Shown here in pieces: positions 1-64,000 of a DNA stretch of 64,000 nucleotides (its first letter is position 1; the number at the start of each line of letters is the position of its first letter). A model generated the notes under the pieces. That model made no database searches, had not been told where the DNA came from, and saw only the letters and a list, made by a program, of their open reading frames with translations. Origin of the DNA: a virus; the IMG/VR virus record IMGVR_UViG_3300022890_000011, positions 1-64,000 of that record; one strand, given 5' to 3'. The translations under genes were made by a program, and so were the position numbers.

Positions 1-26
1 TGTGAATGCTGTTTTTTTACCTTGGA

Positions 27-500
27 TCATTCTAATATTTTTTTTAATTTTAATTTTCTTCTTATATTAATTTCTTCTAACATAGTTTCAAAATAAAGAC
101 TTCCAATAATTTTTTTCATTTTTAGAACATTTTTTAAATGTTCTAAATTCATATCTTTAATAAGAATATGTTTAAGTGGTTGTTTTCCATCTTTTCCATA
201 AGTTCCCCAAAATAAAATATCTCTTGCAAGATTATTTTGTTCTAATAAAATTTCATATTCTTCTTTATAATACCAAAATCCTGAATAATTAGAAATAATA
301 TTCAATTTAATTAATATTTGAGAAAATCTTAAATCTTGATTTTCTAACCAAAAATTTAGAATTTTTTCTTTATTATCATTAAAATTTTTTAAAATTTCTA
401 ATTGTTTTTCATCTGATAATATTTTATTAAATTCATTGCTAAGATATTTCTTAAAATCAATTTTTTCCATAAATAATGATATTCTTTCAATTGTTCTCAT
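27..500 (-). CDS. Hypothetical protein with C-terminal RKLKL tag
   Basis: 157-aa ORF ending NIRRKLKLKKILE. Confidence 0.7.
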   Translation of the reverse strand: MRTIERISLFMEKIDFKKYLSNEFNKILSDEKQLEILKNFNDNKEKILNFWLENQDLRFSQILIKLNIISNYSGFWYYKEEYEILLEQNNLARDILFWGTYGKDGKQPLKHILIKDMNLEHLKNVLKMKKIIGSLYFETMLEEINIRRKLKLKKILE

Positions 501-620
501 TTTGTTCTCATTTTTCTTTTTAAAATATTTTTTAATTTTCTTTCTCTTTCAAATTTTATTTTTTCCATAATTGTATTAAAATGTGGAATTTCAAGATTTA
601 TTGTAATATTATATACTGTT

Positions 621-1424
621 TTATTTGTTTAATTCTTTCCATTCTTTTCCATATATTATCACATCAATTTTATTTTCAATTTTTGACAATTGAGGTAAAT
701 CTAAAACTTCAACAATTTTTCTTTCAAATGTGAAATTTTTATCTTTTCTTGCATTATGTAATTCTGGTAAATTTTGAAGTTCTTTTTCACTTAATTTTCC
801 AGTTTTAATTTTTCTCTGAATATATGTTCCTCTTTTAAAAAAAGATGGATAATCATTCCAATTAATTCCTTTTTGAAATAACATTTCTTGTTTTTCAGAT
901 CCACTTTTAGATAAAAGTTCTGTTGGAGAATATACTGATTGTGCAGCTATTGAAATTGAATTTCTTACTGCATCATCTTCTCTATATTTAAATGAATTAA
1001 CTACTTCATCAAGATTAGGGACATTCCAAACTCTTGCATCAAATCGTGGCATTGTATCAACTTTTTCAGGGATATAGGTAGATAACCTGTTATTAAAATA
1101 AACTGAACACATCGCTGATAAATCAGTCATAATTTTAAATATTTTTCCATTAAAATATTGTTGTGAATCTCTATTATCAGTATACCATACAAGAGTTATT
1201 TCATCAGATTGAGTAAATGAACAGTTTGCATTAGTTTCTTTAACTAAATACTTTGCTGTATCTATCATCAACATTGATAAACGTTTATCATACGGTTTTT
1301 CTAAACTTCTTGTAAAAGTAGAAAAATTTTTACCATCTAATCTCGCAACAATTGGTAATAAAGGTATTAACCTCAATTTTGTTGTTTGAGATTCATATAA
1401 TTTCATTCTCTCTGAAAGTTTCAT
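621..1424 (-). CDS. tRNA(His) guanylyltransferase Thg1-like protein
   Basis: RMKLYE, ARLDGKNFSTFT, TQSDEITL, FDARV, RNSI and INWNDYP..FKRGT motifs of the Thg1/TLP family. Confidence 0.92.
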   Translation of the reverse strand: MKLSERMKLYESQTTKLRLIPLLPIVARLDGKNFSTFTRSLEKPYDKRLSMLMIDTAKYLVKETNANCSFTQSDEITLVWYTDNRDSQQYFNGKIFKIMTDLSAMCSVYFNNRLSTYIPEKVDTMPRFDARVWNVPNLDEVVNSFKYREDDAVRNSISIAAQSVYSPTELLSKSGSEKQEMLFQKGINWNDYPSFFKRGTYIQRKIKTGKLSEKELQNLPELHNARKDKNFTFERKIVEVLDLPQLSKIENKIDVIIYGKEWKELNK

Positions 1425-1428
1425 TTTA

Positions 1429-1707
1429 TTATTTATTTTTTAAAAAATTATAATTTTTTAATATTAATGAACTATCAACATTAAAAAACCTTTTATTGAT
1501 TATGTCTATCATTTCTAATTTAATAGTATCAATATGGAATTTCATTGTATTTGTAATTGGAACTGAAACACCATCAACTTTACTATTTGCACAAAGCACT
1601 ATTCTAACATGAATAAAATCTTTATCCAATGAATCCCAAATTTTTGCATCAGGATATTTTTTTTCTAAATATGTTTTTATTTTAGTTGTCATAATTCTTA
1701 TTTTCAA
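1429..1707 (-). CDS. Hypothetical protein
   Basis: 92-aa ORF in the same operon as the Thg1-like and RNase H genes. Confidence 0.55.
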   Translation of the reverse strand: MKIRIMTTKIKTYLEKKYPDAKIWDSLDKDFIHVRIVLCANSKVDGVSVPITNTMKFHIDTIKLEMIDIINKRFFNVDSSLILKNYNFLKNK

Positions 1708-2227
1708 TATTTTTAATTATTCTGTATTTTAATTTTCTTTTTGATTTAAATAAATTAGGATGATATTTTTGTCTTTTTCTTGATGCATTAGATAATCTAT
1801 CTGCAACTTCATTTCCATATACCCCACAATGTCCTTTAATCCATCTTATTTCAACATTATTTTTCTTTATTAATTTATCACATTCATTAATAATTGTTTG
1901 ATGTGTTTTTCTTAATTCTTTAGTATTTGTCTTTTTAATATCATTTAAAATATAAAAGTTTTGAATATTGTCAGTATATATGATAATTTTATCATATTTT
2001 TTCTTAATATTTTTTAATGAAAATAACATTCCAAATGCTTCAGTAATTCCAGATGTGTAATCATCATAATTTGAAATTTTTAAATATTCTGAAATGTGTT
2101 TTACATTTGTTCTCATTTGCAAAAATTTTTCTTTTTCATTTTCTATAAACAATACTCCAATTCCTATATCATCATTTTGATTTCCATCTCCTGAAGCATC
2201 ACAATATATATTTAATATTTTTTTCAT
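1682..2227 (-). CDS. Ribonuclease HI
   Basis: IYCDAS, TEAFG, IIYTDN, IRWIKGHCGVYGNEVADRLS; likely start is ATG 2227 (MKKILN). Confidence 0.88.
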   Translation of the reverse strand: MKKILNIYCDASGDGNQNDDIGIGVLFIENEKEKFLQMRTNVKHISEYLKISNYDDYTSGITEAFGMLFSLKNIKKKYDKIIIYTDNIQNFYILNDIKKTNTKELRKTHQTIINECDKLIKKNNVEIRWIKGHCGVYGNEVADRLSNASRKRQKYHPNLFKSKRKLKYRIIKNIENKNYDN

Positions 2228-2231
2228 ATTG

Positions 2232-2239
2232 CAAAGATA
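2232..2239 (-). promoter_or_regulatory. Bacteroidota-type -7 promoter box (TAnnTTTG)
   Basis: TATCTTTG immediately upstream of the RNase H ATG. Confidence 0.5.
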
Positions 2240-2310
2240 CAAAAAATTTATTTAATTAAAAAATTCATTTGAAATAATTAATATATAAATAAAAATATTA
2301 AATTTAAATT

Positions 2311-2724
2311 ATGAAAAAAGATATAATACTATTTGAAAGTTTTGGTTCTAATCAAAATCCAACACATTCTGAAATAGCAGTAAAGACATTACATATTATA
2401 ATTCAGTTTCAGATGTTTCATTGGCAAACTGAAAAATATTCACAACATAATATATTTGATAAATTTATTAATGATTTTAAAGAACTTGGAGATCAATTAG
2501 TTGAAGTTATATCTGGGATTTATGGTAGAGTTGTTATTCAACAAGAGACAGCAATACCAATTAGAAATATTTCTGAATTAGATTCACTAGGGTTTATTGA
2601 ACAAGCAATTGATATTTATAATGTTTATAAAGAAAATATAGTTAAAGAAGCAGAAATTATAACTATTATAGATGAAATACTTGCATTGTTTCAACAACTA
2701 AAATATTTATTATCTTTTAATTAA
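2311..2724 (+). CDS. Ferritin/Dps-like four-helix protein
   Basis: FHWQT..YSQH..FD..DQLVE..G.YGR and DEIL...QLKYLL; leader variant IILFESF. Confidence 0.7.
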   Translation: MKKDIILFESFGSNQNPTHSEIAVKTLHIIIQFQMFHWQTEKYSQHNIFDKFINDFKELGDQLVEVISGIYGRVVIQQETAIPIRNISELDSLGFIEQAIDIYNVYKENIVKEAEIITIIDEILALFQQLKYLLSFN

Positions 2725-2749
2725 ACCTATATATATTAATATATAATAT

Positions 2750-3460
2750 ATGTATAATTTGATCGGATTAGACATCTCAAAAGTATCAACTGCCATGACA
2801 ATCGAAGTTAATGGAGTTGAATATTTATTTTCTTACAATACTAAAAAAAGTAATTATAAATGGAATAAAATATTACTTGGGGTTAAAAATCTCAAAATAA
2901 GAAATTATCAATATGAGAAAATAGATAATTATTCTAAAAATGAAATATCACAATTAGGTATTTTTATAAATATCGCAAATGATTTAATTGAAGATATTTT
3001 ATCAGTAATAAACATTAATGATGAATCTATCTTTTATTTAGAAGGATTTTCATATGGTTCTGCTGGTGGTCCATTTATTGATTTAATTGGTATTGCATCT
3101 ATAGTTAGGTCTAAAATATATGAAAATATCCCTAATATAAAAGAAATCAAAATAATAGCCCCTAAATCATTAAAATTAATTTCTTGTGAAATGGTTTATG
3201 GTTCTGAAATGGTTGATATTGGAAAAAGAAAACCAAAAGTTGTTAAAATAATAAATACAAATAAAAATAAAGTAAAAGGTGGAGATTTTTCAAAACATGA
3301 TATGTTTGACGCAATTATAGATTATAATAAAGATTATATTTTATTAGATTTATTTAAAGAAAAATATGATGAAATCACATCTGTAAAAGCATATCCCAAA
3401 CCTCTCGAAGATATTAATGATTCATATTTATTAAAAGAGATTATAAAATTTACTTCTTAA
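2750..3460 (+). CDS. RuvC-like Holliday junction resolvase (paralog 1)
   Basis: IGLDIS, YLEGFSYGS, IIAPKSLK, EDINDSY acidic motifs. Confidence 0.75.
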   Translation: MYNLIGLDISKVSTAMTIEVNGVEYLFSYNTKKSNYKWNKILLGVKNLKIRNYQYEKIDNYSKNEISQLGIFINIANDLIEDILSVININDESIFYLEGFSYGSAGGPFIDLIGIASIVRSKIYENIPNIKEIKIIAPKSLKLISCEMVYGSEMVDIGKRKPKVVKIINTNKNKVKGGDFSKHDMFDAIIDYNKDYILLDLFKEKYDEITSVKAYPKPLEDINDSYLLKEIIKFTS

Positions 3461-4670
3461 CTAAAAAGTTTTTAACTAACATTTGCCATGCTGGAATTTT
3501 TTTACCTTTAATAGTCATCTCAAAAGCATTTGATAATTTAATATTTAAACAATGAACAAATGTTCTTAAATTTAATGCAAATCTTAAATCATATTCTTTA
3601 TGCATTCCAATCATAAAATCTAAAATATCATTTTTTTCACCAATTTTTATATTTGGTTTTATTTTTGGCATTATTTTTTTAATTCTATTAATAACTTCAT
3701 CTATTGATGGATTAATATCAACAAATAAAGATCTTGATATTAATGCTTCATCCAATTCTTCTCCCGGTTTATTAGTAATAAATATTATTCTCCCTGTAAA
3801 TTCAAATTGTTTAGGTAATTTTCCTGTTTCATCATAAATTTCTTGAATTTTTTGATCACTCATACCAAAAGAATCAAAATTAATTTTTAATATTCTTGAT
3901 ACTTTTCTTATTGGTTGAGTATCTAATACTGCTTTTAATAAATTAACAGATTCTTCACTTTTATATACAGAATCCATATCATCAAACACAATTAATTTAT
4001 CTCTATTTTTAAATAATATATCATATAATCCTGCTGTTGTTATATCACCAGACACATCAATATAATCAACTCTCATATCTTTTAATGTGTTCATAATATC
4101 TGTAGTTTTTCCCATACCGGCAGATCCACTAACAACTAATGAATTAGATACTTTATAAGCTACTTGAGCTGTATATAATTTAACAGCTTCAAATGAATCC
4201 ATATCTTGTTCAAAAACATTTTTATTTATTTTAAATGTTTTTAATTCTGTTTCTTCATCTGGGCTTTTCTTTATTGTTGGTTCATGTTCATTAAGTTCAT
4301 ATAATTCAAATTCTTCTTCTACAAAATCAACAATATCATCTAATACTCCCATAATTGAATCTGAAATATTCATTTGATATGTTGGTTTATTATAAATTTT
4401 ATTTAATGTTAAAAATTCAAAATTATCCCATAAATCAATTGAAACTAATTTACGTTTATTAAAATTAAGTCTAATAGCTCTTTCATCTGGAATTAAAAAT
4501 AATTTTCCAGTTAATATTTCATCTGAATTATTTTTTTTAACTTGAAATTCTTCTTCATATGGGAAAAATTCATAATTAGTATTTTTTAATAAATAATTAA
4601 TAACTAATTCAATATATTTATTCTGTTTTTGACTTATATTTTCTAATAAAAAATTTGTATATTTTTTCAT
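3450..4670 (-). CDS. AAA+ ATPase with CTS-like leader
   Basis: Walker A GSAGMGKT, Walker B LIVFDDMD, sensor FITN, ISRS; N-terminus MKKYTNFLLE. Confidence 0.8.
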   Translation of the reverse strand: MKKYTNFLLENISQKQNKYIELVINYLLKNTNYEFFPYEEEFQVKKNNSDEILTGKLFLIPDERAIRLNFNKRKLVSIDLWDNFEFLTLNKIYNKPTYQMNISDSIMGVLDDIVDFVEEEFELYELNEHEPTIKKSPDEETELKTFKINKNVFEQDMDSFEAVKLYTAQVAYKVSNSLVVSGSAGMGKTTDIMNTLKDMRVDYIDVSGDITTAGLYDILFKNRDKLIVFDDMDSVYKSEESVNLLKAVLDTQPIRKVSRILKINFDSFGMSDQKIQEIYDETGKLPKQFEFTGRIIFITNKPGEELDEALISRSLFVDINPSIDEVINRIKKIMPKIKPNIKIGEKNDILDFMIGMHKEYDLRFALNLRTFVHCLNIKLSNAFEMTIKGKKIPAWQMLVKNFLVKK

Positions 4671-4707
4671 TTAATTTGTTTATTCTTCTTTTGTTTATAT
4701 ATTAAAT

Positions 4708-5091
4708 TTATTCTCCACTAAATTCTGTATCTAAAATATTAATTATAATATTTACATCTTCATCAATAAAATCTCCATCTTCTTTTTCAACTTCCATTTG
4801 TCGGCAAATAGTATTCAATGTTTTTTGATCAACTTGAATGTTGTGGCCATATGTGTTTGCCATAGTTTTATCAAAAATTTGTTCTATTATTTTAGTTAAT
4901 GATCTACTATTAAATTTTTTATTTACTCCAAAATGACCTGTTAATTTTTCAATAACATCATTAACATATCTCATTTTTTTATTTTTATCATCTTCATTTA
5001 CCCAATTTGCCCAATTTTCAAATACTCTATCAGTTTCAACCCAATATCCTTTATTATTAAGTTTTTCAAACGTTTTTATATATTTCATCAT
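4708..5091 (-). CDS. Leader-tagged hypothetical protein
   Basis: MKYIKTFE N-terminus. Confidence 0.7.
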   Translation of the reverse strand: MMKYIKTFEKLNNKGYWVETDRVFENWANWVNEDDKNKKMRYVNDVIEKLTGHFGVNKKFNSRSLTKIIEQIFDKTMANTYGHNIQVDQKTLNTICRQMEVEKEDGDFIDEDVNIIINILDTEFSGE

Positions 5092-5095
5092 TATT

Positions 5096-5482
5096 TTAAT
5101 TTTTTTTTAAATAGTATTCATTTATTTCAAAAATGAAATCATCTAATATTTTTTTCCATTCTATTATATCAAAACTCCATTTATCCTCAAATCTTAAAAA
5201 TAATTTTTTAGGATAATCTGGATTTTTTGGATCTATAACAATATCAATATGGTCATTTGTTTCACAATCTTCTCTATATATATTATATGTATGAAAATTA
5301 TTAAATTTATCATAATGATATGTAATTTCACCTATTTTAAACATTTGCCAAACTTCTGTAAATTTTGTTTTTGCAGTATAATATTTAAGTTTAATCTTTA
5401 AAGATTCACCTTCATATTTATTATTTATGTTTTGAAGAAATGTTTTTTCATTAAATATTTCATATAATTTTATATATTTCAT
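5096..5482 (-). CDS. Leader-tagged hypothetical protein
   Basis: MKYIKLYEIFNE N-terminus. Confidence 0.7.
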   Translation of the reverse strand: MKYIKLYEIFNEKTFLQNINNKYEGESLKIKLKYYTAKTKFTEVWQMFKIGEITYHYDKFNNFHTYNIYREDCETNDHIDIVIDPKNPDYPKKLFLRFEDKWSFDIIEWKKILDDFIFEINEYYLKKN

Positions 5483-5502
5483 ATTAATATTTTTTTACTT
5501 TT

Positions 5503-5777
5503 TTATGAATTATATTCTAAATCAAACTCTTGATAATCATCTGTTTCTCCGGTGATTGTTATATTTTGTGGTTGTTGTTCATTTTTTAAATAGTCAAATA
5601 ATTGTCTTAATACTATTTCAAAATTATCATCCATAATAAAATCTACTAAATCAGACATATCAAACTCTTGATAATCATCTGTTTTTGTAATATTATTTAA
5701 ATATGTATGAAAATTTTCTATATCTTCATCACTTAAATCCAAATATTGTTCAAGTATTCCATTTTCAATTGCATCTG
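5503..5777 (-). pseudogene. Acidic ORF apparently 5'-truncated by the IS right end
   Basis: The open frame runs into the IS end hairpin; internal TDDYQEFD duplication. Confidence 0.5.
5521..5684. repeat. 26-bp direct repeat (5521-5546 / 5659-5684)
   Basis: atcaaactcttgataatcatctgttt occurs twice. Confidence 0.85.
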
Positions 5778-5782
5778 ATGAA

Positions 5783-6982
5783 CTACACACAAGCTAAAGA
5801 CTTGTGTGTTTCAGGTTTCATAGACTCATCTAACGACAACGCCTCCACCTGTTTTTGTTTAATGTCCGACTCAATCCCTGAACCAGACAATATTTTTAAT
5901 CCTTGTTTTAATATATTTTTAGCCGCATTAAAATCTCTATCATGTGTTGTATTACATGATGGACAAATCCATTCTCTATCTTTTAATGTTAAATCTTGGT
6001 TTATCCAACCACACTTAGAACACATTTTACTTGATGGGAAAAATCTATCAATTTTTACATATTGTTTATCATTCCATTTAGCTTTATATTCTAACATAGA
6101 ATAGAATGTACCTAAACTAACATCTACAAATGCTTGTGCTAACTTATGATTTTTCATCATATTTTTAACTGCTAAATCTTCTACACAGATTACATCGTGG
6201 TTTTTGATGATTTCTGTGGAAATTTTGTGTAAATAATCTTTTCTTACATTAGTTATTTTTTCGTGAATTATAGCAAGATTTTGTCTTTGTTTATTTCTTG
6301 ATGAACTTCCTTTTACCTTTTTAGATAATTGTCGTTGTTCATACTTTAATTTCTTTAAATTATTCTTTAATGTTTTAATATTTTCATAGACTTTACCATC
6401 ACTTAATATAGCTAAGTCTTTAATTCCAGTATCAATTCCTATTTTAGAACATGTTTTTTCAAATTGTTTATGTTGAACTTCACAGGTAATAGAAACATAA
6501 TATTTATCTGTTACTGATTTAGATATTGTGGCAAAGGCTATTTTACCATCAATTTCTTGGTGTAAATTAATTTTAATTCCTTCTTTAAATTTAGGTATAT
6601 TTAATTTATTATCTTTAATTAACACATTTTGTGGAATTTTAAACGATTGTCTATCATATTTTGATTTAAATTTTGGAAATTTAGTTTGTTTTCTAAAAAA
6701 TTTCATATATGATGTATCAAGATTTCTTAAGCCTGATTGAAGTGTTTGGCTATTAATTTCTTTTAACCAAATATAATTCTCATCTTTCTTTAATTGAGTT
6801 AAATCATTAGCATTATCATAATAATTAAGTGATTTCTTATCTTCACCAAGATAACTTTCTTTTCTTTTGTTTAGATAGTAATTAAAAACAAATCTATTTG
6901 CACCAAAATGTTTAGCCAACAAGATTTCTTGTTCTTTACCTGGATATATTCTAAACTTAAATGACTTAAATATTGTTTTCAT
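5783..6982 (-). CDS. tnpB: RNA-guided endonuclease TnpB
   Basis: HTH (FKFRIYP..Q), RuvC GIDTG / VEDL / DRDFNAAKNI, zinc finger CSKC...CPSC. Confidence 0.95.
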   Translation of the reverse strand: MKTIFKSFKFRIYPGKEQEILLAKHFGANRFVFNYYLNKRKESYLGEDKKSLNYYDNANDLTQLKKDENYIWLKEINSQTLQSGLRNLDTSYMKFFRKQTKFPKFKSKYDRQSFKIPQNVLIKDNKLNIPKFKEGIKINLHQEIDGKIAFATISKSVTDKYYVSITCEVQHKQFEKTCSKIGIDTGIKDLAILSDGKVYENIKTLKNNLKKLKYEQRQLSKKVKGSSSRNKQRQNLAIIHEKITNVRKDYLHKISTEIIKNHDVICVEDLAVKNMMKNHKLAQAFVDVSLGTFYSMLEYKAKWNDKQYVKIDRFFPSSKMCSKCGWINQDLTLKDREWICPSCNTTHDRDFNAAKNILKQGLKILSGSGIESDIKQKQVEALSLDESMKPETHKSLACV

Positions 6983-7087
6983 TAAAAGTATATATTAAAC
7001 TTTAAAAGTCATTTTTTACATTTTTTAATTTTTTTGTAAAATACTTTAATATTTATGAAAAGTATTCACAAAAAAAATTAAAAAGTT

Positions 7088-7501
7088 ATGTCTAAAAATT
7101 CTAATTACAATTCAACAAATCGTTCAAAACACTATTTAAAATGTCATTTAATCTTTGTATGTAAATACAGAAAGAAATTACTGGTTGGTCAGTTAAAAGA
7201 TGATATGAAACAATTATTACTAAATATTGCTTCTAAAAGTGATTTTGAAATAGAAGTCTTTGAAAGTGATATAGATCATATACATTTCTTAATTAGATAT
7301 ATACCAAGATTATCTATCACATCAATTGTCAGAAAGTTAAAACAGGAATCCACCTATCATATATGGCGTTCAGTTCATAGAAATTATTTATATAGTCATT
7401 TCTGGAAAGAAAGAACTTTTTGGTCAGATGGATATTTTGTTTGTTCAATTGGAGAAGCAAATCCGAATACTATTAAACAATATATTTTAAGTCAAGGATA
7501 A
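7088..7501 (+). CDS. tnpA: IS200-family Y1 transposase
   Basis: HLIFVCKYR, HUH motif DHIHFL, FWSDGYF, YILSQ. Confidence 0.95.
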   Translation: MSKNSNYNSTNRSKHYLKCHLIFVCKYRKKLLVGQLKDDMKQLLLNIASKSDFEIEVFESDIDHIHFLIRYIPRLSITSIVRKLKQESTYHIWRSVHRNYLYSHFWKERTFWSDGYFVCSIGEANPNTIKQYILSQG

Positions 7502-7561
7502 ATGTTTTTTATTCACTTACATCACACAAGCTAAAGACTTGTGTGTTTTACGTTCAGTGGT

Positions 7562-8430
7562 ATAAAGGGATAAGCACAGATTTATCAACTTGGCAAGCGT
7601 ATTCAATGAAAGAATTCGAACACTTTTTCTTATCGAATAATTGTCCAGGAAGTAAAATAGATAATAATAAAAAAATGTATGCTCTAATTGATGTAGCTAA
7701 TGGAAATATGTCAAAGGTTAAAGAATTAACTAAGTTGTCTAAAAAGAAATATGGTGATAGATTAATACTCATGGTTGGTAATATAGCTAATCCAGAAACT
7801 TATAGAGTACTTTCGGAAGCTGGTGCGGATTATTGCCGTGTGGGCGTGGGAAATGGATCAAGCTGCTTGACAACTCAACAATTAGGAATTGGCTATGCGG
7901 CAGGGTCTTTAGTAAGTGAATGTTATGAAGAATATTGTAAATTAGATAATCCAGCTAAAATTGTAGCCGATGGTGGATTTAAAAAATATGCTGATATAAT
8001 TAAATCATTTTCAGTTGGCTCTACACACATTATGCTCGGTAGTATTTTCAATAAATCCTTAGAAAGTTGTGCTGATACGTTTGAAGAAAACCAATCTCAT
8101 GGTAATTGGAAAACTCCTGGTGAAAAAGTGGATCAATATTCTAAATTTATCAAAAATAAATTTAATAATGGTTCTAAATTTTATAAAAAATTTAGAGGGA
8201 TGTCAACTAAAGAAGTTCAGAAAGAACTCGGTAATGAAAAATTAAAAACAAGTGAGGGAATAGTTAAAATAAACCCAGTTGAATATACTATTGAAAGTTG
8301 GGTAGAAAATTTTGATTCATATTTAAAATCTGCTATGTCATATACCAATAAAAGAAATTTAAATGATTTTGTGGGTGAGGTAGAAATTATTAAAATAACT
8401 GATAATGCTTTCAGGAGATATAACAAATAA
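7562..8430 (+). pseudogene. GMP reductase/IMPDH-family protein, N-terminus missing
   Basis: IDVANG, MVGNIA, RVGVGNGSSCLT, IVADGG, MLGS, FRGMST, SEG, SAMSY; frame begins at the IS left end and lacks the expected N-terminal segment. Confidence 0.75.
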
Positions 8431-8435
8431 ACTAT

Positions 8436-8696
8436 TTGAATATGAGCATGGATGAATATTTTGAATATAGTACTACAGATAAATTACTAACTGATTTAAG
8501 TAATAATCAAATATTAGATTTAATTAAAAATGGCAGTTTAGCTCTAACTCGTAATATGAATTCAAATAATGATAGTAGTTTTTATAATTCTACCATATAT
8601 TATAAAGGTTGGTATTCACCATTAAATACAAATACCGAAAGTAGAATTAAGTCCTTATTTTTAGACTATAAAATAAATGAAATAATAAATGGATGA
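8436..8696 (+). CDS. Hypothetical protein
   Basis: 86 aa; ends DYKINEIING. Confidence 0.55.
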   Translation: MNMSMDEYFEYSTTDKLLTDLSNNQILDLIKNGSLALTRNMNSNNDSSFYNSTIYYKGWYSPLNTNTESRIKSLFLDYKINEIING

Positions 8697-8970
8697 ATAT
8701 ATTGAATATATCGCTGAAAATAATGATAGTGTCATAAAATACGCTAATTATTTAGCTGAAGCTATTGATCCTAAAACTAATATAATACAAAGTTTTAAAT
8801 CTAAATCTGATAAAACCTTATTAAAAGATATTAAAAGGGGAATCATTTTCAAAATTGATGATGAATATATAATTGATCATAAAGGATATAATATATCCCT
8901 CGATGGAGATTTAAATATTCGATTAACTATGATAGAAAGAAATAATAAAATAAATAATATATTAAAATGA
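8689..8970 (+). CDS. Hypothetical protein with RxxKI C-terminal tag
   Basis: Ends ERNNKINNILK; ATGA overlap with thyA. Confidence 0.6.
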   Translation: MDEYIEYIAENNDSVIKYANYLAEAIDPKTNIIQSFKSKSDKTLLKDIKRGIIFKIDDEYIIDHKGYNISLDGDLNIRLTMIERNNKINNILK

Positions 8971-9806
8971 AAGAAATTATTAAAGCAGATAAGTATTATA
9001 TTGATAATTTGAATAAAATTATGAAAATAGGGTGTTTAGATGAAAATCCAAGACCTAAGTATAGAGATGGAACTCCAGCATATACCAAATTCATCACAGG
9101 TGTTTTCGAAGAATATGATATTTCTAAGGGGGAATTTCCTATTCCCACACTCCGAAACACAGCGGTTAAAACAGGAATCAAGGAAATTTTATGGATATAT
9201 CAAAAGCAGTCAAATTCCTTAGAAGATGCTCGTAATATGGGTATAAATTGGTGGAATGATTGGGACATTGGAAATAATTCTATCGGACAAAGATATGGAG
9301 CTACTGTTAAAAAATGGAACTTAATAGATGATTTACTAAAAACCTTAACAGATGATCCATTTTCTCGTAGACATATAATGAATATGTATCAATATTCCGA
9401 CCTCCAAGAAACTAAGGGACTTTTTCCATGTGCTTATGAAACTATTTGGTCTGTGGAAAAGAAAGGTAATGATTATATCTTAGATATGACACTTATCCAG
9501 AGAAGTTGTGATTTTTTAGTAGCTAAATTTATAAACCAAGCACAATATGTAGCCCTTCAAATGATGGTAGCTGGACATTTAGGTTATAAAATTGGTAATT
9601 TTAGACATTTGATACAAAATCTTCATATTTATGATAGACATAACGATGCGGTTGATGAACTACTTAATCGAACTCCAATAAATAAACAACCTACAATAGA
9701 ACTAATAGCCAATAAAAATTTTTATGATTATAAAATAGAAGATTTTAAAATCAAAAATATCGAAGGTATAATAAAAATCAAAAGCGATTTAGATTTGGGT
9801 ATCTAA
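8967..9806 (+). CDS. thyA: Thymidylate synthase
   Basis: EILW, GQRYG, SRRHI, LFPCA, QRSCD, NLHIYDRH. Confidence 0.95.
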   Translation: MKEIIKADKYYIDNLNKIMKIGCLDENPRPKYRDGTPAYTKFITGVFEEYDISKGEFPIPTLRNTAVKTGIKEILWIYQKQSNSLEDARNMGINWWNDWDIGNNSIGQRYGATVKKWNLIDDLLKTLTDDPFSRRHIMNMYQYSDLQETKGLFPCAYETIWSVEKKGNDYILDMTLIQRSCDFLVAKFINQAQYVALQMMVAGHLGYKIGNFRHLIQNLHIYDRHNDAVDELLNRTPINKQPTIELIANKNFYDYKIEDFKIKNIEGIIKIKSDLDLGI

Positions 9807-9887
9807 ATTGGATAATTTTTAAACAAACTATTAAAATAAAAATATATAAAGTATAACTTAAATTGAAAAAATAAATTAAAATAAAAT

Positions 9888-10256
9888 ATGAAAAAATATG
9901 ATGTTAAACTTTTTATAAATGATGAATTATTTATAGAAAATGAATTTAATTTTAAAACTGATATCTTTACAAAAAGAAGAGAAATAGATATAGTAATTGA
10001 TGATTTAAATGAAAAAGTTAATTTTTTCATTCAAAATGATGAATTTACAGAAAAAGATAAAATTAATAAAATTAAAAATCTTTTTATAAAAGCAGTAAAT
10101 TTATTAACAGAATTTAAAAAAGATAATTCTTCGATAACTTATAAAGAAAATATTAGTGAAATTGAAGATATTTTATCAAATTTTGGTTCTCTTGATAAAG
10201 ATGATGGTGGAATATTTTCACAATTAAATTATATGTTAGAAGATTTAGATGAATAA
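9888..10256 (+). CDS. Hypothetical protein
   Basis: 122-aa ORF with typical codon usage. Confidence 0.6.
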   Translation: MKKYDVKLFINDELFIENEFNFKTDIFTKRREIDIVIDDLNEKVNFFIQNDEFTEKDKINKIKNLFIKAVNLLTEFKKDNSSITYKENISEIEDILSNFGSLDKDDGGIFSQLNYMLEDLDE

Positions 10257-10566
10257 GATAACAAATAAAGAACTAAAAATAGGTGACATTTGTTATTTTA
10301 AATCTAAAACAGCAAATGAAACTATTCAAGGTGAAATATTATCGATTGAAGATTGTAAATATCAGAAAACTTTAAATGGTAAAGAATGTTATGAAAAATA
10401 TAAAAATAAAATTTTATCAGAAAAAGATTTTATTTTAAAATATGTATTACATAAAAATGTTATAATAACTATATATGGATGGATTATAAATGATAATTGG
10501 AATATAAAAGAAACATTGGGGGAAATTAAATTTAGTTGTTCAAATTATGATATATTTGTTTTTTAA
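10249..10566 (+). CDS. Hypothetical protein
   Basis: 105-aa ORF; LKIGD SH3/KOW-like start. Confidence 0.55.
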   Translation: MNKITNKELKIGDICYFKSKTANETIQGEILSIEDCKYQKTLNGKECYEKYKNKILSEKDFILKYVLHKNVIITIYGWIINDNWNIKETLGEIKFSCSNYDIFVF

Positions 10567-10587
10567 ATATGACAATGTAACACTTAC

Positions 10588-10640
10588 ACATAACGGTTTT
10601 AATAAAAAATCGTTATAATGTTTTTTATTTATTGTTAGCG
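10588..10640 (+). mobile_element. attC-like site 1
   Basis: ACATAAC ... AATAAAAAA/TTTTTTATT stem ... GTTAGCG. Confidence 0.6.
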
Positions 10641-10678
10641 TTTCGTTTTTGAGCGTTGGTAATGCAAAATATTATATT

Positions 10679-10873
10679 ATGACAATAGAAGAATTAAGAA
10701 AAACACAATTTAGAAAAGGCGATAAAGCAAAATACTACAATGTTATTGCTGAAATAATAGAAATTGAACACACCGAAGCCCTGTTAGGATTACGACAAGG
10801 CAATGATGAAATAGAGTGGGTAAGATGTGAAAATATCACATATATCCCTTGTGTGTTGGCAAATGAACGCTAA
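10679..10873 (+). CDS. Cassette-borne small hypothetical protein
   Basis: MTIEELRKTQF...WVRCENI...ANER; the stop codon lies inside CGCTAAC of attC-like site 2. Confidence 0.65.
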   Translation: MTIEELRKTQFRKGDKAKYYNVIAEIIEIEHTEALLGLRQGNDEIEWVRCENITYIPCVLANER

Positions 10874-10929
10874 CAATGTATATGATTTCGGTTGTTTTTC
10901 ACAACTGAATTATATACTAAACGTTATGT
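10868..10929 (+). mobile_element. attC-like site 2
   Basis: CGCTAAC ... GTATATGATTTCGGTTG/CAACTGAATTATATAC stem with bulged base ... GTTATGT (62 bp). Confidence 0.7.
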
Positions 10930-11059
10930 GTAGGTGTGGTTGGGTTTTTGCTAAATTTAATTTGGAGAACTGAAAGAAATTTTAGAAAAAAGGAGGTTGA
11001 AAACTCACAAACAACATTTTTATTAATATATAGAATATAAAATCAATAAAACTACATAA

Positions 11060-11586
11060 ATGATACAATTAAAAAGATATGAAAGTTTTAAAGCCTTATT
11101 GAAACCTAGTTTTAGTTATTGGTTTTCAATAAAAATAAATAGTGAAGGTGAAGCAAAAAAGGTCCTTGAAAAATTATTTGAAAATAATTATATTTGGCAA
11201 AGTAGTAGTTCCTTCAAAAGTGAAGATTTTATTCATCTTAATTCAAAATATAAAAAAAACTTATTAATGTGTTCAAACCATTCAAACCTTATAAATTACC
11301 TATGACAATGACTATTTATACTGGTGATGAATATAGTAATTTTGATAATTATGAATATAATATGTATGAAATAGAAATATGGTATAGAAAAAAAATGTGG
11401 GTAAGAGATTCATCTGGGCCATTAGTGCGATTAAATACTAAAAGTTCTAGGGAAAATAATATTATTAGTTTTGAATTAAAAAATCTTGAAAATAAAAATA
11501 TTAATGAAATATGTGACAAAGTAATGTCTATGAGTGATGAAGATATAAAGGCGCAAGTAGAAGCAAAAAAATTGAACTTATTATAA
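11060..11586 (+). CDS. Doubly tagged protein split by a -1 frameshift (ORFs 11060-11305 and 11269-11586)
   Basis: Leader MIQLKRYESF on the first ORF, tag EAKKLNLL on the second; in-phase A_AAA_AAC at 11254-11260 joins them. Confidence 0.6.
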
Positions 11587-11883
11587 ATGAATCATGTTAA
11601 ATTATATGAATCAGTGGGTAAAAAAGCAACATTTGTTTATGATGCAGAAGAACAATTTAGCTTAGTTATTTATATAGATAATAAATTATTAGGTATTTTT
11701 AGTGATACTTATATAAGTGATATGATGATACTAATGGATATGCTTGGTTATACTTGTGAATCACTTGAACTTGAAAATAAAGACTTAATTGATTGGTGGT
11801 TAAGTTTACCAAATAAAAAATGTCCGAAAACTCTCGATGAAATAAAAACTAGAATTGAAGGTAGTAAATTAGGTTTATTATAA
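11587..11883 (+). CDS. Doubly tagged hypothetical protein
   Basis: MNHVKLYES ... IEGSKLGLL. Confidence 0.75.
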   Translation: MNHVKLYESVGKKATFVYDAEEQFSLVIYIDNKLLGIFSDTYISDMMILMDMLGYTCESLELENKDLIDWWLSLPNKKCPKTLDEIKTRIEGSKLGLL

Positions 11884-12309
11884 CAATCCCATTTTCTTAG
11901 TCTCAATTTTTTCCCTTAATTCTTTTAAATCAACACTAATACAATTAGTTTCTACTGTGCCTAATTCCCAAGGATCACTAATAAAAAATTCTACAGAATT
12001 ACCTTTAACATTCAGTATTTCCATTCCTGGACTTGAAGACCAATCTTCATTTTCTTTATGTATATCAGAATCACTTACAATAACATAATCAATTTCATAA
12101 CCTATTTTTTCCCATAATGAATCATCTTTAAAAATATCTTCACCAGTAGCAAATAATTGTACATCATTAGCAACAACTTTAACTGATATTACATCGTCTC
12201 TTTTCAAAATTGAATAATCTTTTTTGAAAACATTATAAAAATCATCTGTTATAGGTATTAAACAAACACCTCTATCCTCACTTCTACAATACATTGTAGC
12301 TACATACAT
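11878..12309 (-). CDS. C-tagged hypothetical protein
   Basis: Ends IETKKMGLL; tail-to-tail with another GLL gene. Confidence 0.7.
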   Translation of the reverse strand: MYVATMYCRSEDRGVCLIPITDDFYNVFKKDYSILKRDDVISVKVVANDVQLFATGEDIFKDDSLWEKIGYEIDYVIVSDSDIHKENEDWSSSPGMEILNVKGNSVEFFISDPWELGTVETNCISVDLKELREKIETKKMGLL

Positions 12310-12311
12310 AA

Positions 12312-12806
12312 TTAATTGTAATTTTTTCTAAAAGCAATATTATTTAATAATCTTCTTACTCTTATATTTGGTTGTATTTGTGGATTAGTTTTCTTAAATT
12401 TCTTGTAATCAAAATTAAAATAATTAACAATAAACTCACCAATACCAGCACTTCTACTAATACCAGCCATACAATGGATAATAATAGTACTTACAGTTTC
12501 TGGTAAATTATCTAAGAATTCAATTACTTTTTCTGCCATCTTTACATCAAATACTTTACCTTGAATTTCATATTCACAATCATCAAATTCAAGATTTAAA
12601 ACATTTGCATGATCTCTTTCAAAATAATGTTCTTTAGTACAACGAAATAATTGGCTATAATAATCTAAATCATCAGCAGTATAATCAATTATTGATATAA
12701 AAGCATATTGATCCCATGTTTCTACATTAGAATCATCCAATTTATTATCTGACATTGTTTCATCGAAAGCTTTTTTATTGATTATATAAATATTTTCTAA
12801 ATTCAT
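12312..12806 (-). CDS. Cys-based dual-specificity/tyrosine protein phosphatase
   Basis: P-loop HCMAGISRS; LNLEFDD acid loop. Confidence 0.88.
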   Translation of the reverse strand: MNLENIYIINKKAFDETMSDNKLDDSNVETWDQYAFISIIDYTADDLDYYSQLFRCTKEHYFERDHANVLNLEFDDCEYEIQGKVFDVKMAEKVIEFLDNLPETVSTIIIHCMAGISRSAGIGEFIVNYFNFDYKKFKKTNPQIQPNIRVRRLLNNIAFRKNYN

Positions 12807-12810
12807 GTTA

Positions 12811-13207
12811 TTATATATTTATTATATTATTTGATTTTTTAGTATTACACTCAGAACAAGAAGGTACAAGATTTTCAGTATCAAATTTTAAACCACCTTT
12901 ATCTAAAGGCGTAACATGATCAATCGATAAATTTATTGTTTTTACCATTAATTCCTCTGGGACCCATTTCTTTTTCATCATTACAATAATTGCAATTCCA
13001 ACAACCATTTTCATTCTTTCTATGTCTTAAAAAAGTTCTTCTAAAAATAAACCAATATCTCCAATCATAATCATAACGTCTAGAATCATCTTTTTTGATT
13101 AATCTTTTGGTAAGTAATAACATTGCAGCATAAGACTTCGGATGTGGGTTTTTCGGTACTTCATGAATTATACTTCTATTTCGAGATGTTTTTTGTTTTA
13201 CTATCAT
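12811..13207 (-). pseudogene. HNH endonuclease with a 1-nt frameshift
   Basis: CNYC in one frame and SIDHVTPLDKGG...NLVPSCSECNTKKS in another; they join near 12928-12935. Confidence 0.75.
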
Positions 13208-13308
13208 AATCTTATAATATAAGGAATTTATTTTAAAATTAAAAATTCAATATATAAATCCAAAATTAACTTTATAAAGCATCTAAAAAATCTTCATTTT
13301 CAGGATCT

Positions 13309-14058
13309 TTAATTATTTAATGTTATAGGTAATAAGAAATTTAATACAAATCTTTCCATATCAGATATTTTAATCGTATCTATATTATCTTTCAATTTAT
13401 GACAATTTTCAAAATGAGTGTAATCAATTTCACCACCAACACTTGGACAAATAGATACAATTTCAGAATCAATACCTTTTTTATTTAAATATAAAGAATC
13501 ATTTAATCCAATAATTTTATTTGTTGTAACGTCAAAGTTTTGTGTGATTTTTTTATATAATTCTTTGTTTGAATAATTTGACACCATAACCTTGTCTCCT
13601 AAACCTGTCAATTCAAGATTAAGAATCCATTTAATATCTTTAAAAGGGCTATCTATCCTTGAAATATTTCTTGCTAACTGTTTAGCACCTTCACAACCAA
13701 CTTCTTCAGCATCAGCCAATACAACATTTACTTCAGGATTCAACACTTTAAGAGCAATAGCATTAAGAACAGAAGCACTATTATCATTTGCATTATCAGA
13801 ATCTAAATTAGCAATATCATAATGAGCAATTACCATTTTATCACTTTTTCCTTTTAAACACAAATTTCTAACAACTTCATCTTTTTCATCACCATAAACA
13901 TCAACAAAGTAATCTATCTTTAATTCTTTCACTAGGGAAATTAACCATTTCAATCTATTAGAATACACTTCAACTTGATACAAAGTATCAAATGTTTCTT
14001 TTACTTTTGTAAAATCGCCTATTCTATTTAATATATTCTTGATTTTTTTCATTTGCAT
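13309..14058 (-). CDS. M28-family zinc peptidase
   Basis: AHYD, ANDNSAS, DAEEVG..GA, LNLE, C-terminal H...D. Confidence 0.85.
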   Translation of the reverse strand: MQMKKIKNILNRIGDFTKVKETFDTLYQVEVYSNRLKWLISLVKELKIDYFVDVYGDEKDEVVRNLCLKGKSDKMVIAHYDIANLDSDNANDNSASVLNAIALKVLNPEVNVVLADAEEVGCEGAKQLARNISRIDSPFKDIKWILNLELTGLGDKVMVSNYSNKELYKKITQNFDVTTNKIIGLNDSLYLNKKGIDSEIVSICPSVGGEIDYTHFENCHKLKDNIDTIKISDMERFVLNFLLPITLNN

Positions 14059-14107
14059 TTTTATATATAAATATAGTCAAAATAACTAAGAAAAAAAAAA
14101 TTCTATT

Positions 14108-14872
14108 ATGAAATATCTCAAAACATTACACGAGTTTCTTGGCGCTGCACTAAATAAATCAAAAGAACAACAAACAGCATTCGCCCAAAAAGTATCAAAT
14201 AAAATATATGGTGATAATAAATTTAATGTCAAATATTTAGGCGAAGGTGGTCAAGGCACTTCATTTGATATTGGAAATAAAGTACTCAAATTAACAAAAG
14301 ATAAAAATGAAACCGGTAATGCTATTAAATCAATGAAACATAACTTCAAACATATAATTAAATACTATTCAGTTTATAAAATTAAAGTTCCTGATACTGT
14401 GCAAGATCAAATATTAAATAAATTCTACGTTTTAACAATGGATAAAATCAAAACATTCGAAAAAGGTCATATTATTCAAAAATTATTAAACTCATTTGCA
14501 TGTCCAGATGATAGTGGAAATATAAATTATAAACTTGCTAATTTTGGTATGACACAATATAAAGGTAAAAAAACTTCTGGTGAATGGAATTTTGAAAAAT
14601 TTAAAGAAATAAACACATTAGAAAAAGTATGTAAAAGAAAAGGATTAAATCCTGACGAAGTTAAAGGATTTCATGAACAATTAATAGCAATGATGAAAGA
14701 ATCAATGGAAAATAATATATTATTGGTTGATATGGATTATGGTAATGTTGGTATGCAAGGTAACACTTTAGTTGTATTTGATATGGGTGGAATGGGTGCT
14801 TGTCCAGAAAAAAAATCTATTCTTAAAGAATTAAAAATAATTACATTAGAAGACGAAAATTTATTTGAATAA
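14108..14872 (+). CDS. Protein-kinase-like protein with CTS-like leader
   Basis: LGEGGQG loop, VLKLT..E, DMDYGN catalytic-loop-like segment, VVFDMG; N-terminus MKYLKTLHEF. Confidence 0.7.
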   Translation: MKYLKTLHEFLGAALNKSKEQQTAFAQKVSNKIYGDNKFNVKYLGEGGQGTSFDIGNKVLKLTKDKNETGNAIKSMKHNFKHIIKYYSVYKIKVPDTVQDQILNKFYVLTMDKIKTFEKGHIIQKLLNSFACPDDSGNINYKLANFGMTQYKGKKTSGEWNFEKFKEINTLEKVCKRKGLNPDEVKGFHEQLIAMMKESMENNILLVDMDYGNVGMQGNTLVVFDMGGMGACPEKKSILKELKIITLEDENLFE

Positions 14873-14889
14873 AATTTTTAAAAAGGTTT

Positions 14890-14899
14890 TTAATATATA
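14890..14899 (+). promoter_or_regulatory. TTAATATATA putative late promoter heading the tagged array (one of ~16 copies)
   Basis: The same 10-mer recurs just upstream of gene starts on both strands. Confidence 0.6.
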
Positions 14900-14922
14900 A
14901 ACCTACAAAATAAATCTATAAT

Positions 14923-15192
14923 ATGAAACATTTAAAAAAATTCAACGAACGAGAAATTAAAGATAGAAGCGAAATGCCCGAACAAAAAAGACAAATTGAT
15001 CTTTCAGGACCAGACGGAAACGCTTTTGTTATTTTGGGAATAGCTCAAGATTTATGTAGACAATTAAAAGATATAAACCCAGAAAGATATGATTGGGATA
15101 AAATTAAAACTGAAATGGAATCAGGAGATTATGAAAATTTGATTAATGTTTTTGATAATTATTTTGGTGATTTTGTAGATTTATATAGATAA
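14923..15192 (+). CDS. Leader-tagged small phage protein (GPDGNAF family)
   Basis: MKHLKKFNE; IDLSGPDGNAFVILG...SGDYENL. Confidence 0.75.
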   Translation: MKHLKKFNEREIKDRSEMPEQKRQIDLSGPDGNAFVILGIAQDLCRQLKDINPERYDWDKIKTEMESGDYENLINVFDNYFGDFVDLYR

Positions 15193-15194
15193 TT

Positions 15195-15671
15195 ATGAAG
15201 AAAATTGATAAATATTTAGATTTTATTAAAAAAAATTACAAAGATATTGAAAAAAACAAATCTAAGATTAAAAATATTGTAAAAGATAATAATCTTATTA
15301 AGAATGATATTTTAAGCACTAAACAAAAAATAGAAAAATTGTTAATTTCAAAAATTGTAAAATTTAAAGAAAGAATGAAAAACGATCCAAATAATCCAAA
15401 TTATTTATGTATAGTTATTAAAAAACCATTTTCACATTATGATTATAAAGGATATATAGATGTTTCATATTTAAGGGAAACTGGTGGTTTTAGAATTTAT
15501 TTAAATTACGATAAAGGTAATAATTTACATTTATTGTCATTTAATAAAGATATGGAAGTCTATGATGAATTTAATGAAGATGAACAATTAGAATTAATAA
15601 CAAAATTATATAAATACTTTGATGATGATTTAGAACATTACATTGAAGGAAATAAATTGGGATTAATGTAA
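15195..15671 (+). CDS. Tagged-array protein
   Basis: MKKIDKYLDF ... IEGNKLGLM. Confidence 0.75.
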   Translation: MKKIDKYLDFIKKNYKDIEKNKSKIKNIVKDNNLIKNDILSTKQKIEKLLISKIVKFKERMKNDPNNPNYLCIVIKKPFSHYDYKGYIDVSYLRETGGFRIYLNYDKGNNLHLLSFNKDMEVYDEFNEDEQLELITKLYKYFDDDLEHYIEGNKLGLM

Positions 15672-16046
15672 ATGAAATATTTAAAAACATATGAAAAATC
15701 TAATTTTGATAATTATCTTGATGAATATCTAAGAACAATATCAAAAGAAAATGATTTTCTTTGCTCATATATTGCAAATAATTTCTATTTTACCATATAT
15801 ACAGAATTAATCTATTCTGAAAGTGATGTTGATTCATCAATTAATATAGGTGAATTAGGTGAATTAAAAAGAATCGAAGACAAATTTCAAAAATTTGTTG
15901 ATAAATATATACCAAAAGATGCATCATGTTCTATTGGTATTGATCCTGATACACCATCAATAGATATGACAATTAATTGTTCTAAAGAAGACTTTATTAC
16001 TAAAAATGCACAACATTTAGAAGCTTATAAAATGGGTTTATTATGA
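15672..16046 (+). CDS. Tagged-array protein
   Basis: MKYLKTYE ... LEAYKMGLL. Confidence 0.8.
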   Translation: MKYLKTYEKSNFDNYLDEYLRTISKENDFLCSYIANNFYFTIYTELIYSESDVDSSINIGELGELKRIEDKFQKFVDKYIPKDASCSIGIDPDTPSIDMTINCSKEDFITKNAQHLEAYKMGLL

Positions 16047-16681
16047 AATATTTAAAAACATATGAAAATTACGGCAATAACCAACAACCATTTTGGTTAT
16101 CAATTGATAGCTTGTTCATATCAGATGATATAGTAAAAAATTGTATGGCAAAAGAAAAAGATAGAAATAAATCATATAAAAAATATAATAAATATTGGGT
16201 TGATAAATATTTATTTGCTGAATTTGGTTCTAGAAAAATATATCCTTTTACTATTAACAGTGTAAGATGGGATAAAACACCATTTAAAACTGGTGAAGTA
16301 AAAGGTAATCAATCATATAGAATGGATATACGATTTTCTAAATGGCCAGGAGTAGATAATGAAGTAAAAGTAAATAAGGCAGGTACATTTACATATTTTC
16401 TAAATGGAATATCAGGTGATTCCGAAATGTTTGGTAAAAGTATGATTAATGGTACACGATGGGCAAATTATAATTTCATGTGTAAGTTATATCCAATATT
16501 CAGATATGTTAAAAACGGATATAAAAGACTAAAAGAAGGAGAATTGTTCTTAGATATAATATCAGAACTTTTAGACACTAACCCAGAAATGGCAATACAT
16601 GAAGTACCAGAAGAATTAAAAGATAAATATCCAGACTATTATAATACATTTACAAATGCAAATAAATTAGGATTAATATGA
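16043..16681 (+). CDS. Tagged-array protein
   Basis: MKYLKTYEN ... NANKLGLI. Confidence 0.8.
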   Translation: MKYLKTYENYGNNQQPFWLSIDSLFISDDIVKNCMAKEKDRNKSYKKYNKYWVDKYLFAEFGSRKIYPFTINSVRWDKTPFKTGEVKGNQSYRMDIRFSKWPGVDNEVKVNKAGTFTYFLNGISGDSEMFGKSMINGTRWANYNFMCKLYPIFRYVKNGYKRLKEGELFLDIISELLDTNPEMAIHEVPEELKDKYPDYYNTFTNANKLGLI

Positions 16682-17061
16682 TATATTTGAAGACATATGA
16701 AAATCATAAAGTTTATAAATATAATGTGATGACTACATTAGAAAATGAATTAAAAGATTTTATTGCAAGAAAAATATCATCTTTTGATGGTATTTTAGAA
16801 GTTGATGATGATATTGAAACAGTTGGAGAATTTAATCAAGACATTAAATATAATTATACAGCATATACGATTGGTGCGAACATAAACACAGATCCATTTC
16901 TTATTGAAGATAAAATTGAAGATTTTTTAAAGAATTTAAAACCCAGTAAATATACAATAACAGACAACGGATTTTGTTATACTATTACTTTTTTAATAAA
17001 AAGATCTGATATTAAATACCTAAAACATGTTATTGAAGGAAATAAATTAGGATTATTATGA
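16678..17061 (+). CDS. Tagged-array protein
   Basis: MIYLKTYEN ... IEGNKLGLL. Confidence 0.8.
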   Translation: MIYLKTYENHKVYKYNVMTTLENELKDFIARKISSFDGILEVDDDIETVGEFNQDIKYNYTAYTIGANINTDPFLIEDKIEDFLKNLKPSKYTITDNGFCYTITFLIKRSDIKYLKHVIEGNKLGLL

Positions 17062-17597
17062 AATATTTGAAGACATATTCAGAAAATAAATTAATTAAAG
17101 ATAATTTAAGTGGTGATGGTAAAATATTAAATTTAGCTGATTTAAATCTAAATGAATTACCTGAACTACCAAAAGGGTTAGAAATATTATATTGTTATAA
17201 TAATAAATTAACTAAATTACCTGAATTACCTGAAGGATTAAAAACATTAAAATGTGATAATAACAAATTAACCGAATTACCTGAATTACCTGAAGGATTA
17301 AAAAGATTATCTTGTCATAATAACCAATTAACTGAATTACCTGAATTACCAAAAGGATTAAAAGAATTATATTGTTATAATAACCAACTAACTGAATTAC
17401 CTGAATTACCTAAAGAATTAATACAATTATATTGTCGTAATAACCAACTAACTGAATTACCTGAATTACCTAAAGAATTAATACAATTATATTGTCGTAA
17501 TAACCAATTACCTTATTATAATTTAGATGGTTATTGGAAATGGTTTTGGAAAGAAAATCCAGATCTTTATAATGCAAATAAAATGGGATTATATTAA
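17058..17597 (+). CDS. Tagged leucine-rich-repeat protein (20-aa LPX-type)
   Basis: LTELPELPxGLxxLxCxNN repeats from a 60-bp tandem; MKYLKTYSE ... NANKMGLY. Confidence 0.88.
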   Translation: MKYLKTYSENKLIKDNLSGDGKILNLADLNLNELPELPKGLEILYCYNNKLTKLPELPEGLKTLKCDNNKLTELPELPEGLKRLSCHNNQLTELPELPKGLKELYCYNNQLTELPELPKELIQLYCRNNQLTELPELPKELIQLYCRNNQLPYYNLDGYWKWFWKENPDLYNANKMGLY

Positions 17598-18170
17598 ATG
17601 AAGTATTTAAAGACATATAATCGAATGATAAATGAGATTTCAGTTAATGAGAATCAATATGAAAATACTTTTATACTATATAAAGTGTCTCAATATATTA
17701 AAGATAAATTAGAATTATTTGAAGAAATGTTTAACGAATCAATTATAAATGAAGTTGATGATGATGAAGTTAAAGAACATTTAGATGAATATACTGAATA
17801 TATTGATGAACTAGATCATGATATTGATATTGATGAAATTAGTAGTAAAGAATTAGAAGAAATAATTATTCCAGATGATGTAAAATTCATACATTATGCT
17901 AATTATTCAAATAATTGGCAAATGGAAGAAGAAATGGTTGAACATATATCAGATTGTTTAGTTGATGACGATGTTATAGAATGGGATGATATAGATTACG
18001 AAAAAGATAATGATCCAATAAATGACTTAATTAGAGGTTATATTGGATTATTTGATTATTCTGATTATAAATTTGAAGAGAAATATTCAAATAAAGGAGT
18101 ATATCAAATGGTTAAAAATGACCCTGAATTTATGAAATATGTTGAAGCAAGTAAAATGGGACTATTATGA
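17598..18170 (+). CDS. Tagged-array acidic protein
   Basis: MKYLKTYN ... VEASKMGLL; very D/E rich. Confidence 0.8.
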   Translation: MKYLKTYNRMINEISVNENQYENTFILYKVSQYIKDKLELFEEMFNESIINEVDDDEVKEHLDEYTEYIDELDHDIDIDEISSKELEEIIIPDDVKFIHYANYSNNWQMEEEMVEHISDCLVDDDVIEWDDIDYEKDNDPINDLIRGYIGLFDYSDYKFEEKYSNKGVYQMVKNDPEFMKYVEASKMGLL

Positions 18171-18562
18171 AATATATTAAGAAATACAATGAAAAAGATT
18201 TTAGCGATTTTGAAAAATCAATTAATACATTCTTTAAAGATAAAAATATTATAATTGATAATTATAGAAATATAACAATTTTTATTAAAGATTGGGGTGA
18301 AGAAATGGGTGTTACATTTTGTTTAGAAACAAAGATATCTGATGATGATCATTATCCTTTGATTGCTGAAAACACAAATCAACTTACTGATATTATTCAT
18401 AAAGTTGATAAACTTACTAAATTATTACCAACTATATTAAACACTGAAATAAAAATAAGTTATGAAGATTCAGAAATATGGTTTGAATATACTGTAAATG
18501 TTGGTGAATTCATGGAAAAACACAAAGAATATTTTGACTCTGTTAAAATGGGATTATTATAA
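18167..18562 (+). CDS. Tagged-array protein
   Basis: MKYIKKYNE ... DSVKMGLL. Confidence 0.8.
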   Translation: MKYIKKYNEKDFSDFEKSINTFFKDKNIIIDNYRNITIFIKDWGEEMGVTFCLETKISDDDHYPLIAENTNQLTDIIHKVDKLTKLLPTILNTEIKISYEDSEIWFEYTVNVGEFMEKHKEYFDSVKMGLL

Positions 18563-18576
18563 AAATATATAAGATT

Positions 18577-18906
18577 ATGAATAAATATTTAAAAACATTT
18601 GAAGGTTTCCTTAAACCTAAAAATAAATATGCTGATTTAGAAAACCTTTCTAAAAGCAAATATGGAAACGGCAACGTAGATAAATCTACAGAAGAACGTA
18701 TACTAAATATTGACAATTTCAATAGATGGTTTAATGAAGAATGTAAAAGTTTTGGTGGAAAAGGTGAACCAGGCATATTTGGTAGAAGAGATAAACTATC
18801 TCAATCAGTTGTTGAAGATTATTTTTTTGATCAAGGCGTAGAATGTACTGAAACTGAAATAAATGGTTTTCATAAGAAAATTGAAGAAAATTGGATGAAT
18901 CTTTAA
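18577..18906 (+). CDS. Leader-tagged protein
   Basis: MNKYLKTFEGF. Confidence 0.75.
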   Translation: MNKYLKTFEGFLKPKNKYADLENLSKSKYGNGNVDKSTEERILNIDNFNRWFNEECKSFGGKGEPGIFGRRDKLSQSVVEDYFFDQGVECTETEINGFHKKIEENWMNL

Positions 18907-19322
18907 TGAAATATTTAAAGACATATAATGAAAAAAACGATGTTAAAATTCGAAGTAATGATGGTAAAACATTAGATTTATCTAATTTAGATTTAATTGA
19001 ATTACCTGAATTACCTAAAGGATTAAAATATTTATATTGTGAATATAACCAATTAACTAAATTACCTAAATTACCTGAAGAATTAGTAATATTATATTGT
19101 CATAATAACCAATTAACTAAATTACCTGAATTACCAAAAGGGTTAAAATATTTAGATTGTGATGGTAACAAATTAACTGAATTACCTGAATTACCAAAAG
19201 GGTTAAAATATTTAGATTGTGATGGTAACAAATTACCTTATGATAATTTAGAAGAATATTGGGAATGGTTTTGGAAGGAAAACCCAGACCTTCATAATGC
19301 AAATAAAATGGGACTATATTAA
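18906..19322 (+). CDS. Tagged leucine-rich-repeat protein (paralog 2)
   Basis: True start likely 18906 (TAATG overlap), MKYLKTYNE; LRRs; ends NANKMGLY. Confidence 0.88.
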   Translation: MKYLKTYNEKNDVKIRSNDGKTLDLSNLDLIELPELPKGLKYLYCEYNQLTKLPKLPEELVILYCHNNQLTKLPELPKGLKYLDCDGNKLTELPELPKGLKYLDCDGNKLPYDNLEEYWEWFWKENPDLHNANKMGLY

Positions 19323-19346
19323 ATGGGATTATGGTTAGCAGATAAT

Positions 19347-20073
19347 TTAGGACTTCTCTAATATTTTAACACATTTTTGATATATTCTTTCTCTATTTTC
19401 AGATTCAGGTAAATCTAAATACAATTTTCTTATATAATCTTTTTCTTTAATTAATTCTAAGGTTTTAGGGTAATTTATATCATATATCCAAGAAAATTGA
19501 ATACATTTAAAATCTAATACAGTTTTGAGTTTATTATAATCAACAACTTGTTCATTTTCAATACATTCAACAACATCATCAGATATTTCTAATATAGGTT
19601 CATAACCTGGCATTGTCATATTACCTTTATAATATTTAAAATAAACTCTAAATATGTCTAATTTATCAGCATCTCTTATAAGTTTGATAAATTTTAAAGT
19701 ATAATCATCATATTCTTTTGTTATTTTAATTTTATTGTGTTCAAATGTGCATATAGACATTAATTCTTTAAGAGAATTTTCAATATCTAAATTATTGATA
19801 ATAATTGAACCTTCTAAACCATGTTCAAAATTATCATCATCATGATATGTATTAAACTTTGATAATTGTTCAAATCTGGCTATATCATGATATAACCCTA
19901 TTAATTTAGCAATTTCAATTTCTTCTTTAGTAAAATTAAGTGATTTGGCTAAAATGACACAAATATCTGAAACTATTTTTAGAATGTTCTAATTTTAATT
20001 CTAGTTTATCTATATTGTTACCAAATTTAATATAATTATTAACATATTTATCAAAATGTTGGTATAAATTCAT
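19347..20073 (-). pseudogene. HD-domain phosphohydrolase with a 1-nt frameshift
   Basis: ATG 20073 MNLYQHFDKYV...LKLEHSK, then an extra A in the run at 19976-19980; continues IVSDIC...GLYHDIARFEQ...HG...EHNK...IRDADKLDIF. Confidence 0.75.
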
Positions 20074-20143
20074 TAAATTTTTAACGATTATTTTTAATTG
20101 ATCTTTGTTTTTTAATATATAAATTTAAAATTAATTAGTTGTT

Positions 20144-21748
20144 ATGATTTTGTCACAATATGTTGAAGTTAAAATTTCTAATAACCAAATCAAATATTAT
20201 ATATTGAAAGGTTATGATGTAAAAGGAAACAATGAAATACGAAAAATAAAAGTATCAGATTTACCATTAAATAGTGGTCAAAAAATAGAAGTTCAATGTG
20301 ATATATGTAGTAATAAAAAAATTATTACAATGAATAGATATCAAATAAATACCAATAATGGTGAAAAATTATATACATGTAGTAGGAAATGTGCTGAATT
20401 TAAAAATAAACAAACATGTTTAGATAATTATGGAGTTGATAACATTTCTAAATTAGAAAGTGTAAAAATTAAAAAAATTGAAACATGTTTAGATAATTAT
20501 GGAGTTGAATTTCCACAACAATCTGAAAAAATATTTGAAAAAAGTAAAAATACAAAGAAATTAAAATATAATGATGAAAATTATAATAATCTTAAAAAAA
20601 GAATTCAAACATGTTTAAATAAATATGGTTGTGTATCACCTTCACAAAATACTAATATTAAAAAGAAAATGAAAATTAATCAATTTGAATCAAACAAAGA
20701 AAAAATATTAGAAAAATATAAAGATTTAAAAATAGTCAATTTTGATAAAGATGATAAATATGTGATTGAATGTGATTGTGATCAAAACCATACTTTCAAT
20801 ATTGAGTATAAATTACTATGGCAAAGAGTAAATGCTAAAACAACTTTATGTACAGTATGCAACGAAATCGATAGAAAACAGTCTGGGTTGGAAATAAACT
20901 TAATTAATTTTATTGAAAAAAACTATAATGGAGAAATTTTAATAGGTGATAGAGATGTTATTAAACCACTAGAATTAGATATTTATCTACCAGATTTAAA
21001 ATTGGCTTTTGAATTCAATGGGTTATATTGGCATAATGAATTAAATAAAGAAAACAATTATCATTTAAATAAAACAGAAAATTGCGTTGAAAAAGACACA
21101 CAACTTATTCATATTTGGGAAGATGATTGGTTATATAAACAACATATAGTAAAGTCAATGATATTAAACAAATTAGGTAATACTCCAACTAAAATATATG
21201 CTAGAAAATGTAAAATTGAAGTCATTCAAGATAACAAATTGATAAGAAATTTTTTGGATGAAAATCACCTTCAAGGTTTTGTTGGTTCAAGTATTAAATT
21301 AGGTCTTTATTATGAAAGAAATCTTGTAAGTTTAATGACTTTTGGAAAATCAAGGAAATCAATGGGCACAACTGCAAAAGAAGGCGATTATGAATTAATA
21401 AGATTTTGTAATAAGTTAAATACCAATGTTATTGGTGGTGCTGGTAAATTATTTAAACATTTCACTAGAAATTATTCTTTTAATGAAATAACATCATATG
21501 CTGACAGATCACATTCAAACGGTAAATTGTATGAAAATTTAGGATTTGAATTTGTTTCAAAAACTAAACCTAATTATTATTACATAATAGAAGGTTTAAG
21601 AAAATATAGGTTTAGTTTTAGAAAAGATATATTAATAAAGGAAGGTTTTGATCCAAATAAAAGTGAACATGAAATAATGTTGGGTAGAGGTATTTATAGA
21701 ATATATAATAGTGGAAATCTAAAATATAAATATAAGAAAGTGATTTAA
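20144..21748 (+). CDS. Putative homing endonuclease (Zn motifs, TCLxxYGV repeats, PD-(D/E)xK domain, GNAT-like C-terminus)
   Basis: CDIC, CTVC, ELDIYLPDLKLAFEFNGLYWH, IHIWEDDW, YELIRFC, SYADRS..GKLYENLGF. Confidence 0.7.
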   Translation: MILSQYVEVKISNNQIKYYILKGYDVKGNNEIRKIKVSDLPLNSGQKIEVQCDICSNKKIITMNRYQINTNNGEKLYTCSRKCAEFKNKQTCLDNYGVDNISKLESVKIKKIETCLDNYGVEFPQQSEKIFEKSKNTKKLKYNDENYNNLKKRIQTCLNKYGCVSPSQNTNIKKKMKINQFESNKEKILEKYKDLKIVNFDKDDKYVIECDCDQNHTFNIEYKLLWQRVNAKTTLCTVCNEIDRKQSGLEINLINFIEKNYNGEILIGDRDVIKPLELDIYLPDLKLAFEFNGLYWHNELNKENNYHLNKTENCVEKDTQLIHIWEDDWLYKQHIVKSMILNKLGNTPTKIYARKCKIEVIQDNKLIRNFLDENHLQGFVGSSIKLGLYYERNLVSLMTFGKSRKSMGTTAKEGDYELIRFCNKLNTNVIGGAGKLFKHFTRNYSFNEITSYADRSHSNGKLYENLGFEFVSKTKPNYYYIIEGLRKYRFSFRKDILIKEGFDPNKSEHEIMLGRGIYRIYNSGNLKYKYKKVI

Positions 21749-23214
21749 AAATCACTTTCTAATTCTTTTAATTCTTTCTTTAATTCTTCCCATTCAGAAT
21801 GTTTTTGCATCATAATTTTCTTAAAACTTTTACGATCTGCATAAACTTCACCCATAACTTGGTTTACAACACCAATTTCATTTTTAAATACACTTCCATT
21901 TAATAAAACAATATCATCTTTTTCAATTTGTAGTTGATGACCATTAAATAACGTGTAATTTTTTCCTTTAACTTTTTGGCCTTTGTAACTATCAGCAGAT
22001 ATGTTAAATTGTCGAATTGTCATTGGATAAAGTGAGGCGAAATCATAACAACATGTCCATTTTGACATTCCTCTAACAGGTGGTAAAACAAAACCACCAG
22101 ACACACTACCTTCTTTTGCTTTACTTCCATCATCAAAATTATCATCTCTACATAGAACAATATTTTTTTGATCTTTAAGTTTATTTCTTAAAATACCTTC
22201 TGTTATAGCTAACGTAGAGAAACCATTTTGAACAGTTACTTTTGATTTGGTCGCCATCGCATAAAGAATATCAATATATTTTTGTTTTTCGTGTATTAAT
22301 TGAACTAGTACACTATCGACAACATTATAATAAATAAAATCTCTTTTATTCGTATTATATAAATGTTTAAGATCTCCTGTATATGCAACTTTACCAAACT
22401 CTTGACCTAGTATTGCTCCAGCAACAAAATCAAGTGCATTGCTTTCTTTTACTTTTACTGATGTGTCCCATTTTGCATAAAGTTCCATATAATCAACAAT
22501 AATCTTATGAGCTGGCATTTCTGAATAGTCATTTTGTTTCCATGATTCTTTTAATTTGCCTGTTAATGATGCTACTGTAGGATCTATACCGATTTTTCTC
22601 GCTCTATTTACAAGGAATACCCAGTCATAATTTATGAAATTCCATCCTGATATACAAGCCATTACTGGTACATATACTTTAAAAAAATTGAGTAAAAGTT
22701 CATATTCATTATTATAACAAATATATTTGAAACCCCATTTTTTATCAAATTTTTTCCCATATTTAACATTTAAATCATTTTCAATTGAACTTATTTCTTT
22801 TTTAGTGAGTGGGTCTATTCCCAAAACCAATGCTTTATCTTTATTAACGATTGAGATTGAAAGAATTGCTGATTCTGCTAAATGAGGTTCTGGTTTCTTA
22901 TCTAATATTTCGTTTTCTATGTCAACAAAAAATATATTTGGCTCTTTATAATCAAATAATATTGATTGGTCTTCACTGGGAAGAGAACCTAAGAAATCAT
23001 AAACAGCATATTTATTTGGATATTTTGTGTATATTTCTTTAACTGATTTACCATTCCACATTACATATTTTCCAGACTTCTCTTTATCATGGTCTGATGT
23101 TGGTATAAATTTTGTAGGTCTTCCCCACGGGAAGTATTTTAAACGGACATTACCTGCATCATTGATATAGCTACATAACAACTTCGAATTTTTAAATTCA
23201 TAGTCTATAAGCAT
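21745..23214 (-). CDS. Family-B DNA polymerase, N-terminal subunit (exonuclease + motif A) of a split polymerase
   Basis: Exo I VDIENE, Exo II GWNFINYDW, Exo III YNVVD, GGFV, motif A YDFASLYP...NIS; ends after fingers helix DRKSFKK with no KxxxNSxYG or DTDS. Confidence 0.88.
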   Translation of the reverse strand: MLIDYEFKNSKLLCSYINDAGNVRLKYFPWGRPTKFIPTSDHDKEKSGKYVMWNGKSVKEIYTKYPNKYAVYDFLGSLPSEDQSILFDYKEPNIFFVDIENEILDKKPEPHLAESAILSISIVNKDKALVLGIDPLTKKEISSIENDLNVKYGKKFDKKWGFKYICYNNEYELLLNFFKVYVPVMACISGWNFINYDWVFLVNRARKIGIDPTVASLTGKLKESWKQNDYSEMPAHKIIVDYMELYAKWDTSVKVKESNALDFVAGAILGQEFGKVAYTGDLKHLYNTNKRDFIYYNVVDSVLVQLIHEKQKYIDILYAMATKSKVTVQNGFSTLAITEGILRNKLKDQKNIVLCRDDNFDDGSKAKEGSVSGGFVLPPVRGMSKWTCCYDFASLYPMTIRQFNISADSYKGQKVKGKNYTLFNGHQLQIEKDDIVLLNGSVFKNEIGVVNQVMGEVYADRKSFKKIMMQKHSEWEELKKELKELESDF

Positions 23215-23317
23215 GTGTGTATTATTACTTTTTTTATTTTAAAAACATAGTCAATTAACATTTTTGACTTTTTAAAATTAATATATAGTAATATAAAATA
23301 AATCGAAAGTTAAGTTT

Positions 23318-24580
23318 ATGAAAAAGTTAGAAAAATTTATAGTTAAAGCCATTAATGTTCATGCTGATAAGTACGATTATAGTTTAGTAGTATATGAAAA
23401 TTCACAAAAGAAAGTTAAAATTATATGTCCTGAACATGGTATTTTCGAACAAAGACCAGCAAATCATAATCGAGGACAGGGTTGTCCTTCTTGTGCAGGT
23501 GTAAAAAGGAACACACAATCAGATTTTATATATAAAGCTTCTGAAGTACATAACAATAAATACGATTATAGTTTAGTGGAATATAAAAACAATAAAACTA
23601 AAATTAAAATTATATGCCATGAACATGGCGTTTTCGAACAGAGGCCTGATAATCATCTAAACAAAAAAACAGGATGTCCTATATGTGCCGATAACCAGTT
23701 ATATTCATCTTGTGAATATATTGAGAAAGCCAAAAAAGTACATGACAATAAATATGATTATTCTTTAGTTATTTATAAAAATGCTAAATCCATGATAAAA
23801 ATTATTTGTCCAGAACACGGCGAATTTAAACAAAAGGCATATTCACATTTAGATGGTATAGGTTGTTCTAAATGTTCAGAAAATTACAATTATTCAACAG
23901 AAGAATATATTGAAAAAGTTAAAAAAGTTCACGGTAATAAATATGATTATTCTTTAGCTGAATATAAAAACAATAAAACTAAGATTAAAATTATTTGTTC
24001 TATTCATGGTATATTTGAACAAAATCCAAAATCACATTTAAATGGACATGGTTGTCAGAAATGTTTTTTTGATGAGAACACAGACAATAAACAAGATTTT
24101 GTTAATAAGTCTAAAAACAAACACGGTAATAAATATGATTATTCTTTAGTTGAATATATAAATAGTTATACAAATGTTAAAATTATATGTCCAAATCATG
24201 GTATATTTGAACAACGACCATCAACACATACCAATGGTGGTGGTTGTTCTTTATGTAAAGAAAGTAAAGGTGAAAGGGAAGTATCTTTATATTTAGATGA
24301 TAAGAATATTAAATATGAAAGGCAAAAGATATTTGAAGATTGTAAAGATGTTAGACATTTACCTTTTGATTTTTATTTACCAAAATATAATATGTGTATA
24401 GAATATGATGGCTTACAACATTTTAAACCTATAGAATTTTTTGGTGGAGAAAAAACTTTTTTATTAACAAAGGAACATGATAGAATTAAGAATGAATATT
24501 GTGAAGATAATGGTATTAAATTAATAAGAATAAAATATAATCAAAAAATTAAAAAACAGTTAAATTTGGTCAAGAATTGA
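23318..24580 (+). CDS. Putative homing endonuclease with Zn-binding YDYS/CPxHG repeats and a C-terminal PD-(D/E)xK domain
   Basis: 5 repeats HxxKYDYS...IICPEHGxFEQ...GCxxC; LPFDFYLP...IEYDGLQH. Confidence 0.78.
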   Translation: MKKLEKFIVKAINVHADKYDYSLVVYENSQKKVKIICPEHGIFEQRPANHNRGQGCPSCAGVKRNTQSDFIYKASEVHNNKYDYSLVEYKNNKTKIKIICHEHGVFEQRPDNHLNKKTGCPICADNQLYSSCEYIEKAKKVHDNKYDYSLVIYKNAKSMIKIICPEHGEFKQKAYSHLDGIGCSKCSENYNYSTEEYIEKVKKVHGNKYDYSLAEYKNNKTKIKIICSIHGIFEQNPKSHLNGHGCQKCFFDENTDNKQDFVNKSKNKHGNKYDYSLVEYINSYTNVKIICPNHGIFEQRPSTHTNGGGCSLCKESKGEREVSLYLDDKNIKYERQKIFEDCKDVRHLPFDFYLPKYNMCIEYDGLQHFKPIEFFGGEKTFLLTKEHDRIKNEYCEDNGIKLIRIKYNQKIKKQLNLVKN

Positions 24581-24599
24581 TTGAACTTGTGATAATATT

Positions 24600-24980
24600 T
24601 CATTTTATATTTATTATCGTGCTTTTATCTGTCAATATTTTAGGTAGACCTTTTGTATTTGAGCATGTAAAAATAGCATATATTGTTTCTTTAGCTGTAA
24701 CAAAAACATATCTTAATATAAAAGGTATAATATTTCTGTTAGCTTTATCAATATTATCAAATATTATTGAATCTTCATCAGTTATTAATGAACTAGGATC
24801 TTTTGTTAATTTAGAACAATCTATTATTTGATAATCTAAACCTATTTCTTTTATAGAATTTTCTGATATTGATAATTTACCACTACCAGGTTTACCACAT
24901 ACTAGTAATGGTTGAGTGTAATCTTCTAGTCTTGTAGTAACAGGATTATTATAATTTTCAAATGTTTTTAAATGTTTCAT
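24600..24980 (-). CDS. Leader-tagged small P-loop NTPase-like protein
   Basis: MKHLKTFEN; GKPGSGK; IIFDNID. Confidence 0.65.
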   Translation of the reverse strand: MKHLKTFENYNNPVTTRLEDYTQPLLVCGKPGSGKLSISENSIKEIGLDYQIIDCSKLTKDPSSLITDEDSIIFDNIDKANRNIIPFILRYVFVTAKETIYAIFTCSNTKGLPKILTDKSTIINIK

Positions 24981-24987
24981 AGTTTAT

Positions 24988-26427
24988 TTAGTTTTCATTT
25001 GGTCCTATTAAGTCAGATTTTCTTTGGTTAGACTTAATACCAGTATTTGTTTGATCAGGTCCAGTTAAATCAGTTTTTGGTGCTTTATAACTTTGACCTT
25101 TTACATCTTTAGTATATGGTCCGCCCATATCTGATAATTTCTTAATTTGATTAACTCCTTGAGTTTTCTTTATTATATCTTGTGTAAGTTTTGCTGATTT
25201 TGCTGTATCTGTTACATCTGAAGCAACACCTTTCCCAGAACCTTTAACAGGTTTCGAAACTGATTTATTAGCAGGTCCTTGAATATTGGTTTTAGGTAAT
25301 TCTGTCTCAGTTTTGATTGGTTTATAAGCATTTGATATTTCTTTAATAGAAACAATTTTTTCTCCTTCGTGAGTATCTAAATATACATCTTTTCCATCAA
25401 TTCTATTTACAAAACCTGAAACATCACCAACTGTAACTTGTCTACCTCTTAAAATTTCTCTCGTAGGAAGAGTTCTTTTATTAGTAAAAGCATCCCAATT
25501 TTTAATTGTATTCATATTTCTCATAATATCATAATAATTATCATTATCTGTATTTTCATTTAATCCTTCAAAAGTATCACTCTCCATGTCAAATTCTCCA
25601 ATTGGCAAATCTATTAGCCTATCCTGGTCACCCTCATCAAAAGTTACAAATTTTCCACCAGAATCTTTAATTATTACATTTTTACCCATATAAGTATCAG
25701 GTAATATACCTTCGCCTTCATCTACATCTTCAATCATGATAATTAAATCATCACCATCAAGATAACAACCATCTACTATTCCTTCATATTCATTCATAAA
25801 TTGAACTACAATCGATTCAATTGAGGCATCTTCATTTACTTTTTTACTTTTTTTCTTTTTACCTTTCTTTGGGTATTTTGCAAACCATTCTGGAGAACCA
25901 AATTTAGGTTTGTCATCTTTTTTGTCATCTTTTTTATTATCAACTTCTACTTCAACTTCAACCTTTTTACCTTTTGGATTTTTTACTTCAACGTCAATTT
26001 CTTTTTTATCTTTTTTGTCTTTAACTTCGACATCAACATCTTTATCTTTGATCTTTTTTGCTTCGAATGTTGCAAATCTTTGAATTTTTTCAACCTTTTC
26101 TTTAATTGGTTGTTTCTTATCATCTGGATGTAAAATTTCTTCATTAAATTTCATTTCGTTTATTTTATTTTTAAAATTGTCAAATTTTGTGATTTTTTCA
26201 CTTACACCCTTATGTTGTGAGTGATTTGGTATATCTATTGTCATATGATCTTCAACAGAATCTACTGTTCTATCAAGTGGATTATCCATCCAAAGATCAT
26301 TAGGCATTTTTTCTTCTTTATGTTTCTCACCTTTTTTAACTTTATCAGCGATATCACCACCTTGTTTACGAATTTCATTATTAATTCGTCTTAATTGATC
26401 TATAGAAGATTGTCTCATTACTGCCAT
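24988..26427 (-). CDS. Charged low-complexity protein, possibly head-internal/core
   Basis: Internal leader-like segments KITKFDNF..INE and KIQRFATFE; TTAATATATA upstream. Confidence 0.6.
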   Translation of the reverse strand: MAVMRQSSIDQLRRINNEIRKQGGDIADKVKKGEKHKEEKMPNDLWMDNPLDRTVDSVEDHMTIDIPNHSQHKGVSEKITKFDNFKNKINEMKFNEEILHPDDKKQPIKEKVEKIQRFATFEAKKIKDKDVDVEVKDKKDKKEIDVEVKNPKGKKVEVEVEVDNKKDDKKDDKPKFGSPEWFAKYPKKGKKKKSKKVNEDASIESIVVQFMNEYEGIVDGCYLDGDDLIIMIEDVDEGEGILPDTYMGKNVIIKDSGGKFVTFDEGDQDRLIDLPIGEFDMESDTFEGLNENTDNDNYYDIMRNMNTIKNWDAFTNKRTLPTREILRGRQVTVGDVSGFVNRIDGKDVYLDTHEGEKIVSIKEISNAYKPIKTETELPKTNIQGPANKSVSKPVKGSGKGVASDVTDTAKSAKLTQDIIKKTQGVNQIKKLSDMGGPYTKDVKGQSYKAPKTDLTGPDQTNTGIKSNQRKSDLIGPNEN

Positions 26428-26505
26428 TTTAACATACTCATTATTTTATATATAATATATATTAAAAGAAAAAACCAATTTTTTAATTCAAAAAATAATT
26501 AATTT

Positions 26506-26910
26506 ATGAAAGATTTATTAGATGATATTTTTATTAAAGAACTTATTAATATTTCTGGTATTATGAATAGAATACCTAAAGATGATTGGGAACAGGTTAA
26601 TTTTATAGAAGATCTGAAAATAGATATTATTACTATAACACAGTATTATATGATTACTTTTGAAGATAGATTAAAAGATAATCCTGAATTAAAAAAAGAA
26701 AAACCTTTACTTAGATATTTAGAAAAACTTGCCTCTAAATTTAGTTTTAGTGGAAATTATATATCTGTTAATATAGAGAGTTTACTTAAAAATCCAGATA
26801 TGAGTGAAAGTAATGTAAGAAAATTATTTGGGTTTTTATTAACTTATGGTTATAGTATTTGGGATAGAACGAAACATTTAATTCAAGGTCAGGAATTGGG
26901 TTTATTTTAA
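26506..26910 (+). CDS. C-tagged hypothetical protein
   Basis: Ends IQGQELGLF. Confidence 0.7.
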   Translation: MKDLLDDIFIKELINISGIMNRIPKDDWEQVNFIEDLKIDIITITQYYMITFEDRLKDNPELKKEKPLLRYLEKLASKFSFSGNYISVNIESLLKNPDMSESNVRKLFGFLLTYGYSIWDRTKHLIQGQELGLF

Positions 26911-27719
26911 TAATTATAAATTAATATTTCTTCGCTATTTTTAGTATTCTTATTACGAGCAACTTTTTCATAATCATAATCGAAAATCTTATAATTAAAT
27001 TTTTTAATTAATTTATCAATTAAGACAGACCTTTTACCATTTTTATGTTCGCCTAAAACACCAGATAAGGCAAATGAAATACCCTTATCATTTAAATTTA
27101 TAATATATTTATATAATTTATCACCATCTTCTTTTGAGAAATAAGCATTATATCCAGCTTCAGTTTCTAAATAAGGTGGATCTAAATAAACCATTGTATT
27201 GTTGTTGGTTATTTTAATATTTTCAAAGTGAGAACTTTTGAATATTAATTTATCTTTATAAGGTCTAACATGATTTATAAATTCATTAATCTTTTTCTGA
27301 GTATTATCATTAAAACTTCTTTTACCAAATGTTTGATTAAATCCAAATTTTTTATTAAATCTCATCATGTTATTCGTGCAACACAACATCAATGCCCATA
27401 ACTTTTCAGGTGATTTGTCTTCATTATAAGAACTTCTTAATTTTAAGTAACCTTCTTTATCATCTTTATTTACTGATAATTTCTTAACATCTTCAATTAT
27501 TTTATCTGAGATGATTAAATTTTTGTGTATACCAATCAAGTCAGAAATGATATCATTAACTAATATTTTATCATATTTATCAATAATGTTTGTATATATG
27601 GAACCACCACCACAAAAAACATCTACAAAATATGATTTTGAATAATCGAATAATGGTAGGAGCTGTTCTAGGAGTTTATATTTAGAACCTGTGAAATTGT
27701 ATGGTGTGTTTATATACAT
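26907..27719 (-). CDS. dam: DNA adenine methyltransferase (Dam/D12 class)
   Basis: FTGSK, DVFCGGGS, RFNKKFGFN, YLDPPY, EILIYNY. Confidence 0.9.
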   Translation of the reverse strand: MYINTPYNFTGSKYKLLEQLLPLFDYSKSYFVDVFCGGGSIYTNIIDKYDKILVNDIISDLIGIHKNLIISDKIIEDVKKLSVNKDDKEGYLKLRSSYNEDKSPEKLWALMLCCTNNMMRFNKKFGFNQTFGKRSFNDNTQKKINEFINHVRPYKDKLIFKSSHFENIKITNNNTMVYLDPPYLETEAGYNAYFSKEDGDKLYKYIINLNDKGISFALSGVLGEHKNGKRSVLIDKLIKKFNYKIFDYDYEKVARNKNTKNSEEILIYNY

Positions 27720-28195
27720 TATAATCTATCTAATTTTCTTTTTCTATCAAATTTTTCATAATCTTTAGATAGTTCTTTATCAAAAAAATCTTTATTTATT
27801 TTTATAAGTTCTAGATCTGATTCTAATTTATTTTTGGTAAGTTCTTCTAGAACTTTAGTTTTTGCAATATCTAGGGCTTCATTTTCAAATCTTTGTAATA
27901 GATGAGATTCTATATATTCAATTATAATAGAATCTTTATCTAATTTTTCATATTTTGTATTATTATAATTATAATAATAAATATATGATTCTTTAAATAA
28001 ATAATAGTAAACTGAAAAGTGTGAGGGATCACCAACATATTTAAAAATTTCTTTATTTAGTATTTCTCTTTCATTTGAATATACTTCTGATTGAATATAG
28101 ATATCAGAACCTGTTACATCTATATAAGTGTGTTTTGAAGTATCTCCTGGATATAAGTATTTATGTAATTTTATTACCCTTTCTCTTTTTGTCAT
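27719..28195 (-). CDS. Hypothetical protein with RKxKL C-tag
   Basis: Ends DRKRKLDRL. Confidence 0.65.
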   Translation of the reverse strand: MTKRERVIKLHKYLYPGDTSKHTYIDVTGSDIYIQSEVYSNEREILNKEIFKYVGDPSHFSVYYYLFKESYIYYYNYNNTKYEKLDKDSIIIEYIESHLLQRFENEALDIAKTKVLEELTKNKLESDLELIKINKDFFDKELSKDYEKFDRKRKLDRL

Positions 28196-28731
28196 TAAAT
28201 ATAAATTGTATCAATAAAATATTTTGGATCTACATGATCTACTAACCATACACTATTTGCACTTAGATAAAATATAATACCATCTTCATACATTGATTTA
28301 GTGTCAATTTCTATTATAACAGTATTATCACCATGTCTTTGACCAACGTTTGTGGCTGTTGGTATATCATCAGATAAGTGAACATGTTGTCTACTCATTT
28401 TATTTAAACCATTTTCATATATTTTTTCGAGAAATCTACTTGATGTTCCGTGATATAATATATCAGGCGGTTCAACTTCATCCATATCAACTTCAACCCA
28501 ATCAATAGAATGTCCTTGATTAGCTCTAATTTTAGTTTTATTATCGTTAAAGTTATATCTTTGTTTATTATCTGTTGCAACTATTTCTTCAAGTTCTTCC
28601 ATTGGAATCTTACATTTCTTAAGAAGGTCTTTGACATCAACCCATCCTTTTTTATTCATGTCTAAATTTTCCGGATTATGTCGAAGTAAGTACGCTATAT
28701 ATTTACCTGTTCTAAGTGATCGTTTTTTCAT
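28195..28731 (-). CDS. kptA: RNA 2'-phosphotransferase (Tpt1/KptA)
   Basis: LLRH, KQRY, IRANQGHS, LYHGT, RQHVHLS, VWL. Confidence 0.93.
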   Translation of the reverse strand: MKKRSLRTGKYIAYLLRHNPENLDMNKKGWVDVKDLLKKCKIPMEELEEIVATDNKQRYNFNDNKTKIRANQGHSIDWVEVDMDEVEPPDILYHGTSSRFLEKIYENGLNKMSRQHVHLSDDIPTATNVGQRHGDNTVIIEIDTKSMYEDGIIFYLSANSVWLVDHVDPKYFIDTIYI

Positions 28732-28985
28732 AAGTTTTTAATTTTATCAAAAGCTTTATCTAATTTATTCCATATAAATTCATATGTTACTATAAAAGGC
28801 TTTTTTTGTATTGTTAATGTTGATGTTTTAGCTAAAGGATTATAACTATATTTTATTTTGACTCCCCATTTTTTAACTACACCTGAAGTAGAATTTAAAT
28901 CTAAATCAAATTCTTTAGCTTCTTTTAATGTAGAAGCTTTATCAATTAACTCTTTTGTTATTCCTGTGTAAACTTTAGTTTTCAT
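28728..28985 (-). CDS. Hypothetical protein
   Basis: 85-aa ORF with ATGA coupling. Confidence 0.6.
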   Translation of the reverse strand: MKTKVYTGITKELIDKASTLKEAKEFDLDLNSTSGVVKKWGVKIKYSYNPLAKTSTLTIQKKPFIVTYEFIWNKLDKAFDKIKNL

Positions 28986-29046
28986 TCTTATGTTATTTTA
29001 ATGTATAATATTTAGTAATATATAAAAATAAAATAAAATAAAAAAA

Positions 29047-29397
29047 TTATTCTTTATTTCGTATTCTTAATAATTTTATCTTTCTAGCAGCTCTTTTGTG
29101 AGCTTTTTCATTTTTCATAAATCCATTTAACCATTCATCACCTTTTTCATTACGTATTTTATCTAATTCTATATCTGTTTCAGAGCCGATTTTATCCAAT
29201 TTCATTATATATTTATCTGTAATAAATGTGTTTTCTTTATAGTTATTTTTTAAAGAATATAATTCTTCAAACAACTCATCAAATCGATAATATTCAAATT
29301 TTTCACTATATAACATATGATAATACATTATACATTCAAGATATTCTTTAATATAAAGTAAATTTTTTTCTACATCATTAAATGTGTACATATTCAT
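29047..29397 (-). CDS. Hypothetical protein with RKxKL C-tag
   Basis: Ends ARKIKLLRIRNKE. Confidence 0.6.
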   Translation of the reverse strand: MNMYTFNDVEKNLLYIKEYLECIMYYHMLYSEKFEYYRFDELFEELYSLKNNYKENTFITDKYIMKLDKIGSETDIELDKIRNEKGDEWLNGFMKNEKAHKRAARKIKLLRIRNKE

Positions 29398-29442
29398 TTT
29401 AATTTGATTTGATTTGATTTAATTTCTATATATTTTTATTAA

Positions 29443-29470
29443 AACGCCCCGTTAAATCAATAACAGGGCA
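29443..29470 (-). terminator. Possible intrinsic terminator
   Basis: Imperfect GCCCCGTTA/TAACAGGGC hairpin downstream of the 29494 stop, with a T-run on the minus strand. Confidence 0.4.
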
Positions 29471-29493
29471 TCTTTATTTAGTTTAGTAATTTT

Positions 29494-30360
29494 TTATTCT
29501 TTTTCTGTTGGTATTTCTGTTGGTATTTCAATATTAGATTCTCCTGTTACATTTGCAGTAATACTACCAGCCCATGTTATAAAATCTGTTTCAATTCTAT
29601 CTTTAACTACATTATATGCGTTATAGATCCTATTTGTATCACCGATTTTTCCTAAAACACCTACAAAGTTTTCAAATGATTTATCAATACCTTTTACTGT
29701 ATGTTTTTGTAAGAAGTGATATAACATTACAATATTTTTAATATCAATTGTTACAGTGAATTCATTTTCCATTTTGTCCATTACTCTAAATGATTGTTGC
29801 CATTTGTCTAGATACGTCTGTTTGAGATCGATTAAATTAAATACTTCATTTCCATCATATTCAATTTTACGTCTAAGAGCTATTTCCATAAAGTTATATT
29901 CATCTCTTGTAAATTTCATATCAAACATTAGATTATTAACCATATCAATATAATTATTCTTTAAAAATTGAGCGATACCATAAATTTTATCTTTTTCTCT
30001 TTCACCTTGTTCACCTTTAGTTTCTATTTCTTTGATATTATCTGAATTAACATCATATTTTTTAACAAATGCGTAGAAATTATTTTTAATTCTATCCATT
30101 TCAGATTGAAACTCTTTTTCTAAATATTCAGGACCGACTTCTAATAAAACTGTTTCAGCCTCATTCTTTTTAAGATTTACTCTTTCAGCTTTAATATTTT
30201 CAATTAATTTATAACTATCATCTAAATTAAAATCATTTTCTTCATCAGTAAAATCATTTTCTAATAATTCATCTAATGGGTCATATTCTACAAATTCAGA
30301 AACAGGTGTATCATCTACTATTTCTAGTTCTTCTATAGAAATTTTATTTTCTTCTTTCAT
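29494..30360 (-). CDS. Hypothetical acidic protein
   Basis: 288-aa ORF. Confidence 0.7.
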   Translation of the reverse strand: MKEENKISIEELEIVDDTPVSEFVEYDPLDELLENDFTDEENDFNLDDSYKLIENIKAERVNLKKNEAETVLLEVGPEYLEKEFQSEMDRIKNNFYAFVKKYDVNSDNIKEIETKGEQGEREKDKIYGIAQFLKNNYIDMVNNLMFDMKFTRDEYNFMEIALRRKIEYDGNEVFNLIDLKQTYLDKWQQSFRVMDKMENEFTVTIDIKNIVMLYHFLQKHTVKGIDKSFENFVGVLGKIGDTNRIYNAYNVVKDRIETDFITWAGSITANVTGESNIEIPTEIPTEKE

Positions 30361-30377
30361 ATTTTTATTGTATTTTT

Positions 30378-30818
30378 TTAAGATTCTTTATCTTTCTTTT
30401 GACTTTCATATTCTTTTTCAAGAATAATTGCTCTATTTACTTCTTCCCAAGTATATTTATCTATTATAGATGGGTTTGTACTAACTTTTGGTATACCAAG
30501 TTTAAATGTACCTTTATCCAGATTAAAATCAATTCTATCAATTTGAGTTTCGATTATAATTGTTTTAGCTTTATCATCTAAAGTATCAAAATATTCTTCA
30601 CTAACTTGAATCATTATATCTTTACCTATAGCAACCGAATAAGAATCGGGTATTTTAGTTAATTTTAGAAGTTGTTTAAGTTTTGAATTTGATTGATAGT
30701 AAAATTTAATATCAACAGGAAGGTTGAAATTATCAATTATTCCTTCAAAAAATTCAATAATATCACCACCTTTCACATCGTCGCCTTTTACTAATTTTTT
30801 TAAATGTTCTTTTGCCAT
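30378..30818 (-). CDS. Hypothetical protein (possible degenerate phage metallopeptidase-like fold)
   Basis: Likely start MAKEH at 30818; no intact HExxH. Confidence 0.55.
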   Translation of the reverse strand: MAKEHLKKLVKGDDVKGGDIIEFFEGIIDNFNLPVDIKFYYQSNSKLKQLLKLTKIPDSYSVAIGKDIMIQVSEEYFDTLDDKAKTIIIETQIDRIDFNLDKGTFKLGIPKVSTNPSIIDKYTWEEVNRAIILEKEYESQKKDKES

Positions 30819-30871
30819 AATTAATTTTTGGTTAATTTTAATTTTATATTTTATTCCAATAATATAGTTTA

Positions 30872-31279
30872 TTAAAAAATTAATAATAATCCTAGAACAA
30901 TTAGTGAAATAATGATGAATGAGTAAATCCATCTTTTTATAATAGTGATTTTTTTACTATTCAAGGTTTTAAATTCGATTATTATTAAGACATTAAAATC
31001 ATCGAGTTGTGATAATTCTGATACTCCTATCATTTCGAATAAACCTATTTCTGAAAAAAATTCTTGAACATCTCTCAAATATGTTCTAACTTGATTATCT
31101 ATATAATAATAACCATATTGTCTAACATTGTCTTGTTCATCGGGTGGGAAATTTAATACTGTATAACACCTATTAATGTTGTCTACTTTCATATTATACT
31201 TCTGAAGAAGAATATCTTTATTCTTCTTTATAAGTTTTTTATACGTTCGGAAATATTTATATTTTTTCCAAAAATTCAT
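30872..31279 (-). CDS. Membrane-anchored hypothetical protein
   Basis: C-terminal hydrophobic helix. Confidence 0.65.
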   Translation of the reverse strand: MNFWKKYKYFRTYKKLIKKNKDILLQKYNMKVDNINRCYTVLNFPPDEQDNVRQYGYYYIDNQVRTYLRDVQEFFSEIGLFEMIGVSELSQLDDFNVLIIIEFKTLNSKKITIIKRWIYSFIIISLIVLGLLLIF

Positions 31280-31333
31280 GTTTAGAAAATTACTTTTCTA
31301 TATTTATAAAAAATAGTGAGTCCTGTTTGAAAT

Positions 31334-34300
31334 TTAAGATTTTAATTTCATTTTGGGTTTTTTAAGTTCTTCTTCTTCAACTCTTTTAACTTCTATATTT
31401 TTTTGTTTTTCGCTATTTTCAACCAATTTAGTCATTTTGTCGTCAATGTTCTTAACATGGTCAAGCATTTCTTGCATTGGAGATTTTTTAGTTTGAATTT
31501 CTTCTCCGCCTTCAATTACACCTTTAACACCATCACCAATCCATTCAGTTAAATCACCCAACATTGAAGTGTTTCCTTCATCTGATATAGCTTTTATTGA
31601 TGCACTTTTTTCTTCTATCACATTTAAAGTATTTGCTAATGATTCTTGATCAATAACTGAAATTGTTAATAATGATCCTGATAATTTAGATAAATTTTTA
31701 ATTGATTGTGTTTCTAAGTCATTTACTACATCTCCTAATTCTTCTATTGAAGTAGCTAACATTTTAATTCCTAAAGATACATAATACATATTATTAGGAA
31801 TTCCTGATAGAAAGTTTTTAAGAGAATTACCAAGTTTCATTAATTTTTCTGGTGCTGTATCTGGTATTTTATTAAACATTATACCTGCATATGCAATTCC
31901 AAATGATATACTTGTCATAAATGCTAAAATTTCATCTGGTTTATCAACATCAACATATTCATCCATTTCAGCCATTGATTTGGCAAACATTATAATTGTA
32001 TTACCTACACCCTCAGCCCATTCTTTACTAGGAATTTTAGTATCATCAAAAACACCAAATTGTGATAATATTCTACCAGAAAATGCAATTGCAAACGCAA
32101 TACTAGACATAGAAGCAATAACTTCTTCTGGGTCATCAACATCAATAGTTTCATCCATTTCAGCCATTGATTTAGCAAAAATAGAAATTGCACCACCAAC
32201 ACCTTCTGCCCATGATTTACTAGGAACTTTTGTATCATCAAATGAACCAAATTTATTAAATATTCTACCAACTATAATTAAACCAGCGGCTACACTAACC
32301 ATAGAGCCTATAACTTCTTCTGGATCTTCAACATCAAGTGCCTCGTCCATATCTTTAATAGCAGTACTGAAAGATGCTAAAGAACCACCTACACCTTCAG
32401 CCCATTTCTTACTAGGGACTTTTGTGTCATCAAATTTACCACCATATTTATTAAATACATCCCCTGCTGCAATAATAGCTAATGCTATAATTCTTGTTGC
32501 TCCTATAATTTCACCTGGAGTATCTAGTCCCATATCATCAAAAGCTAATAACGCATTTGAAAATGTTGCAACCGCGGTTCCAACACCATCAGCCCATTTT
32601 TTACTAGGGACTTTAGATTCATCGAAAGCACCTCCACTTCTATTAAATACATTTGCAGCGGTTACTAATGCCAATGATATTGTTATAATAAATTTATTTA
32701 AGTCTACTTTACCGCCTCCAAAGAAACCAGAAAGAAGATCTAAATATGTCATTTGAACTAAGACATCAGAGAAAGTTTTAATTGCTAATGAGACACCAGA
32801 AGCCCAGTCTAATGTAGGGTATTTATCATAATTTCCTCCACCTAATATTTTAGAAGCTTCTACAATAGAAGTTGCGACTATTAACATAGCTGCACCACCT
32901 GCCGCCAACATAGCTAAACCAAATCCAAGTGTAGCAAAGATGAAAACTCCTAATAACATCATACCTGTGCCAAATACTAACATTGATAAACCAACACCAC
33001 CAGACCAATCAGCCGACGGATATTTATCATAACTACCTGCTCCTAAAATGTATGAAGTTGCTGTTATAGTAGCAGCAACAATTACAACAGCCAGTGCACC
33101 TAAAGCCAATGCGATAAAACCTGTACCACCACTAGCAAGTATTAATGCACCAAAAACCAATGTTGCACCACCAAATATTAACATAGATAAACCTACACCA
33201 CCAACCCAATCTAATGATGGATATTTTTCATAATTACCAAATGATATTAACCAACTTGATAACATTATTGCAGCAGATACCATTACTACGGCTAATGCCC
33301 CTAGAGCTATATCTTCTAATTTAACTTTTGATTTAGTTATTAATATAATTGTTGGCATCATTGCTAGTGTGGTCACACCAATAACAACACCAGTTAACAT
33401 TACATCAATTGGATTTTTAATTGGAGCTGTTAATTGTAATATCCAAGACGAAACTACAATACCAGCTGCTATTATTGGTAATACGGCAACTGTTAATAAT
33501 ATATCTTTAGGTGTAACTCCTTTTGTACCTTTTTTAGATGTTAGTTTTTTTAATTTTCCGGATTTATCAAATGATTCTAACACTTTATCATCCATAGTTC
33601 CACCTTTTAAAAGCTTGGCTAACATTAAAACGATTATTGCGGCAGGAGCCATTGCTATTGAAGCAAAAATTACATTTTTCATTGTTTCAAATGTCATTGG
33701 TGCAACTGCACTAAGAATATATGATGATAAAACAATCGCGCTTGCAACTATTGGCATTATAGTTGGTAACATCATCAATGATGCAACAGATTTATTGTCT
33801 AATTTTGTATCTTTTAATCCCCATAATATGAGAGCTACCGCTGCTGACATAGTAACACCAACGGCTACAATTGTTAATAATTCCATAAATCCAATAGTAT
33901 CAACCATATTTAAAAAATATGATGAAGCGAGAATTGCGAGTGCCATTATTGGAAAAATTGATGAAACCATAAGAACCTTTTCGTATGTTAAATCTTTTAT
34001 TGAAGCAACTTCAGCAAAAGCTTTTGCTACCGCTAACATACCTATTCCTAAAGCTATAACAGATAACACATCAACCTTGCCTATTAATTTAAAAGCCATA
34101 CCAATTGCTAATACACCACCAGCTATTAAAACTATTGCTGATATTCCTTCTACTATTTTCTTTTTGTTCTTTGTTTCGCCGACAGTTCCAAACATACCGG
34201 TTTCTTTTCTTTCCTTATCTTGTTCGACTGCTTTTTTTATAGTAGAGACATCAGTTTTCATTTCACCAATTTCTTTTGATTCAGAAATTGCTTTTTTAAC

Positions 34301-34468
34301 TTGATCTGTAATATTACTAAAAACTTCTGTGCTTAGTCCTTCAATTAATTTATCACTAACATCAGTTTCACTTCCTTTTGCTTGTTCTTTTAAAAGTTCA
34401 ACTACACTTTCTAATGATTTAGTAAAATTATCTAATTTTTCTACAAATTCTCTATCTATTTTAGCCAT
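31334..34468 (-). CDS. Tape-measure-like / multi-TM virion protein
   Basis: 1044 aa, Ala/Gly/hydrophobic rich; ~63-aa repeats FDDTKVPSKxWAEGVG and YxKYPSxDW. Confidence 0.6.
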   Translation of the reverse strand: MAKIDREFVEKLDNFTKSLESVVELLKEQAKGSETDVSDKLIEGLSTEVFSNITDQVKKAISESKEIGEMKTDVSTIKKAVEQDKERKETGMFGTVGETKNKKKIVEGISAIVLIAGGVLAIGMAFKLIGKVDVLSVIALGIGMLAVAKAFAEVASIKDLTYEKVLMVSSIFPIMALAILASSYFLNMVDTIGFMELLTIVAVGVTMSAAVALILWGLKDTKLDNKSVASLMMLPTIMPIVASAIVLSSYILSAVAPMTFETMKNVIFASIAMAPAAIIVLMLAKLLKGGTMDDKVLESFDKSGKLKKLTSKKGTKGVTPKDILLTVAVLPIIAAGIVVSSWILQLTAPIKNPIDVMLTGVVIGVTTLAMMPTIILITKSKVKLEDIALGALAVVMVSAAIMLSSWLISFGNYEKYPSLDWVGGVGLSMLIFGGATLVFGALILASGGTGFIALALGALAVVIVAATITATSYILGAGSYDKYPSADWSGGVGLSMLVFGTGMMLLGVFIFATLGFGLAMLAAGGAAMLIVATSIVEASKILGGGNYDKYPTLDWASGVSLAIKTFSDVLVQMTYLDLLSGFFGGGKVDLNKFIITISLALVTAANVFNRSGGAFDESKVPSKKWADGVGTAVATFSNALLAFDDMGLDTPGEIIGATRIIALAIIAAGDVFNKYGGKFDDTKVPSKKWAEGVGGSLASFSTAIKDMDEALDVEDPEEVIGSMVSVAAGLIIVGRIFNKFGSFDDTKVPSKSWAEGVGGAISIFAKSMAEMDETIDVDDPEEVIASMSSIAFAIAFSGRILSQFGVFDDTKIPSKEWAEGVGNTIIMFAKSMAEMDEYVDVDKPDEILAFMTSISFGIAYAGIMFNKIPDTAPEKLMKLGNSLKNFLSGIPNNMYYVSLGIKMLATSIEELGDVVNDLETQSIKNLSKLSGSLLTISVIDQESLANTLNVIEEKSASIKAISDEGNTSMLGDLTEWIGDGVKGVIEGGEEIQTKKSPMQEMLDHVKNIDDKMTKLVENSEKQKNIEVKRVEEEELKKPKMKLKS

Positions 34469-34471
34469 TTA

Positions 34472-34846
34472 TTATTTCTCATTATCTTTTGTTATATCTT
34501 CTTGTTCTTCTTTTGCAGTACCAATTATTTTATCAAAGTCTTCGATATCTTGTTCAAGTTCATCCATTTTAGGTTCAATATCTTCAGAATCTATACCTTT
34601 TTGAAAGTCTTGTTTAATATCTTTTGTTGTGTCTTCGATTTTTTTACCTTGATCTTCAATTAAATCTGTACTATTTTTTAATTGATCTAATTTATCAGAA
34701 GTTGTATCTGGTTCAACATTTTCAATTTCTTCTGTTTCTTTTGATTTAGATTTTTGTTCTTCTTGATGTTTTTGAATTTTATTAGATAATTCACTTTTGA
34801 ATTCATCTGCGCTTTGTTCATTTAAGAATTCTATATAGGTTTTCAT
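34472..34846 (-). CDS. Coiled-coil protein with T4-CTS-like leader
   Basis: MKTYIEFLNE. Confidence 0.75.
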   Translation of the reverse strand: MKTYIEFLNEQSADEFKSELSNKIQKHQEEQKSKSKETEEIENVEPDTTSDKLDQLKNSTDLIEDQGKKIEDTTKDIKQDFQKGIDSEDIEPKMDELEQDIEDFDKIIGTAKEEQEDITKDNEK

Positions 34847-34953
34847 ACTTGTTTATAGATTTGAAACTATATATTAAAATTAATAATTTAAAAAGAAAGA
34901 TTTTTTATTTAAAAAAATTTTCTTATATTAGGTTGAATTTAAAAAATATAAAT

Positions 34954-35469
34954 ATGAAGCAATCAATTTTATCATTTTACACTTTGGCAATTCTTTTTGG
35001 TTTTTTATTAACTATGGCATTACATTCATGTATTATACCACAATCAGAAGTTGGTGAGAAATTAGATGGTACACATAATTTAAAACAAACATCAGATGGT
35101 TATTATACCTATACTTTCACTAAAGTAGATGATTCGTATGAAATAAATAAAATAAACTTTTTCTGGAAAGATAGTTCTAATACTAATGTTATGACTAGAT
35201 TAAGACAAAGTGATATAAGAATTGAGTTGAATGATACTATTGAAACACCAATGGTTAAATTTAGATGGAATAGCGGTAGTTATGATAATAATTTAGAGAG
35301 ACTTGAAAACCATATTGTATATGCATTAATTATATGTAATGATGAATCGTTACCTGTGATGATTAATAAAATATCTAAATCAAAATATTTAGATTTAATA
35401 AAGGAACCTGAATTATTCTATGAAGCAGATTCAATTTCTAATGAAAAAGAAAATATAATTGAACTGTAA
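34954..35469 (+). CDS. Putative lipoprotein/membrane protein
   Basis: Start MKQSILS at 34954; hydrophobic stretch then LHSC lipobox-like motif. Confidence 0.55.
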   Translation: MKQSILSFYTLAILFGFLLTMALHSCIIPQSEVGEKLDGTHNLKQTSDGYYTYTFTKVDDSYEINKINFFWKDSSNTNVMTRLRQSDIRIELNDTIETPMVKFRWNSGSYDNNLERLENHIVYALIICNDESLPVMINKISKSKYLDLIKEPELFYEADSISNEKENIIEL

Positions 35470-35544
35470 ATTACAGAGATAAATTTTTATTTTTTGAAGA
35501 AATTTAGTATATTGATTTAAATAAACCACTAAAAAACAAAAATT

Positions 35545-36207
35545 ATGATAGATTTTAAAGAAATATTTGAAAAAATAGAAAAGAACGAAATGGTTGATAT
35601 TTACTTAGTTGAATCAACTCTGAATTATTTTATAGCTATTGAAGATTATAAAAAATGTATGGTTATTCAAAATCACATTAATTCTAAAGTTAACTCTGGT
35701 TATACAAACGACGAATATGAAATGATTAGAGAAATTGACGAACATAATAAGAAAATTGAATGGTTGGACAAAGAATTTGAAAAATCTTTAAATGGTGAAA
35801 AGGAAAAATATATTGGAAAACCAGGTAGTGAATTGTTTAAATTACATGAAATGATGTATAATTCATTGAGAGATTCTTCAACGAATAAGATTAAAAAATT
35901 ACAATCAAAATTAGATGGTACATTTGATTTTGAAGACGAAAAAAGAAAAGGTAAAGAAACAATGAAAGACTTTTTTGTTAAATGTAAAGGTATGTTAAAC
36001 GAAGAATTTGATAGAAATGTACGTGATTTGTCAAAGAATATACAAAAAGAAAAAGATGATATTGAAACTTTAGAAAAAAGTAAAACGGGAGACAAAAATC
36101 TTGATAGATTGTTAGATGAACATGTATCATCAATTAGAAAAAAGAAAGTTAAACTTGAAGAAGAGTTGTTAGAAATACAAACAATGAAAAATAAAATAAA
36201 CGAATAA
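35545..36207 (+). CDS. Coiled-coil protein with a UVR-like motif
   Basis: FIAIEDYKKCMVIQ motif; heptad-rich. Confidence 0.6.
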   Translation: MIDFKEIFEKIEKNEMVDIYLVESTLNYFIAIEDYKKCMVIQNHINSKVNSGYTNDEYEMIREIDEHNKKIEWLDKEFEKSLNGEKEKYIGKPGSELFKLHEMMYNSLRDSSTNKIKKLQSKLDGTFDFEDEKRKGKETMKDFFVKCKGMLNEEFDRNVRDLSKNIQKEKDDIETLEKSKTGDKNLDRLLDEHVSSIRKKKVKLEEELLEIQTMKNKINE

Positions 36208-36233
36208 AAAAAGAGAGTTTGACTCTCTTTTTT
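36206..36233. terminator. Bidirectional intrinsic terminator
   Basis: AAAAAAAGAGAGT-TTG-ACTCTCTTTTTT between convergent genes. Confidence 0.8.
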
Positions 36234-36236
36234 GTT

Positions 36237-36989
36237 TTATTGTTGAGTTTTTATTCCTTGTGGTGTTGTTATTTGTTGTCCTTGTGTTAATTGTTTAGTT
36301 TGTGATTGAACTTGTTGTGATTGAACTCGAACAGTACTTGATTCTTTTGCTATATCCTTAATTTTAGAAAAAATATCACTTTCTTGTGTTTGTTGTGAAT
36401 CTTTAACTGGTAAATCAACATATTGATACAAACTCTTCCAATTTATTCCTATAATACTACCACCAAATGGTTTAAGTGAATTTTTATATGGTTTTCCTTG
36501 AACAGTATTTTCATCAACATCTTGTCCCTGTATATCTAAATTTGTTAATTCAATAATACTTCTATCACCATCTTGATTTTGGTATATGTATGAATTACCA
36601 ACTTTTAGTATATTTTTCCCGGTGCATTGTTTAGGTTGTGATAATTGATCTTTACTTCTACCGACAGGCCCGTTAATTTTACCTTCTTTATTTTTATATT
36701 TCAATTGATAAATATCACCATCAATTTTAACAAGCAATGCTGTAACTTTCATACCCTTATTTTTATAAGTATATAAATTACCTTCTTTAAATTCACTTGT
36801 AGTTGCAGGTAATGTTTGAGTTTGTGGTTGTGATTTTATAGGTAATGTTTGACCCCCTTTATTAATATGTTCTTGTCTTTTAGCTATATTTACTTGTGAT
36901 TGTGACGCACCACTTTTTCCTGATGCTATCTGTGATGTAGCTTCTTTAGCACCTGTATTTTCTTTAATAAAATTACTAAATTTTTTCAT
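36237..36989 (-). CDS. Leader-tagged Q-rich protein
   Basis: MKKFSNFIKE; two KxGNxYxYxN repeats. Confidence 0.7.
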   Translation of the reverse strand: MKKFSNFIKENTGAKEATSQIASGKSGASQSQVNIAKRQEHINKGGQTLPIKSQPQTQTLPATTSEFKEGNLYTYKNKGMKVTALLVKIDGDIYQLKYKNKEGKINGPVGRSKDQLSQPKQCTGKNILKVGNSYIYQNQDGDRSIIELTNLDIQGQDVDENTVQGKPYKNSLKPFGGSIIGINWKSLYQYVDLPVKDSQQTQESDIFSKIKDIAKESSTVRVQSQQVQSQTKQLTQGQQITTPQGIKTQQ

Positions 36990-36994
36990 ATTTT

Positions 36995-39517
36995 TTATTT
37001 ATTTGGTTTATATCCATAAGAATCACCAGCATTTATTTTTTTACCATTTAGTGCGTCTTTTAAATAAATAGAGGAAGAATTTATTATCATTCTTCTCAAA
37101 TCCTCCTCATCCCATGGACTTGTAAAGTCATTGTCTCCTGGTGAAGTTTTATATACTGGACAACTTCTAAAATTAAAAATATTACCTTTTTCACCAATAG
37201 AAATAAGTTTTATATATTCATCAACAGTGACATATTTACCATTACTAAAAACACCAATGTTATCTTTATTTATAACTATTGTGTCTTTTTCATCTTTGTT
37301 AACTTTAGCTTTTTGATATGTTTTGTTAATTTTTATTAAGATTGATCCTTGACCACCAACACCAGCATTTTTATCTATAGAAGTTTTATTAATGAAAACA
37401 ACATAAATATTATCTTTAAAGTCATTTGAACCAAATTTAAAATAATTAGAAGCATAAATTTTAAATTCATTTTCACTATTATCAGAATTGTATTTGTCAT
37501 TGTAATAGTATTTAGAAAGAAAATTTATTGGATTTTCACCTTTTTTTACTTCTTTTAATTTTTTAAAATCAATAAAACCTTCAATTAAAAAACAAATATT
37601 TTCCTTTTTACCAAAAATACTTTGGCTATCATCAGTTGGTGACATTAATCTACCAACTACCCCGTAATTATCAAGGGCTATTATATATGTAGAATCCATA
37701 CTTTTTGTATTTGCATTCTCCGTAACATGAAAAACATCACTTATTATATCAGAATTTTTATCTACATCTACAACATCCATACTTCCTGATGCATTAGTAA
37801 CATTTGGATTTGTATAATCTTCTTTTGCAAACATAGCAGATTCACCATTATATATTGAGAAAGGATTAACATCTTTCCATGTTAAATAATTTTGAAATAA
37901 TTGTCCAATATTTCTAATTAATGTTTTCCATTTTTTTTCTAATTTTTCTCTATCTCTAGGTTTAACTGTGAAATTTTGTCTTACATTTGGTTCATATCCT
38001 TCTCTTCTTTTATTTACAAATGTGCTTTTGTTGTCATATAACAGTAAAGCAGCTTCTTGTATTTCAGCAATTTTTATTTTATTTAATTCATTTTTTGAAG
38101 CATGTTCCTGTGGAGTTGGTGAGACATTTCGTAGACCATTAAATTTTTCTAAAACTTTCTTGTCACTTAATAATGCAGCATTTAAATTACTAAATTCTGA
38201 TTTTGGTAAAGAATCACCTAATATTTCACCAAGTCTATTTCCTTTACTAAATAATTTTTTAGCAATTTTAGATTGTTTTTTAGAACCTTCTACTTTAATG
38301 TCTTTAGCCTCTAGAATAAGAGATTCATTTTGTTGTGAATTAATTACATCGTCTATTTTTTCTATAATTCCTTTAAATTTATCATCACTATAATTAACAT
38401 CAAATCCAAATTGATCATTAACATATTTCTTAAGTTCATCTATATTTTTATAATCACCTTTAAGATCTTTATATTCTTTTAATTTGTTTTTAATAGTATT
38501 TCTAAAATTAGAATATATTGATTTTAACCATTCTTTATTTGTATCATCATTAAAATATTGTGTATTACTAATAATTTTAGAAATACTTTTTTCTATTATG
38601 AATCGTGAACATTTCAACAAGTACATATTTTGTGCTGATTGATCTGCAACTACTAAATTTGATATTTCTTTAGTAAATTCTTCTGTTATTTTTTTAATAA
38701 AGTTATATTGTGGTTGTACTTGTTGTACTTGTTGTTGATTTTGTGATTCATATTTTGTAGTACTAAATAAATCTAAATGATTACAACTATAAAGTCTATT
38801 TAGTGTTAAATTAATCCAACTTAACGCTTTTTGGTCATTTGGTTTCATCACTTTAAAATCTGGTTCATCAATCATTTCTTTAATATCTTCAGGTTTAGTT
38901 TCATTAATGTTTATAGAAGATACATTTTTTATGTAAATATCTTCAATTTTATCTGATTTTTGTTTTAAAATATCTACATTATATAAATTGTATTCTTCTG
39001 GTATCTTTATATCTGTTTTATAATCAAATGAAGTTGTATCACCTCCAGATAATAAAAATAGTCCGTATGCTATACTAAAATCTGAAGCAATATCATTTAT
39101 ATCATAAATATCATTTTTAGTAAACATTTTATTTTTAATAAATAATTGAATTTTTTCAGTTAAAGCTTTTTCAGCTTCTTTAAATGTTGATATAGCTTGT
39201 TCCATCGTTTCTTTTTCATCTTTCATTAAACCTTCTATAGTATTAACACCAGCTTTTAAGAATGTTCTAAATATAGCAGCCAAATATTCATTCTCTAATT
39301 GTCTTGAATACATAACCAATGTAGCAGTATGTTTTTTTCTTTTCATAAAACTAAAAACAGAATTAATAGCTCTACCTACCAATGATTCACTAAACCCAGT
39401 TTTATTACTGAAATCTAAAGTTTCGAATAATTTATGATCTTCATATAAATCTTCATATGAAGATTTATTTTCATAGACTTTTTTAAATTCTTTTGATGTA
39501 AAAAGGTTTTTTAACAT
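36995..39517 (-). CDS. Large hypothetical (probable virion/internal) protein
   Basis: 840 aa; N-terminal SKEFKKVYE..KLFE, internal LILE. Confidence 0.7.
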   Translation of the reverse strand: MLKNLFTSKEFKKVYENKSSYEDLYEDHKLFETLDFSNKTGFSESLVGRAINSVFSFMKRKKHTATLVMYSRQLENEYLAAIFRTFLKAGVNTIEGLMKDEKETMEQAISTFKEAEKALTEKIQLFIKNKMFTKNDIYDINDIASDFSIAYGLFLLSGGDTTSFDYKTDIKIPEEYNLYNVDILKQKSDKIEDIYIKNVSSININETKPEDIKEMIDEPDFKVMKPNDQKALSWINLTLNRLYSCNHLDLFSTTKYESQNQQQVQQVQPQYNFIKKITEEFTKEISNLVVADQSAQNMYLLKCSRFIIEKSISKIISNTQYFNDDTNKEWLKSIYSNFRNTIKNKLKEYKDLKGDYKNIDELKKYVNDQFGFDVNYSDDKFKGIIEKIDDVINSQQNESLILEAKDIKVEGSKKQSKIAKKLFSKGNRLGEILGDSLPKSEFSNLNAALLSDKKVLEKFNGLRNVSPTPQEHASKNELNKIKIAEIQEAALLLYDNKSTFVNKRREGYEPNVRQNFTVKPRDREKLEKKWKTLIRNIGQLFQNYLTWKDVNPFSIYNGESAMFAKEDYTNPNVTNASGSMDVVDVDKNSDIISDVFHVTENANTKSMDSTYIIALDNYGVVGRLMSPTDDSQSIFGKKENICFLIEGFIDFKKLKEVKKGENPINFLSKYYYNDKYNSDNSENEFKIYASNYFKFGSNDFKDNIYVVFINKTSIDKNAGVGGQGSILIKINKTYQKAKVNKDEKDTIVINKDNIGVFSNGKYVTVDEYIKLISIGEKGNIFNFRSCPVYKTSPGDNDFTSPWDEEDLRRMIINSSSIYLKDALNGKKINAGDSYGYKPNK

Positions 39518-39519
39518 TA

Positions 39520-39906
39520 CTATTTAATTTTTTTTAGTCTGATACCAGTATATTCATACTTTTTATCATTTATTCTAAATCCATCTTCCTCGTATTCAAT
39601 AGGATTGCCATTTGTAAAAATGATTTTACCATTTTTTAATATTTGGCAAGACTTATTTTTAAAAAGATATTCTTGTAATATTTCTTTTGGTGATTTGGAT
39701 ATTATTTCTGTATTGGAAACCCCTTGTTTTTTATCAACCTTAACAATTTTTTCAACATTCTCTACAATCTTTTCTTCTTTTAAAACAGGTTTATAACCTT
39801 TCTTTTTAGCAGTTACTGGTAATAAACTTACTTTTTCTCCTTTATCATTTAAATATAAGTATGTCGTTTTACCTGATTTTGTTGGTTTTCCTTCGATTAG
39901 TTTCAT
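39520..39906 (-). CDS. Hypothetical protein
   Basis: 128-aa ORF. Confidence 0.6.
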   Translation of the reverse strand: MKLIEGKPTKSGKTTYLYLNDKGEKVSLLPVTAKKKGYKPVLKEEKIVENVEKIVKVDKKQGVSNTEIISKSPKEILQEYLFKNKSCQILKNGKIIFTNGNPIEYEEDGFRINDKKYEYTGIRLKKIK

Positions 39907-39911
39907 AGTTT

Positions 39912-40058
39912 TTAGTTTAATTCTTTATCTGATACGTCTTTGATTAATTCTCCTTCATCTTCGTATTCAATAACTTCTTTTAAGATAGGTGCATCTTCGC
40001 TTTTCTTTTTAAGTAGTTCTTTTTTCTCTTTCTTTTTTTTCTTCTTATTATCATTCAT
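39912..40058 (-). CDS. Small Lys/Glu-rich protein (not in ORF track)
   Basis: 48 aa MNDNKKKKKKEKK...DKELN; TTAATATATA upstream on the minus strand (40079-40088). Confidence 0.45.
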   Translation of the reverse strand: MNDNKKKKKKEKKELLKKKSEDAPILKEVIEYEDEGELIKDVSDKELN

Positions 40059-40162
40059 AACTTAATTTCATTTTTTTCTATATATTAAAATACTATGTCG
40101 GATTTTTTAATTTAAAATGAAAATTATATGTTAATATATAGTGATATAAAATGAAATGAAAA

Positions 40163-40936
40163 ATGAAAAGATTACTCAGCTACGATAGATTCAATTTTGT
40201 TAAAGAACATATGATTACTGAAGATACTGAATTTAACCAGTATCAATTCGGTGTTGGTAATGCAAGTCCGTTGGGACCAGGTTATGGTTTTGCTGTTGAT
40301 CCAAGTTTGGGTATTTATACTGACCGAGATAGCCCATATACCGATTACTACTCTAGAACTTCAGGCTTAGTTAAAGATTTAATGGATGTTATTGATTATA
40401 CTAGAGGTAGCAAGGCCATGTCAGATGTTAAGTTTGATTATTTCATTGATGATATTTCAAAATATGAAAATATGAAAATATTAAGAATAAATGAAAATGG
40501 TAGTGGTTGGATGGATATTTTTATATCTTTTGATTTTGATGGTCAAGATTTTTTTGGTGTTTATAAAGATTTTAATAAACCATATATGAAACCAGTTTTA
40601 GAAAGTGAAATTATTTCTGGTAGACATTATGACTATATGGATAAAGAATATTATTTAAAATTAGATAATTATTTATTTAAAATATTAGAAAATTGGTTCT
40701 CACCTAAGAAAGGATTTTATAAGAATCATAAAGAATTATTACCAGTAAGAGATTCAATGGGACAAGAATATGATATTAAAAAAAATAAAGTTATTGAAAT
40801 TGTTGGTCAATATACAGACGAGAATTCAAAACAATATTTAGAAATGAAAATTGACGGTGAATTGTTTAGATTGGCTGGAAATAAATATTTTTATTTTAAT
40901 TACTGGTTTGAAGCCCTTCCAAAATTTGAATTATAA
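40163..40936 (+). CDS. Hypothetical protein, leader variant
   Basis: MKRLLSYDRF..MITE; TTAATATATA at 40131. Confidence 0.7.
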   Translation: MKRLLSYDRFNFVKEHMITEDTEFNQYQFGVGNASPLGPGYGFAVDPSLGIYTDRDSPYTDYYSRTSGLVKDLMDVIDYTRGSKAMSDVKFDYFIDDISKYENMKILRINENGSGWMDIFISFDFDGQDFFGVYKDFNKPYMKPVLESEIISGRHYDYMDKEYYLKLDNYLFKILENWFSPKKGFYKNHKELLPVRDSMGQEYDIKKNKVIEIVGQYTDENSKQYLEMKIDGELFRLAGNKYFYFNYWFEALPKFEL

Positions 40937-40937
40937 T

Positions 40938-41390
40938 ATGAAATATCTTAAAGATTATAATTCATGGGATAATAAATTATTAAAAGAATTTTACGAAGAA
41001 ACAGATAATTTAGAAGAACTTAAAAAAAGATGTGAATATTTAATTGATAAGTTTGGAAAACCCTCACTTGGTGTACCTGATAAGGATTATTTAAGTATTT
41101 TGATACCATTATCAAATCATGAAATTATTGATTTTTTGTGTGATATTGAAAATATTAAATCTTTTTCTCTTGAAATTTTAAGACCACCTATTACACTAGA
41201 TTATAAATTTAAAATATATTTTTTAAATGAAAATAACCCTAACGATAACTATGAAATATTTGCAATTTCAAGAGAAAAAGATTTAATTTTAATTGATTCA
41301 TCATATGAACAATATAAAATTATTGAAAATATTATTTTATTTGGAGATGTTGAACAAAGAATAACTACAAATCAAATGGGTTTACTTTAA
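40938..41390 (+). CDS. Doubly tagged hypothetical protein
   Basis: True start 40938 MKYLKDYNSW; ends TTNQMGLL. Confidence 0.75.
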   Translation: MKYLKDYNSWDNKLLKEFYEETDNLEELKKRCEYLIDKFGKPSLGVPDKDYLSILIPLSNHEIIDFLCDIENIKSFSLEILRPPITLDYKFKIYFLNENNPNDNYEIFAISREKDLILIDSSYEQYKIIENIILFGDVEQRITTNQMGLL

Positions 41391-41647
41391 CCTGTATTCG
41401 AAACTGTAGAACCAATAGGATTTTTACTTAATAACCCTTTAGTATATTCACCGAAAGTATTAACTGGTGGTATTTCTTTATCATCTTCTAAATTATTATG
41501 AATCTGTTTTCTTAATATTTCAAATTCTTCTGGTGTTAAATCTCTATTTAGTAATTCCATTTGTTTATCAACTGTGTGTTGAAGTATATCTTCATCAGAA
41601 GGTGTTATTTGAGTTTCAAATTGTTTATATGTTTTTATATGTTTCAT
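41387..41647 (-). CDS. Leader-tagged protein
   Basis: MKHIKTYKQFE. Confidence 0.7.
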   Translation of the reverse strand: MKHIKTYKQFETQITPSDEDILQHTVDKQMELLNRDLTPEEFEILRKQIHNNLEDDKEIPPVNTFGEYTKGLLSKNPIGSTVSNTG

Positions 41648-42057
41648 AATATTCCTAGATTAATTCCGTTTTTCGCCCATTCTAAATTTTTTAGAAGTGG
41701 TGTTAAAATTGTTTTTTTAAATTTTTTGATTTTTATTAAACTTTTCCCATCATAACCCCCAGAAGAAAAATTCATAGATGTTGGATTATTGAAATCTTTT
41801 TCTAACTTAGATAAATATTTTAGATTTTCTGTTAAAAATTCATCCAATCTTTTATAATCAGTGTGACTTTTTTTTATATTAGGTATCCATTCTATAAATG
41901 GTGCAGAATCAGACTCATCATCACGAAATATATAATATAAATTTGGGAAATCACCGCCAATATCGCCAATAAAAAAACAAAAATGTTTATGATAATATGA
42001 TTCTACCATTGGTAGTTTGTTAAATTCAAAATTTTCGTATGTTTTTAAATATTTCAT
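41644..42057 (-). CDS. Doubly tagged protein
   Basis: MKYLKTYENFE ... NGINLGIL. Confidence 0.75.
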   Translation of the reverse strand: MKYLKTYENFEFNKLPMVESYYHKHFCFFIGDIGGDFPNLYYIFRDDESDSAPFIEWIPNIKKSHTDYKRLDEFLTENLKYLSKLEKDFNNPTSMNFSSGGYDGKSLIKIKKFKKTILTPLLKNLEWAKNGINLGIL

Positions 42058-42060
42058 AAT

Positions 42061-42414
42061 TTAGTCTAGATCATCAATTGCATCCCAAAGTTTGTTTTGT
42101 TGTATTTTTTTATGTCTCCAATGAAAAGGATCATTTTCTTCCATTTCAATTGTATATTTTTCAAAGTTCTCAACAAAATCATTAGTCAATTTAGCTTGAT
42201 CTAATGCAAATAATAATTGTTCATAGAATTGATCTGGATTATAATCTTCTTCACAAGCCTCTATTTCAGGAAAAACATCTTTAAATGGTTCTCTACCATA
42301 CTTAAAATTAAGTAATTCTACTAACTGATAAACATCAAGAAACCCAATTATATCTTCCCATGAGTTAATATCTTCATATTCATATGCTTCATTAAATTTT
42401 CTTAAATGTTTCAT
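42061..42414 (-). CDS. Leader-tagged acidic protein
   Basis: MKHLRKFNE. Confidence 0.72.
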   Translation of the reverse strand: MKHLRKFNEAYEYEDINSWEDIIGFLDVYQLVELLNFKYGREPFKDVFPEIEACEEDYNPDQFYEQLLFALDQAKLTNDFVENFEKYTIEMEENDPFHWRHKKIQQNKLWDAIDDLD

Positions 42415-42980
42415 AAATTATATTTAATTTTAACTTCTTTTAAAGCTTCTTTATATGTATTATTTTGTGGATATTTATCACATAACATTTGTATAGATTG
42501 TGTAATTTTTAATTTATTTCCTTTAGATGACATACCTCTCCCAATAATAGTATATGAAAATCCATCAATAATTTTATTAGCTGATAAATTACAATTATTA
42601 ATATCTTCTAGATCTTCATTATTTGGTAATCTATATGATGTATATGTAAATATTTTAGGTTTACATTTTTCTATAATATCAGTTAAATCTAAAGGATAAA
42701 TAGCATTTAAATGTTCTGCACAAAATTGATATCTAGAATCTTTTTTCTCAAATTCTAATATAATTGTTTTATATGTGTCATTGTGTTCACTTATAAAATT
42801 GTCAAGATAACTTTTAATTTTATCATAATTTGTAAAATCTTTTTCAGATATTCTATTTTCTTCTGTAAGAATGTGCATCCAGTAGCTTCTAACATTATCT
42901 TCATAAGGCCATTCTGGTGGTTTAATACCTAATCCAGTCCAGTTATTATTTTCATTTAAAAATTGGTCAAATTTTTTCAT
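42411..42980 (-). CDS. Leader-tagged protein
   Basis: MKKFDQFLNE ... KYNL. Confidence 0.72.
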   Translation of the reverse strand: MKKFDQFLNENNNWTGLGIKPPEWPYEDNVRSYWMHILTEENRISEKDFTNYDKIKSYLDNFISEHNDTYKTIILEFEKKDSRYQFCAEHLNAIYPLDLTDIIEKCKPKIFTYTSYRLPNNEDLEDINNCNLSANKIIDGFSYTIIGRGMSSKGNKLKITQSIQMLCDKYPQNNTYKEALKEVKIKYNL

Positions 42981-43864
42981 AATAAGTTCATTTTTTCAAT
43001 AAAAACATAAATATCCATACTTGTTTTACCTCTTACTCTTTTATGTTTATCTATTTCATCAGCAGTAAATGCTTCAATAGTTTTATATGTTCCTTTTAAT
43101 TCTTTGTTATCAAAGACTTTTACACTTTTATTTATAGTACCTATGGCACCAATTAAGAATATCCAATTATCACCTAGAACACTTTTCATAATAGATATTT
43201 TAAGTAATTTATCATCACCAACTTGCTTTCTAGTTTCTTGCATTAATTCAGTTGCCCAAGGATTGTAAAGATCTATCATTTGATCTGTATCTTTAATATC
43301 AATTTTAGTGATAGTAGTTTCTTTACCAATTGTTGTTTTTTCTTCTGATTCAATTTTACCAGATTGTATAAGTTTATTTTGATTTCTTCTTATTTCGTTA
43401 AAATCAGCTTTTTGTATTGTCCTTTCTGACATCACTCTATCATTCATTTTATAATCTTTGGGTGGTAATCTAAAGAAGTTTCCTGTGAATGTCATATGTT
43501 CTATATTTGATACATTGAATAACCTCCAAACTTTTTCATTACTTCCACCACCACTATGAGAGTAACCTTGAACATGCCATCCTCTTAAAAGTGTATTCTT
43601 TGTATTTTTATTAATACCTAAATTCATTGGATATATAACTCTTTCTCCACCTCCACCTTTATCATCTTCACCTTCATATTTTATTAGTATTATCATGCCA
43701 TTTTTAATAGCTTGAATAAGTTTTGCTTCATTATATGGTATTCTTTTATTGATAGGGAAATTTGGAACAATATCCATAATTTCTTGTGATTCAAATACTC
43801 TATATTTTGGAACGAAAATTGAATCGTTTTTTGTAGATTCTTTATGTTGTTTAAATTTTTTCAT
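42977..43864 (-). CDS. WYL-domain-like protein
   Basis: IKYEG..ERVIYP..LG..LLRGW..WRLFNVSNI. Confidence 0.65.
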   Translation of the reverse strand: MKKFKQHKESTKNDSIFVPKYRVFESQEIMDIVPNFPINKRIPYNEAKLIQAIKNGMIILIKYEGEDDKGGGGERVIYPMNLGINKNTKNTLLRGWHVQGYSHSGGGSNEKVWRLFNVSNIEHMTFTGNFFRLPPKDYKMNDRVMSERTIQKADFNEIRRNQNKLIQSGKIESEEKTTIGKETTITKIDIKDTDQMIDLYNPWATELMQETRKQVGDDKLLKISIMKSVLGDNWIFLIGAIGTINKSVKVFDNKELKGTYKTIEAFTADEIDKHKRVRGKTSMDIYVFIEKMNLL

Positions 43865-44969
43865 TAAAAATAAAATTCATTTTTTCTTCTATATTATCAG
43901 TATATTTAATCCTTAAAAGTTTAATATTTTTCTCTTCGCAGAATTTTGTTTTAATTTTATCGTGTTTTTTCACGTAGTTTAAATTTTCGACACCACCAAA
44001 ATATTCAATTGGTTTAAAATGTTGTATGCCATCATATTCTATACACATGTTTAAATTATCAAGATAAAAATCAAATGGTAATTTATTTTTATCAATACAA
44101 TCATTAAATTTTTTTTGTTTAGTATAGTTAAGATTGTTCTTTTTTAAAAATTTTGTTATAAATTTTTCTCCTTTACTTTCTTTACAAACAGGACAACCGT
44201 GTCCAGATAGATGTGAGTTTGGTGTTTGTTCAAATACACCATGTTTTTTACAAATAATTTTAACTTTTGTTGTTGCATTAAAATAATCAACCATTGAATA
44301 GTTATATTTATGTTCATGTGTTTTGATTGAATCTTTTATGAATTGTGTATTTGATTTTTTAAGTTTAATATGTGTGGATTCATTTCCACATAAATCACAA
44401 CCAAAACCTTTATGGTGATTTGATGGTGTTTGTTCAAAAATGCCATGTTTAGGACAAATTATTTTCACATTTACTTTTGCTGTAATATATTTTACTAAAA
44501 AATAATCGTATTTATTTCCGTGTATTTTTCTTGATTTATTAATGAAATGGTTTGAATCTTTCGAATATTTTGTTGAAAGATTTTCATATGAACATTTTTT
44601 ACAACCAGACATATTACTAATATGAGATTTTGGTGTTTGTTTAAAAATACCATGTTTTTTACATATAATTTTAACTTTGGTGTTGTAATTAATATAATTA
44701 ACTTTTGAATAATCGTATTTATCGCCATGTATATTTTTAGATTTTTCAATAAATTCTTCTGTCGTTAATTTTTTATTACCATTACATTTTGAGCAACCAC
44801 TTGTTCTTAAATGTTTATTTGGTGTTTGTTCAAAAATACCATGTATTTTACATATAATTTTAACTTTAGTATTATAATTAACATAATTTACTAAAGAGTA
44901 ATCATATTTATCACCATGTATTTTAATAGATTCATTTATGAATTCTTCTATTGTTTTCTTTTTTCTCAT
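43851..44969 (-). CDS. Putative homing endonuclease (YDYS/CxxHG repeats + PD-(D/E)xK), paralog of 23318
   Basis: 4 repeats; LPFDFYL...IEYDGIQH. Confidence 0.78.
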   Translation of the reverse strand: MRKKKTIEEFINESIKIHGDKYDYSLVNYVNYNTKVKIICKIHGIFEQTPNKHLRTSGCSKCNGNKKLTTEEFIEKSKNIHGDKYDYSKVNYINYNTKVKIICKKHGIFKQTPKSHISNMSGCKKCSYENLSTKYSKDSNHFINKSRKIHGNKYDYFLVKYITAKVNVKIICPKHGIFEQTPSNHHKGFGCDLCGNESTHIKLKKSNTQFIKDSIKTHEHKYNYSMVDYFNATTKVKIICKKHGVFEQTPNSHLSGHGCPVCKESKGEKFITKFLKKNNLNYTKQKKFNDCIDKNKLPFDFYLDNLNMCIEYDGIQHFKPIEYFGGVENLNYVKKHDKIKTKFCEEKNIKLLRIKYTDNIEEKMNFIFNEKI

Positions 44970-45001
44970 AATAATATATATTTTAATTTAAAAATGAAAT
45001 A

Positions 45002-45721
45002 TTATAATTTATTGGTCTTCATCATTTCTTTAACAAGTAAAGAATCAATAATATCATCAAAAGGTTTCGGTATTGTTTTTGTTGTTAGTATTTCTTTTTG
45101 GTTTTCTTCACAAAATTTAAATGCAGGACTATTTATATCACCTTCTAACATAGCTAAAAACATTTCTTTTTTATTAAATTCACCACCACTAATTCCTTGT
45201 TTATTTGTCGCAGGTGGTTGTGTTTTTAATGGTTCTCCAGTTCTTTTATTTAAAAGAACTTCGGGTTTACCATATACCATCTCACATGTTAGAGTTTTTA
45301 ATCTTTTTGGTGATATAACTCTAAAGTCTTTTATTTTTGGTATATTTTCGAAAATTTTTAATCTTATTGATTGTCCTAAACCAACTAAATCAATTATTGG
45401 ACCAGGAGAAGATTTGAAACCATATGAATATCCTTCAATACCTATATTTGTATTTTCATTTAAATCTATAACTGAAAGTATGTCTTTCAATACCATTTCA
45501 GAAATTTGACTAAATGTTTGTAATTTATAGAATTCACTTTCACTATAAATATCAGATGTATAATAAGTAAATTGTGTGTATTTAATTTGGTCTTTTGTTT
45601 TTTTAATCCATTTATAACCTAAATCTTTTGTAGTATAATTAAAAAGAAAGTCACCTTTATTAGATTCAACTGAAATAGCTGTTGAAGCTTTTGATGGATC
45701 AATTCCGATGTAATTGTTCAT
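45002..45721 (-). CDS. RuvC-like resolvase (paralog 2)
   Basis: IGIDPS, IEGYSYG, ISPKRLK, DDIIDS. Confidence 0.75.
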   Translation of the reverse strand: MNNYIGIDPSKASTAISVESNKGDFLFNYTTKDLGYKWIKKTKDQIKYTQFTYYTSDIYSESEFYKLQTFSQISEMVLKDILSVIDLNENTNIGIEGYSYGFKSSPGPIIDLVGLGQSIRLKIFENIPKIKDFRVISPKRLKTLTCEMVYGKPEVLLNKRTGEPLKTQPPATNKQGISGGEFNKKEMFLAMLEGDINSPAFKFCEENQKEILTTKTIPKPFDDIIDSLLVKEMMKTNKL

Positions 45722-45772
45722 ATTTCGTATTTATTTTTAAATATATATTATTAAATACCAATCTAAATAAAA

Positions 45773-46243
45773 ATGATTATAAATTTTAATAATTTTATAA
45801 ATGAAAAATTAGATATTTCTGATATTGAATTATATAATACTACTATGTATGATATTGAAACTGAAATTACAAATTTAGAATATGAAATTGAAGAATTAAA
45901 AACAAAAAAAGAAGAATTCAAGGATCTACATAAGAAATTATTTTTAGAAATTATAGATCTAACAGTTAAATATGGTGAAAAATTAGATTCAGATTGTTAT
46001 AATTTAAAAATTAAAGGTATAGGAGAGTTTGATAAAATAACAATATATTTAGAAAAAGAAACAAATATTGAGGATTCTTATATAGAATTAGAAACATTTA
46101 AAAATAATAAACCTGGACCTAGTGCATCAGGTAGTGTTTATGATTTTGAAGTAGATGGTCTTGAAATTTTATATAAATATTTTTGCAATTTACCAGAAGA
46201 CTTAACACCTTATTTAGAAGCAGGAAAAATGGGACTAATGTAA
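45773..46243 (+). CDS. Doubly tagged protein
   Basis: MIINFNNFINE ... LEAGKMGLM. Confidence 0.75.
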   Translation: MIINFNNFINEKLDISDIELYNTTMYDIETEITNLEYEIEELKTKKEEFKDLHKKLFLEIIDLTVKYGEKLDSDCYNLKIKGIGEFDKITIYLEKETNIEDSYIELETFKNNKPGPSASGSVYDFEVDGLEILYKYFCNLPEDLTPYLEAGKMGLM

Positions 46244-46245
46244 TA

Positions 46246-46536
46246 TTAAGAGTGTAATTTTTCTAATAATTTTTCATTTAAAAATTTTTCAATTAAATTG
46301 CATAAATGTAACCTGCCAACAAGATTTTCATCTTCATTTATACATCTAAAACCAGAACCATTATAACAAAATAAATCAATATTTTCAGTTAGTTTGATAC
46401 CTTTAAATAATAAATGAGCTAGTTGTTCATTATTACAATCTATTATTAAATCTCTAAGTTTTTTATTTATCTTAGTGTCATAATTTTTGTGATATAATTC
46501 ATGTAATACTTCTCTTATCATTTCAATATTATCCAT
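46246..46536 (-). CDS. Hypothetical protein
   Basis: 96-aa ORF. Confidence 0.55.
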   Translation of the reverse strand: MDNIEMIREVLHELYHKNYDTKINKKLRDLIIDCNNEQLAHLLFKGIKLTENIDLFCYNGSGFRCINEDENLVGRLHLCNLIEKFLNEKLLEKLHS

Positions 46537-46537
46537 T

Positions 46538-49500
46538 TTAGTAATCTAGATTTTCATCAACATACAAGTAACCTTTTTCATCAAAGAAATAATATCCACC
46601 TCCTACATTAATATAAGGATAACTATCACCAGATGCGATAGCTGATATTCTTAAATTATTATTTATTAGATGTAGATTTCTTGCTAATTTTGTATTATAC
46701 ATTTCATTATTAGTCATTCCGATACCATCTTCATTATAGTAATTTGTTTCAATATAGATATAAGGATCTACATCTTTATTTATTACGAAACTATATGGTT
46801 CTAAATCATTTTTTTGTAATTTTATATATTGTTCTGGTGCTAGTTTTAAACTACCAATAGAGTCATTTTTATATTCCTCCATCATTTCTGGATACCATGT
46901 TCCTATTGGTTGTACTTCTGAACTAACCCAATCTTCTTCTTCAATAACTTCATATATTTCTCTTGTATCATTTAAACTGAATGTTTTAATTTTACAAGTC
47001 CATCCACTTGGGATAAAATTGTCATTGGTATAAAAATTCAATGTTGTTAAATAACTTTCACCAAAGTTTTGTGTTAATGTTTTGTAAAAATGCACTACAG
47101 ATGTTGTTCTGGTAACATCAAAAGCCATTGATTGATTACTAACATCATTATTAAGATATAAATTTGTATTTGTTGTAGCAACCCCCGTTATGTCAATTAT
47201 ATTTGTTGATAATGGTAATATATTTCTTTTTAACCATCTTTTTAATCCATTTAATTTATATAATGCTTCATCAAATGTATACATTTCAACATTATCTCCA
47301 TTTTCATCAGTTAATTTATAAGCAAGATTAAATAGATTCGTTTTTTTCATGACTTCCTTTTCTTTAGGAGTTCTAATATAGTCATAAGTGTTCCAACCCT
47401 CAACACTATTATCAAAAATATCAGGTATTAAGACTTTATGTAATTTTTCATACATTGGAGATGTAGGATCAGCAGTACGATAATATTCATATAATTCTAG
47501 ATCATTATATCCGAAATAATTAATTGCATTGATTAAAGCTTTATAAGAACCTACATAATTCCATATTTCTGGATATACGGCTAACATTTCTTTTCTTTTT
47601 CTATTTAAAAGAATGTAATCTATTCCTTGTTCTTTAACATCAGATTCTTTAAAAATATATTCTAATTCTTCGCCTATGTCAACACCAATATTATGTAATC
47701 CTATATCAAATCTAATATCTTCAACTTCTGTTTGACCATAAATTGGACATCTTAAAATAGTCTTAGGTTCAACTTTAATTTTAAATTTATAACCATTTGT
47801 ATTTCCACTAGAATTAAATATAGTGAATCCAGTTATTCCTGTTAATTGTATTTCAACTTTTCCTGCCGTTATTATTTTATACTCTTGAGGATTTTCAAAA
47901 ATAGTTTCACCGGTTGTTGACAAATCATCAAATCTAAGTGACACAAATTGATCTTTTTCAAAACCTAATTTAACAAAACTAAAATTTGGTTGATTAGGAT
48001 TTGTTATTCTTAATAAACCAGTTTCATCTAATGAAAATTGTATACTATTATTATTTTCATCATTATTTGTTGTTCCACTATAAATAATATTTTCAATTTT
48101 CTCTAATAGTAAAACATTATTAGTAACACCTTCATTTTCTCCCTTAAAACCAACAAATGTTTGTAATGGTATTGGAATATAATTAGCATTACTAGAATCA
48201 TATTGATCTAAAAGATATTTAACTTCTTCGAATACTGTTTGTTGTCTTGATGGGTCATTAACATAATTAATATCCATATTTGGATACCAGTTTAGATATA
48301 AATTATTTGGGTTATTTTTATCAAATAATGGTTTTGAACCTGTATACATTCTTGTTGTTATCGTATTTCCTGTTGTGTCTACAGGTGGATAATTTTCTAA
48401 TTGTTCTCCTGAAAAATCATATAAAAACATTGAACTATCATAATCTTCTTCCCATCTAAATCTATAATAAATATCTTTATAATAACTTTCTCTAGGTTTT
48501 CTTAAAAATTCTCTAGATTGTATTATAGTATGTTCTGAACTTGAAAATATATTGAAATCATTATTAAATGAATTATCAAACGAATATCGTGTGGTTGTAT
48601 AATGTCCTTGGTATGATAATTGCATTATAGTTTCTGATAAACCAATAATATTATATTCGTGATTATTAGTAAAGAATGTATCACCACTGATAGCAACAAT
48701 CATTCCTGTTGAAAATCTTTTATCAAAGAAAGTTGTACTACCTGTAGGTGGTAATGTTCTTATTTCACTTCCTGTCACAATTATTCCTTGTGATTGTATT
48801 TCTGATAATATTTCATAATTAGAAAATGTATTAACATTTATTTCAAGATTCCAAACAGATATATTTGGATATTGTCCTTGAATAGTTAATGTATCAGCAG
48901 AACTTGATAAATTAAATCCTTTAGTAGTAAATGCATTTTGATATTCATCAATAAAATCAGTTAATGTTTGTTCTGTATTTGCACTAAACGAAATATAACT
49001 TTCCATGTTATTTAAGTTAATCCTAAATCCATATTCTTGATTATTAGTTGATAAGTCAAATTGTATTTGAGTACTGTATACTTGCGCATTTTCAGCACTA
49101 TAAACAGGCAACCATTGGCTATATAATTTATCTTGCATTTTAATATAGTATCTAGGTAATGTTGAACCTGTAAAAGTTATACCAGAATCGTCATTGATAT
49201 ATAATTTTAAATTATCGAAATATAATTCATAACTATTATCATAACTATATAAAGATTCGACTGTTATTTCTGTGTCTCCTGATGTACCACCACTATAAAC
49301 ATCTATGCCATATCTATTATTTAATAATGTTTTATATTTAATATTAAATGCTTCGATAGTATTTGCGTAAGTATCTAATACTTCTTGTGTGAATTCTACT
49401 TTAGTATCAGCTAAATAACAAATTGCATCACCAGTAAAATCAGAAGATTCTACTGTTGTAGTATCACAAATTAATTTATCTATTTTAGGTCTTTTTAACC

Positions 49501-51022
49501 TAAACATATATTCTTGTGAGTTTTCTTCTATAATATAATTAGTTAATTCATATCTTGTTGTTCTTAAATTATAAGGAACTGGATTTTTATTTGTTGTTCC
49601 GTCTGATTTGGTATATGTTAATGATTCATTTTCAATTGTATATAAATCAATTGTTCTGTACATCCAGATAGCATCTAAACTTTTTTGTTCAATGTATGTA
49701 TTTCCTCTGTCTTGTGCTTTTGCAACAACACTATCTTTCCATACTTTACTGCCTTCAATTCTACTCTCCCAATATTCAATTCTTAGATCTTTCCATTTCT
49801 TAACTGTGTTAAATGTTATTGTTCTATTATTTAATTGACTGGTTATACCAGAAAAAATAAATTGATCTCCAGTACTAAAAAAATCTTCATTTGTTAATCC
49901 TGATAGTTCAATATAGTAATCATATGTTTGATATTTTCTTGGCATTGTAGATGGTGGTGTAGTTGGATTTGTTGAAACCATCGGAAAACTTCTATTGTTG
50001 TTAAAACTTTTTGATCTAGAAGCCGAATCATTATATTCTTTTATGAATGTAACAGCAGTTGTTAAAATATTATCATATTCAACAACTTCTATAACTTTAT
50101 AAATTGGATTTGAAGCAAATGTTAAATCACCAGTATAATCTTCAAACATTATTTCTTGTCCTTCTTGTAATTCTAATATTTCTTTATCTGTGTTTAATAA
50201 TGAATTTAACCCTAAATCAAATAATATTACAGCAGTTGTGCCAGTTCCATATGATGTATTATCAATTGTAACACCACCTTTATAAACAGTTGGTCTTTCA
50301 GTTCTAACATCGAATTCTAATTTTAATTCATTTCCTGTTTGTCCTGTTGGTAATGAACAATAGTTCTGGTAAAATATTTCTGTTAAACCTATATCTAAAA
50401 CATCATTTAATCCATCATTTGTATCTGATCCAACAATCGTCAATGTTTGACCACTATAAATATTAAATCCTAAAAAATCTGTAGCAGTATCACCAGAGTA
50501 ATCATTCCATGCAATATAATTGAGACTATCTAGAGCCCATGTATTTGCACTATATGAATATGTATATAAATCATTTTGAGTTTGTGTTAAAACTGAAACT
50601 GCACCAGGTCTTGTGTCAACTATTGTATAAAAATCTTTATTAAAATCTGATGTTAAGCTAGGTCCACTGAATTTCACTATTGTTCCGATAGGATACTTTC
50701 TATCGAAATTTTCTCCAAAAATCCATTTCGAATGAAAATCACTACTTTCATTAATCTTTTGTATATTTGTAATTGTGTTTCCGCTATATGTTTCACCGAA
50801 AAATCTTATACCGTCGTAGTTATATAGTTCTATATTTCGAAATTCAAATGTATCTTCATATGTTATTGGTCTTACAGTTTCGAAAGTGTAGAATGATAAT
50901 GTTTTGAATGTATCGTTACTATTTACTGGAAAAAATAATTTTCCATTATATCTATCTGCTTCTGCATCATAAATAAAATTGTACGGATATCCTTTAGAAT
51001 TAAAGAAAAGTAAATTTTTCAC
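46538..51022 (-). CDS. Large virion structural protein (baseplate-like)
   Basis: 1494 aa, beta-rich T/S/N/Y composition; VGSYKALINAINYFGY wedge-like segment; late motif upstream. Confidence 0.6.
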   Translation of the reverse strand: MKNLLFFNSKGYPYNFIYDAEADRYNGKLFFPVNSNDTFKTLSFYTFETVRPITYEDTFEFRNIELYNYDGIRFFGETYSGNTITNIQKINESSDFHSKWIFGENFDRKYPIGTIVKFSGPSLTSDFNKDFYTIVDTRPGAVSVLTQTQNDLYTYSYSANTWALDSLNYIAWNDYSGDTATDFLGFNIYSGQTLTIVGSDTNDGLNDVLDIGLTEIFYQNYCSLPTGQTGNELKLEFDVRTERPTVYKGGVTIDNTSYGTGTTAVILFDLGLNSLLNTDKEILELQEGQEIMFEDYTGDLTFASNPIYKVIEVVEYDNILTTAVTFIKEYNDSASRSKSFNNNRSFPMVSTNPTTPPSTMPRKYQTYDYYIELSGLTNEDFFSTGDQFIFSGITSQLNNRTITFNTVKKWKDLRIEYWESRIEGSKVWKDSVVAKAQDRGNTYIEQKSLDAIWMYRTIDLYTIENESLTYTKSDGTTNKNPVPYNLRTTRYELTNYIIEENSQEYMFRLKRPKIDKLICDTTTVESSDFTGDAICYLADTKVEFTQEVLDTYANTIEAFNIKYKTLLNNRYGIDVYSGGTSGDTEITVESLYSYDNSYELYFDNLKLYINDDSGITFTGSTLPRYYIKMQDKLYSQWLPVYSAENAQVYSTQIQFDLSTNNQEYGFRINLNNMESYISFSANTEQTLTDFIDEYQNAFTTKGFNLSSSADTLTIQGQYPNISVWNLEINVNTFSNYEILSEIQSQGIIVTGSEIRTLPPTGSTTFFDKRFSTGMIVAISGDTFFTNNHEYNIIGLSETIMQLSYQGHYTTTRYSFDNSFNNDFNIFSSSEHTIIQSREFLRKPRESYYKDIYYRFRWEEDYDSSMFLYDFSGEQLENYPPVDTTGNTITTRMYTGSKPLFDKNNPNNLYLNWYPNMDINYVNDPSRQQTVFEEVKYLLDQYDSSNANYIPIPLQTFVGFKGENEGVTNNVLLLEKIENIIYSGTTNNDENNNSIQFSLDETGLLRITNPNQPNFSFVKLGFEKDQFVSLRFDDLSTTGETIFENPQEYKIITAGKVEIQLTGITGFTIFNSSGNTNGYKFKIKVEPKTILRCPIYGQTEVEDIRFDIGLHNIGVDIGEELEYIFKESDVKEQGIDYILLNRKRKEMLAVYPEIWNYVGSYKALINAINYFGYNDLELYEYYRTADPTSPMYEKLHKVLIPDIFDNSVEGWNTYDYIRTPKEKEVMKKTNLFNLAYKLTDENGDNVEMYTFDEALYKLNGLKRWLKRNILPLSTNIIDITGVATTNTNLYLNNDVSNQSMAFDVTRTTSVVHFYKTLTQNFGESYLTTLNFYTNDNFIPSGWTCKIKTFSLNDTREIYEVIEEEDWVSSEVQPIGTWYPEMMEEYKNDSIGSLKLAPEQYIKLQKNDLEPYSFVINKDVDPYIYIETNYYNEDGIGMTNNEMYNTKLARNLHLINNNLRISAIASGDSYPYINVGGGYYFFDEKGYLYVDENLDY

Positions 51023-51147
51023 AAATCTTAATTTGATTTTTACTTATATATTAAATATGATTCACTAAAACAAATTAATATTTCTTATAGAAAAAATAAA
51101 CTTTTTGGGTGTTGTCTTTTATAAGTAACAAAATAAATACATTTTGA

Positions 51148-51426
51148 ATGGAAATAAATTTAAGAGATAACATCATTTTTTGCAAATATACTAATTATAC
51201 AGACATGAAGAAAGTAATATTAAAATTTATAATGGATTCTAAAACTGATAGAATTTTATATAAAGGTAACCCTAGTGATGTTAATTACAAATTATTGAAA
51301 AAAGTGTTACCAGAAAAAAATGATGATTTTTATAATCATGTCGAAGAAGGTGAAACAATAAGAGATACTTTTAATAATTTTATTAATTTAATTGAATGTG
51401 AATATTGTTTAATTTATAAAAAGTAA
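51148..51426 (+). CDS. Hypothetical protein
   Basis: 92-aa ORF. Confidence 0.55.
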   Translation: MEINLRDNIIFCKYTNYTDMKKVILKFIMDSKTDRILYKGNPSDVNYKLLKKVLPEKNDDFYNHVEEGETIRDTFNNFINLIECEYCLIYKK

Positions 51427-51477
51427 GTATTCGTATAATCATTTTTTAATATATAGATAAAATTGAATTTTTTTATT

Positions 51478-53610
51478 ATGACAGGAATGACTCTTACTGA
51501 TCTAGCTCAATATATTGAAGACTGGGTTTATACTAATAATACTGGTGCAATTACAGGTGATATCCTTCAACAAGTACTACAAGAAGTAACATGGACAATA
51601 CCTTTATCTGGTGCAACAAATTTTAATATAAATGGATTAACAACCGGTGAAACACTAGTTTATGATGGTTCTCAATGGATTAATTCAGGCAGAACAGAAG
51701 TTATAGGATTAACTGATTTAACTGATGTAACATTAAGTGGAGTAACATCAGATGAGACATTAGTTTATGATGGTTCTCAATGGATTAATAGTGCTGTAAC
51801 ATTAATTGATGGTTCTACTTTTGAGATACAGGTTAATTCCGGTGGTTCTTTTACAACAGATTCTGGTTTTACATATAATTTTGATACATATTCATTTACA
51901 GGTGGTGTTAATAGTGTAGCAGCAAGTGCTCACACATTCGCATTTGGTAAAGGTAATACTGCAAGTGGAGATCAATCAGCAACTTTAGGTGGATATTTAA
52001 ATACTGCAAGTGGTTTATATAGTATTGCTATTGGTGGTACACACAACATTGCAAGTGGTATGCATTCATTTGCTGCTGGTGGTGGTTCTACGACAAGTGG
52101 TGATGATGCTTTCTCGTTTGGTGCAGGTAATGAAGCAAGTGGAAATTATTGCGTTTCTTTTGGTGGTACCGCAAGTGGTACTTACTCATTCGCTGGAGGT
52201 AGTACTGGTAATGTGTCAGCAAGTGCCTATACTTTCGCTTTTGGTAAAGATAATACATCAAGTGGAGATTATTCAGTTGTTTTTTGTAAAGATAATATTG
52301 CGAGTGGAACTGCTTCATTTGTAACTGGTTCAGGAAATACGGCAGAAGCTTTACATTCAGCGATAATAGGTGGTAGAAATAATTCTATAGAACCATTAAA
52401 TAATAGTTATAATGTTATTTTGGGTTCTTTAGATTCATCTATTTTATCAAAATCTAGTTCTTCATTTATTTTTAGTTCAATTAATTCAAATGTTTTTGGA
52501 TTTTCTTCTGGTATATTAGCAAGTTCTTCTTCTGAAATTGGTGGAATTTCTTCTTCTCGTTGTCTTATATTAGGTGGTATTTCTAATATAATATCTGGTA
52601 CTAGTTCAAATACTAATAATTCACTGATTTCTTCATCTGAGTGTGATATTTTATCATCAAGTTATTGTAGTATGGTAGGTACTAGAAGTAGTTTGATAGA
52701 TGGTGGAACATATAGTGTAATATTAGGTGGTATGTCAAATGTTAATACTGGTAGAAGTTGTGTTGTAGGTGGTGAAAATTCATCAGTGGGTGGTACTATG
52801 TCATTTGCTTTCGGGGATACTTGTATATCGAGTGGTTCTTTATCATTTGCATTTGGTAAAAATAGTATATCAAGTGAAGATTATTCAACAGTATTAGGTG
52901 GTTTAAATAATACAGCAAGTGGAATGTATAGTGTTGCTATTGGTGGTGTAAGTAATACTGCAAGTGGTATGCATTCATTTGCTGCTGGTGGTGGTTCTAC
53001 GACAAGTGGTGACGATGCTTTCTCGTTTGGTGCAGGTAATGAAGCAAGTGGAAATTATAGTGTTTCTTTTGGTGGTACTGCAAGTGGTATGCATTCATTC
53101 GCTGGAGGTGGAGGTGATAGTGTAGCAGCAAATGCTCACACATTCGCTTTTGGTAAAAGTAACACAGCAAGTGGTGATGGTTCAATTGCAGTAGGTAATA
53201 CTACAACAGTAAGTGGTTCATATTCTCAAGCTTTTGGTATAGGTGTATTAATAAGTGGAAATTATTCAACGGGGTTTGGTAAAGATAATACTGCAAGTGG
53301 TTATTATTCATTCGTAGGTGGTCAAAGTTCAGTAGCAGCGAGTGCTTATACATTTGCTTTTGGTAAAAATAATACATCAAGTGGTGATTATTCAGTATCA
53401 TTAGGTGGTATTAATAACGCTGCTATTCATGAAGGTTCAATTATTTTAGGTGGTTCTGGTTTAACATCTCTAGCAATAGATACGGTTTATATTCCATCAT
53501 TTGAGATTACAACATCAGGTGAAACTTGTTTCATTATGAAAGATGCTTATTCTGGTGATAGATATAAAATGATTTTAAGTGGTGGTACATTAGTAGCACA
53601 AGCAGTATAA
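51478..53610 (+). CDS. Tail fibre/adhesin with YadA-head-like repeats
   Basis: 14-aa ASGxxSxAxGxxN repeats; duplicated LVYDGSQWINS; likely start ATG 51478. Confidence 0.75.
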   Translation: MTGMTLTDLAQYIEDWVYTNNTGAITGDILQQVLQEVTWTIPLSGATNFNINGLTTGETLVYDGSQWINSGRTEVIGLTDLTDVTLSGVTSDETLVYDGSQWINSAVTLIDGSTFEIQVNSGGSFTTDSGFTYNFDTYSFTGGVNSVAASAHTFAFGKGNTASGDQSATLGGYLNTASGLYSIAIGGTHNIASGMHSFAAGGGSTTSGDDAFSFGAGNEASGNYCVSFGGTASGTYSFAGGSTGNVSASAYTFAFGKDNTSSGDYSVVFCKDNIASGTASFVTGSGNTAEALHSAIIGGRNNSIEPLNNSYNVILGSLDSSILSKSSSSFIFSSINSNVFGFSSGILASSSSEIGGISSSRCLILGGISNIISGTSSNTNNSLISSSECDILSSSYCSMVGTRSSLIDGGTYSVILGGMSNVNTGRSCVVGGENSSVGGTMSFAFGDTCISSGSLSFAFGKNSISSEDYSTVLGGLNNTASGMYSVAIGGVSNTASGMHSFAAGGGSTTSGDDAFSFGAGNEASGNYSVSFGGTASGMHSFAGGGGDSVAANAHTFAFGKSNTASGDGSIAVGNTTTVSGSYSQAFGIGVLISGNYSTGFGKDNTASGYYSFVGGQSSVAASAYTFAFGKNNTSSGDYSVSLGGINNAAIHEGSIILGGSGLTSLAIDTVYIPSFEITTSGETCFIMKDAYSGDRYKMILSGGTLVAQAV
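52051..53089 (+). repeat. ~130-bp near-identical internal duplication (52051-52180 / 52960-53089)
   Basis: gcaagtggtatgcattcatttgctgctggtggtggttctacg... repeated at offset 909. Confidence 0.85.
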
Positions 53611-53686
53611 TGTTTAATTTTAGTAGAAAAATGGACATTAATTAAACTTTTAGTTTAAATTAAAGTAAATACCAAAAATACACAAA

Positions 53687-54502
53687 ATGGAAATTTTTTA
53701 CAATAGCTCATTACCTAGAGCTGGTAGTTCTTTATTGCAAAATATAATTGGACAAAATCCTGATTTTTATGTAACTCCAACATCTGGTTTATTAGAACTA
53801 GTTTTTACAGCAAAAAACACATTTACAAATCTTATTGAATTTAAAGCACAAGACCAAACACAAATGGAAGATGCTTTTATATCATTTTGTAAAGGTGGTA
53901 TGGAAGGATATTTTAAACCTTTGACTGATAAAAAATATGCTCTTGATAAGTCTAGAGGGTGGTTTATAAATTATAATTTATTAGATAAGATTTTCCCTAA
54001 TCCAAAAATAGTGTGTATGATTAGAGATATACGAGATGTTATTGCTTCTATGGAAACAAAATATAGAGAAAACCCACTTCATTTTGAACAACTTCAAAAT
54101 TTTGCAGAATTAAAAGGAACCACAACTGGAAAAAGAGCGCAATTATTTTTAAATAGTTTACCAGTTGGATTGGCATTAGATAGATTAAAAGATTCTTTAG
54201 AACAAGGAATAAATAAAAATGTATTTTACATTAAAATAGAAAATCTAATTGATAGACCATTTGATACAATGTTCGCATTATATTCTTATCTTGGTGTACC
54301 ATATTTTAAACATAATTTTAAAGATATTAAACAAATTACAATTGAAGATGATAAATGGTATGGTATTTATGGTGATCATAAAACTCACAGTAAATTGGAA
54401 AAACCTAAAACCAATTGGAAAGATATATTGGGTGAAGAATTAGGTGGTTATATTTATAATGATTATAAGTGGTTTTTTCAAACATTTGAATATGAAAAAT
54501 AA
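53687..54502 (+). CDS. Sulfotransferase family protein
   Basis: 5'-PSB loop SLPRAGSSLL, DKSR, IRDIRDVIAS 3'-PB motif. Confidence 0.85.
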   Translation: MEIFYNSSLPRAGSSLLQNIIGQNPDFYVTPTSGLLELVFTAKNTFTNLIEFKAQDQTQMEDAFISFCKGGMEGYFKPLTDKKYALDKSRGWFINYNLLDKIFPNPKIVCMIRDIRDVIASMETKYRENPLHFEQLQNFAELKGTTTGKRAQLFLNSLPVGLALDRLKDSLEQGINKNVFYIKIENLIDRPFDTMFALYSYLGVPYFKHNFKDIKQITIEDDKWYGIYGDHKTHSKLEKPKTNWKDILGEELGGYIYNDYKWFFQTFEYEK

Positions 54503-54555
54503 ATAATTAAACAGAACTTAAATTTTCTTATATATAGGTAAAATATATTTTTATT

Positions 54556-54774
54556 ATGGAAATTGAAGATATCCGAAAACAAAGACAATCAAAAGGAAAA
54601 TCATTTTGGTATTATCCTGCAATATTTTGGAAATGGCTTAAAAAGAATAAATGGAAGATTCTTATTACAGCCATTATCGCAATTCTATTAATTAGTCCAA
54701 GTTGGGCTGGTACTACAATAGGAACATGGATTACTGATTTTATTGGTAATTTAGTAAATTCAATTAGTATTTAA
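54556..54774 (+). CDS. Small membrane protein
   Basis: Hydrophobic ILITAIIAILLI. Confidence 0.6.
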   Translation: MEIEDIRKQRQSKGKSFWYYPAIFWKWLKKNKWKILITAIIAILLISPSWAGTTIGTWITDFIGNLVNSISI

Positions 54775-55109
54775 TGACTTGGGAAGATGTAGAAAATGCT
54801 AATTCAATTTCGAAGAGAGAAAAGTTAGAAGAAAAGTATTATATAGAACAAGTTAAAATTCTGGATTGGTTAAAAACTGAAGGTGATCAAAAAATTAGAT
54901 TCTTAGACAGAATAGAATATAAAGTTGATGGTAAACCACATAGATTAGATGGACCAGCCGTAGAACCAATTGAAGGAAATCCTACCGGTACTTTACCATT
55001 AGAAGAATATTGGATTAATGGTGAAAAATTTAGTGATCATAAAGAATGGTTACCCGTAGCACAAAGATTAGATAGAAAATTAAAATTAGAAAGAGTTAAA
55101 GGTGAATAA
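54774..55109 (+). CDS. HRxDGPA-motif phage protein with RKxKL tag
   Basis: HRLDGPAVE..EYWING; ends DRKLKLERVKGE. Confidence 0.7.
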   Translation: MTWEDVENANSISKREKLEEKYYIEQVKILDWLKTEGDQKIRFLDRIEYKVDGKPHRLDGPAVEPIEGNPTGTLPLEEYWINGEKFSDHKEWLPVAQRLDRKLKLERVKGE

Positions 55110-55566
55110 TATATTTGAAGAAGCAAAAAATAAAGATATTATAGAAAATTTACCAAAAGGTTATGATGTAGATTATAATTATATGATAAGATTATGGCCA
55201 AAATATATTAAATACTACATTATTGATAAAGAAAAAATAGAAGTTGATGATAAGGTGATATTATTATTTTCGAAAAATAAATATAGAAATAATGTAACTT
55301 ACGTTTATTGTGAAAATACAACTTCTATTTATGAATATTATCTAAAAGGTGGATTATTACATAATCTTGATGGATATGCTTATAGACATTATTATAAACC
55401 GAATAAAAGATTACAAATAATGTATTATTTGGACGGATATTATCATGAAGAAAAACCTGATGAAATTTTCAATTCAGTTACTCCTATATGGGTAGAAGAT
55501 AAAAGAGTAATAAGACATCAGAGAAAAAGTAAATTAGAAAAAATTAAGTTGAAACAGAACCCATAG
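55102..55566 (+). CDS. HRxDGPA-like protein with RKxKL tag
   Basis: LHNLDGYA..YYLDG; ends QRKSKLEKIK. Confidence 0.65.
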   Translation: MNNIFEEAKNKDIIENLPKGYDVDYNYMIRLWPKYIKYYIIDKEKIEVDDKVILLFSKNKYRNNVTYVYCENTTSIYEYYLKGGLLHNLDGYAYRHYYKPNKRLQIMYYLDGYYHEEKPDEIFNSVTPIWVEDKRVIRHQRKSKLEKIKLKQNP

Positions 55567-57223
55567 TCCCGTTCACAAATGTTCCATTTAACCAAGTTCC
55601 TTGTAGAAAATCTCCATTTTCCCAAGTACCGTTTATCCATAATCCATTTTCCCAGGTTCCATTGTACCAAGTAGGTGATGTATAATAAAATACTCTTAAA
55701 CCAATATTGTATAATTTAGCATACATATCAAAAACTGGTGACATATATTCATATTTATAATTGGTAGTTCCATAAAGGAAAAACATTTGATCATCATTAA
55801 ATAATTCTGAAGTTAGATTTGATATCCAAGTTGTTTGTGTAGAACCTGTACCTTCTATCCAGTAATTCTCAAATCTACCATAATAAATTGTCTGTTTATC
55901 AGAAGTGAAGAAATCTGTTTGTGTTGCATAATTAGAGCCTGATGCTGGTATATTATAATTATACATACTAACTACATTATCAGTTGTACCACCTAAAGTT
56001 GTATTATAATAAGCACTTCTTTCTATTTTTGTTTGCATTCCTGTAATAGTTGAACCTGAAGGAAGATCAAAACTATTTCCATTAGTATCTCTCCAATTAC
56101 CAAAAGATAAAATATTACTATATGTCCATCCACTAGTTAATAATGAAACACCAGTCGTTTGTAAATAGGCATATTCATCTGTATAACCTGTTAGATTTTC
56201 TGTATAAGTCCATTGTGTGTTTCCTGTTTCATGTATTAATGCAAGATTTGGATAGTACCAATTTTCAGTTACCCATGTACCCCATATACCATCTTTCCAT
56301 GTTCCTGTGATCCAATCACCTTGTTCAAATTGACCACCATACCATATACCGCCTTTAAATGTTCCTTCATACCATCTAGATGATAGATGTTCTTCTGAAG
56401 GAAATGTTATACCACTAATTTCTTTTAGACCAGAATGAAATTCTCCAGCTAAGAAAATCCCATCATACCATCTAGAAACAATATAACCATTTCCACTATT
56501 TATTCCAAATCTACTTAAATTATCACCAATTTCTGTAAAAATACCATCATACCATTTTCCTTGTAGAAAATCTCCACCATACCATTTTCCAGTTATCCAG
56601 GTATGATCTTCGAATGTTCCATTATAAAAAAGTCCATTTTCCCACCATGAATTAATCATTTTACCATTATAAAAATTGCCATATTCCCATCTAGAATTAA
56701 TAAAAATACCATCTAAAAAATTACCATATTTCCAAATACAATTACTTTCAGTAGTATCCCAATCTAAATTATAGTTTGTTAAAACAGTATAATTAATATC
56801 ATATTTAGTTTGTGTATCCCAGTAATTTTCATTTAGACCAAATGTACCATTATGATGTGTACCATATATCCAAGTTCCTGATAAAAAATGTGAATTATCA
56901 TTACTTGCATCATCTTCAATATATAACACACCATTTCTAGCTTGTGATAAGTCTAATTGATAAGAATACCAATCACCATTTCTCCAAATACCTTGATGAA
57001 AAACTCCAGAATACCAGTAACCATCAAACCATTCTCCACATAACCATTCACCTGAATACCAAATTAATTTGTTATCTGTACTTTCACCTATGATAGCATT
57101 TTTGATTCTAGCATTCAACAACCAACCATATCTTAATCTAACTTTGTCTAGGTCTAGGCCGTTAGTAAATTTGATATTTTGGAAACCAAAATCTAAAACT
57201 TCTCTTTTTATATTAACTTTCAT
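55544..57223 (-). CDS. WxxGxF/W pentapeptide-repeat virion protein
   Basis: Many WxxG repeats (beta-helix-like). Confidence 0.7.
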   Translation of the reverse strand: MKVNIKREVLDFGFQNIKFTNGLDLDKVRLRYGWLLNARIKNAIIGESTDNKLIWYSGEWLCGEWFDGYWYSGVFHQGIWRNGDWYSYQLDLSQARNGVLYIEDDASNDNSHFLSGTWIYGTHHNGTFGLNENYWDTQTKYDINYTVLTNYNLDWDTTESNCIWKYGNFLDGIFINSRWEYGNFYNGKMINSWWENGLFYNGTFEDHTWITGKWYGGDFLQGKWYDGIFTEIGDNLSRFGINSGNGYIVSRWYDGIFLAGEFHSGLKEISGITFPSEEHLSSRWYEGTFKGGIWYGGQFEQGDWITGTWKDGIWGTWVTENWYYPNLALIHETGNTQWTYTENLTGYTDEYAYLQTTGVSLLTSGWTYSNILSFGNWRDTNGNSFDLPSGSTITGMQTKIERSAYYNTTLGGTTDNVVSMYNYNIPASGSNYATQTDFFTSDKQTIYYGRFENYWIEGTGSTQTTWISNLTSELFNDDQMFFLYGTTNYKYEYMSPVFDMYAKLYNIGLRVFYYTSPTWYNGTWENGLWINGTWENGDFLQGTWLNGTFVNGTMGSVST

Positions 57224-57226
57224 AAT

Positions 57227-59140
57227 TTAACTTTCATATTCAAAATCATCATCAAATAGAAATAATGGAAACATTGTCTTTAAATCAGTTCCAATTCCTA
57301 CTAAATCTGATGGATAATATGTTAATTTTTCATCGTCTTTATTATATATCTTAAAAATAAATCTGTTGTCATTTCTATGTATTATACCACTGCTATAATT
57401 TCTAACAGTAGAATCTTCACTTAATATTTGACCATAAGCACCAGCAACATTTTTATAAACATTATTTGGTAATGATGTAGTAAAACCACTATAAAGAAGA
57501 TTAGAAATATCTCCTAATGTATTTATATTTGTAATTATTGATAAATTTGTGACTCCAGATTCTACTAATAAATAAGTATCATATTTTTTTAATATTAATG
57601 ATACAATTGAGCTAGACAAACCACTTAATGTAACATATGTAGATTGTCTGAAATACTCCATTTCATCAACATTATCTGGTGTTATTTTAGTATAACCACT
57701 TAAACTTATGTCTAATGTAAATGCACTTAATGCAAAACTATTATATGTTGTATATGATGTCGTAAAACCACTATATATTCTTTCCATGAATGGTTGTAAC
57801 TGATAGTTTATATAATTATTATATGTATTAAATGTATAACTACTTGGTGTAAATGTGAATGTTAATCCATCATAGTCAAAATAATTTAAATAATTGTAAG
57901 TTGTAGCTGTTAATGTCATTGTTGTGCTATTATAATATACAGCAGATATAAATTTATTAAATGGTGATGAGTTAATTGCATCTACAATAGTAGATGTATC
58001 ATCATTATTTGTATATTGTAAATTTTCAATTTCATATGTTATTGCTGTATTGTGTATTGGTTCATATAATACATGATTTGGTATATAATCTTTTAAAGCT
58101 ATAATTGTACTAGTGGATAAACTAGAATCTATAAATCCTTTATAATCTAAGTATGTGTAACCACTAGAATCATAAATTTTTAGATTAATATAAAAATCAT
58201 CATTTTTAATAAAATTAGTTGCAGTAGTTACATATGTTGTACCAGAATCATTATAAATATTTGCAGTTGTTGTTGCGGATGTTGTATTTGTATAACCTGA
58301 AACATAATTATAATCAATTGAACTATAACCACTATTTACAATAATATATGATATATCTTCATATAAAATATAATTTGTAGAACCAGTTTCAATAGTTATT
58401 GTTAATTCATTATATAATGAACTATTTTCTGATAATTGTTTTCTAGCTAAATCATAATCAGTAAATATTATTTTAGCACAATCACCAGATGTTTGACCTG
58501 TTAGCATTATGTCATAATCAACAAAATGTCTAAGTAAAAATGATTCACTTTCAACAAAATACATACTTTCACCAGAAATTGGAAAATATGTGGCGCCAGT
58601 AGATCCAGATAATGTGAATTGTTTATCTTTATATGTACCACTTTTACAATAGGTTTTAAATCTATATGATTGTTCTCGTGTATCAAGTAGATTTGTTGGG
58701 TTTAAAAAATATGTATTACCAACTGTATAAATTAAATTTTCTGTTGAATCAACTTGGTTTATAAATTGAATTCTATATCCAGGTTTAATAATGACATTAT
58801 CAAATTTATAAAATTGTTTAGTTAAATCTGTATCTTCGTCTACTATAATATCAACTGCATAGAAATTTGGAAAAAATTCTTCAATTGAATCGTATTCTGT
58901 ATAAACATTATAATTACTATATCCATCACCAGTATAAAGATCTACTTTATAAATATCTTCAAGACTATTAATATATGACCAACATGTACCAGATAAACAT
59001 TTATTATATCTAAAAGTTTCATATGTTGTATCTATTACATCTCTTACATAATATTGTTGTCTATTTTTTTGATAGTAGTATGTATTTCCTGAACTTGTGT
59101 CTAAAGTCCAGTCAAATTCTTGTTTCCAAATATCAATCAT
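57227..59140 (-). CDS. Virion structural protein (T/S/Y rich)
   Basis: 637 aa with beta-rich composition, next to structural genes. Confidence 0.6.
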   Translation of the reverse strand: MIDIWKQEFDWTLDTSSGNTYYYQKNRQQYYVRDVIDTTYETFRYNKCLSGTCWSYINSLEDIYKVDLYTGDGYSNYNVYTEYDSIEEFFPNFYAVDIIVDEDTDLTKQFYKFDNVIIKPGYRIQFINQVDSTENLIYTVGNTYFLNPTNLLDTREQSYRFKTYCKSGTYKDKQFTLSGSTGATYFPISGESMYFVESESFLLRHFVDYDIMLTGQTSGDCAKIIFTDYDLARKQLSENSSLYNELTITIETGSTNYILYEDISYIIVNSGYSSIDYNYVSGYTNTTSATTTANIYNDSGTTYVTTATNFIKNDDFYINLKIYDSSGYTYLDYKGFIDSSLSTSTIIALKDYIPNHVLYEPIHNTAITYEIENLQYTNNDDTSTIVDAINSSPFNKFISAVYYNSTTMTLTATTYNYLNYFDYDGLTFTFTPSSYTFNTYNNYINYQLQPFMERIYSGFTTSYTTYNSFALSAFTLDISLSGYTKITPDNVDEMEYFRQSTYVTLSGLSSSIVSLILKKYDTYLLVESGVTNLSIITNINTLGDISNLLYSGFTTSLPNNVYKNVAGAYGQILSEDSTVRNYSSGIIHRNDNRFIFKIYNKDDEKLTYYPSDLVGIGTDLKTMFPLFLFDDDFEYES

Positions 59141-59306
59141 TTAATGAATTCTTTTTATAAGAGTATATATAAAATCATTGATATTGAAAATGAATTTTTT
59201 AATCCCATAAAAAATCTTATTCTAAAATTAGAACCTGTCTTGATTTGAACGTTAATTTTTTATTTAGAATTTTAAAGTTATATTTATGTAAATAATAATA
59301 TTAAAT

Positions 59307-59789
59307 ATGGAATTAAACAAATTAGTAGAGAAGATGATTTCTGATTATCCATATTTATATGGACATAGAAATCAGGTTTTACATTATATTTATTGTGTTT
59401 TACCAAATGAATTTATATGGAAAAATGGAAAAATTTTTTGTGAAAATTTCTTAGAATCAAATACAATTACACAAAGAATTGATAAACATTTAAAAATGTT
59501 TCCTGATAATATTAAGGAAGAATTAATAAGTGAAGAATATGAGGAAATGAAAGATTTAAAGAATGGTAAGTTTTATATTTTTCCTTTAACAAAACAATGT
59601 AATTTATATAATATTCCAAATAATGTTTCAAAAGATTATTTGGATGGTGCATATGAAATAATAAATATTTTAAAAGGTATGGATAAAGATTATCATAAAA
59701 TTTATACTAGGCAAGAAGAACAAAATTATTATTATAAGAATATATTAATAATTAGTGAAATTGACAAAAATCTAATTGATAGATTTTAA
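59307..59789 (+). CDS. Hypothetical protein
   Basis: 160-aa ORF. Confidence 0.6.
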   Translation: MELNKLVEKMISDYPYLYGHRNQVLHYIYCVLPNEFIWKNGKIFCENFLESNTITQRIDKHLKMFPDNIKEELISEEYEEMKDLKNGKFYIFPLTKQCNLYNIPNNVSKDYLDGAYEIINILKGMDKDYHKIYTRQEEQNYYYKNILIISEIDKNLIDRF

Positions 59790-59814
59790 TATTTTTTTAT
59801 TAAAGAATTTTAAC

Positions 59815-59822
59815 TATATTTG
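59815..59822 (+). promoter_or_regulatory. Bacteroidota-type -7 box
   Basis: TATATTTG about 35 nt upstream of 59857. Confidence 0.45.
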
Positions 59823-59856
59823 ATATAATTGTAAATTAAAATTAAAAAACTTAAAA

Positions 59857-60459
59857 ATGACAGAAAAAACTACTACAATTGAAAAAAATTACGATTTACC
59901 AGATGATATTGTTGGAATAAAGGATGATAAAATCTATAAGAGATTAGCTAAAGAAGTACTTGATAGTGATTTACCTGGTCCCGATTATTTAGAATTTAGA
60001 CAACAATTAATGAGTATGCAAGATTTAGATGTAGATATAGATCCTGATAAATTAGAAGAATTTATTTTCAAAGCCGCATATAAAATTGTTAAAGGCGGTG
60101 ATAATTCATTAACAAAACAAATATTAATGAATTCATTAACACATTATATTAAAATAGTTAAAGATCAAGAAAAATCATTTAATAAGGAATTTAATGAACA
60201 AGTGAAAGTGAAAATTGGTGCAAAGTTTGAAAAAATTGATAATTTAGATGAAGAAACAGAAAAAATATTGACACAAATAGAGGAATTAAAAGATAGATTG
60301 GAAAGTATCAAAGAGGATAAAAAGATAACTATCGCTGATGTTGATATTGAAAAGAAAAAATTATCAAAGGTTAAATCTAATTTTAAAGCTACTGCTTCAG
60401 AATTGGTTGGTAAATTAGAAGAAGATAAATTAAAAATTGACAAATATATTAAAGATTAA
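59857..60459 (+). CDS. Coiled-coil protein
   Basis: LPGPDYLEF motif; long heptad C-terminus. Confidence 0.7.
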   Translation: MTEKTTTIEKNYDLPDDIVGIKDDKIYKRLAKEVLDSDLPGPDYLEFRQQLMSMQDLDVDIDPDKLEEFIFKAAYKIVKGGDNSLTKQILMNSLTHYIKIVKDQEKSFNKEFNEQVKVKIGAKFEKIDNLDEETEKILTQIEELKDRLESIKEDKKITIADVDIEKKKLSKVKSNFKATASELVGKLEEDKLKIDKYIKD

Positions 60460-60476
60460 TTAATTAAAACAGAACT

Positions 60477-61529
60477 ATGAATTTAGAAAAAGAAAAACGA
60501 AGAGGTTTTTTTAAAAAACCAGAAGGAAAAACAGGATTATTATTTATGGCTGGATTAATTATTGGTGGTGGTTTATTAGCATGGAAATTTCTTCCATTTA
60601 TAATTGGATTATTTTCAAACTTAATAACAGCTGGTTTAATGGTTATAGGTATTGGTGCAGTTTTATGGATTGCAACAAGAAAACAAACTCGAAATCTGGC
60701 ATGGTTTGGTTTTAAAATGATAATGAAAAGAGTAACAAGTTGGTTTGTGAAAATTGATCCAATTGCAATTATTGAAACGTACATTGAAGATTTGAAGAAA
60801 AGCCTTCAACAAATGGATGAAAATATTGTGAAATTGAGAACTCAAATGGTTTCATTAAAAAGGATTATAGATTCAAATAATGATGAAATTGAAGAATCAA
60901 TGAAAATTATGCAAGCGGCTCAGAAAAAAGGTAACCGTGACGAGTTTAGATTAAAATCAAGAAAAGCAGGTCGTACTAAAGACTCTAATGTTAAATTAAC
61001 AGAAATGTATAATAAAATGTTTAAGTTATATAAAGCTTTAACAAGAATGTATGAAGTTTCAGGTTATGTTGTTGAAGATTTGGAAGACGATATGAAGAAT
61101 AAGAAAATTGAACATAAGGCACTTAAAGCTGGTCATTCAGCCATGAAATCTGGTATTAGAGCGATGATGGGTGATCCTGACAAAAGAGCAATATTTGAAC
61201 AAACATTGGAATCGATGGAAGAAGATGCGGCTAAAAAGATTGGTGAAATGGAAAGATTTATGGAAATGTCAACATCGTTCATTAATAACATTGATTTAAA
61301 AAACGGTATCTATGAAGAAGAAGGATATGCGATGTTAGAAGAGTGGGAGAAAAGTGGATTTGATATTATGATGGGAGATTTTGATACTCAACAAAAAGCT
61401 TCTAAATCTGGTCAAAAAGCTCTTGAATCTGGAGAAACTAAAGAAGTAGAGAAAGAATTAGAATTAGTAGCTGTTGAAAGAGATAGTGGTAGTTCAGAAG
61501 CTCCTAAAAAATGGGGAGATATGTTTTAA
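60477..61529 (+). CDS. PspA-like membrane-anchored coiled-coil protein
   Basis: Two TM helices, then DPIAIIETYIEDL (PspA-like DP..) and a long coiled coil. Confidence 0.55.
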   Translation: MNLEKEKRRGFFKKPEGKTGLLFMAGLIIGGGLLAWKFLPFIIGLFSNLITAGLMVIGIGAVLWIATRKQTRNLAWFGFKMIMKRVTSWFVKIDPIAIIETYIEDLKKSLQQMDENIVKLRTQMVSLKRIIDSNNDEIEESMKIMQAAQKKGNRDEFRLKSRKAGRTKDSNVKLTEMYNKMFKLYKALTRMYEVSGYVVEDLEDDMKNKKIEHKALKAGHSAMKSGIRAMMGDPDKRAIFEQTLESMEEDAAKKIGEMERFMEMSTSFINNIDLKNGIYEEEGYAMLEEWEKSGFDIMMGDFDTQQKASKSGQKALESGETKEVEKELELVAVERDSGSSEAPKKWGDMF

Positions 61530-61551
61530 TCTAATTAAATAATCAAGTAAG

Positions 61552-61581
61552 AAAGCCATTCAGAAATGAATGGCTTTTTTT
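61552..61581 (+). terminator. Rho-independent terminator
   Basis: AAAGCCATTCA-GAAA-TGAATGGCTTT followed by a T-run. Confidence 0.85.
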
Positions 61582-61626
61582 GTTTTATATTTTTAATATA
61601 TAATGGTGTTAAAAATAAAATTACTG

Positions 61627-62817
61627 ATGAAACATTTAAAAACATATGATGATTTAATAAATGAATCAATATTTGATTTTGGTTTTCTTAAAGGTGTTAA
61701 AGATTTTGTTTCAAATTTTTTTAGTGGAAAAGCAAATGCTAAAGAGATTACTATTAATTTAACAAATGCATTGAGAAATTATCAAAAAGAAGTATTACAC
61801 AATCCTTATAAACTTGATAGATTATCTATTAATAGTATGTTGAAAAAAATTAAAGATATAGTTGGTGAAGAATTATTAATTGATCTTAATTTAGATTCAT
61901 TTTTCAGGGGACTTTATAGTGTATCTGTTTTAAAAGGAGATAGACATGAAAATATTATAGATTATTTCAATTCTTATATTGATTTATTATCACAAAGAGT
62001 ACAAAAATTATATAAGAAAAAGAAAGATGTTGATTATGAAGAAGAAGAATTTGAAGAAGTAAAAAAATTGAAGAAAAAAGCCATTCAAAAAATGACTAAT
62101 AAAGAGTTTAGAAAGAAAAAAACTCCTCTTCAAATTGAATTATTAAAATTACAAAATTGGTTATATAGAAAAGATAAAAGATTAGCTGTTCTTTTTGAAG
62201 GTAGAGATGCTGCAGGAAAAGGTTCAGCAATCAAGACCATTATTGAATTTCTAGACCCAAAATTATTTAAAGTGGCTACGTTTGGTATACCAACAGAAGA
62301 AGAAAAATTAAATTGGTTTGAAAGATATACTAAGAAATTACCAAAACCTGGTAAAATATCATTTTTTGATAGAAGTTGGTATAATAGAGCAGTAAATGAC
62401 CCTGTTATGGGTTATTGTACAAAAGAACAATATAATGAATTTATAGAAGAAGTTATTCCATTTGAAGATCAATTAATTGATAATGGATTATATTTATTTA
62501 AATTTTGGTTCTCAGTGAGCCAAGAAACTCAAGAATTAAGGTTTCAAATTAGACAAGCAAATCCATTAAAGACCTGGAAATTTAGTGAAAATGATTTATT
62601 AACTATGAATAAATGGGATAAATTTACAGCATATAAAGAGAGAATGTTTTTACAAACTTCTACAGAAAAATCACCTTGGGTAATTGTTGATTCTAATGAT
62701 AAGAAATTGGCTCAAATTAACATAATGAAATATATTTTAGAACAGATACCATATAAAAATAAAGATGTTAAAAGAGTTGGTCATCCATTACCAGAAATCG
62801 TAATACCTTTGAAATGA
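61627..62817 (+). CDS. ppk2: Polyphosphate kinase 2 with an N-terminal leader-tagged extension
   Basis: LQIELLKLQ, FEGRDAAGKG, FDRSWYNRA, KFWFSVS, WKFS; start MKHLKTYDDLINE at 61627. Confidence 0.93.
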   Translation: MKHLKTYDDLINESIFDFGFLKGVKDFVSNFFSGKANAKEITINLTNALRNYQKEVLHNPYKLDRLSINSMLKKIKDIVGEELLIDLNLDSFFRGLYSVSVLKGDRHENIIDYFNSYIDLLSQRVQKLYKKKKDVDYEEEEFEEVKKLKKKAIQKMTNKEFRKKKTPLQIELLKLQNWLYRKDKRLAVLFEGRDAAGKGSAIKTIIEFLDPKLFKVATFGIPTEEEKLNWFERYTKKLPKPGKISFFDRSWYNRAVNDPVMGYCTKEQYNEFIEEVIPFEDQLIDNGLYLFKFWFSVSQETQELRFQIRQANPLKTWKFSENDLLTMNKWDKFTAYKERMFLQTSTEKSPWVIVDSNDKKLAQINIMKYILEQIPYKNKDVKRVGHPLPEIVIPLK

Positions 62818-63230
62818 AATATTTAAAAAAATTTGAAGATATTATTACTACTACTTATGATAATATTGATATACCTATTGATTATACAGATGATATATTA
62901 TTTGATTTAGATTTTGAAACATTTAAATCAGTTTTAAATCTTATAAATATTGGTAGGCCACTTAATGCTTTAAAAAGTATTAAACATAAATTAGATTATG
63001 GTTTAAAACAATGCAAAGATTTGATGGGGAGAATGTGTTCTCTATTAGGTTATGATAGATTTAATATTAAATCTAATGAAAATGATCAATTTAATTATCA
63101 AGATGAAATAATAGATAAATATCCAGAATTAATATCATTAATTAGTAATTCAGAAAGATTTAATTTATTACCAGAAATAAGAGAAATATATGATGATTTA
63201 ATTCAAGGAAGTGAGTTGGGATTATTGTAA
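62814..63230 (+). CDS. Doubly tagged protein with an L7/L12-CTD-like motif
   Basis: MKYLKKFE; LNALKSIK...YGLKQCKDLM; ends IQGSELGLL. Confidence 0.72.
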   Translation: MKYLKKFEDIITTTYDNIDIPIDYTDDILFDLDFETFKSVLNLINIGRPLNALKSIKHKLDYGLKQCKDLMGRMCSLLGYDRFNIKSNENDQFNYQDEIIDKYPELISLISNSERFNLLPEIREIYDDLIQGSELGLL

Positions 63231-63270
63231 TTTTAAAATTTAATATATAATAAAAAATTAACGAAATATA

Positions 63271-64000
63271 ATGAAAGAATTAAAAAATCTATCAAGTTAT
63301 AAAGATTTCTTATTAGAAGCTACAAATACTTATCAAGTTAAATGTAATGATAAAGTAACTGGTTCATTAGGAAATTATAAAGATACATTAAAAGTTTTTA
63401 AACAATCTTGTGAAGGTGGTAAAGATGGTGATGAAATTCAAATGATAAAAATTAAAGATAATAAAGGTAAAGATGTTAATGTTGTTAGTAAAACTAAAAC
63501 TATTGGAGGATCATCTAAGAAAGATACTAAAACAAAAGATGTTAGTTCAACTTCTATGTCAAAATCAACAAAAAATGTTGGTGTTGGTGAATTTAAGAAA
63601 GCATTAAAAGATCAATTATTAGATTTATTTGAACCACCTGCAAAAGATGTTAAATATGAATATGATAATGAAGGTAAACCAATTAAGATTACTTGTTTAG
63701 TAAATGCTAAAGATTGTGTTAATAAAATTAATCCAGATGAACAATTAAAAAATTTCAGTTTTGGTGTAAGTAAGAAAAAACCTTATTTAGTTACAGTTGG
63801 AAATGTTATCGTTGATGATGAAACAACAAGTAAAGCTAAAGATTCAGTTGTAACAAGTGGTGATGCAGCAGATAAAGATAGAATTTATAAAATTTCTTAT
63901 CCTATTTCTTATAAATCGAATAAAGAATTTGGTAAGAAGAAAGAAGAATTAGAAAGAAATTTTGATAAAGATTCATCACCACAATTAAAATCTAAGTTAA
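63271..64000 (+). CDS. Partial leader-tagged protein (runs off the window)
   Basis: MKELKNLSSYKDFLLEA...; TTAATATATA at 63240. Confidence 0.65.
   Translation, partial: MKELKNLSSYKDFLLEATNTYQVKCNDKVTGSLGNYKDTLKVFKQSCEGGKDGDEIQMIKIKDNKGKDVNVVSKTKTIGGSSKKDTKTKDVSSTSMSKSTKNVGVGEFKKALKDQLLDLFEPPAKDVKYEYDNEGKPIKITCLVNAKDCVNKINPDEQLKNFSFGVSKKKPYLVTVGNVIVDDETTSKAKDSVVTSGDAADKDRIYKISYPISYKSNKEFGKKKEELERNFDKDSSPQLKSKL

Follow-up and report, generated by a model that had tools for sequence, protein, structure and literature searches.

A phage locus resembling an exchangeable gene cassette, a kind so far seldom reported in phages

A moron of lambdoid phages is an extra gene between two phage genes, with its own flanking signals and a deviant base composition. 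Lambdoid morons are not known to carry defined recombination sites, nor are their flanks known to form a structured family whose arms covary. In the PeSL cassettes of T4-type phages, conserved stem-loops flank small non-essential ORFs, an arrangement that resembles the present one, and PeSLs have been proposed as mediators of modular gene exchange and of small circles (PMC2839356, PMC4122927). Also close are the clusters of attC sites lacking an integrase (CALINs), 17 of which were reported in phages by Qi et al. 2023 with HattCI and Infernal as attC models; IntI1 recombined five of six phage attC sites at G|TT (PMC9892861). P12002L_attC1 of Polaribacter phage P12002L, the published site most like site 1 of this study, was predicted by HattCI and is the one without a verified IntI1 junction (PMC9892861).

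Here we analysed a locus in a window of 64,000 nucleotides (positions 1 to 64,000 of IMG/VR record IMGVR_UViG_3300022890_000011) and in the 166 kb of that phage genome (58% complete). We consider it fairly probable that the segment 10575-10970 was imported and belongs to an integron-like cassette system circulating among phages, the hosts of which are probably Bacteroidota. Compared contigs and records are designated by L numbers.

Anatomy of the locus

Two sites, called attC-like from their anatomy, lie 230 nt apart, with no integrase in the 166 kb analysed (Table 1). Site 1 reads ACATAAC...GTTAGCG and site 2 reads CGCTAAC...GTTATGT, and their boxes pair crosswise as the sequence-only reading had described: the outer inverted repeat ACACTTACACATAACG pairs 10580-10595 with 10922-10937 at 15 of 16 positions, and the inner repeat pairs ATTGTTAGCGTT (10631-10642) with AACGCTAACAAT (10866-10877) at 12 of 12. 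That reading had also placed the ORF stop within TAAC, and the stop codon is indeed the TAA of CGCTAAC. No further copies of either site were found elsewhere in this genome.

Table 1. Features of the cassette locus (positions in the window)
Feature	Position	Strand	Description
Outer left arm R''X	10575-10594	+	20-mer ATGTAACACTTACACATAAC, 3' terminus conserved among 'X-type' units
Site 1 body ('hairpin 1')	10595-10633	+	spacer, L'', loop, L', spacer TATT
Hairpin 1 L''	10601-10609	+	AATAAAAAA
Hairpin 1 loop	10610-10620	+	TCGTTATAATG
Hairpin 1 L'	10621-10629	+	TTTTTTATT
Inner left arm R'(1)	10634-10642	+	GTTAGCGTT, complementary to 10866-10874
Conserved 5' leader	10643-10678	+	box GCGTTGG at 10653-10659
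Cargo ORF, 64 aa	10679-10873	+	ATG 10679, stop TAA 10871-10873
Conserved 3' box in cargo ORF	10853-10864	+	GTGTTGGCAAAT
Inner right arm R''(1)	10866-10874	+	AACGCTAAC, contains stop codon; identical ORF end in L003
Site 2 body ('hairpin 2')	10875-10922	+	spacer AAT, imperfect 17-bp hairpin 10878-10917, spacer TAAAC
Outer right arm R'X and X-type 5' leader	10923-10970	+	GTTATGTGTAGGTGT(GGTTGG), then leader ...CTAAATTTAATTTGGAGAAC

Site 1 measures 63 nt with its arms (10580-10642), or 53 nt from core to core, and site 2 measures 72 nt (10866-10937), with related sites at 60-135 nt; both site 1 with arms and site 2 fall within the attC length range of about 57-141 bp. The AAC/GTT triplets are invariant in the 14 hairpin-1 loci except L021 (AAT), in the 11 hairpin-2 loci and in the L001 array. 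Beyond these triplets the RYYYAAC/GTTRRRY pattern is not matched: the deviation that the sequence-only reading had noted for the left boxes is real and extends to all four, since ACATAAC, CGCTAAC, GTTAGCG and GTTATGT each break the pattern in at least one position. The arms pair over 9-15 nt, compared with 7 nt for integron R boxes.

The internal hairpins, each claimed to carry a bulged base, were confirmed for site 2, which folds with one bulged T and two G-T pairs, but the hairpin of site 1 is better paired as AATAAAAAA/TTTTTTATT around TCGTTATAATG. An interpretation of site 1 as a terminator hairpin AACGGTTTT/AAAATCGTT with a T-run and a TATAAT promoter was dropped, as the L''/L' pairing has compensatory changes. 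Folding as single-stranded DNA gave z-scores of -5 to -6 for either reconstituted site pair and about -2 for the existing sites. The ORF-sense strand folded better than the opposite strand, and its G-T pairs would be G-U in RNA. An Rfam scan of 9500-12000 at permissive thresholds yielded no attC match and one weak, unrelated hit, and blastn of 9800-11700 against deposited phages found no match.

The cargo is predicted to form an N-terminal helix and a five-stranded SH3/Tudor/KOW-like barrel (AlphaFold2 pLDDT 91.9), and a Foldseek search of the PDB returned generic SH3/Tudor/KOW barrels alone (best E = 0.07). Searches of Pfam and PHROGs with the ORF and its 32 relatives gave no match. The family comprises 36 cluster representatives, and relatives of 88-94% identity occur in other contexts. 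Homologues in cassette arrays, whose absence would have weighed against the sequence-only reading, were found in arm-bracketed units of L067 and L069.

Recurrence of the sites and covariation of their arms

Other such sites, expected under the sequence-only reading, were found in large numbers in uncultured phage contigs. Exact copies of a 24-mer of hairpin 1 were found in 10 IMG/VR contigs and in 3 contigs of bacterial or MAG origin; there is one copy per genome, and each precedes another gene. Hairpin 1 was also single-copy per genome in five other records checked. It aligns with the published P12002L_attC1, with the same loop TCGTTTTAATG, and around this one loop L'' and L' have changed in a compensatory manner between this locus, L060 and P12002L_attC1. 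Hairpin-1 bodies are linked to the right-hand arm and leader, and their left arms are variable. The leader at 10643-10678 is about 95% identical to that of L001 and L002 and is also present in L010, L015 and L022, where it precedes unrelated ORFs. A consensus scan detected a weak sigma-70-like promoter match at 10649-10678 (9/12) and zero terminator-like elements, and no Bacteroidota -33/-7 promoter (TAnnTTTG) was found by eye. An nhmmer search with the hairpin-1 profile found no diverged copy on the minus strand at 10905-10937, so that the right outer arm does not represent hairpin 1 in inverted form.

For hairpin 2, exact matches to a 22-mer core were found in 10 further IMG/VR contigs. In each of them the core is bracketed by two variable arms, xxxxTAACG and GTTxxxx, and the R' arms 3' of it differ among loci. 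The spacers are 3 and 5 nt in site 2 and 5 and 3 nt in its ten relatives. Hairpin 2 was absent from two Prolixibacteraceae genomes that hold hairpin 1. The X-arm 20-mer ATGTAACACTTACACATAAC is exact in 34 metagenome contigs, where at least 20 different sequences or bodies follow it, the change falling directly after TAAC. Among the distinct bodies after the X arm, 21 of 25 have the build spacer, L'', loop of 9-88 nt, complementary L', spacer and GTT, with spacers of 2-6 nt, a build present in 2% of shuffles. What is conserved among the bodies is structure rather than sequence.

The X 20-mer in L062 holds the last codon, stop and arm of a complete unit, and the outer right arm of this locus is identical in L062, including the same G/A mismatch. 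The segment beginning at 10875 or 10878 and ending at 10968 is 75-89% identical to segments of L034-L036, L040, L046, L051, L054, L058 and L062. By this comparison, the left outer arm is the 3' end, and the right one the 5' module, of a common X-type unit; an attC private to this phage is not evident in them.

We examined the pairing of arms across loci. In the hairpin-1 family, at 9 of 14 loci the arm after the site is complementary, for 8 nt or more, to the end of the ORF that follows it, compared with 8 of 162 cross-pairings, and six covarying arm types were distinguished, for instance GTTAGCGTT/AACGCTAAC and GTTAGCTTT/AAAGCTAAC. This rule is kept at 7 of 10 hairpin-2 loci and from unit to unit in the L001 array, where several units have their 5' arm about 55 nt into the ORF. 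In terms of predicted pairing, the arm covariation is the integron chain rule, by which the 5' arm of a cassette is complementary to its own R''.

Homology breakpoints were compared between L001 and L002, which diverge directly after GCTAACG and rejoin at TAACG, and in which hairpin 1 and the leader accompany the ORF, lying 5' of it. Over 10585-10861 the identity to phages that are otherwise unrelated is 84%, and the G+C content of the cassette region is 0.27-0.33, compared with 0.18-0.22 in the flanks. Together, these two sequence signatures show transfer of the unit between unrelated phages. In addition, one 'shell' (site, arm and 45-nt leader, with GCGTTGGCAAATGAAMGCTAAC at the other end) encloses four unrelated ORFs, which is not predicted by a pure whole-cassette model.

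A proposed insertion history and its alternatives

We infer the recombination reaction, its strand, its enzyme and the promoter activity as follows. The cassette, about 10594-10873, would consist of hairpin 1, the arm GTTAGCGTT, a short leader, the 64-aa ORF and the complementary arm AACGCTAAC, and it would sit between the halves of a second attC-like site, formed by the left arm ACACTTACACATAAC and, on the right, hairpin 2 with GTTATGTGTAGGTGT. The simplest history would be a site-specific reaction in which a circular cassette, through its own site, recombined with a closed 'X-type' site that the phage already carried, with the crossover at the conserved AAC/GTT core, right after TAAC in the ORF sense and at G|TT on the other strand. 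The outcome would be two hybrid sites whose arms pair crosswise. Before insertion, the empty site would read ...CACATAAC|AATGTATATG (10593/10594 joined to 10874), and the circle junction would read ...CGCTAA|CGGTTTTAAT (10873 joined to 10594). The gene would be reversed relative to classical integrons, and the folded site 5' of the ORF would probably be the source of expression signals. The enzyme would be a tyrosine recombinase of the Xer/IntI kind, which could come from the host, a co-infecting phage or the missing 42% of the genome.

Some parts of this history were already in the sequence-only reading, which had proposed attC x attC insertion of a cassette into a phage-borne attC. The anatomy, the exchanged arms and the covariation agree with that proposal, but its resident site does not hold, nor probably do its excision coordinates. 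Site 1 had been taken as the resident attC of the phage, but it goes with the ORF, almost without variation, in unrelated phages. The excised unit had been placed at 10635-10923 (289 bp), with G|TT on the ORF-sense strand; since the homology breakpoints lie just after TAAC(G), the mobile unit is more likely hairpin 1 plus ORF, 10594-10873 (280 bp), the mirror image of a classical cassette. We propose a crossover after TAA or TAAC, at 10593|10594 or 10594|10595, and the breakpoints suggest a G|TT crossover on the ORF-antisense strand; with variable arms to the left and right of every body, the crossover may also lie on the other side. Relatives with an empty site, which had been suggested as a check, were not found: the pattern joining the X arm directly to hairpin 2 had no match in IMG/VR, and the only contig with this phage's flank in the X 20-mer search (L066, 99% identical) is filled. 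Nor was a circular form seen. No IMG/VR relatives of the flanking proteins (10249-10563 and 11269-11583) were found.

The claimed lack of an integrase was borne out for the 166 kb of this genome (58% complete), where no tyrosine (PF00589) or serine (PF00239) recombinase and no relative of the L030 recombinase was found, nor any intI with adjacent attI and Pc beside the cassette. Ten further phage records with cassettes, of which three are at least 95% complete, likewise gave no tyrosine recombinase. Two other phages, L030 and L072, carry arrays that stop about 50 nt upstream of a gene for a 270-aa Xer-like tyrosine recombinase, which scores under the cut-offs of the XerA, XerC/D and integron-integrase models.

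An alternative that we regard as unlikely is that the sites are portable regulatory modules, either terminator hairpins or promoter/5'-leader hairpins, with arms that form an RNA helix closing the transcript, and that genes are shuffled by homologous or microhomology recombination in 20-65-nt blocks, as in PeSL cassettes or 'morons'. The bodies and the X 20-mer are near-identical across unrelated phages and could serve as homology patches, and PeSL-mediated shuffling, including mini-circles, is documented (PMC2839356, PMC4122927). The position of the sites upstream of ORFs, the conserved leaders after the arms, the better fold of the ORF-sense strand with its potential G-U pairs, the different ORFs inside one conserved 5'/3' shell and the lack of a recombinase in most cassette-bearing phages all fit such modules. 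They leave unexplained, however, why the outer AAC/GTT of the arms is invariant while the inner 4-10 nt vary and covary, and why breaks fall exactly at TAAC. PeSLs recur many times per genome, whereas the site families are single-copy here, and hairpin 1 is so in five other records too. IntI1 has recombined sites of the same build (PMC9892861). The 5' arm inside the ORF in several L001 units is not a transcript end, the consensus scan found no terminator and a weak promoter match, and the arrays of L030 and L072 abut a recombinase gene.

Two further explanations were weighed. The first is single-strand transposition: Y1 (HUH) transposases of the IS200/IS605 kind recognize hairpins and cleave behind a fixed tetranucleotide. 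Such an enzyme would account for a unit that is inserted after TAAC, ends in TAAC and has a hairpin a few bases inside its left end, and an element of this kind lies 3 kb away (TnpA, 7130-7495, Y1_Tnp E = 2e-32; TnpB, 5783-6982). We nevertheless consider it very improbable: that element has a hairpin of its own (CACACAAG...CTTGTGTG, 7524-7546), which shows no relation to hairpins 1 and 2; a Y1 transposase is missing from five other phage records with cassettes (three near complete); and IS200/IS605 elements bear a hairpin at either end, lack inverted arms that covary and are known neither for arrays nor for the chain rule. As regards IS200/IS605 elements or MITEs in general, the arms here vary by unit, the copy is single and, apart from the shared TAAC, the target is not duplicated. 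The last explanation, inverted repeats that arose by chance on either side of an ordinary small gene of the phage, is scarcely credible. Taken singly, each repeat is a roughly once-per-genome event, near chance in an AT-rich genome: perfect 12-nt inverted repeats (at least 4 G/C, 100-600 nt apart) numbered three in the real genome and 0-3 (mean 1.5) in ten Markov-simulated genomes of the same composition, and the 15/16 repeat is the sole member of its class, with a simulation mean of 0.4. The nesting of both repeats at one locus on shared TAAC/GTTA cores has an estimated expectation of roughly 1e-3. This nesting, together with the recurrence of both sites and both outer arms in dozens of contigs with covarying partners, places the locus beyond chance and already contradicts this explanation.

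It is the integron-like reading, as corrected above, that is supported. It is possible, as a more tentative extension, that phages, probably of Bacteroidota, run their own mirror-polarity integron-like system, in which platform phages, with an array ending at an attI-like junction beside a small Xer-like recombinase, would pass on single-gene cassettes that express themselves, tRNA and methyltransferase cargo among them, to attC-like sites in unrelated phages that lack a recombinase, such as this large one; this locus would be a complete insertion footprint. The gain and exchange of small accessory genes by phages are largely unexplained beyond homologous and illegitimate recombination, and a site-specific cassette mechanism common to unrelated phages would offer a route that is defined and open to test, for which specific sites, a candidate circle of 280 bp and candidate recombinases (L030, L072) are now available. 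If true, the integron concept would widen to viruses and to reversed gene polarity; the gain from this locus alone, one cassette, is modest.

Comparison with known systems

Like lambdoid morons, the locus holds a single extra gene with a base composition unlike that of its neighbours. PeSLs carry a sigma-70 promoter and a terminator and occur many times per genome, whereas the sites here are single-copy, with no terminator and a weak promoter match; moreover, PeSLs act through homologous recombination and, unlike the present sites, lack covarying AAC/GTT-anchored arms.

With classical and sedentary integrons (PMC8618304, PMC9024848), the locus shares the conserved AAC/GTT triplets, an apparent R''-L''-loop-L'-R' arrangement in which spacers are unpaired and one base is bulged, a cassette 5' arm complementary to its own 3' arm and the frequent location of the stop codon in the R'' box. 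Near-identical sites with differing cargo recall the Vibrio repeats, which are homogeneous attC families, and in L030 and L072 the array abuts a gene of the Xer/IntI superfamily, as in integrons. The ORF, however, faces the other way relative to its site: a classical cassette is a promoterless ORF followed by its own attC, whereas here the site lies 5' of the ORF and the cassette seemingly brings its own expression signals. The arms are also longer (9-15 nt) and fit RYYYAAC/GTTRRRY poorly, and the 166 kb of this genome (58% complete) contain no recombinase, attI or Pc.

The phage CALINs are also among the closest systems. In P12002L, another phage genome without an integrase, attC1 lies upstream of gp35 on its sense strand, as site 1 does here, and gp35, a methyltransferase gene, is bracketed by complementary arms GTTAGGCAC/GTGCCTAAC. 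The CALIN sites, of 55-75 nt, have the same build of xxxTAAC(G), spacer, imperfect hairpin, spacer and GTTAxxx. The divergent orientation of the P12002L site was treated as an oddity, and mirror polarity, arm covariation, site families and a phage recombinase platform were not described (PMC9892861). In contrast to the CALINs, the present locus is a single cassette with two sites, both from large, nearly invariant families spread across many uncultured phages, and its outer arms also pair, as in a complete insertion footprint.

The locus and its cargo

The 166.6-kb record is a linear virus genome of 25% G+C (completeness 58% by the CheckV estimate), phage-like by gene content, and the window is its first 64 kb. 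The sequence-only reading had described an ORF between two attC-like sites whose cores pair crosswise; this description held, and the ORF and both inverted repeats were re-found, the outer repeat pairing at 15 of 16 positions and the inner at 12 of 12 (see the table). The G+C content was 0.27-0.33 at the locus and lower, 0.18-0.22, in the flanks. No second copy of site 1 (upstream of the ORF) or site 2 (downstream) was found elsewhere in the 166.6-kb genome. Simulated genomes of equal composition contained a comparable 12/12 repeat ~1.5 times and a 15/16 repeat ~0.4 times per genome, and either repeat taken singly is unremarkable; both nested on one TAAC/GTTA core are expected about once per thousand genomes by our estimate.

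The cargo is a protein of 64 aa with relatives at 88-94% identity in other contexts. The 36 cluster representatives of its family range over 55-110 aa, most being 55-70 aa, and show the motif MTIEEF...GD.A.Y...F.E.L.GL...WVRCEN. The structure model (pLDDT 91.9) shows a helix and a barrel of the SH3/Tudor/KOW kind. Its best PDB match reached E = 0.07, and the protein matched no family in Pfam or PHROGs. Two of six further homologues examined were bracketed by arms of their own, and a third adjoined an arm-bracketed methyltransferase. In the phage contigs L001 and L002, the cargo protein has a long form (110-114 aa), apparently a fusion by read-through. Its gene has a degenerate 3' box and no longer has the arm and stop; the C-terminus comes from a 128-nt segment that carries arms of its own (GTTAGCAAC/GTTGCTAAC), and a 12-nt indel at that arm distinguishes L001 from L002.

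Elsewhere in the window, a complete IS200/IS605-type insertion sequence occupies 5783-7546, part of its hairpin sequence (CACACAAGCTAAAGA) recurring at 5786-5800, and within 20144-24580 the polymerase gene looks split by mobile endonuclease insertions.

Features of the window and of related loci, with coordinates
Feature	Location	Strand or remark
Outer inverted repeat	window 10580-10595 / 10922-10937	
Inner inverted repeat	window 10631-10642 / 10866-10877	
Cargo ORF	window, ATG 10679 to TAA 10871-10873	stop is the TAA of CGCTAAC
Box GCG(T/A)(T/G)GGC(A)AA(A/T)	window 10853-10864 and 10653-10659; L001 6260-6275, 6640-6650	also in L010, L011, L015, L022, L023, L026
Thymidylate synthase	window 8967-9806	
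Further phage-like genes	window	dual-specificity phosphatase, DNA polymerase pieces, HNH endonucleases, methyltransferase
TnpB (OrfB_IS605 + Cas12f1-like TNB)	window 5783-6982	minus
Y1 TnpA	window 7130-7495	plus
IS hairpin CACACAAG-CTAAAGA-CTTGTGTG	window 7524-7546	
DNA polymerase fragment	window 21745-23214	minus
Large HNH/homing-endonuclease ORFs flanking the polymerase fragment	window 20144-21748 and 23318-24580	
Apparent read-through fusion segment	L001 5226-5353; L002 1676-1792	
Region with the gene of the 270-aa Xer-like recombinase	L030 4793-5664	reverse
Region with the relative of the L030 recombinase	L072 4940-5816	76%

Site families and covarying arms in other genomes

Many further such sites were found in IMG/VR, metagenome and bacterial contigs. 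A 24-mer of site 1 was matched exactly by ten contigs of IMG/VR and by three of bacterial or MAG origin. Two of the latter three are Prolixibacteraceae, and in one of these two the match falls within prophage-like sequence. A 41-nt element built on it was single-copy in all five records checked (three at least 95% complete) and invariably lay ~20-80 nt upstream of a gene, a different one each time. The site 2 hairpin 22-mer matched exactly in ten further IMG/VR contigs with a constant layout (xxxxTAACG, 4 nt, 40-nt hairpin, GGT, GTTxxxx) and variable arms; the spacers were 3 and 5 nt in the window and 5 and 3 in relatives. The 20-mer of the left outer arm, or X arm (10575-10594), matched exactly in 34 metagenome contigs, where it was followed by at least 20 different sequences, starting at the base after TAAC. 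At ~605-928 in L020, a contig of the cultured Prolixibacteraceae Sunxiuqinia indica, hairpin 1 occurs within prophage-like sequence, ahead of an 80-aa ORF also beginning MTIE..., which hints at hosts of the cassette family, though not of the window's phage.

One layout (2-6-nt spacer, 12-nt box, 9-88-nt loop, complementary box matching at least 9.5 of 12, 0-5-nt spacer, GTT) was found downstream of the X arm in 21 of 25 distinct bodies. Shuffled sequence gave a rate of 2%, and TAAC positions picked at random in these loci, some of them real sites, gave 19%. Since the box sequences differ widely, it is structure, not sequence, that is kept. The loop TCGTT(A/T)TAATG was common to site 1, a body in contig L060 and the published predicted phage site P12002L_attC1, on stems AATAAAAAA/TTTTTTATT, GATAAACAA/TTGTTTATC and GGCTAAACGG/CCGTTTTAGCC, respectively. 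Folded as single-stranded DNA, reconstituted closed sites reached z of -5 to -6 and hybrid sites as present z of ~-2; G-T pairs made the ORF-sense strand more stable than its complement.

In the hairpin-1 family, the 8-10 nt from the GTT right after the site were the reverse complement of an AAC-ending sequence located at, or shortly past, the stop of the following ORF. This match held in 9 of 14 loci versus 8 of 162 cross-pairings of arms and ORF ends from different loci; the window's type is GTTAGCGTT/AACGCTAAC, and others are GTTAGCTTT/AAAGCTAAC, GTTGTGCTT/AAGCACAAC, GTTGTAAA/TTTACAAC, GTTATAAAAC/GTTTTATAAC and GTTAGAAA/TTTCTAAC. The same complementarity was found in 7 of 10 hairpin-2 loci. 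Of the seven arm pairs in L001, six belong to consecutive units and the seventh is nested within ORF1 (5226-5353). Each is perfect over 8-10 nt and private to its unit; pairing ended exactly at GTT and AAC, with G next after the right arm. The pattern is integron-like, because the integron crossover falls inside the R' box and yields such arms.

Some units carried other features. L013 has hairpin 1 followed by no ORF but a 95-nt suppressor tRNA (region 249-400, tRNA 298-392; anticodon TTA, reading UAA), and is a tRNA cassette because a near-matching arm closes it (GTTATATAC ... GTATTATAACG); in L069, a tRNA-like T-arm lies within an arm-bracketed unit (1135-1709). The box GCGTTGGCAAAT recurs in two contexts, after 5' arms and before 3' arms. 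The box GCG(T/A)(T/G)GGC(A)AA(A/T) stands in direct orientation ~10-20 nt past 5' arms and 5-8 nt ahead of 3' arms; some units translate it (as ALAN), and in L011 it lies outside coding sequence.

The probable mobile unit and its proposed crossover

Window positions 10585-10861 were 84% identical to L001 and L002, phages otherwise without similarity to the window's phage, and within this segment the leader was more conserved than the coding part. At six loci, hairpin 1 kept the same right-hand arm and 45-nt leader with differing left arms, and L001 and L002 diverged directly past GCTAACG, likeness resuming at TAACG. These sequence comparisons place the probable crossover after TAAC on the sense strand; seen from the opposite strand, such a crossover obeys the integron rule G|TT and the ORF points the other way. 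The unit would then be site, arm, leader, ORF and arm, 10594-10873 in the window. The unit of the sequence-only reading, 10635-10923, is an alternative with equally good folds, and may still hold because each body family has variable arms on both sides. One conserved shell encloses four unrelated ORFs.

The outer arms are those of a common X-type unit. The contig L062 holds a complete one: TAACG, hairpin 2, arm GTTATGTGTAGGTGTGGTTGG, leader, 146-aa ORF and ...ATG TAA CACTTACACATAAC, its arms sharing the single G/A mismatch of the window's outer repeat. Window 10875/10878-10968 was 75-89% identical to X-type 5' modules of nine metagenome loci. Closed X sites (arm, hairpin and matching arm, no ORF between) were present in L035 and L036/L046/L051, where the body resembles hairpin 2, and in L040, L045 and L060, where it is of another kind, so that the present locus is best read as a closed X site apparently split by a cassette; closed sites can also be just junctions of two X-type units. 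No partner for either outer arm was found elsewhere in the 64-kb window, and the empty allele proposed by the sequence-only reading did not turn up among the contigs searched. TATGACAAT occurs three times in the window: just ahead of the X arm (10568-10576, reading ATG ACA ATG TAA), at the start of the cassette ORF (10677-10685, MTI...) and at the likely start of the next-but-one gene (11299-11307, MTMTI...). A remnant start or a microhomology may explain it.

Recombinase, rival readings and known systems

The lack of an integrase noted for the window extends to the whole 166.6-kb record (58% complete), and no tyrosine recombinase was found in ten other records carrying these sites. A screen of the 167 distinct ORFs in the collected loci that reach 180 aa or more gave one tyrosine recombinase-like protein, later confirmed as such (L030, 270 aa; PF00589, 2e-20). 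The models nearest to it are those of XerA, XerC and integron integrases, with all scores under cut-offs. It starts ~50 nt beyond the final arm of a hairpin-2-containing array, and its relative in L072 likewise lies ~50 nt downstream of four arm-bracketed units. Their common junction, ...TAAC|TATAATTAAA, is a candidate attI-like site, and the arrangement looks like a putative integron platform in some phages (n=2). A 614-aa ORF directly follows the recombinase in L030, and L072 has a long ORF too, extending past the part read.

Chance inverted repeats are excluded: beyond the nesting estimate, the matter is settled by the site families and covariation in other genomes. Portable regulatory modules or RNA-helix arms shuffled by homologous recombination, PeSL-like (PMC2839356), would account for conserved blocks and common shells around different ORFs, but this explanation is unlikely: it does not say why AAC/GTT stays invariant where the covarying arms end, why the breakpoints are exact or why the sites are single-copy. 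Movement by a Y1 transposase, whose gene lies beside TnpB in the window, is far less probable still; five other phage records with cassettes have no such gene, and the anatomy of the unit is unlike that of a Y1 element.

Qi et al. 2023 (PMC9892861) described 17 phage attC clusters that lack an integrase, and IntI1 recombined five of six phage attC sites tested, at G|TT. Site 1 is homologous to P12002L_attC1, the sole tested site without a verified junction with IntI1 (PMC9892861); in the Polaribacter phage P12002L, this site lies upstream, on the sense strand, of the methyltransferase gp35, which is bracketed by GTTAGGCAC/GTGCCTAAC. By this likeness, the window locus would be a further, minimal example of such clusters. 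Four features have no description in PMC9892861 or the other literature searched: the reversed polarity, the length and covariation of the arms, the invariance of the site families and the candidate platform in phages.

Follow-up and report, generated by a model that had tools for sequence, protein, structure and literature searches.

Two short peptides mark the termini of a large set of mostly unrelated proteins in a Bacteroidota giant phage, and the C-terminal one was swapped in concert across the protein set between sister lineages while the N-terminal leader was kept constant. This lineage-specific replacement, which was absent from the earlier note on this DNA, is the main new result and the most informative fact about the system. 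The uncultured phage is represented by a 166.6-kb IMG/VR megaphage fragment with 25% GC, of which the window analyzed here covers the first 64,000 nucleotides. Its closest relative (G001; polB 58% identical) retained the N-leader on 38 genes, while 71 of its 447 genes terminate in K-F-N-(L/I). Among homologous bodies, the C-tag followed the lineage (KMGLL, KFNL or KYNL). The protein encoded at 16043-16681 ends in ..NKLGLI and its G001 homolog (96588) in ..NKFNI, a homologous pair of LRR proteins ends in ..NKMGLY in one lineage and ..KQFNL in the other, and the 16043 family combines a single body type with KYNL, KFNL or xLGLL tails. The sole strain-level comparison bearing on the earlier suggestion that junction homology could let cassettes be shuffled (G008 versus G006) was between sequences that are 100% identical.

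ORF calls confirmed that the region described earlier as ten abutting or coupled genes (14923-19322) contains ten consecutive plus-strand ORFs. Junctions are ATGA overlaps at 16043, 16678, 17058 and 18167, a TAATG overlap at 18906 and TAAATG abutments at 15672 and 17598; the remaining gaps are 2-14 nt. As had been noted, eight of the ten ORFs end in the C-tag K[ML]GL[LMIY] (those at 14923 and 18577 do not) and nearly all (nine) start with the N-tag M-K-(Y/H)-(L/I)-K-(T/K)-(Y/F) or a one-residue variant (MIYLKTYE, MNKYLKTFE). The first gene (14923..15192; 89 aa) has the N-tag MKHLKKFNE and lacks a C-tag. It is followed by the N-tag exception (15195..15671; 158 aa), which has the C-tag ..YIEGNKLGLM, an N-terminus (MKKIDKYLDF) that is only loosely leader-like and a weak homolog in G006 (32% identity). 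The next six products carry both tags: a 124-aa protein (15672..16046; MKYLKTYE ... AYKMGLL); a 212-aa protein (16043..16681) whose body family spans approximately 30 protein clusters with lineage-specific C-tags and whose alpha+beta fold has no known fold relatives; a 127-aa ORFan (16678..17061; MIYLKTYE ... GNKLGLL) that matched only itself in a search of 5.8 billion proteins; a 179-aa IpaH/YopM-type protein with 20-residue LRRs (17058..17597); a 190-aa protein with an acidic body (17598..18170); and a 131-aa protein (18167..18562; MKYIKKYNE ... SVKMGLL). The ninth gene (18577..18906; 109 aa) starts with MNKYLKTFE and ends in ..EENWMNL, and the tenth (18906..19322; 138 aa counted from the ATG) encodes a dual-tagged LRR paralog of the sixth. 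The spare motif reported after the array is also present: ATGGGATTA lies directly after the last stop (19323-19331) and opens a 12-codon mini-ORF (MGLWLADNLGLL-stop; 19323..19361, plus strand). The mini-ORF is possibly the relic of a lost cassette, although confidence in this reading is low given its overlap with the end of a minus-strand gene (19347-19760; 3' end).

Tagged genes also occur outside the array, and the tags hold at the sites where the same architecture had been proposed (11060-11883, 40938, 41644, 45773 and 62814), with both present at 11587-11883 and 62814-63230. The stop of the dispersed dual-tag gene (11587..11883, plus strand; MNHVKLYE ... GSKLGLL) overlaps that of a convergent C-tagged gene (11878..12309, minus strand; ..ETKKMGLL), which retains its tag without a downstream gene; the ORF at 11302-11586 ends in KKLNLL. 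Two additional plus-strand genes have the C-tag, one (40938..41390; ..TNQMGLL) with the N-terminus MKYLKDYN and the other (45773..46243; ..EAGKMGLM) with a start (MIINFNNFINE) resembling the T4 capsid targeting sequence (CTS). The N-tagged gene at 41644..42057 (minus strand) ends in ..NGINLGIL, a variant of the C-tag. Only the N-tag was present in a 254-aa protein (14108..14872, plus strand; MKYLKTLHE), described earlier as kinase-like and without Pfam matches, and in a PPK2 enzyme (61603..62817, plus strand; MKHLKTYDD) whose stop is overlapped by the dual-tag gene at 62814..63230 (plus strand; MKYLKKFE ... GSELGLL). A further C-terminal tail class, RKxKLxR[VI], co-occurs in the same genome.

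Scanning the whole record and its relatives identified approximately 28 N-tagged and 27-30 C-tagged genes in the record, and tags in G006 and G001. The tags are genome-wide and well above chance, with 27 C-tags versus 0.16 and 23 N-tags (strict pattern) versus 0.005 expected from the amino-acid composition of 242 genes. Codon analysis corrected one point of the earlier description: the recurring junction of approximately 40 bp is not fixed at the DNA level. Lys and Leu codons vary in the tags as they do in the rest of the genome, and the only positions exceeding the uniformity predicted by genome codon usage were Gly(-3) (GGA in 66 of 92 tags versus 26 expected) and Thr6 (ACA in 26 of 29 versus 15 expected). 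Residue swaps are conservative (K/R, L/I/V, Y/H/F). The synonymous variation therefore points to selection on the peptides, and each terminus is a portable element selected at the protein level and attached to bodies that are mostly unrelated. Once the tags were trimmed, BLAST left 111 of 151 tagged proteins (taken from this phage and one relative) as singletons; thus, the tagged proteins are not one paralog family and their middles are mostly unrelated, much as first described. Recognizable bodies are IpaH-like LRRs and ankyrin repeats, the latter found in 5 of the 150 non-LRR C-tagged proteins searched against Pfam, which otherwise returned only a few single matches. The two tags are also separable and independent of each other. 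ORFs of G006 include 94 with the C-tag and 46 with the N-tag, 26 of them with both and 68 with the tail only. N-only proteins are enzymes such as PPK2 and the kinase-like protein, many C-only proteins are found in one relative, and LRR bodies end in KMGLY, KQFNL or a RKYKIERIRK tail or have no tail.

The leader is associated with a promoter-like box, TAATATATA(A/G), or ATATATA(A/G), that precedes N-tagged operons and is presumably of the late type. In the array the box (TTTAATATATAA; 14890..14900, plus strand) lies 30 nt upstream of the first ATG, and the ninth gene (18577) has a separate ATATATAA box 12 nt upstream. The same ATATATA(A/G) box is found 25-36 nt upstream of the ORFs for a gp23-like major capsid protein (MCP) and an S77-like protease in the relatives G004 and G005. 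It heads 13 of 16, 18 of 26 and 15 of 18 N-leader transcription units in three genomes versus 41-47% of other units (p = 0.02, 0.006 and 0.0008, respectively), the box being AT-rich and noisy (sense versus antisense approximately 2:1, and 1:1 in G001). Most C-only units of G000 and G001 likewise stand behind the late-type box, and some arrays of tail-only ORFs in G006 stand behind TAnnTTTG and AGGAGG signals. The link between C-only arrays and host-type TAnnTTTG promoters was significant per gene and not per transcription unit; the argument it offers for a tail acting outside head assembly is, therefore, correspondingly weak.

The N-leader looks like the T4 CTS and, with its operons behind the box that also precedes the capsid and protease ORFs of relatives, would fit a head-loading label. 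The T4 leader, MKTYQEFIAE (PMC8442874), depends for targeting on residues 4 and 7 (PMC9026906), which are aromatic or hydrophobic; residues of the same kind occupy positions 3/4 and 7 of the leader described here. AF2 models of two unrelated bodies left the leader disordered and placed the tail after the terminal helix; in the model of the sixth array protein (pLDDT 93), residues 1-6 are disordered and the C-tag is predicted to close the cap helix and extend 4 residues beyond it. In T-even phages, the internal proteins (IPI-III and Alt in T4, and the products of the polymorphic IP genes) are diverse, fast-evolving and non-essential, several of them being anti-defense factors, and have nothing in common but a leader of approximately 10 residues; their genes are expressed in time for prohead assembly. 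The clade of the present phage also has a gp23-type capsid. Unlike in T4, the leader (MKYLKTYE) has no (L/I)-x-E cleavage context, is carried by dozens of proteins per genome rather than about four and is paired with a short C-terminal tag for which T4 has no equivalent; packaging is a prediction here. The genome also has another leader class (MKTYIEFLNE, MKNYNNFINE) that is nearer the T4 CTS and mostly occurs without the C-tail, so the reader of the MKYLKTYE leader may differ. A gp23-type MCP is present in G004 and G005, the S77 protease match of G005 being weak; searches of this record (58% complete) and of G006 yielded no MCP, portal or S77 protease, and this record no scaffold. T4-type head assembly is, therefore, extrapolated from farther relatives (polB 41-42% identical). 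The claim that no two-tag design has been described needs qualification: the prohead protease removes 6 N-terminal and 63 C-terminal residues from T4 Alt (PMC5694885; PMC9026906), a partial precedent in which the C-propeptide is long and not shared among T4 proteins, in contrast to the short common tail described here.

We tentatively favor, at slightly less than an even chance, a model in which the array would be a late-expressed operon of accessory genes, with products bearing two address peptides that are portable and independent of each other: a head-loading leader of the T4-CTS type and a docking tail with a lineage-specific partner. The leader, 8-9 residues of the form M-K-(Y/H)-(L/I)-K-(T/K)-(Y/F)-(E/N) and free ahead of the folded body, would dock the protein into the core of the assembling head, as the T4 CTS does, leading to packaging and delivery with the DNA. 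The C-tail spans approximately 14 residues (acidic, hydrophobic, x, x, aromatic, hydrophobic, E/N, small, N/K, K, M/L, G, L, L/I-COOH) and, ending a terminal helix and continuing into a hydrophobic tail of 3-4 residues, could dock on one common partner. This partner would more probably lie outside the conserved head shell, and most likely be met in the infected cell, because the tail is on many leader-less proteins, is absent from leader-bearing enzymes and was concertedly replaced with the leader constant. The variable bodies (LRR, ankyrin, ORFans) may be binders or effectors that converge on this hub, whether injected pre-made or synthesized on arrival. Of the modular two-label cargo system proposed earlier, the portable, separable peptides stand as observed and the N-tag fits a head-loading label; packaging, the timing class of the box, all binding, and what reads the C-tail and where, are what we infer. 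A tail on approximately 15-18% of genes would make an unprecedented cargo or effector set, which counts against the model.

Both tags could instead act in head assembly, as two propeptides or anchors tying cargo to the scaffold core or inner shell, with the C-only proteins also being cargo. We regard this reading as unlikely, albeit the most credible of the alternatives. It has precedents in T4 Alt, processed at both termini by gp21 (PMC5694885), in encapsulin C-terminal cargo-loading peptides and in the C-terminal tails by which herpesvirus and P22 scaffolds bind the shell; in the last two, short peptides on unrelated cargo have one docking partner, the inside of an HK97-fold shell. Leader genes mostly carry the tail as well (35 of 38 in G001, 18 of 28 in G000), a strong coupling that a shared virion route would explain no less well. 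The late-type box before most C-only units agrees with this reading, and the fast evolution of scaffold proteins could account for lineage-specific tails. Tails in G000 and G006 often have two hydrophobic residues, then E (42 of 94) and then A/G/S (a small residue in 89 of 94), like the T4-type (L/I)-x-E cleavage site, yet the KFNL lineage does not keep the Glu and has N/Q/A/S/D/T at this position. Leader-bearing enzymes without the tail and the 68 tail-only ORFs of G006, some of them in arrays behind TAnnTTTG and AGGAGG signals, also argue against head assembly. Unlike encapsulin and scaffold tails, the tail is also on seemingly early-expressed proteins and differs between close phages, whereas capsid proteins are conserved.

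Compared with the docking model, it is improbable that the C-tail is an AAA+ protease tether or degron, with bodies that bring host proteins to a ClpCP/FtsH-like protease or are themselves timed substrates. The analogy is with the SspB tail docking on ClpX, the ssrA tag and the ClpC adaptor-like protein Gp53 of SPO1, the shared design being a variable binding module joined to a short terminal peptide that stays constant; phages are known to have an adaptor-like protein acting on ClpCP (PMC6873191). Among the phage's own proteins are ClpP, a soluble M41 protein of the FtsH-like type and an IGF-loop ClpC, which is 77% identical to Bacteroidota ClpC and lacks precisely the adaptor-binding N-domain; G006 has a second N-domain-less ClpC, none was found in the fragments classed as tag-less (G001, G002, G004 and G005), and the recognizable bodies are protein-binding repeats (LRR and ankyrin). 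However, the two phage ClpC proteins are only 43-48% identical to each other and may have been acquired separately instead of representing a conserved reader, and G001 has its own tail type and no ClpC in the recovered 36% of its genome. A degron on late-made proteins destined for packaging would be counter-productive, the tail has no sequence similarity to known tethers and its carriers far exceed any adaptor set. Very improbable is an origin of the tags without address function, as by-products of tandem duplication and gene conversion or as DNA or RNA elements (recombination junction, start-stop coupling, SD-like GGA). The many ATGA/TAATG overlaps, the GGA and ACA excesses, the position of GGA 5-9 nt upstream of the next ATG in phages that use AGGAGG on some genes and the tag-like relic after the array would suit it. 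Yet the tail is retained where no gene follows (convergent ends at 11587/11878, last array genes, isolated genes), is a defined 14-residue pattern extending well upstream of the junction, differs on the same bodies between sister lineages and is attached to non-paralogous bodies, and the remaining codons vary freely with conservative replacements. Least probable, and only marginally credible, is a sliding-clamp-binding motif. Bacterial polymerases and MutS have C-terminal clamp-binding peptides of the QL(S/D/G)LF type, and the extreme C-terminal K-(M/L)-G-L-(L/F) resembles QLGLF/QMSLL-type motifs; but only 6 of 94 tails have Gln as the first residue of the motif, K-F-N-L takes its place in the sister lineage, neither a gp45-type nor a beta-type clamp was detected in the records and approximately 100 clamp binders per genome would be implausible. 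By analogy only, the docking model also recalls Dot/Icm substrates and poxvirus ankyrin/PRANC proteins, in which hundreds of unrelated or repeat (LRR, ankyrin) proteins share just a short C-terminal signal or adaptor motif, although these belong to bacteria or eukaryotic viruses with known machines and their secretion system and ubiquitin pathway are inapplicable here.

We identified in the array at 14923-19322 ten plus-strand ORFs that fill the interval and are joined by ATGA/TAATG overlaps, TAAATG abutments or gaps of no more than 14 nt. A short leader, M-K-(Y/H)-(L/I)-K-(T/K)-(Y/F) or a one-residue variant of it, opens nine of the ten genes, and a tail, K-(M/L)-G-L-(L/M/I/Y), ends eight, as the earlier note had described. 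In the whole record (G000), the leader is present on ~28 genes (23-28 depending on the pattern), the tail on 27-30 and both tags on 18, against chance expectations from amino acid composition of 0.005 leaders and 0.16 tails. Short terminal peptides on unrelated bodies were also abundant in two related records: leader carriers number 23-28 in G000, 36-46 in G006 (a 348-kb record with the same tail type) and 38 in G001 (a sister lineage), and tail carriers 27, 92-94 and 71, respectively. The leader logo reads M K Y/H L K T Y/F E/N E/N. The tail logo, built from 94 copies in G006, reads D/E, L/I, x, x, hydrophobic, hydrophobic, E/N/Q at positions -14 to -8 and A/G/S, N/K, K, M/L, G, L, L/I at positions -7 to -1. 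The "spare" ATGGGATTA is indeed present after the stop codon of the last array gene and starts a 12-codon mini-ORF ending in NLGLL-stop; because this mini-ORF overlaps the end of a convergent gene, we regard it only as a possible relic. Elsewhere in G000 (155331-155476, minus strand), a tail-like stretch, AAAGATGGGACTATTATGA, lies directly upstream of a 43-aa ORF with a leader. It looks like a tail shifted out of frame by a one-base insertion and may belong to a decaying or mis-assembled cassette.

The bodies between the tags are mostly unrelated, and the array is not a plain family of paralogs. When 10 residues at the N-terminus and 10-12 at the C-terminus were trimmed before BLAST, only four leucine-rich repeat (LRR) genes among the tagged proteins of G000 matched one another. 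Pooling the 151 tagged proteins of G000 and G006 left 111 singletons, and the largest cluster was the LRR family, with 13 members. The LRR genes starting at 17058 and 18906 matched Pfam LRR_4 (E = 7e-19 and 3e-21) and carry the 20-residue LPX-type repeat of IpaH/YopM proteins (LTELPELPxGLxxLxCxNNx), which the AF2 model of the 17058-17597 product folds into a solenoid (pLDDT 93). No C-terminal NEL ubiquitin-ligase domain was found in the LRR proteins, which continue for only ~25 residues beyond the final repeat, a stretch made up of a cap helix and the tag. LRR bodies that have a RKYKIERIRK tail, or no tail at all, also occur in G006. A Pfam search with the 150 non-LRR tail-bearing proteins of the three genomes gave hardly any hits apart from ankyrin repeats, which five of them contain, and the ORF at 16678-17061 had no homolog but itself among 5.8 billion proteins. 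The product of 16043-16681 belongs to a family of ~30 protein clusters and was modelled with a pLDDT of 82; searches of its body against the PDB returned no convincing match and no nameable fold (Foldseek E > 0.3; VIA-align best Z 3.4), a result that does not establish fold novelty either. The last 56 residues of this body, including the tail (..NATKLGLI, 75% identity), are also present in P0132, a 142-aa protein with an N-terminal part that by eye looks PadR-type. Judging from this match, P0132 is a natural chimera, with tail-bearing ends recombined onto other proteins.

The conservation of the termini could reflect selection on the peptides or on the DNA, since the junctions had been proposed to form a recurring 40-bp block. 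The Lys and Leu codons of both tags match genome-wide usage, replacements are conservative (K/R, L/I/V, Y/H/F, M/L) and the tail is retained where nothing lies downstream, as in the convergent genes with overlapping stops at 11878-11883. Selection therefore acts on the tag peptides. The DNA block holds up in part, in that codon choice is narrower than expected at two positions: GGA encodes Gly(-3) in 66/92 tags (26 expected), and ACA encodes Thr6 in 26/29 (15 expected). This uniformity leaves room for a secondary role at the RNA level, for example if GGA acted like an SD for the downstream start that is coupled to it, or for a common origin of the tag DNA. A scan of the array for sigma-70 promoters and terminators remained at or below shuffle level.

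G000 is linear, with 166.6 kb, 25% GC and an estimated completeness of 58% (CheckV); no tRNA was found within the window, which covers its first 64 kb. The family-B DNA polymerase ORF at 21745-23214 (minus strand, 489 aa) matches the N-terminal half of T4-type polymerases and is, by its sequence, a split polymerase whose split form is conserved across all the relatives found. Its identity is 58% with the polymerases of G001-G003 (IMG/VR fragments of 214-256 kb, estimated to be 30-36% complete), 54% with that of LR756501, a 735-kb "uncultured phage", and 41-42% with those of two further relatives, G004 and G005. The array DNA had no match in 50,697 phage records, close relatives of the flanking gene at 14108-14872 were not found in IMG/VR, and the large ORFs of the window returned next to nothing structural from PHROGs and Pfam. 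The host is very likely a member of the Bacteroidota, because Bacteroidota-type -7 boxes (TAnnTTTG) lie upstream of genes in this clade and the phage ClpC shares 73-77% identity with its counterparts in MAGs of Bacteroidales and Marinilabiliales. Two other records, G007 and G008, are the same phage as G006, G008 being 100% identical to part of it. TnpB/OrfB genes of the IS200/605 type are present in G000 at 165429-166595 and at 5783-6982, and a G000 TnpB is 100% identical over 388 aa to one in G006. An identity this high between phages with diverged core genes points to recent exchange, or to hosts drawn from the same pool. A common pool of hosts is also what the shared tail and the 67-74% identity of the LRR proteins point to, given core genes that are only 43-54% identical. 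A host search based on TnpB yielded only relatives of 76-83% identity, on short contigs binned into unrelated MAGs and probably mis-binned.

Scanning IMG/VR for the stop-start junction retrieved the same two tags in other contigs of 24-27% GC. In G006, 94 ORFs carry the tail, 46 the leader and 26 both, and a metagenome scan of several sample sets turned up 18 additional loci, each with two or more tails. In the closest polymerase relatives, the KMGLL pattern did not rise above background, because G001 uses another tail: de novo inspection of gene ends revealed that 71 of its 447 genes end in (A/S/T)-N-K-F-N-(L/I). The leader is the same (MKY(I/L)K..(Y/F)E, on 38 genes), and 35 of these 38 genes also have the KFN tail. 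The exchange is visible on homologous bodies. The 16043-16681 protein ends in ..NANKLGLI and its 37%-identical homolog in G001 in ..NVNKFNI; the LRR proteins end in ..NANKMGLY in G000 and in ..AKQFNL or ..AKKFNI in G001; and a G006 protein ending in ..SSKLGLL matches a G001 protein ending in ..EAEKFNI. An exhaustive, profile-free search with the 16043 body recovered K-Y-N-(L/I) tails in ~15 clusters, K-F-N-L in three and x-(M/L/I)-G-L-(L/F) in four, usually with the same leader. On some members of this family, M-I-T-K-F-K-(I/L)-(F/Y)-E stands in for MKYLKTYE. A 32-kb contig of the KYNL type carries its tail on five neighbouring genes downstream of thyA, the position of the G000 and G001 arrays. 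Neither tail type is used in LR756501, and the C-terminal tail is absent from the more distant relative G005 (IMGVR_UViG_3300002143_000235, 313 kb), which instead has an N-terminal tag, MIT(T/S)IN(E/D)(F/Y), on ~20 proteins. A concerted change of the tail with the leader fixed is what a tag-reader pair predicts, and the replacement of one tag while the other stays constant argues that leader and tail would have different readers. The proposal that cargo proteins receive two address labels is borne out in part. The two terminal peptides are there, and they behave differently in evolution.

For the leader, the closest known counterpart is in phage T4, where a 10-residue capsid targeting sequence (CTS), MKTYQEFIAE, is all that the internal proteins have in common; it docks them on the scaffolding core, is cut off by gp21 (PMC8442874; PMC3012670) and targets mainly via residues 4 and 7 (PMC9026906). 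The leader resembles the CTS in position, length, MK start, aromatic or hydrophobic residues at 3/4 and 7 and acidic end, and its aromatic spacing is similar, but it lacks the (L/I)-x-E cleavage context. It forms a low-confidence, free segment before the fold in both AF2 models. Its carriers are not related to one another, and a PPK2 enzyme with a 160-residue N-terminal extension (61603-62817) is among them. T4-type heads are probable in the wider clade: PF07068 (gp23) scored above cut-off in G004 and G005, and PF03420 (S77) had a weak match, below cut-off, in G005 (24.9 bits). Pfam searches for the S77 protease, the gp23 major capsid protein (MCP), the gp45 clamp and the beta clamp found none in G000 (58% complete) or G006, half-genomes in which absence means little; the tag-bearing records contain no capsid gene. 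We also observed a second class of leader that is nearer the T4 CTS (MKTYIEFLNE, MKKYTNFLLE, MKKFSNFIKE, MKKFDQFLNE, MKNYNNFINE). G000 has 10 members of this class, G006 has 16 and G001 has 8, and the tail is rare among them. In the window, it is found at 34472-34846 (minus strand; MKTYIEFLNE), 3450-4670, 36237-36989 and 42411-42980 (all minus strand) and 45773-46243.

The leader is also linked to a promoter-like box. In G004 and G005, ATATATA(A/G) lies 25-36 nt upstream of the ORFs for the MCP and the protease. It also precedes a tail-fibre-like gene (51478) and the opening gene of the array, the latter at a distance of 30 nt. The motif recalls the T4 late promoter, TATAAATA, and the timing of the TAATATATA(A/G) box would be late. 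Counted per transcription unit, which avoids repeated operon genes, this AT-rich and noisy box heads 13/16 leader units in G000, 18/26 in G006 and 15/18 in G001, compared to 41-47% of other units (p = 0.02, 0.006 and 0.0008, respectively). The TTTAATATATA(A/G) box has two preferred distances to the ATG, 25-36 nt and 10-14 nt, and the shorter spacing would yield leaderless or near-leaderless mRNAs. It was seen at 14890-14900, 34847-34880 and 51440-51477 in the window and at ~35 other sites. Some tail-only arrays (G006, 218-225 kb) lie behind TAnnTTTG boxes and AGGAGG sites, an association that is significant per gene (odds ratio 2.7) and not per unit.

We class the leader best as a putative CTS-like tag and lean towards the reading that MKYLKTYE loads proteins into the head. 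The case is weaker because the box is noisy, the tag-bearing records have no head gene, the (L/I)-x-E site is missing and the second leader class is closer to T4. Were the leader to function in capsid targeting, these phages would pack tens of different proteins (LRR and ankyrin binders, enzymes), far beyond T4, and the tags could serve as handles for loading foreign proteins into large capsids. New here are the evidence that the two tags are coupled, the difference in how they evolve, the tail swap on homologous bodies and the link between the leader and a capsid-gene promoter box. We found no description in the literature of a short tail common to a sixth of the genes, coupled to a leader and rewritten between sister lineages.

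The tail is harder to assign. In both AF2 models it comprises the end of the terminal helix and, beyond it, three or four hydrophobic residues, the predicted shape of a docking peptide. Short C-terminal peptides bind encapsulin cargo and scaffold proteins to their shells, in encapsulins at the inner face of an HK97-fold shell protein. The tail is likewise a short C-terminal peptide on unrelated proteins and might be a second anchor for head assembly or a propeptide. The tight coupling of leader and tail in G001 fits such a role, as does the trimming of T4 Alt at both ends, where 6 residues are lost from the N-terminus and 63 from the C-terminus (PMC5694885). The Glu and small residue in the G000/G006 tail also resemble a protease site, but the pair is not conserved in the KFNL lineage. 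On balance, an anchor or propeptide is less likely than not. The tail is separable from the leader: the leader-only proteins are enzymes, 68 ORFs in G006 are tail-only, and some tail-only arrays have the TAnnTTTG and AGGAGG signals described above. Our slight and tentative preference is for a tail that recruits its carriers to a hub inside the infected cell, with injection as a delivery route added by the leader. Such a role accounts better for genes that have a tail alone, for enzymes that lack one, for the LRR and ankyrin binder bodies and for the way the tail follows the lineage and perhaps the host. Should the tail dock effectors on one shared hub, phages would be taking over their hosts in a manner not described for them.

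An AAA+ protease would be an attractive hub, on the basis of co-occurrence in half-genomes only. G000 encodes a canonical ClpP (128107-128766), a soluble protein that carries an M41 peptidase domain of the FtsH type (108229-110508) and a host-derived ClpC (113199-115205, 77% identical to Bacteroidota ClpC) that begins right after Clp_N, and precisely lacks the adaptor-binding N-domain, but retains the IGF loop; a second, divergent ClpC without the N-domain is encoded by G006. A complex prediction of a host-type, full-length Bacteroidota ClpC with a tagged LRR protein scored 0.01, in a run without controls that speaks neither for nor against binding. Three other roles for the tail were rejected. 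Mimicry of the IGF loop to dock on ClpP does not suit the K-F-N-L of the sister lineage, which has no Gly. A bacterial sliding-clamp-binding motif (Q-L-(S/D/G)-L-F type, with a conserved Gln) does not suit it either, and position -5 of the tail is K in 69/94 copies and Q in only 6/94. Mutual binding of leader and tail conflicts with a leader that is constant while the tail changes and with their location at opposite ends of the LRR solenoid.

The broadest reading, a clade-wide address code in which 15-18% of the genes end in a tail read by one hub and rewritten in concert, is improbable as a whole. In such a code, the tailed proteins would be a library of target binders (LRR, ankyrin and novel folds), pre-packed via the CTS-like leader or made on arrival, and the tail would attach them to a machine encoded by the phage or the host, an AAA+ protease for example. 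Rewriting of the tail (KMGLL, KFNL, KYNL) would follow a change of hub or host. If true, this would amount to a programmable system for targeted degradation or host takeover. Megaphage genomes consist mostly of small ORFans of no assigned role, and the tag pair sorts a sixth of the genes into testable classes. Furthermore, a constant leader combined with a lineage-specific tail provides a natural covariation experiment for finding the readers.

As further auxiliary enzymes, the window encodes a GMP-reductase/IMPDH-type protein (7606-8430) and a thymidylate synthase (8967-9806). Beside thymidylate synthase in relatives lies a family of ~235-aa proteins with the motifs YHxSP, HP(D/E)R(I/V)Y and G(Y/F)(Y/F)T and no Pfam match (G000 116916-117629 and 163213-163917; G001 101806-103213; L228:4252-4953), which often opens with a CTS-like leader (MKTYENFIEK in G006). 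The 178-aa product of 28195-28731 (minus strand) resembles by eye the Tpt1/KptA RNA 2'-phosphotransferases.
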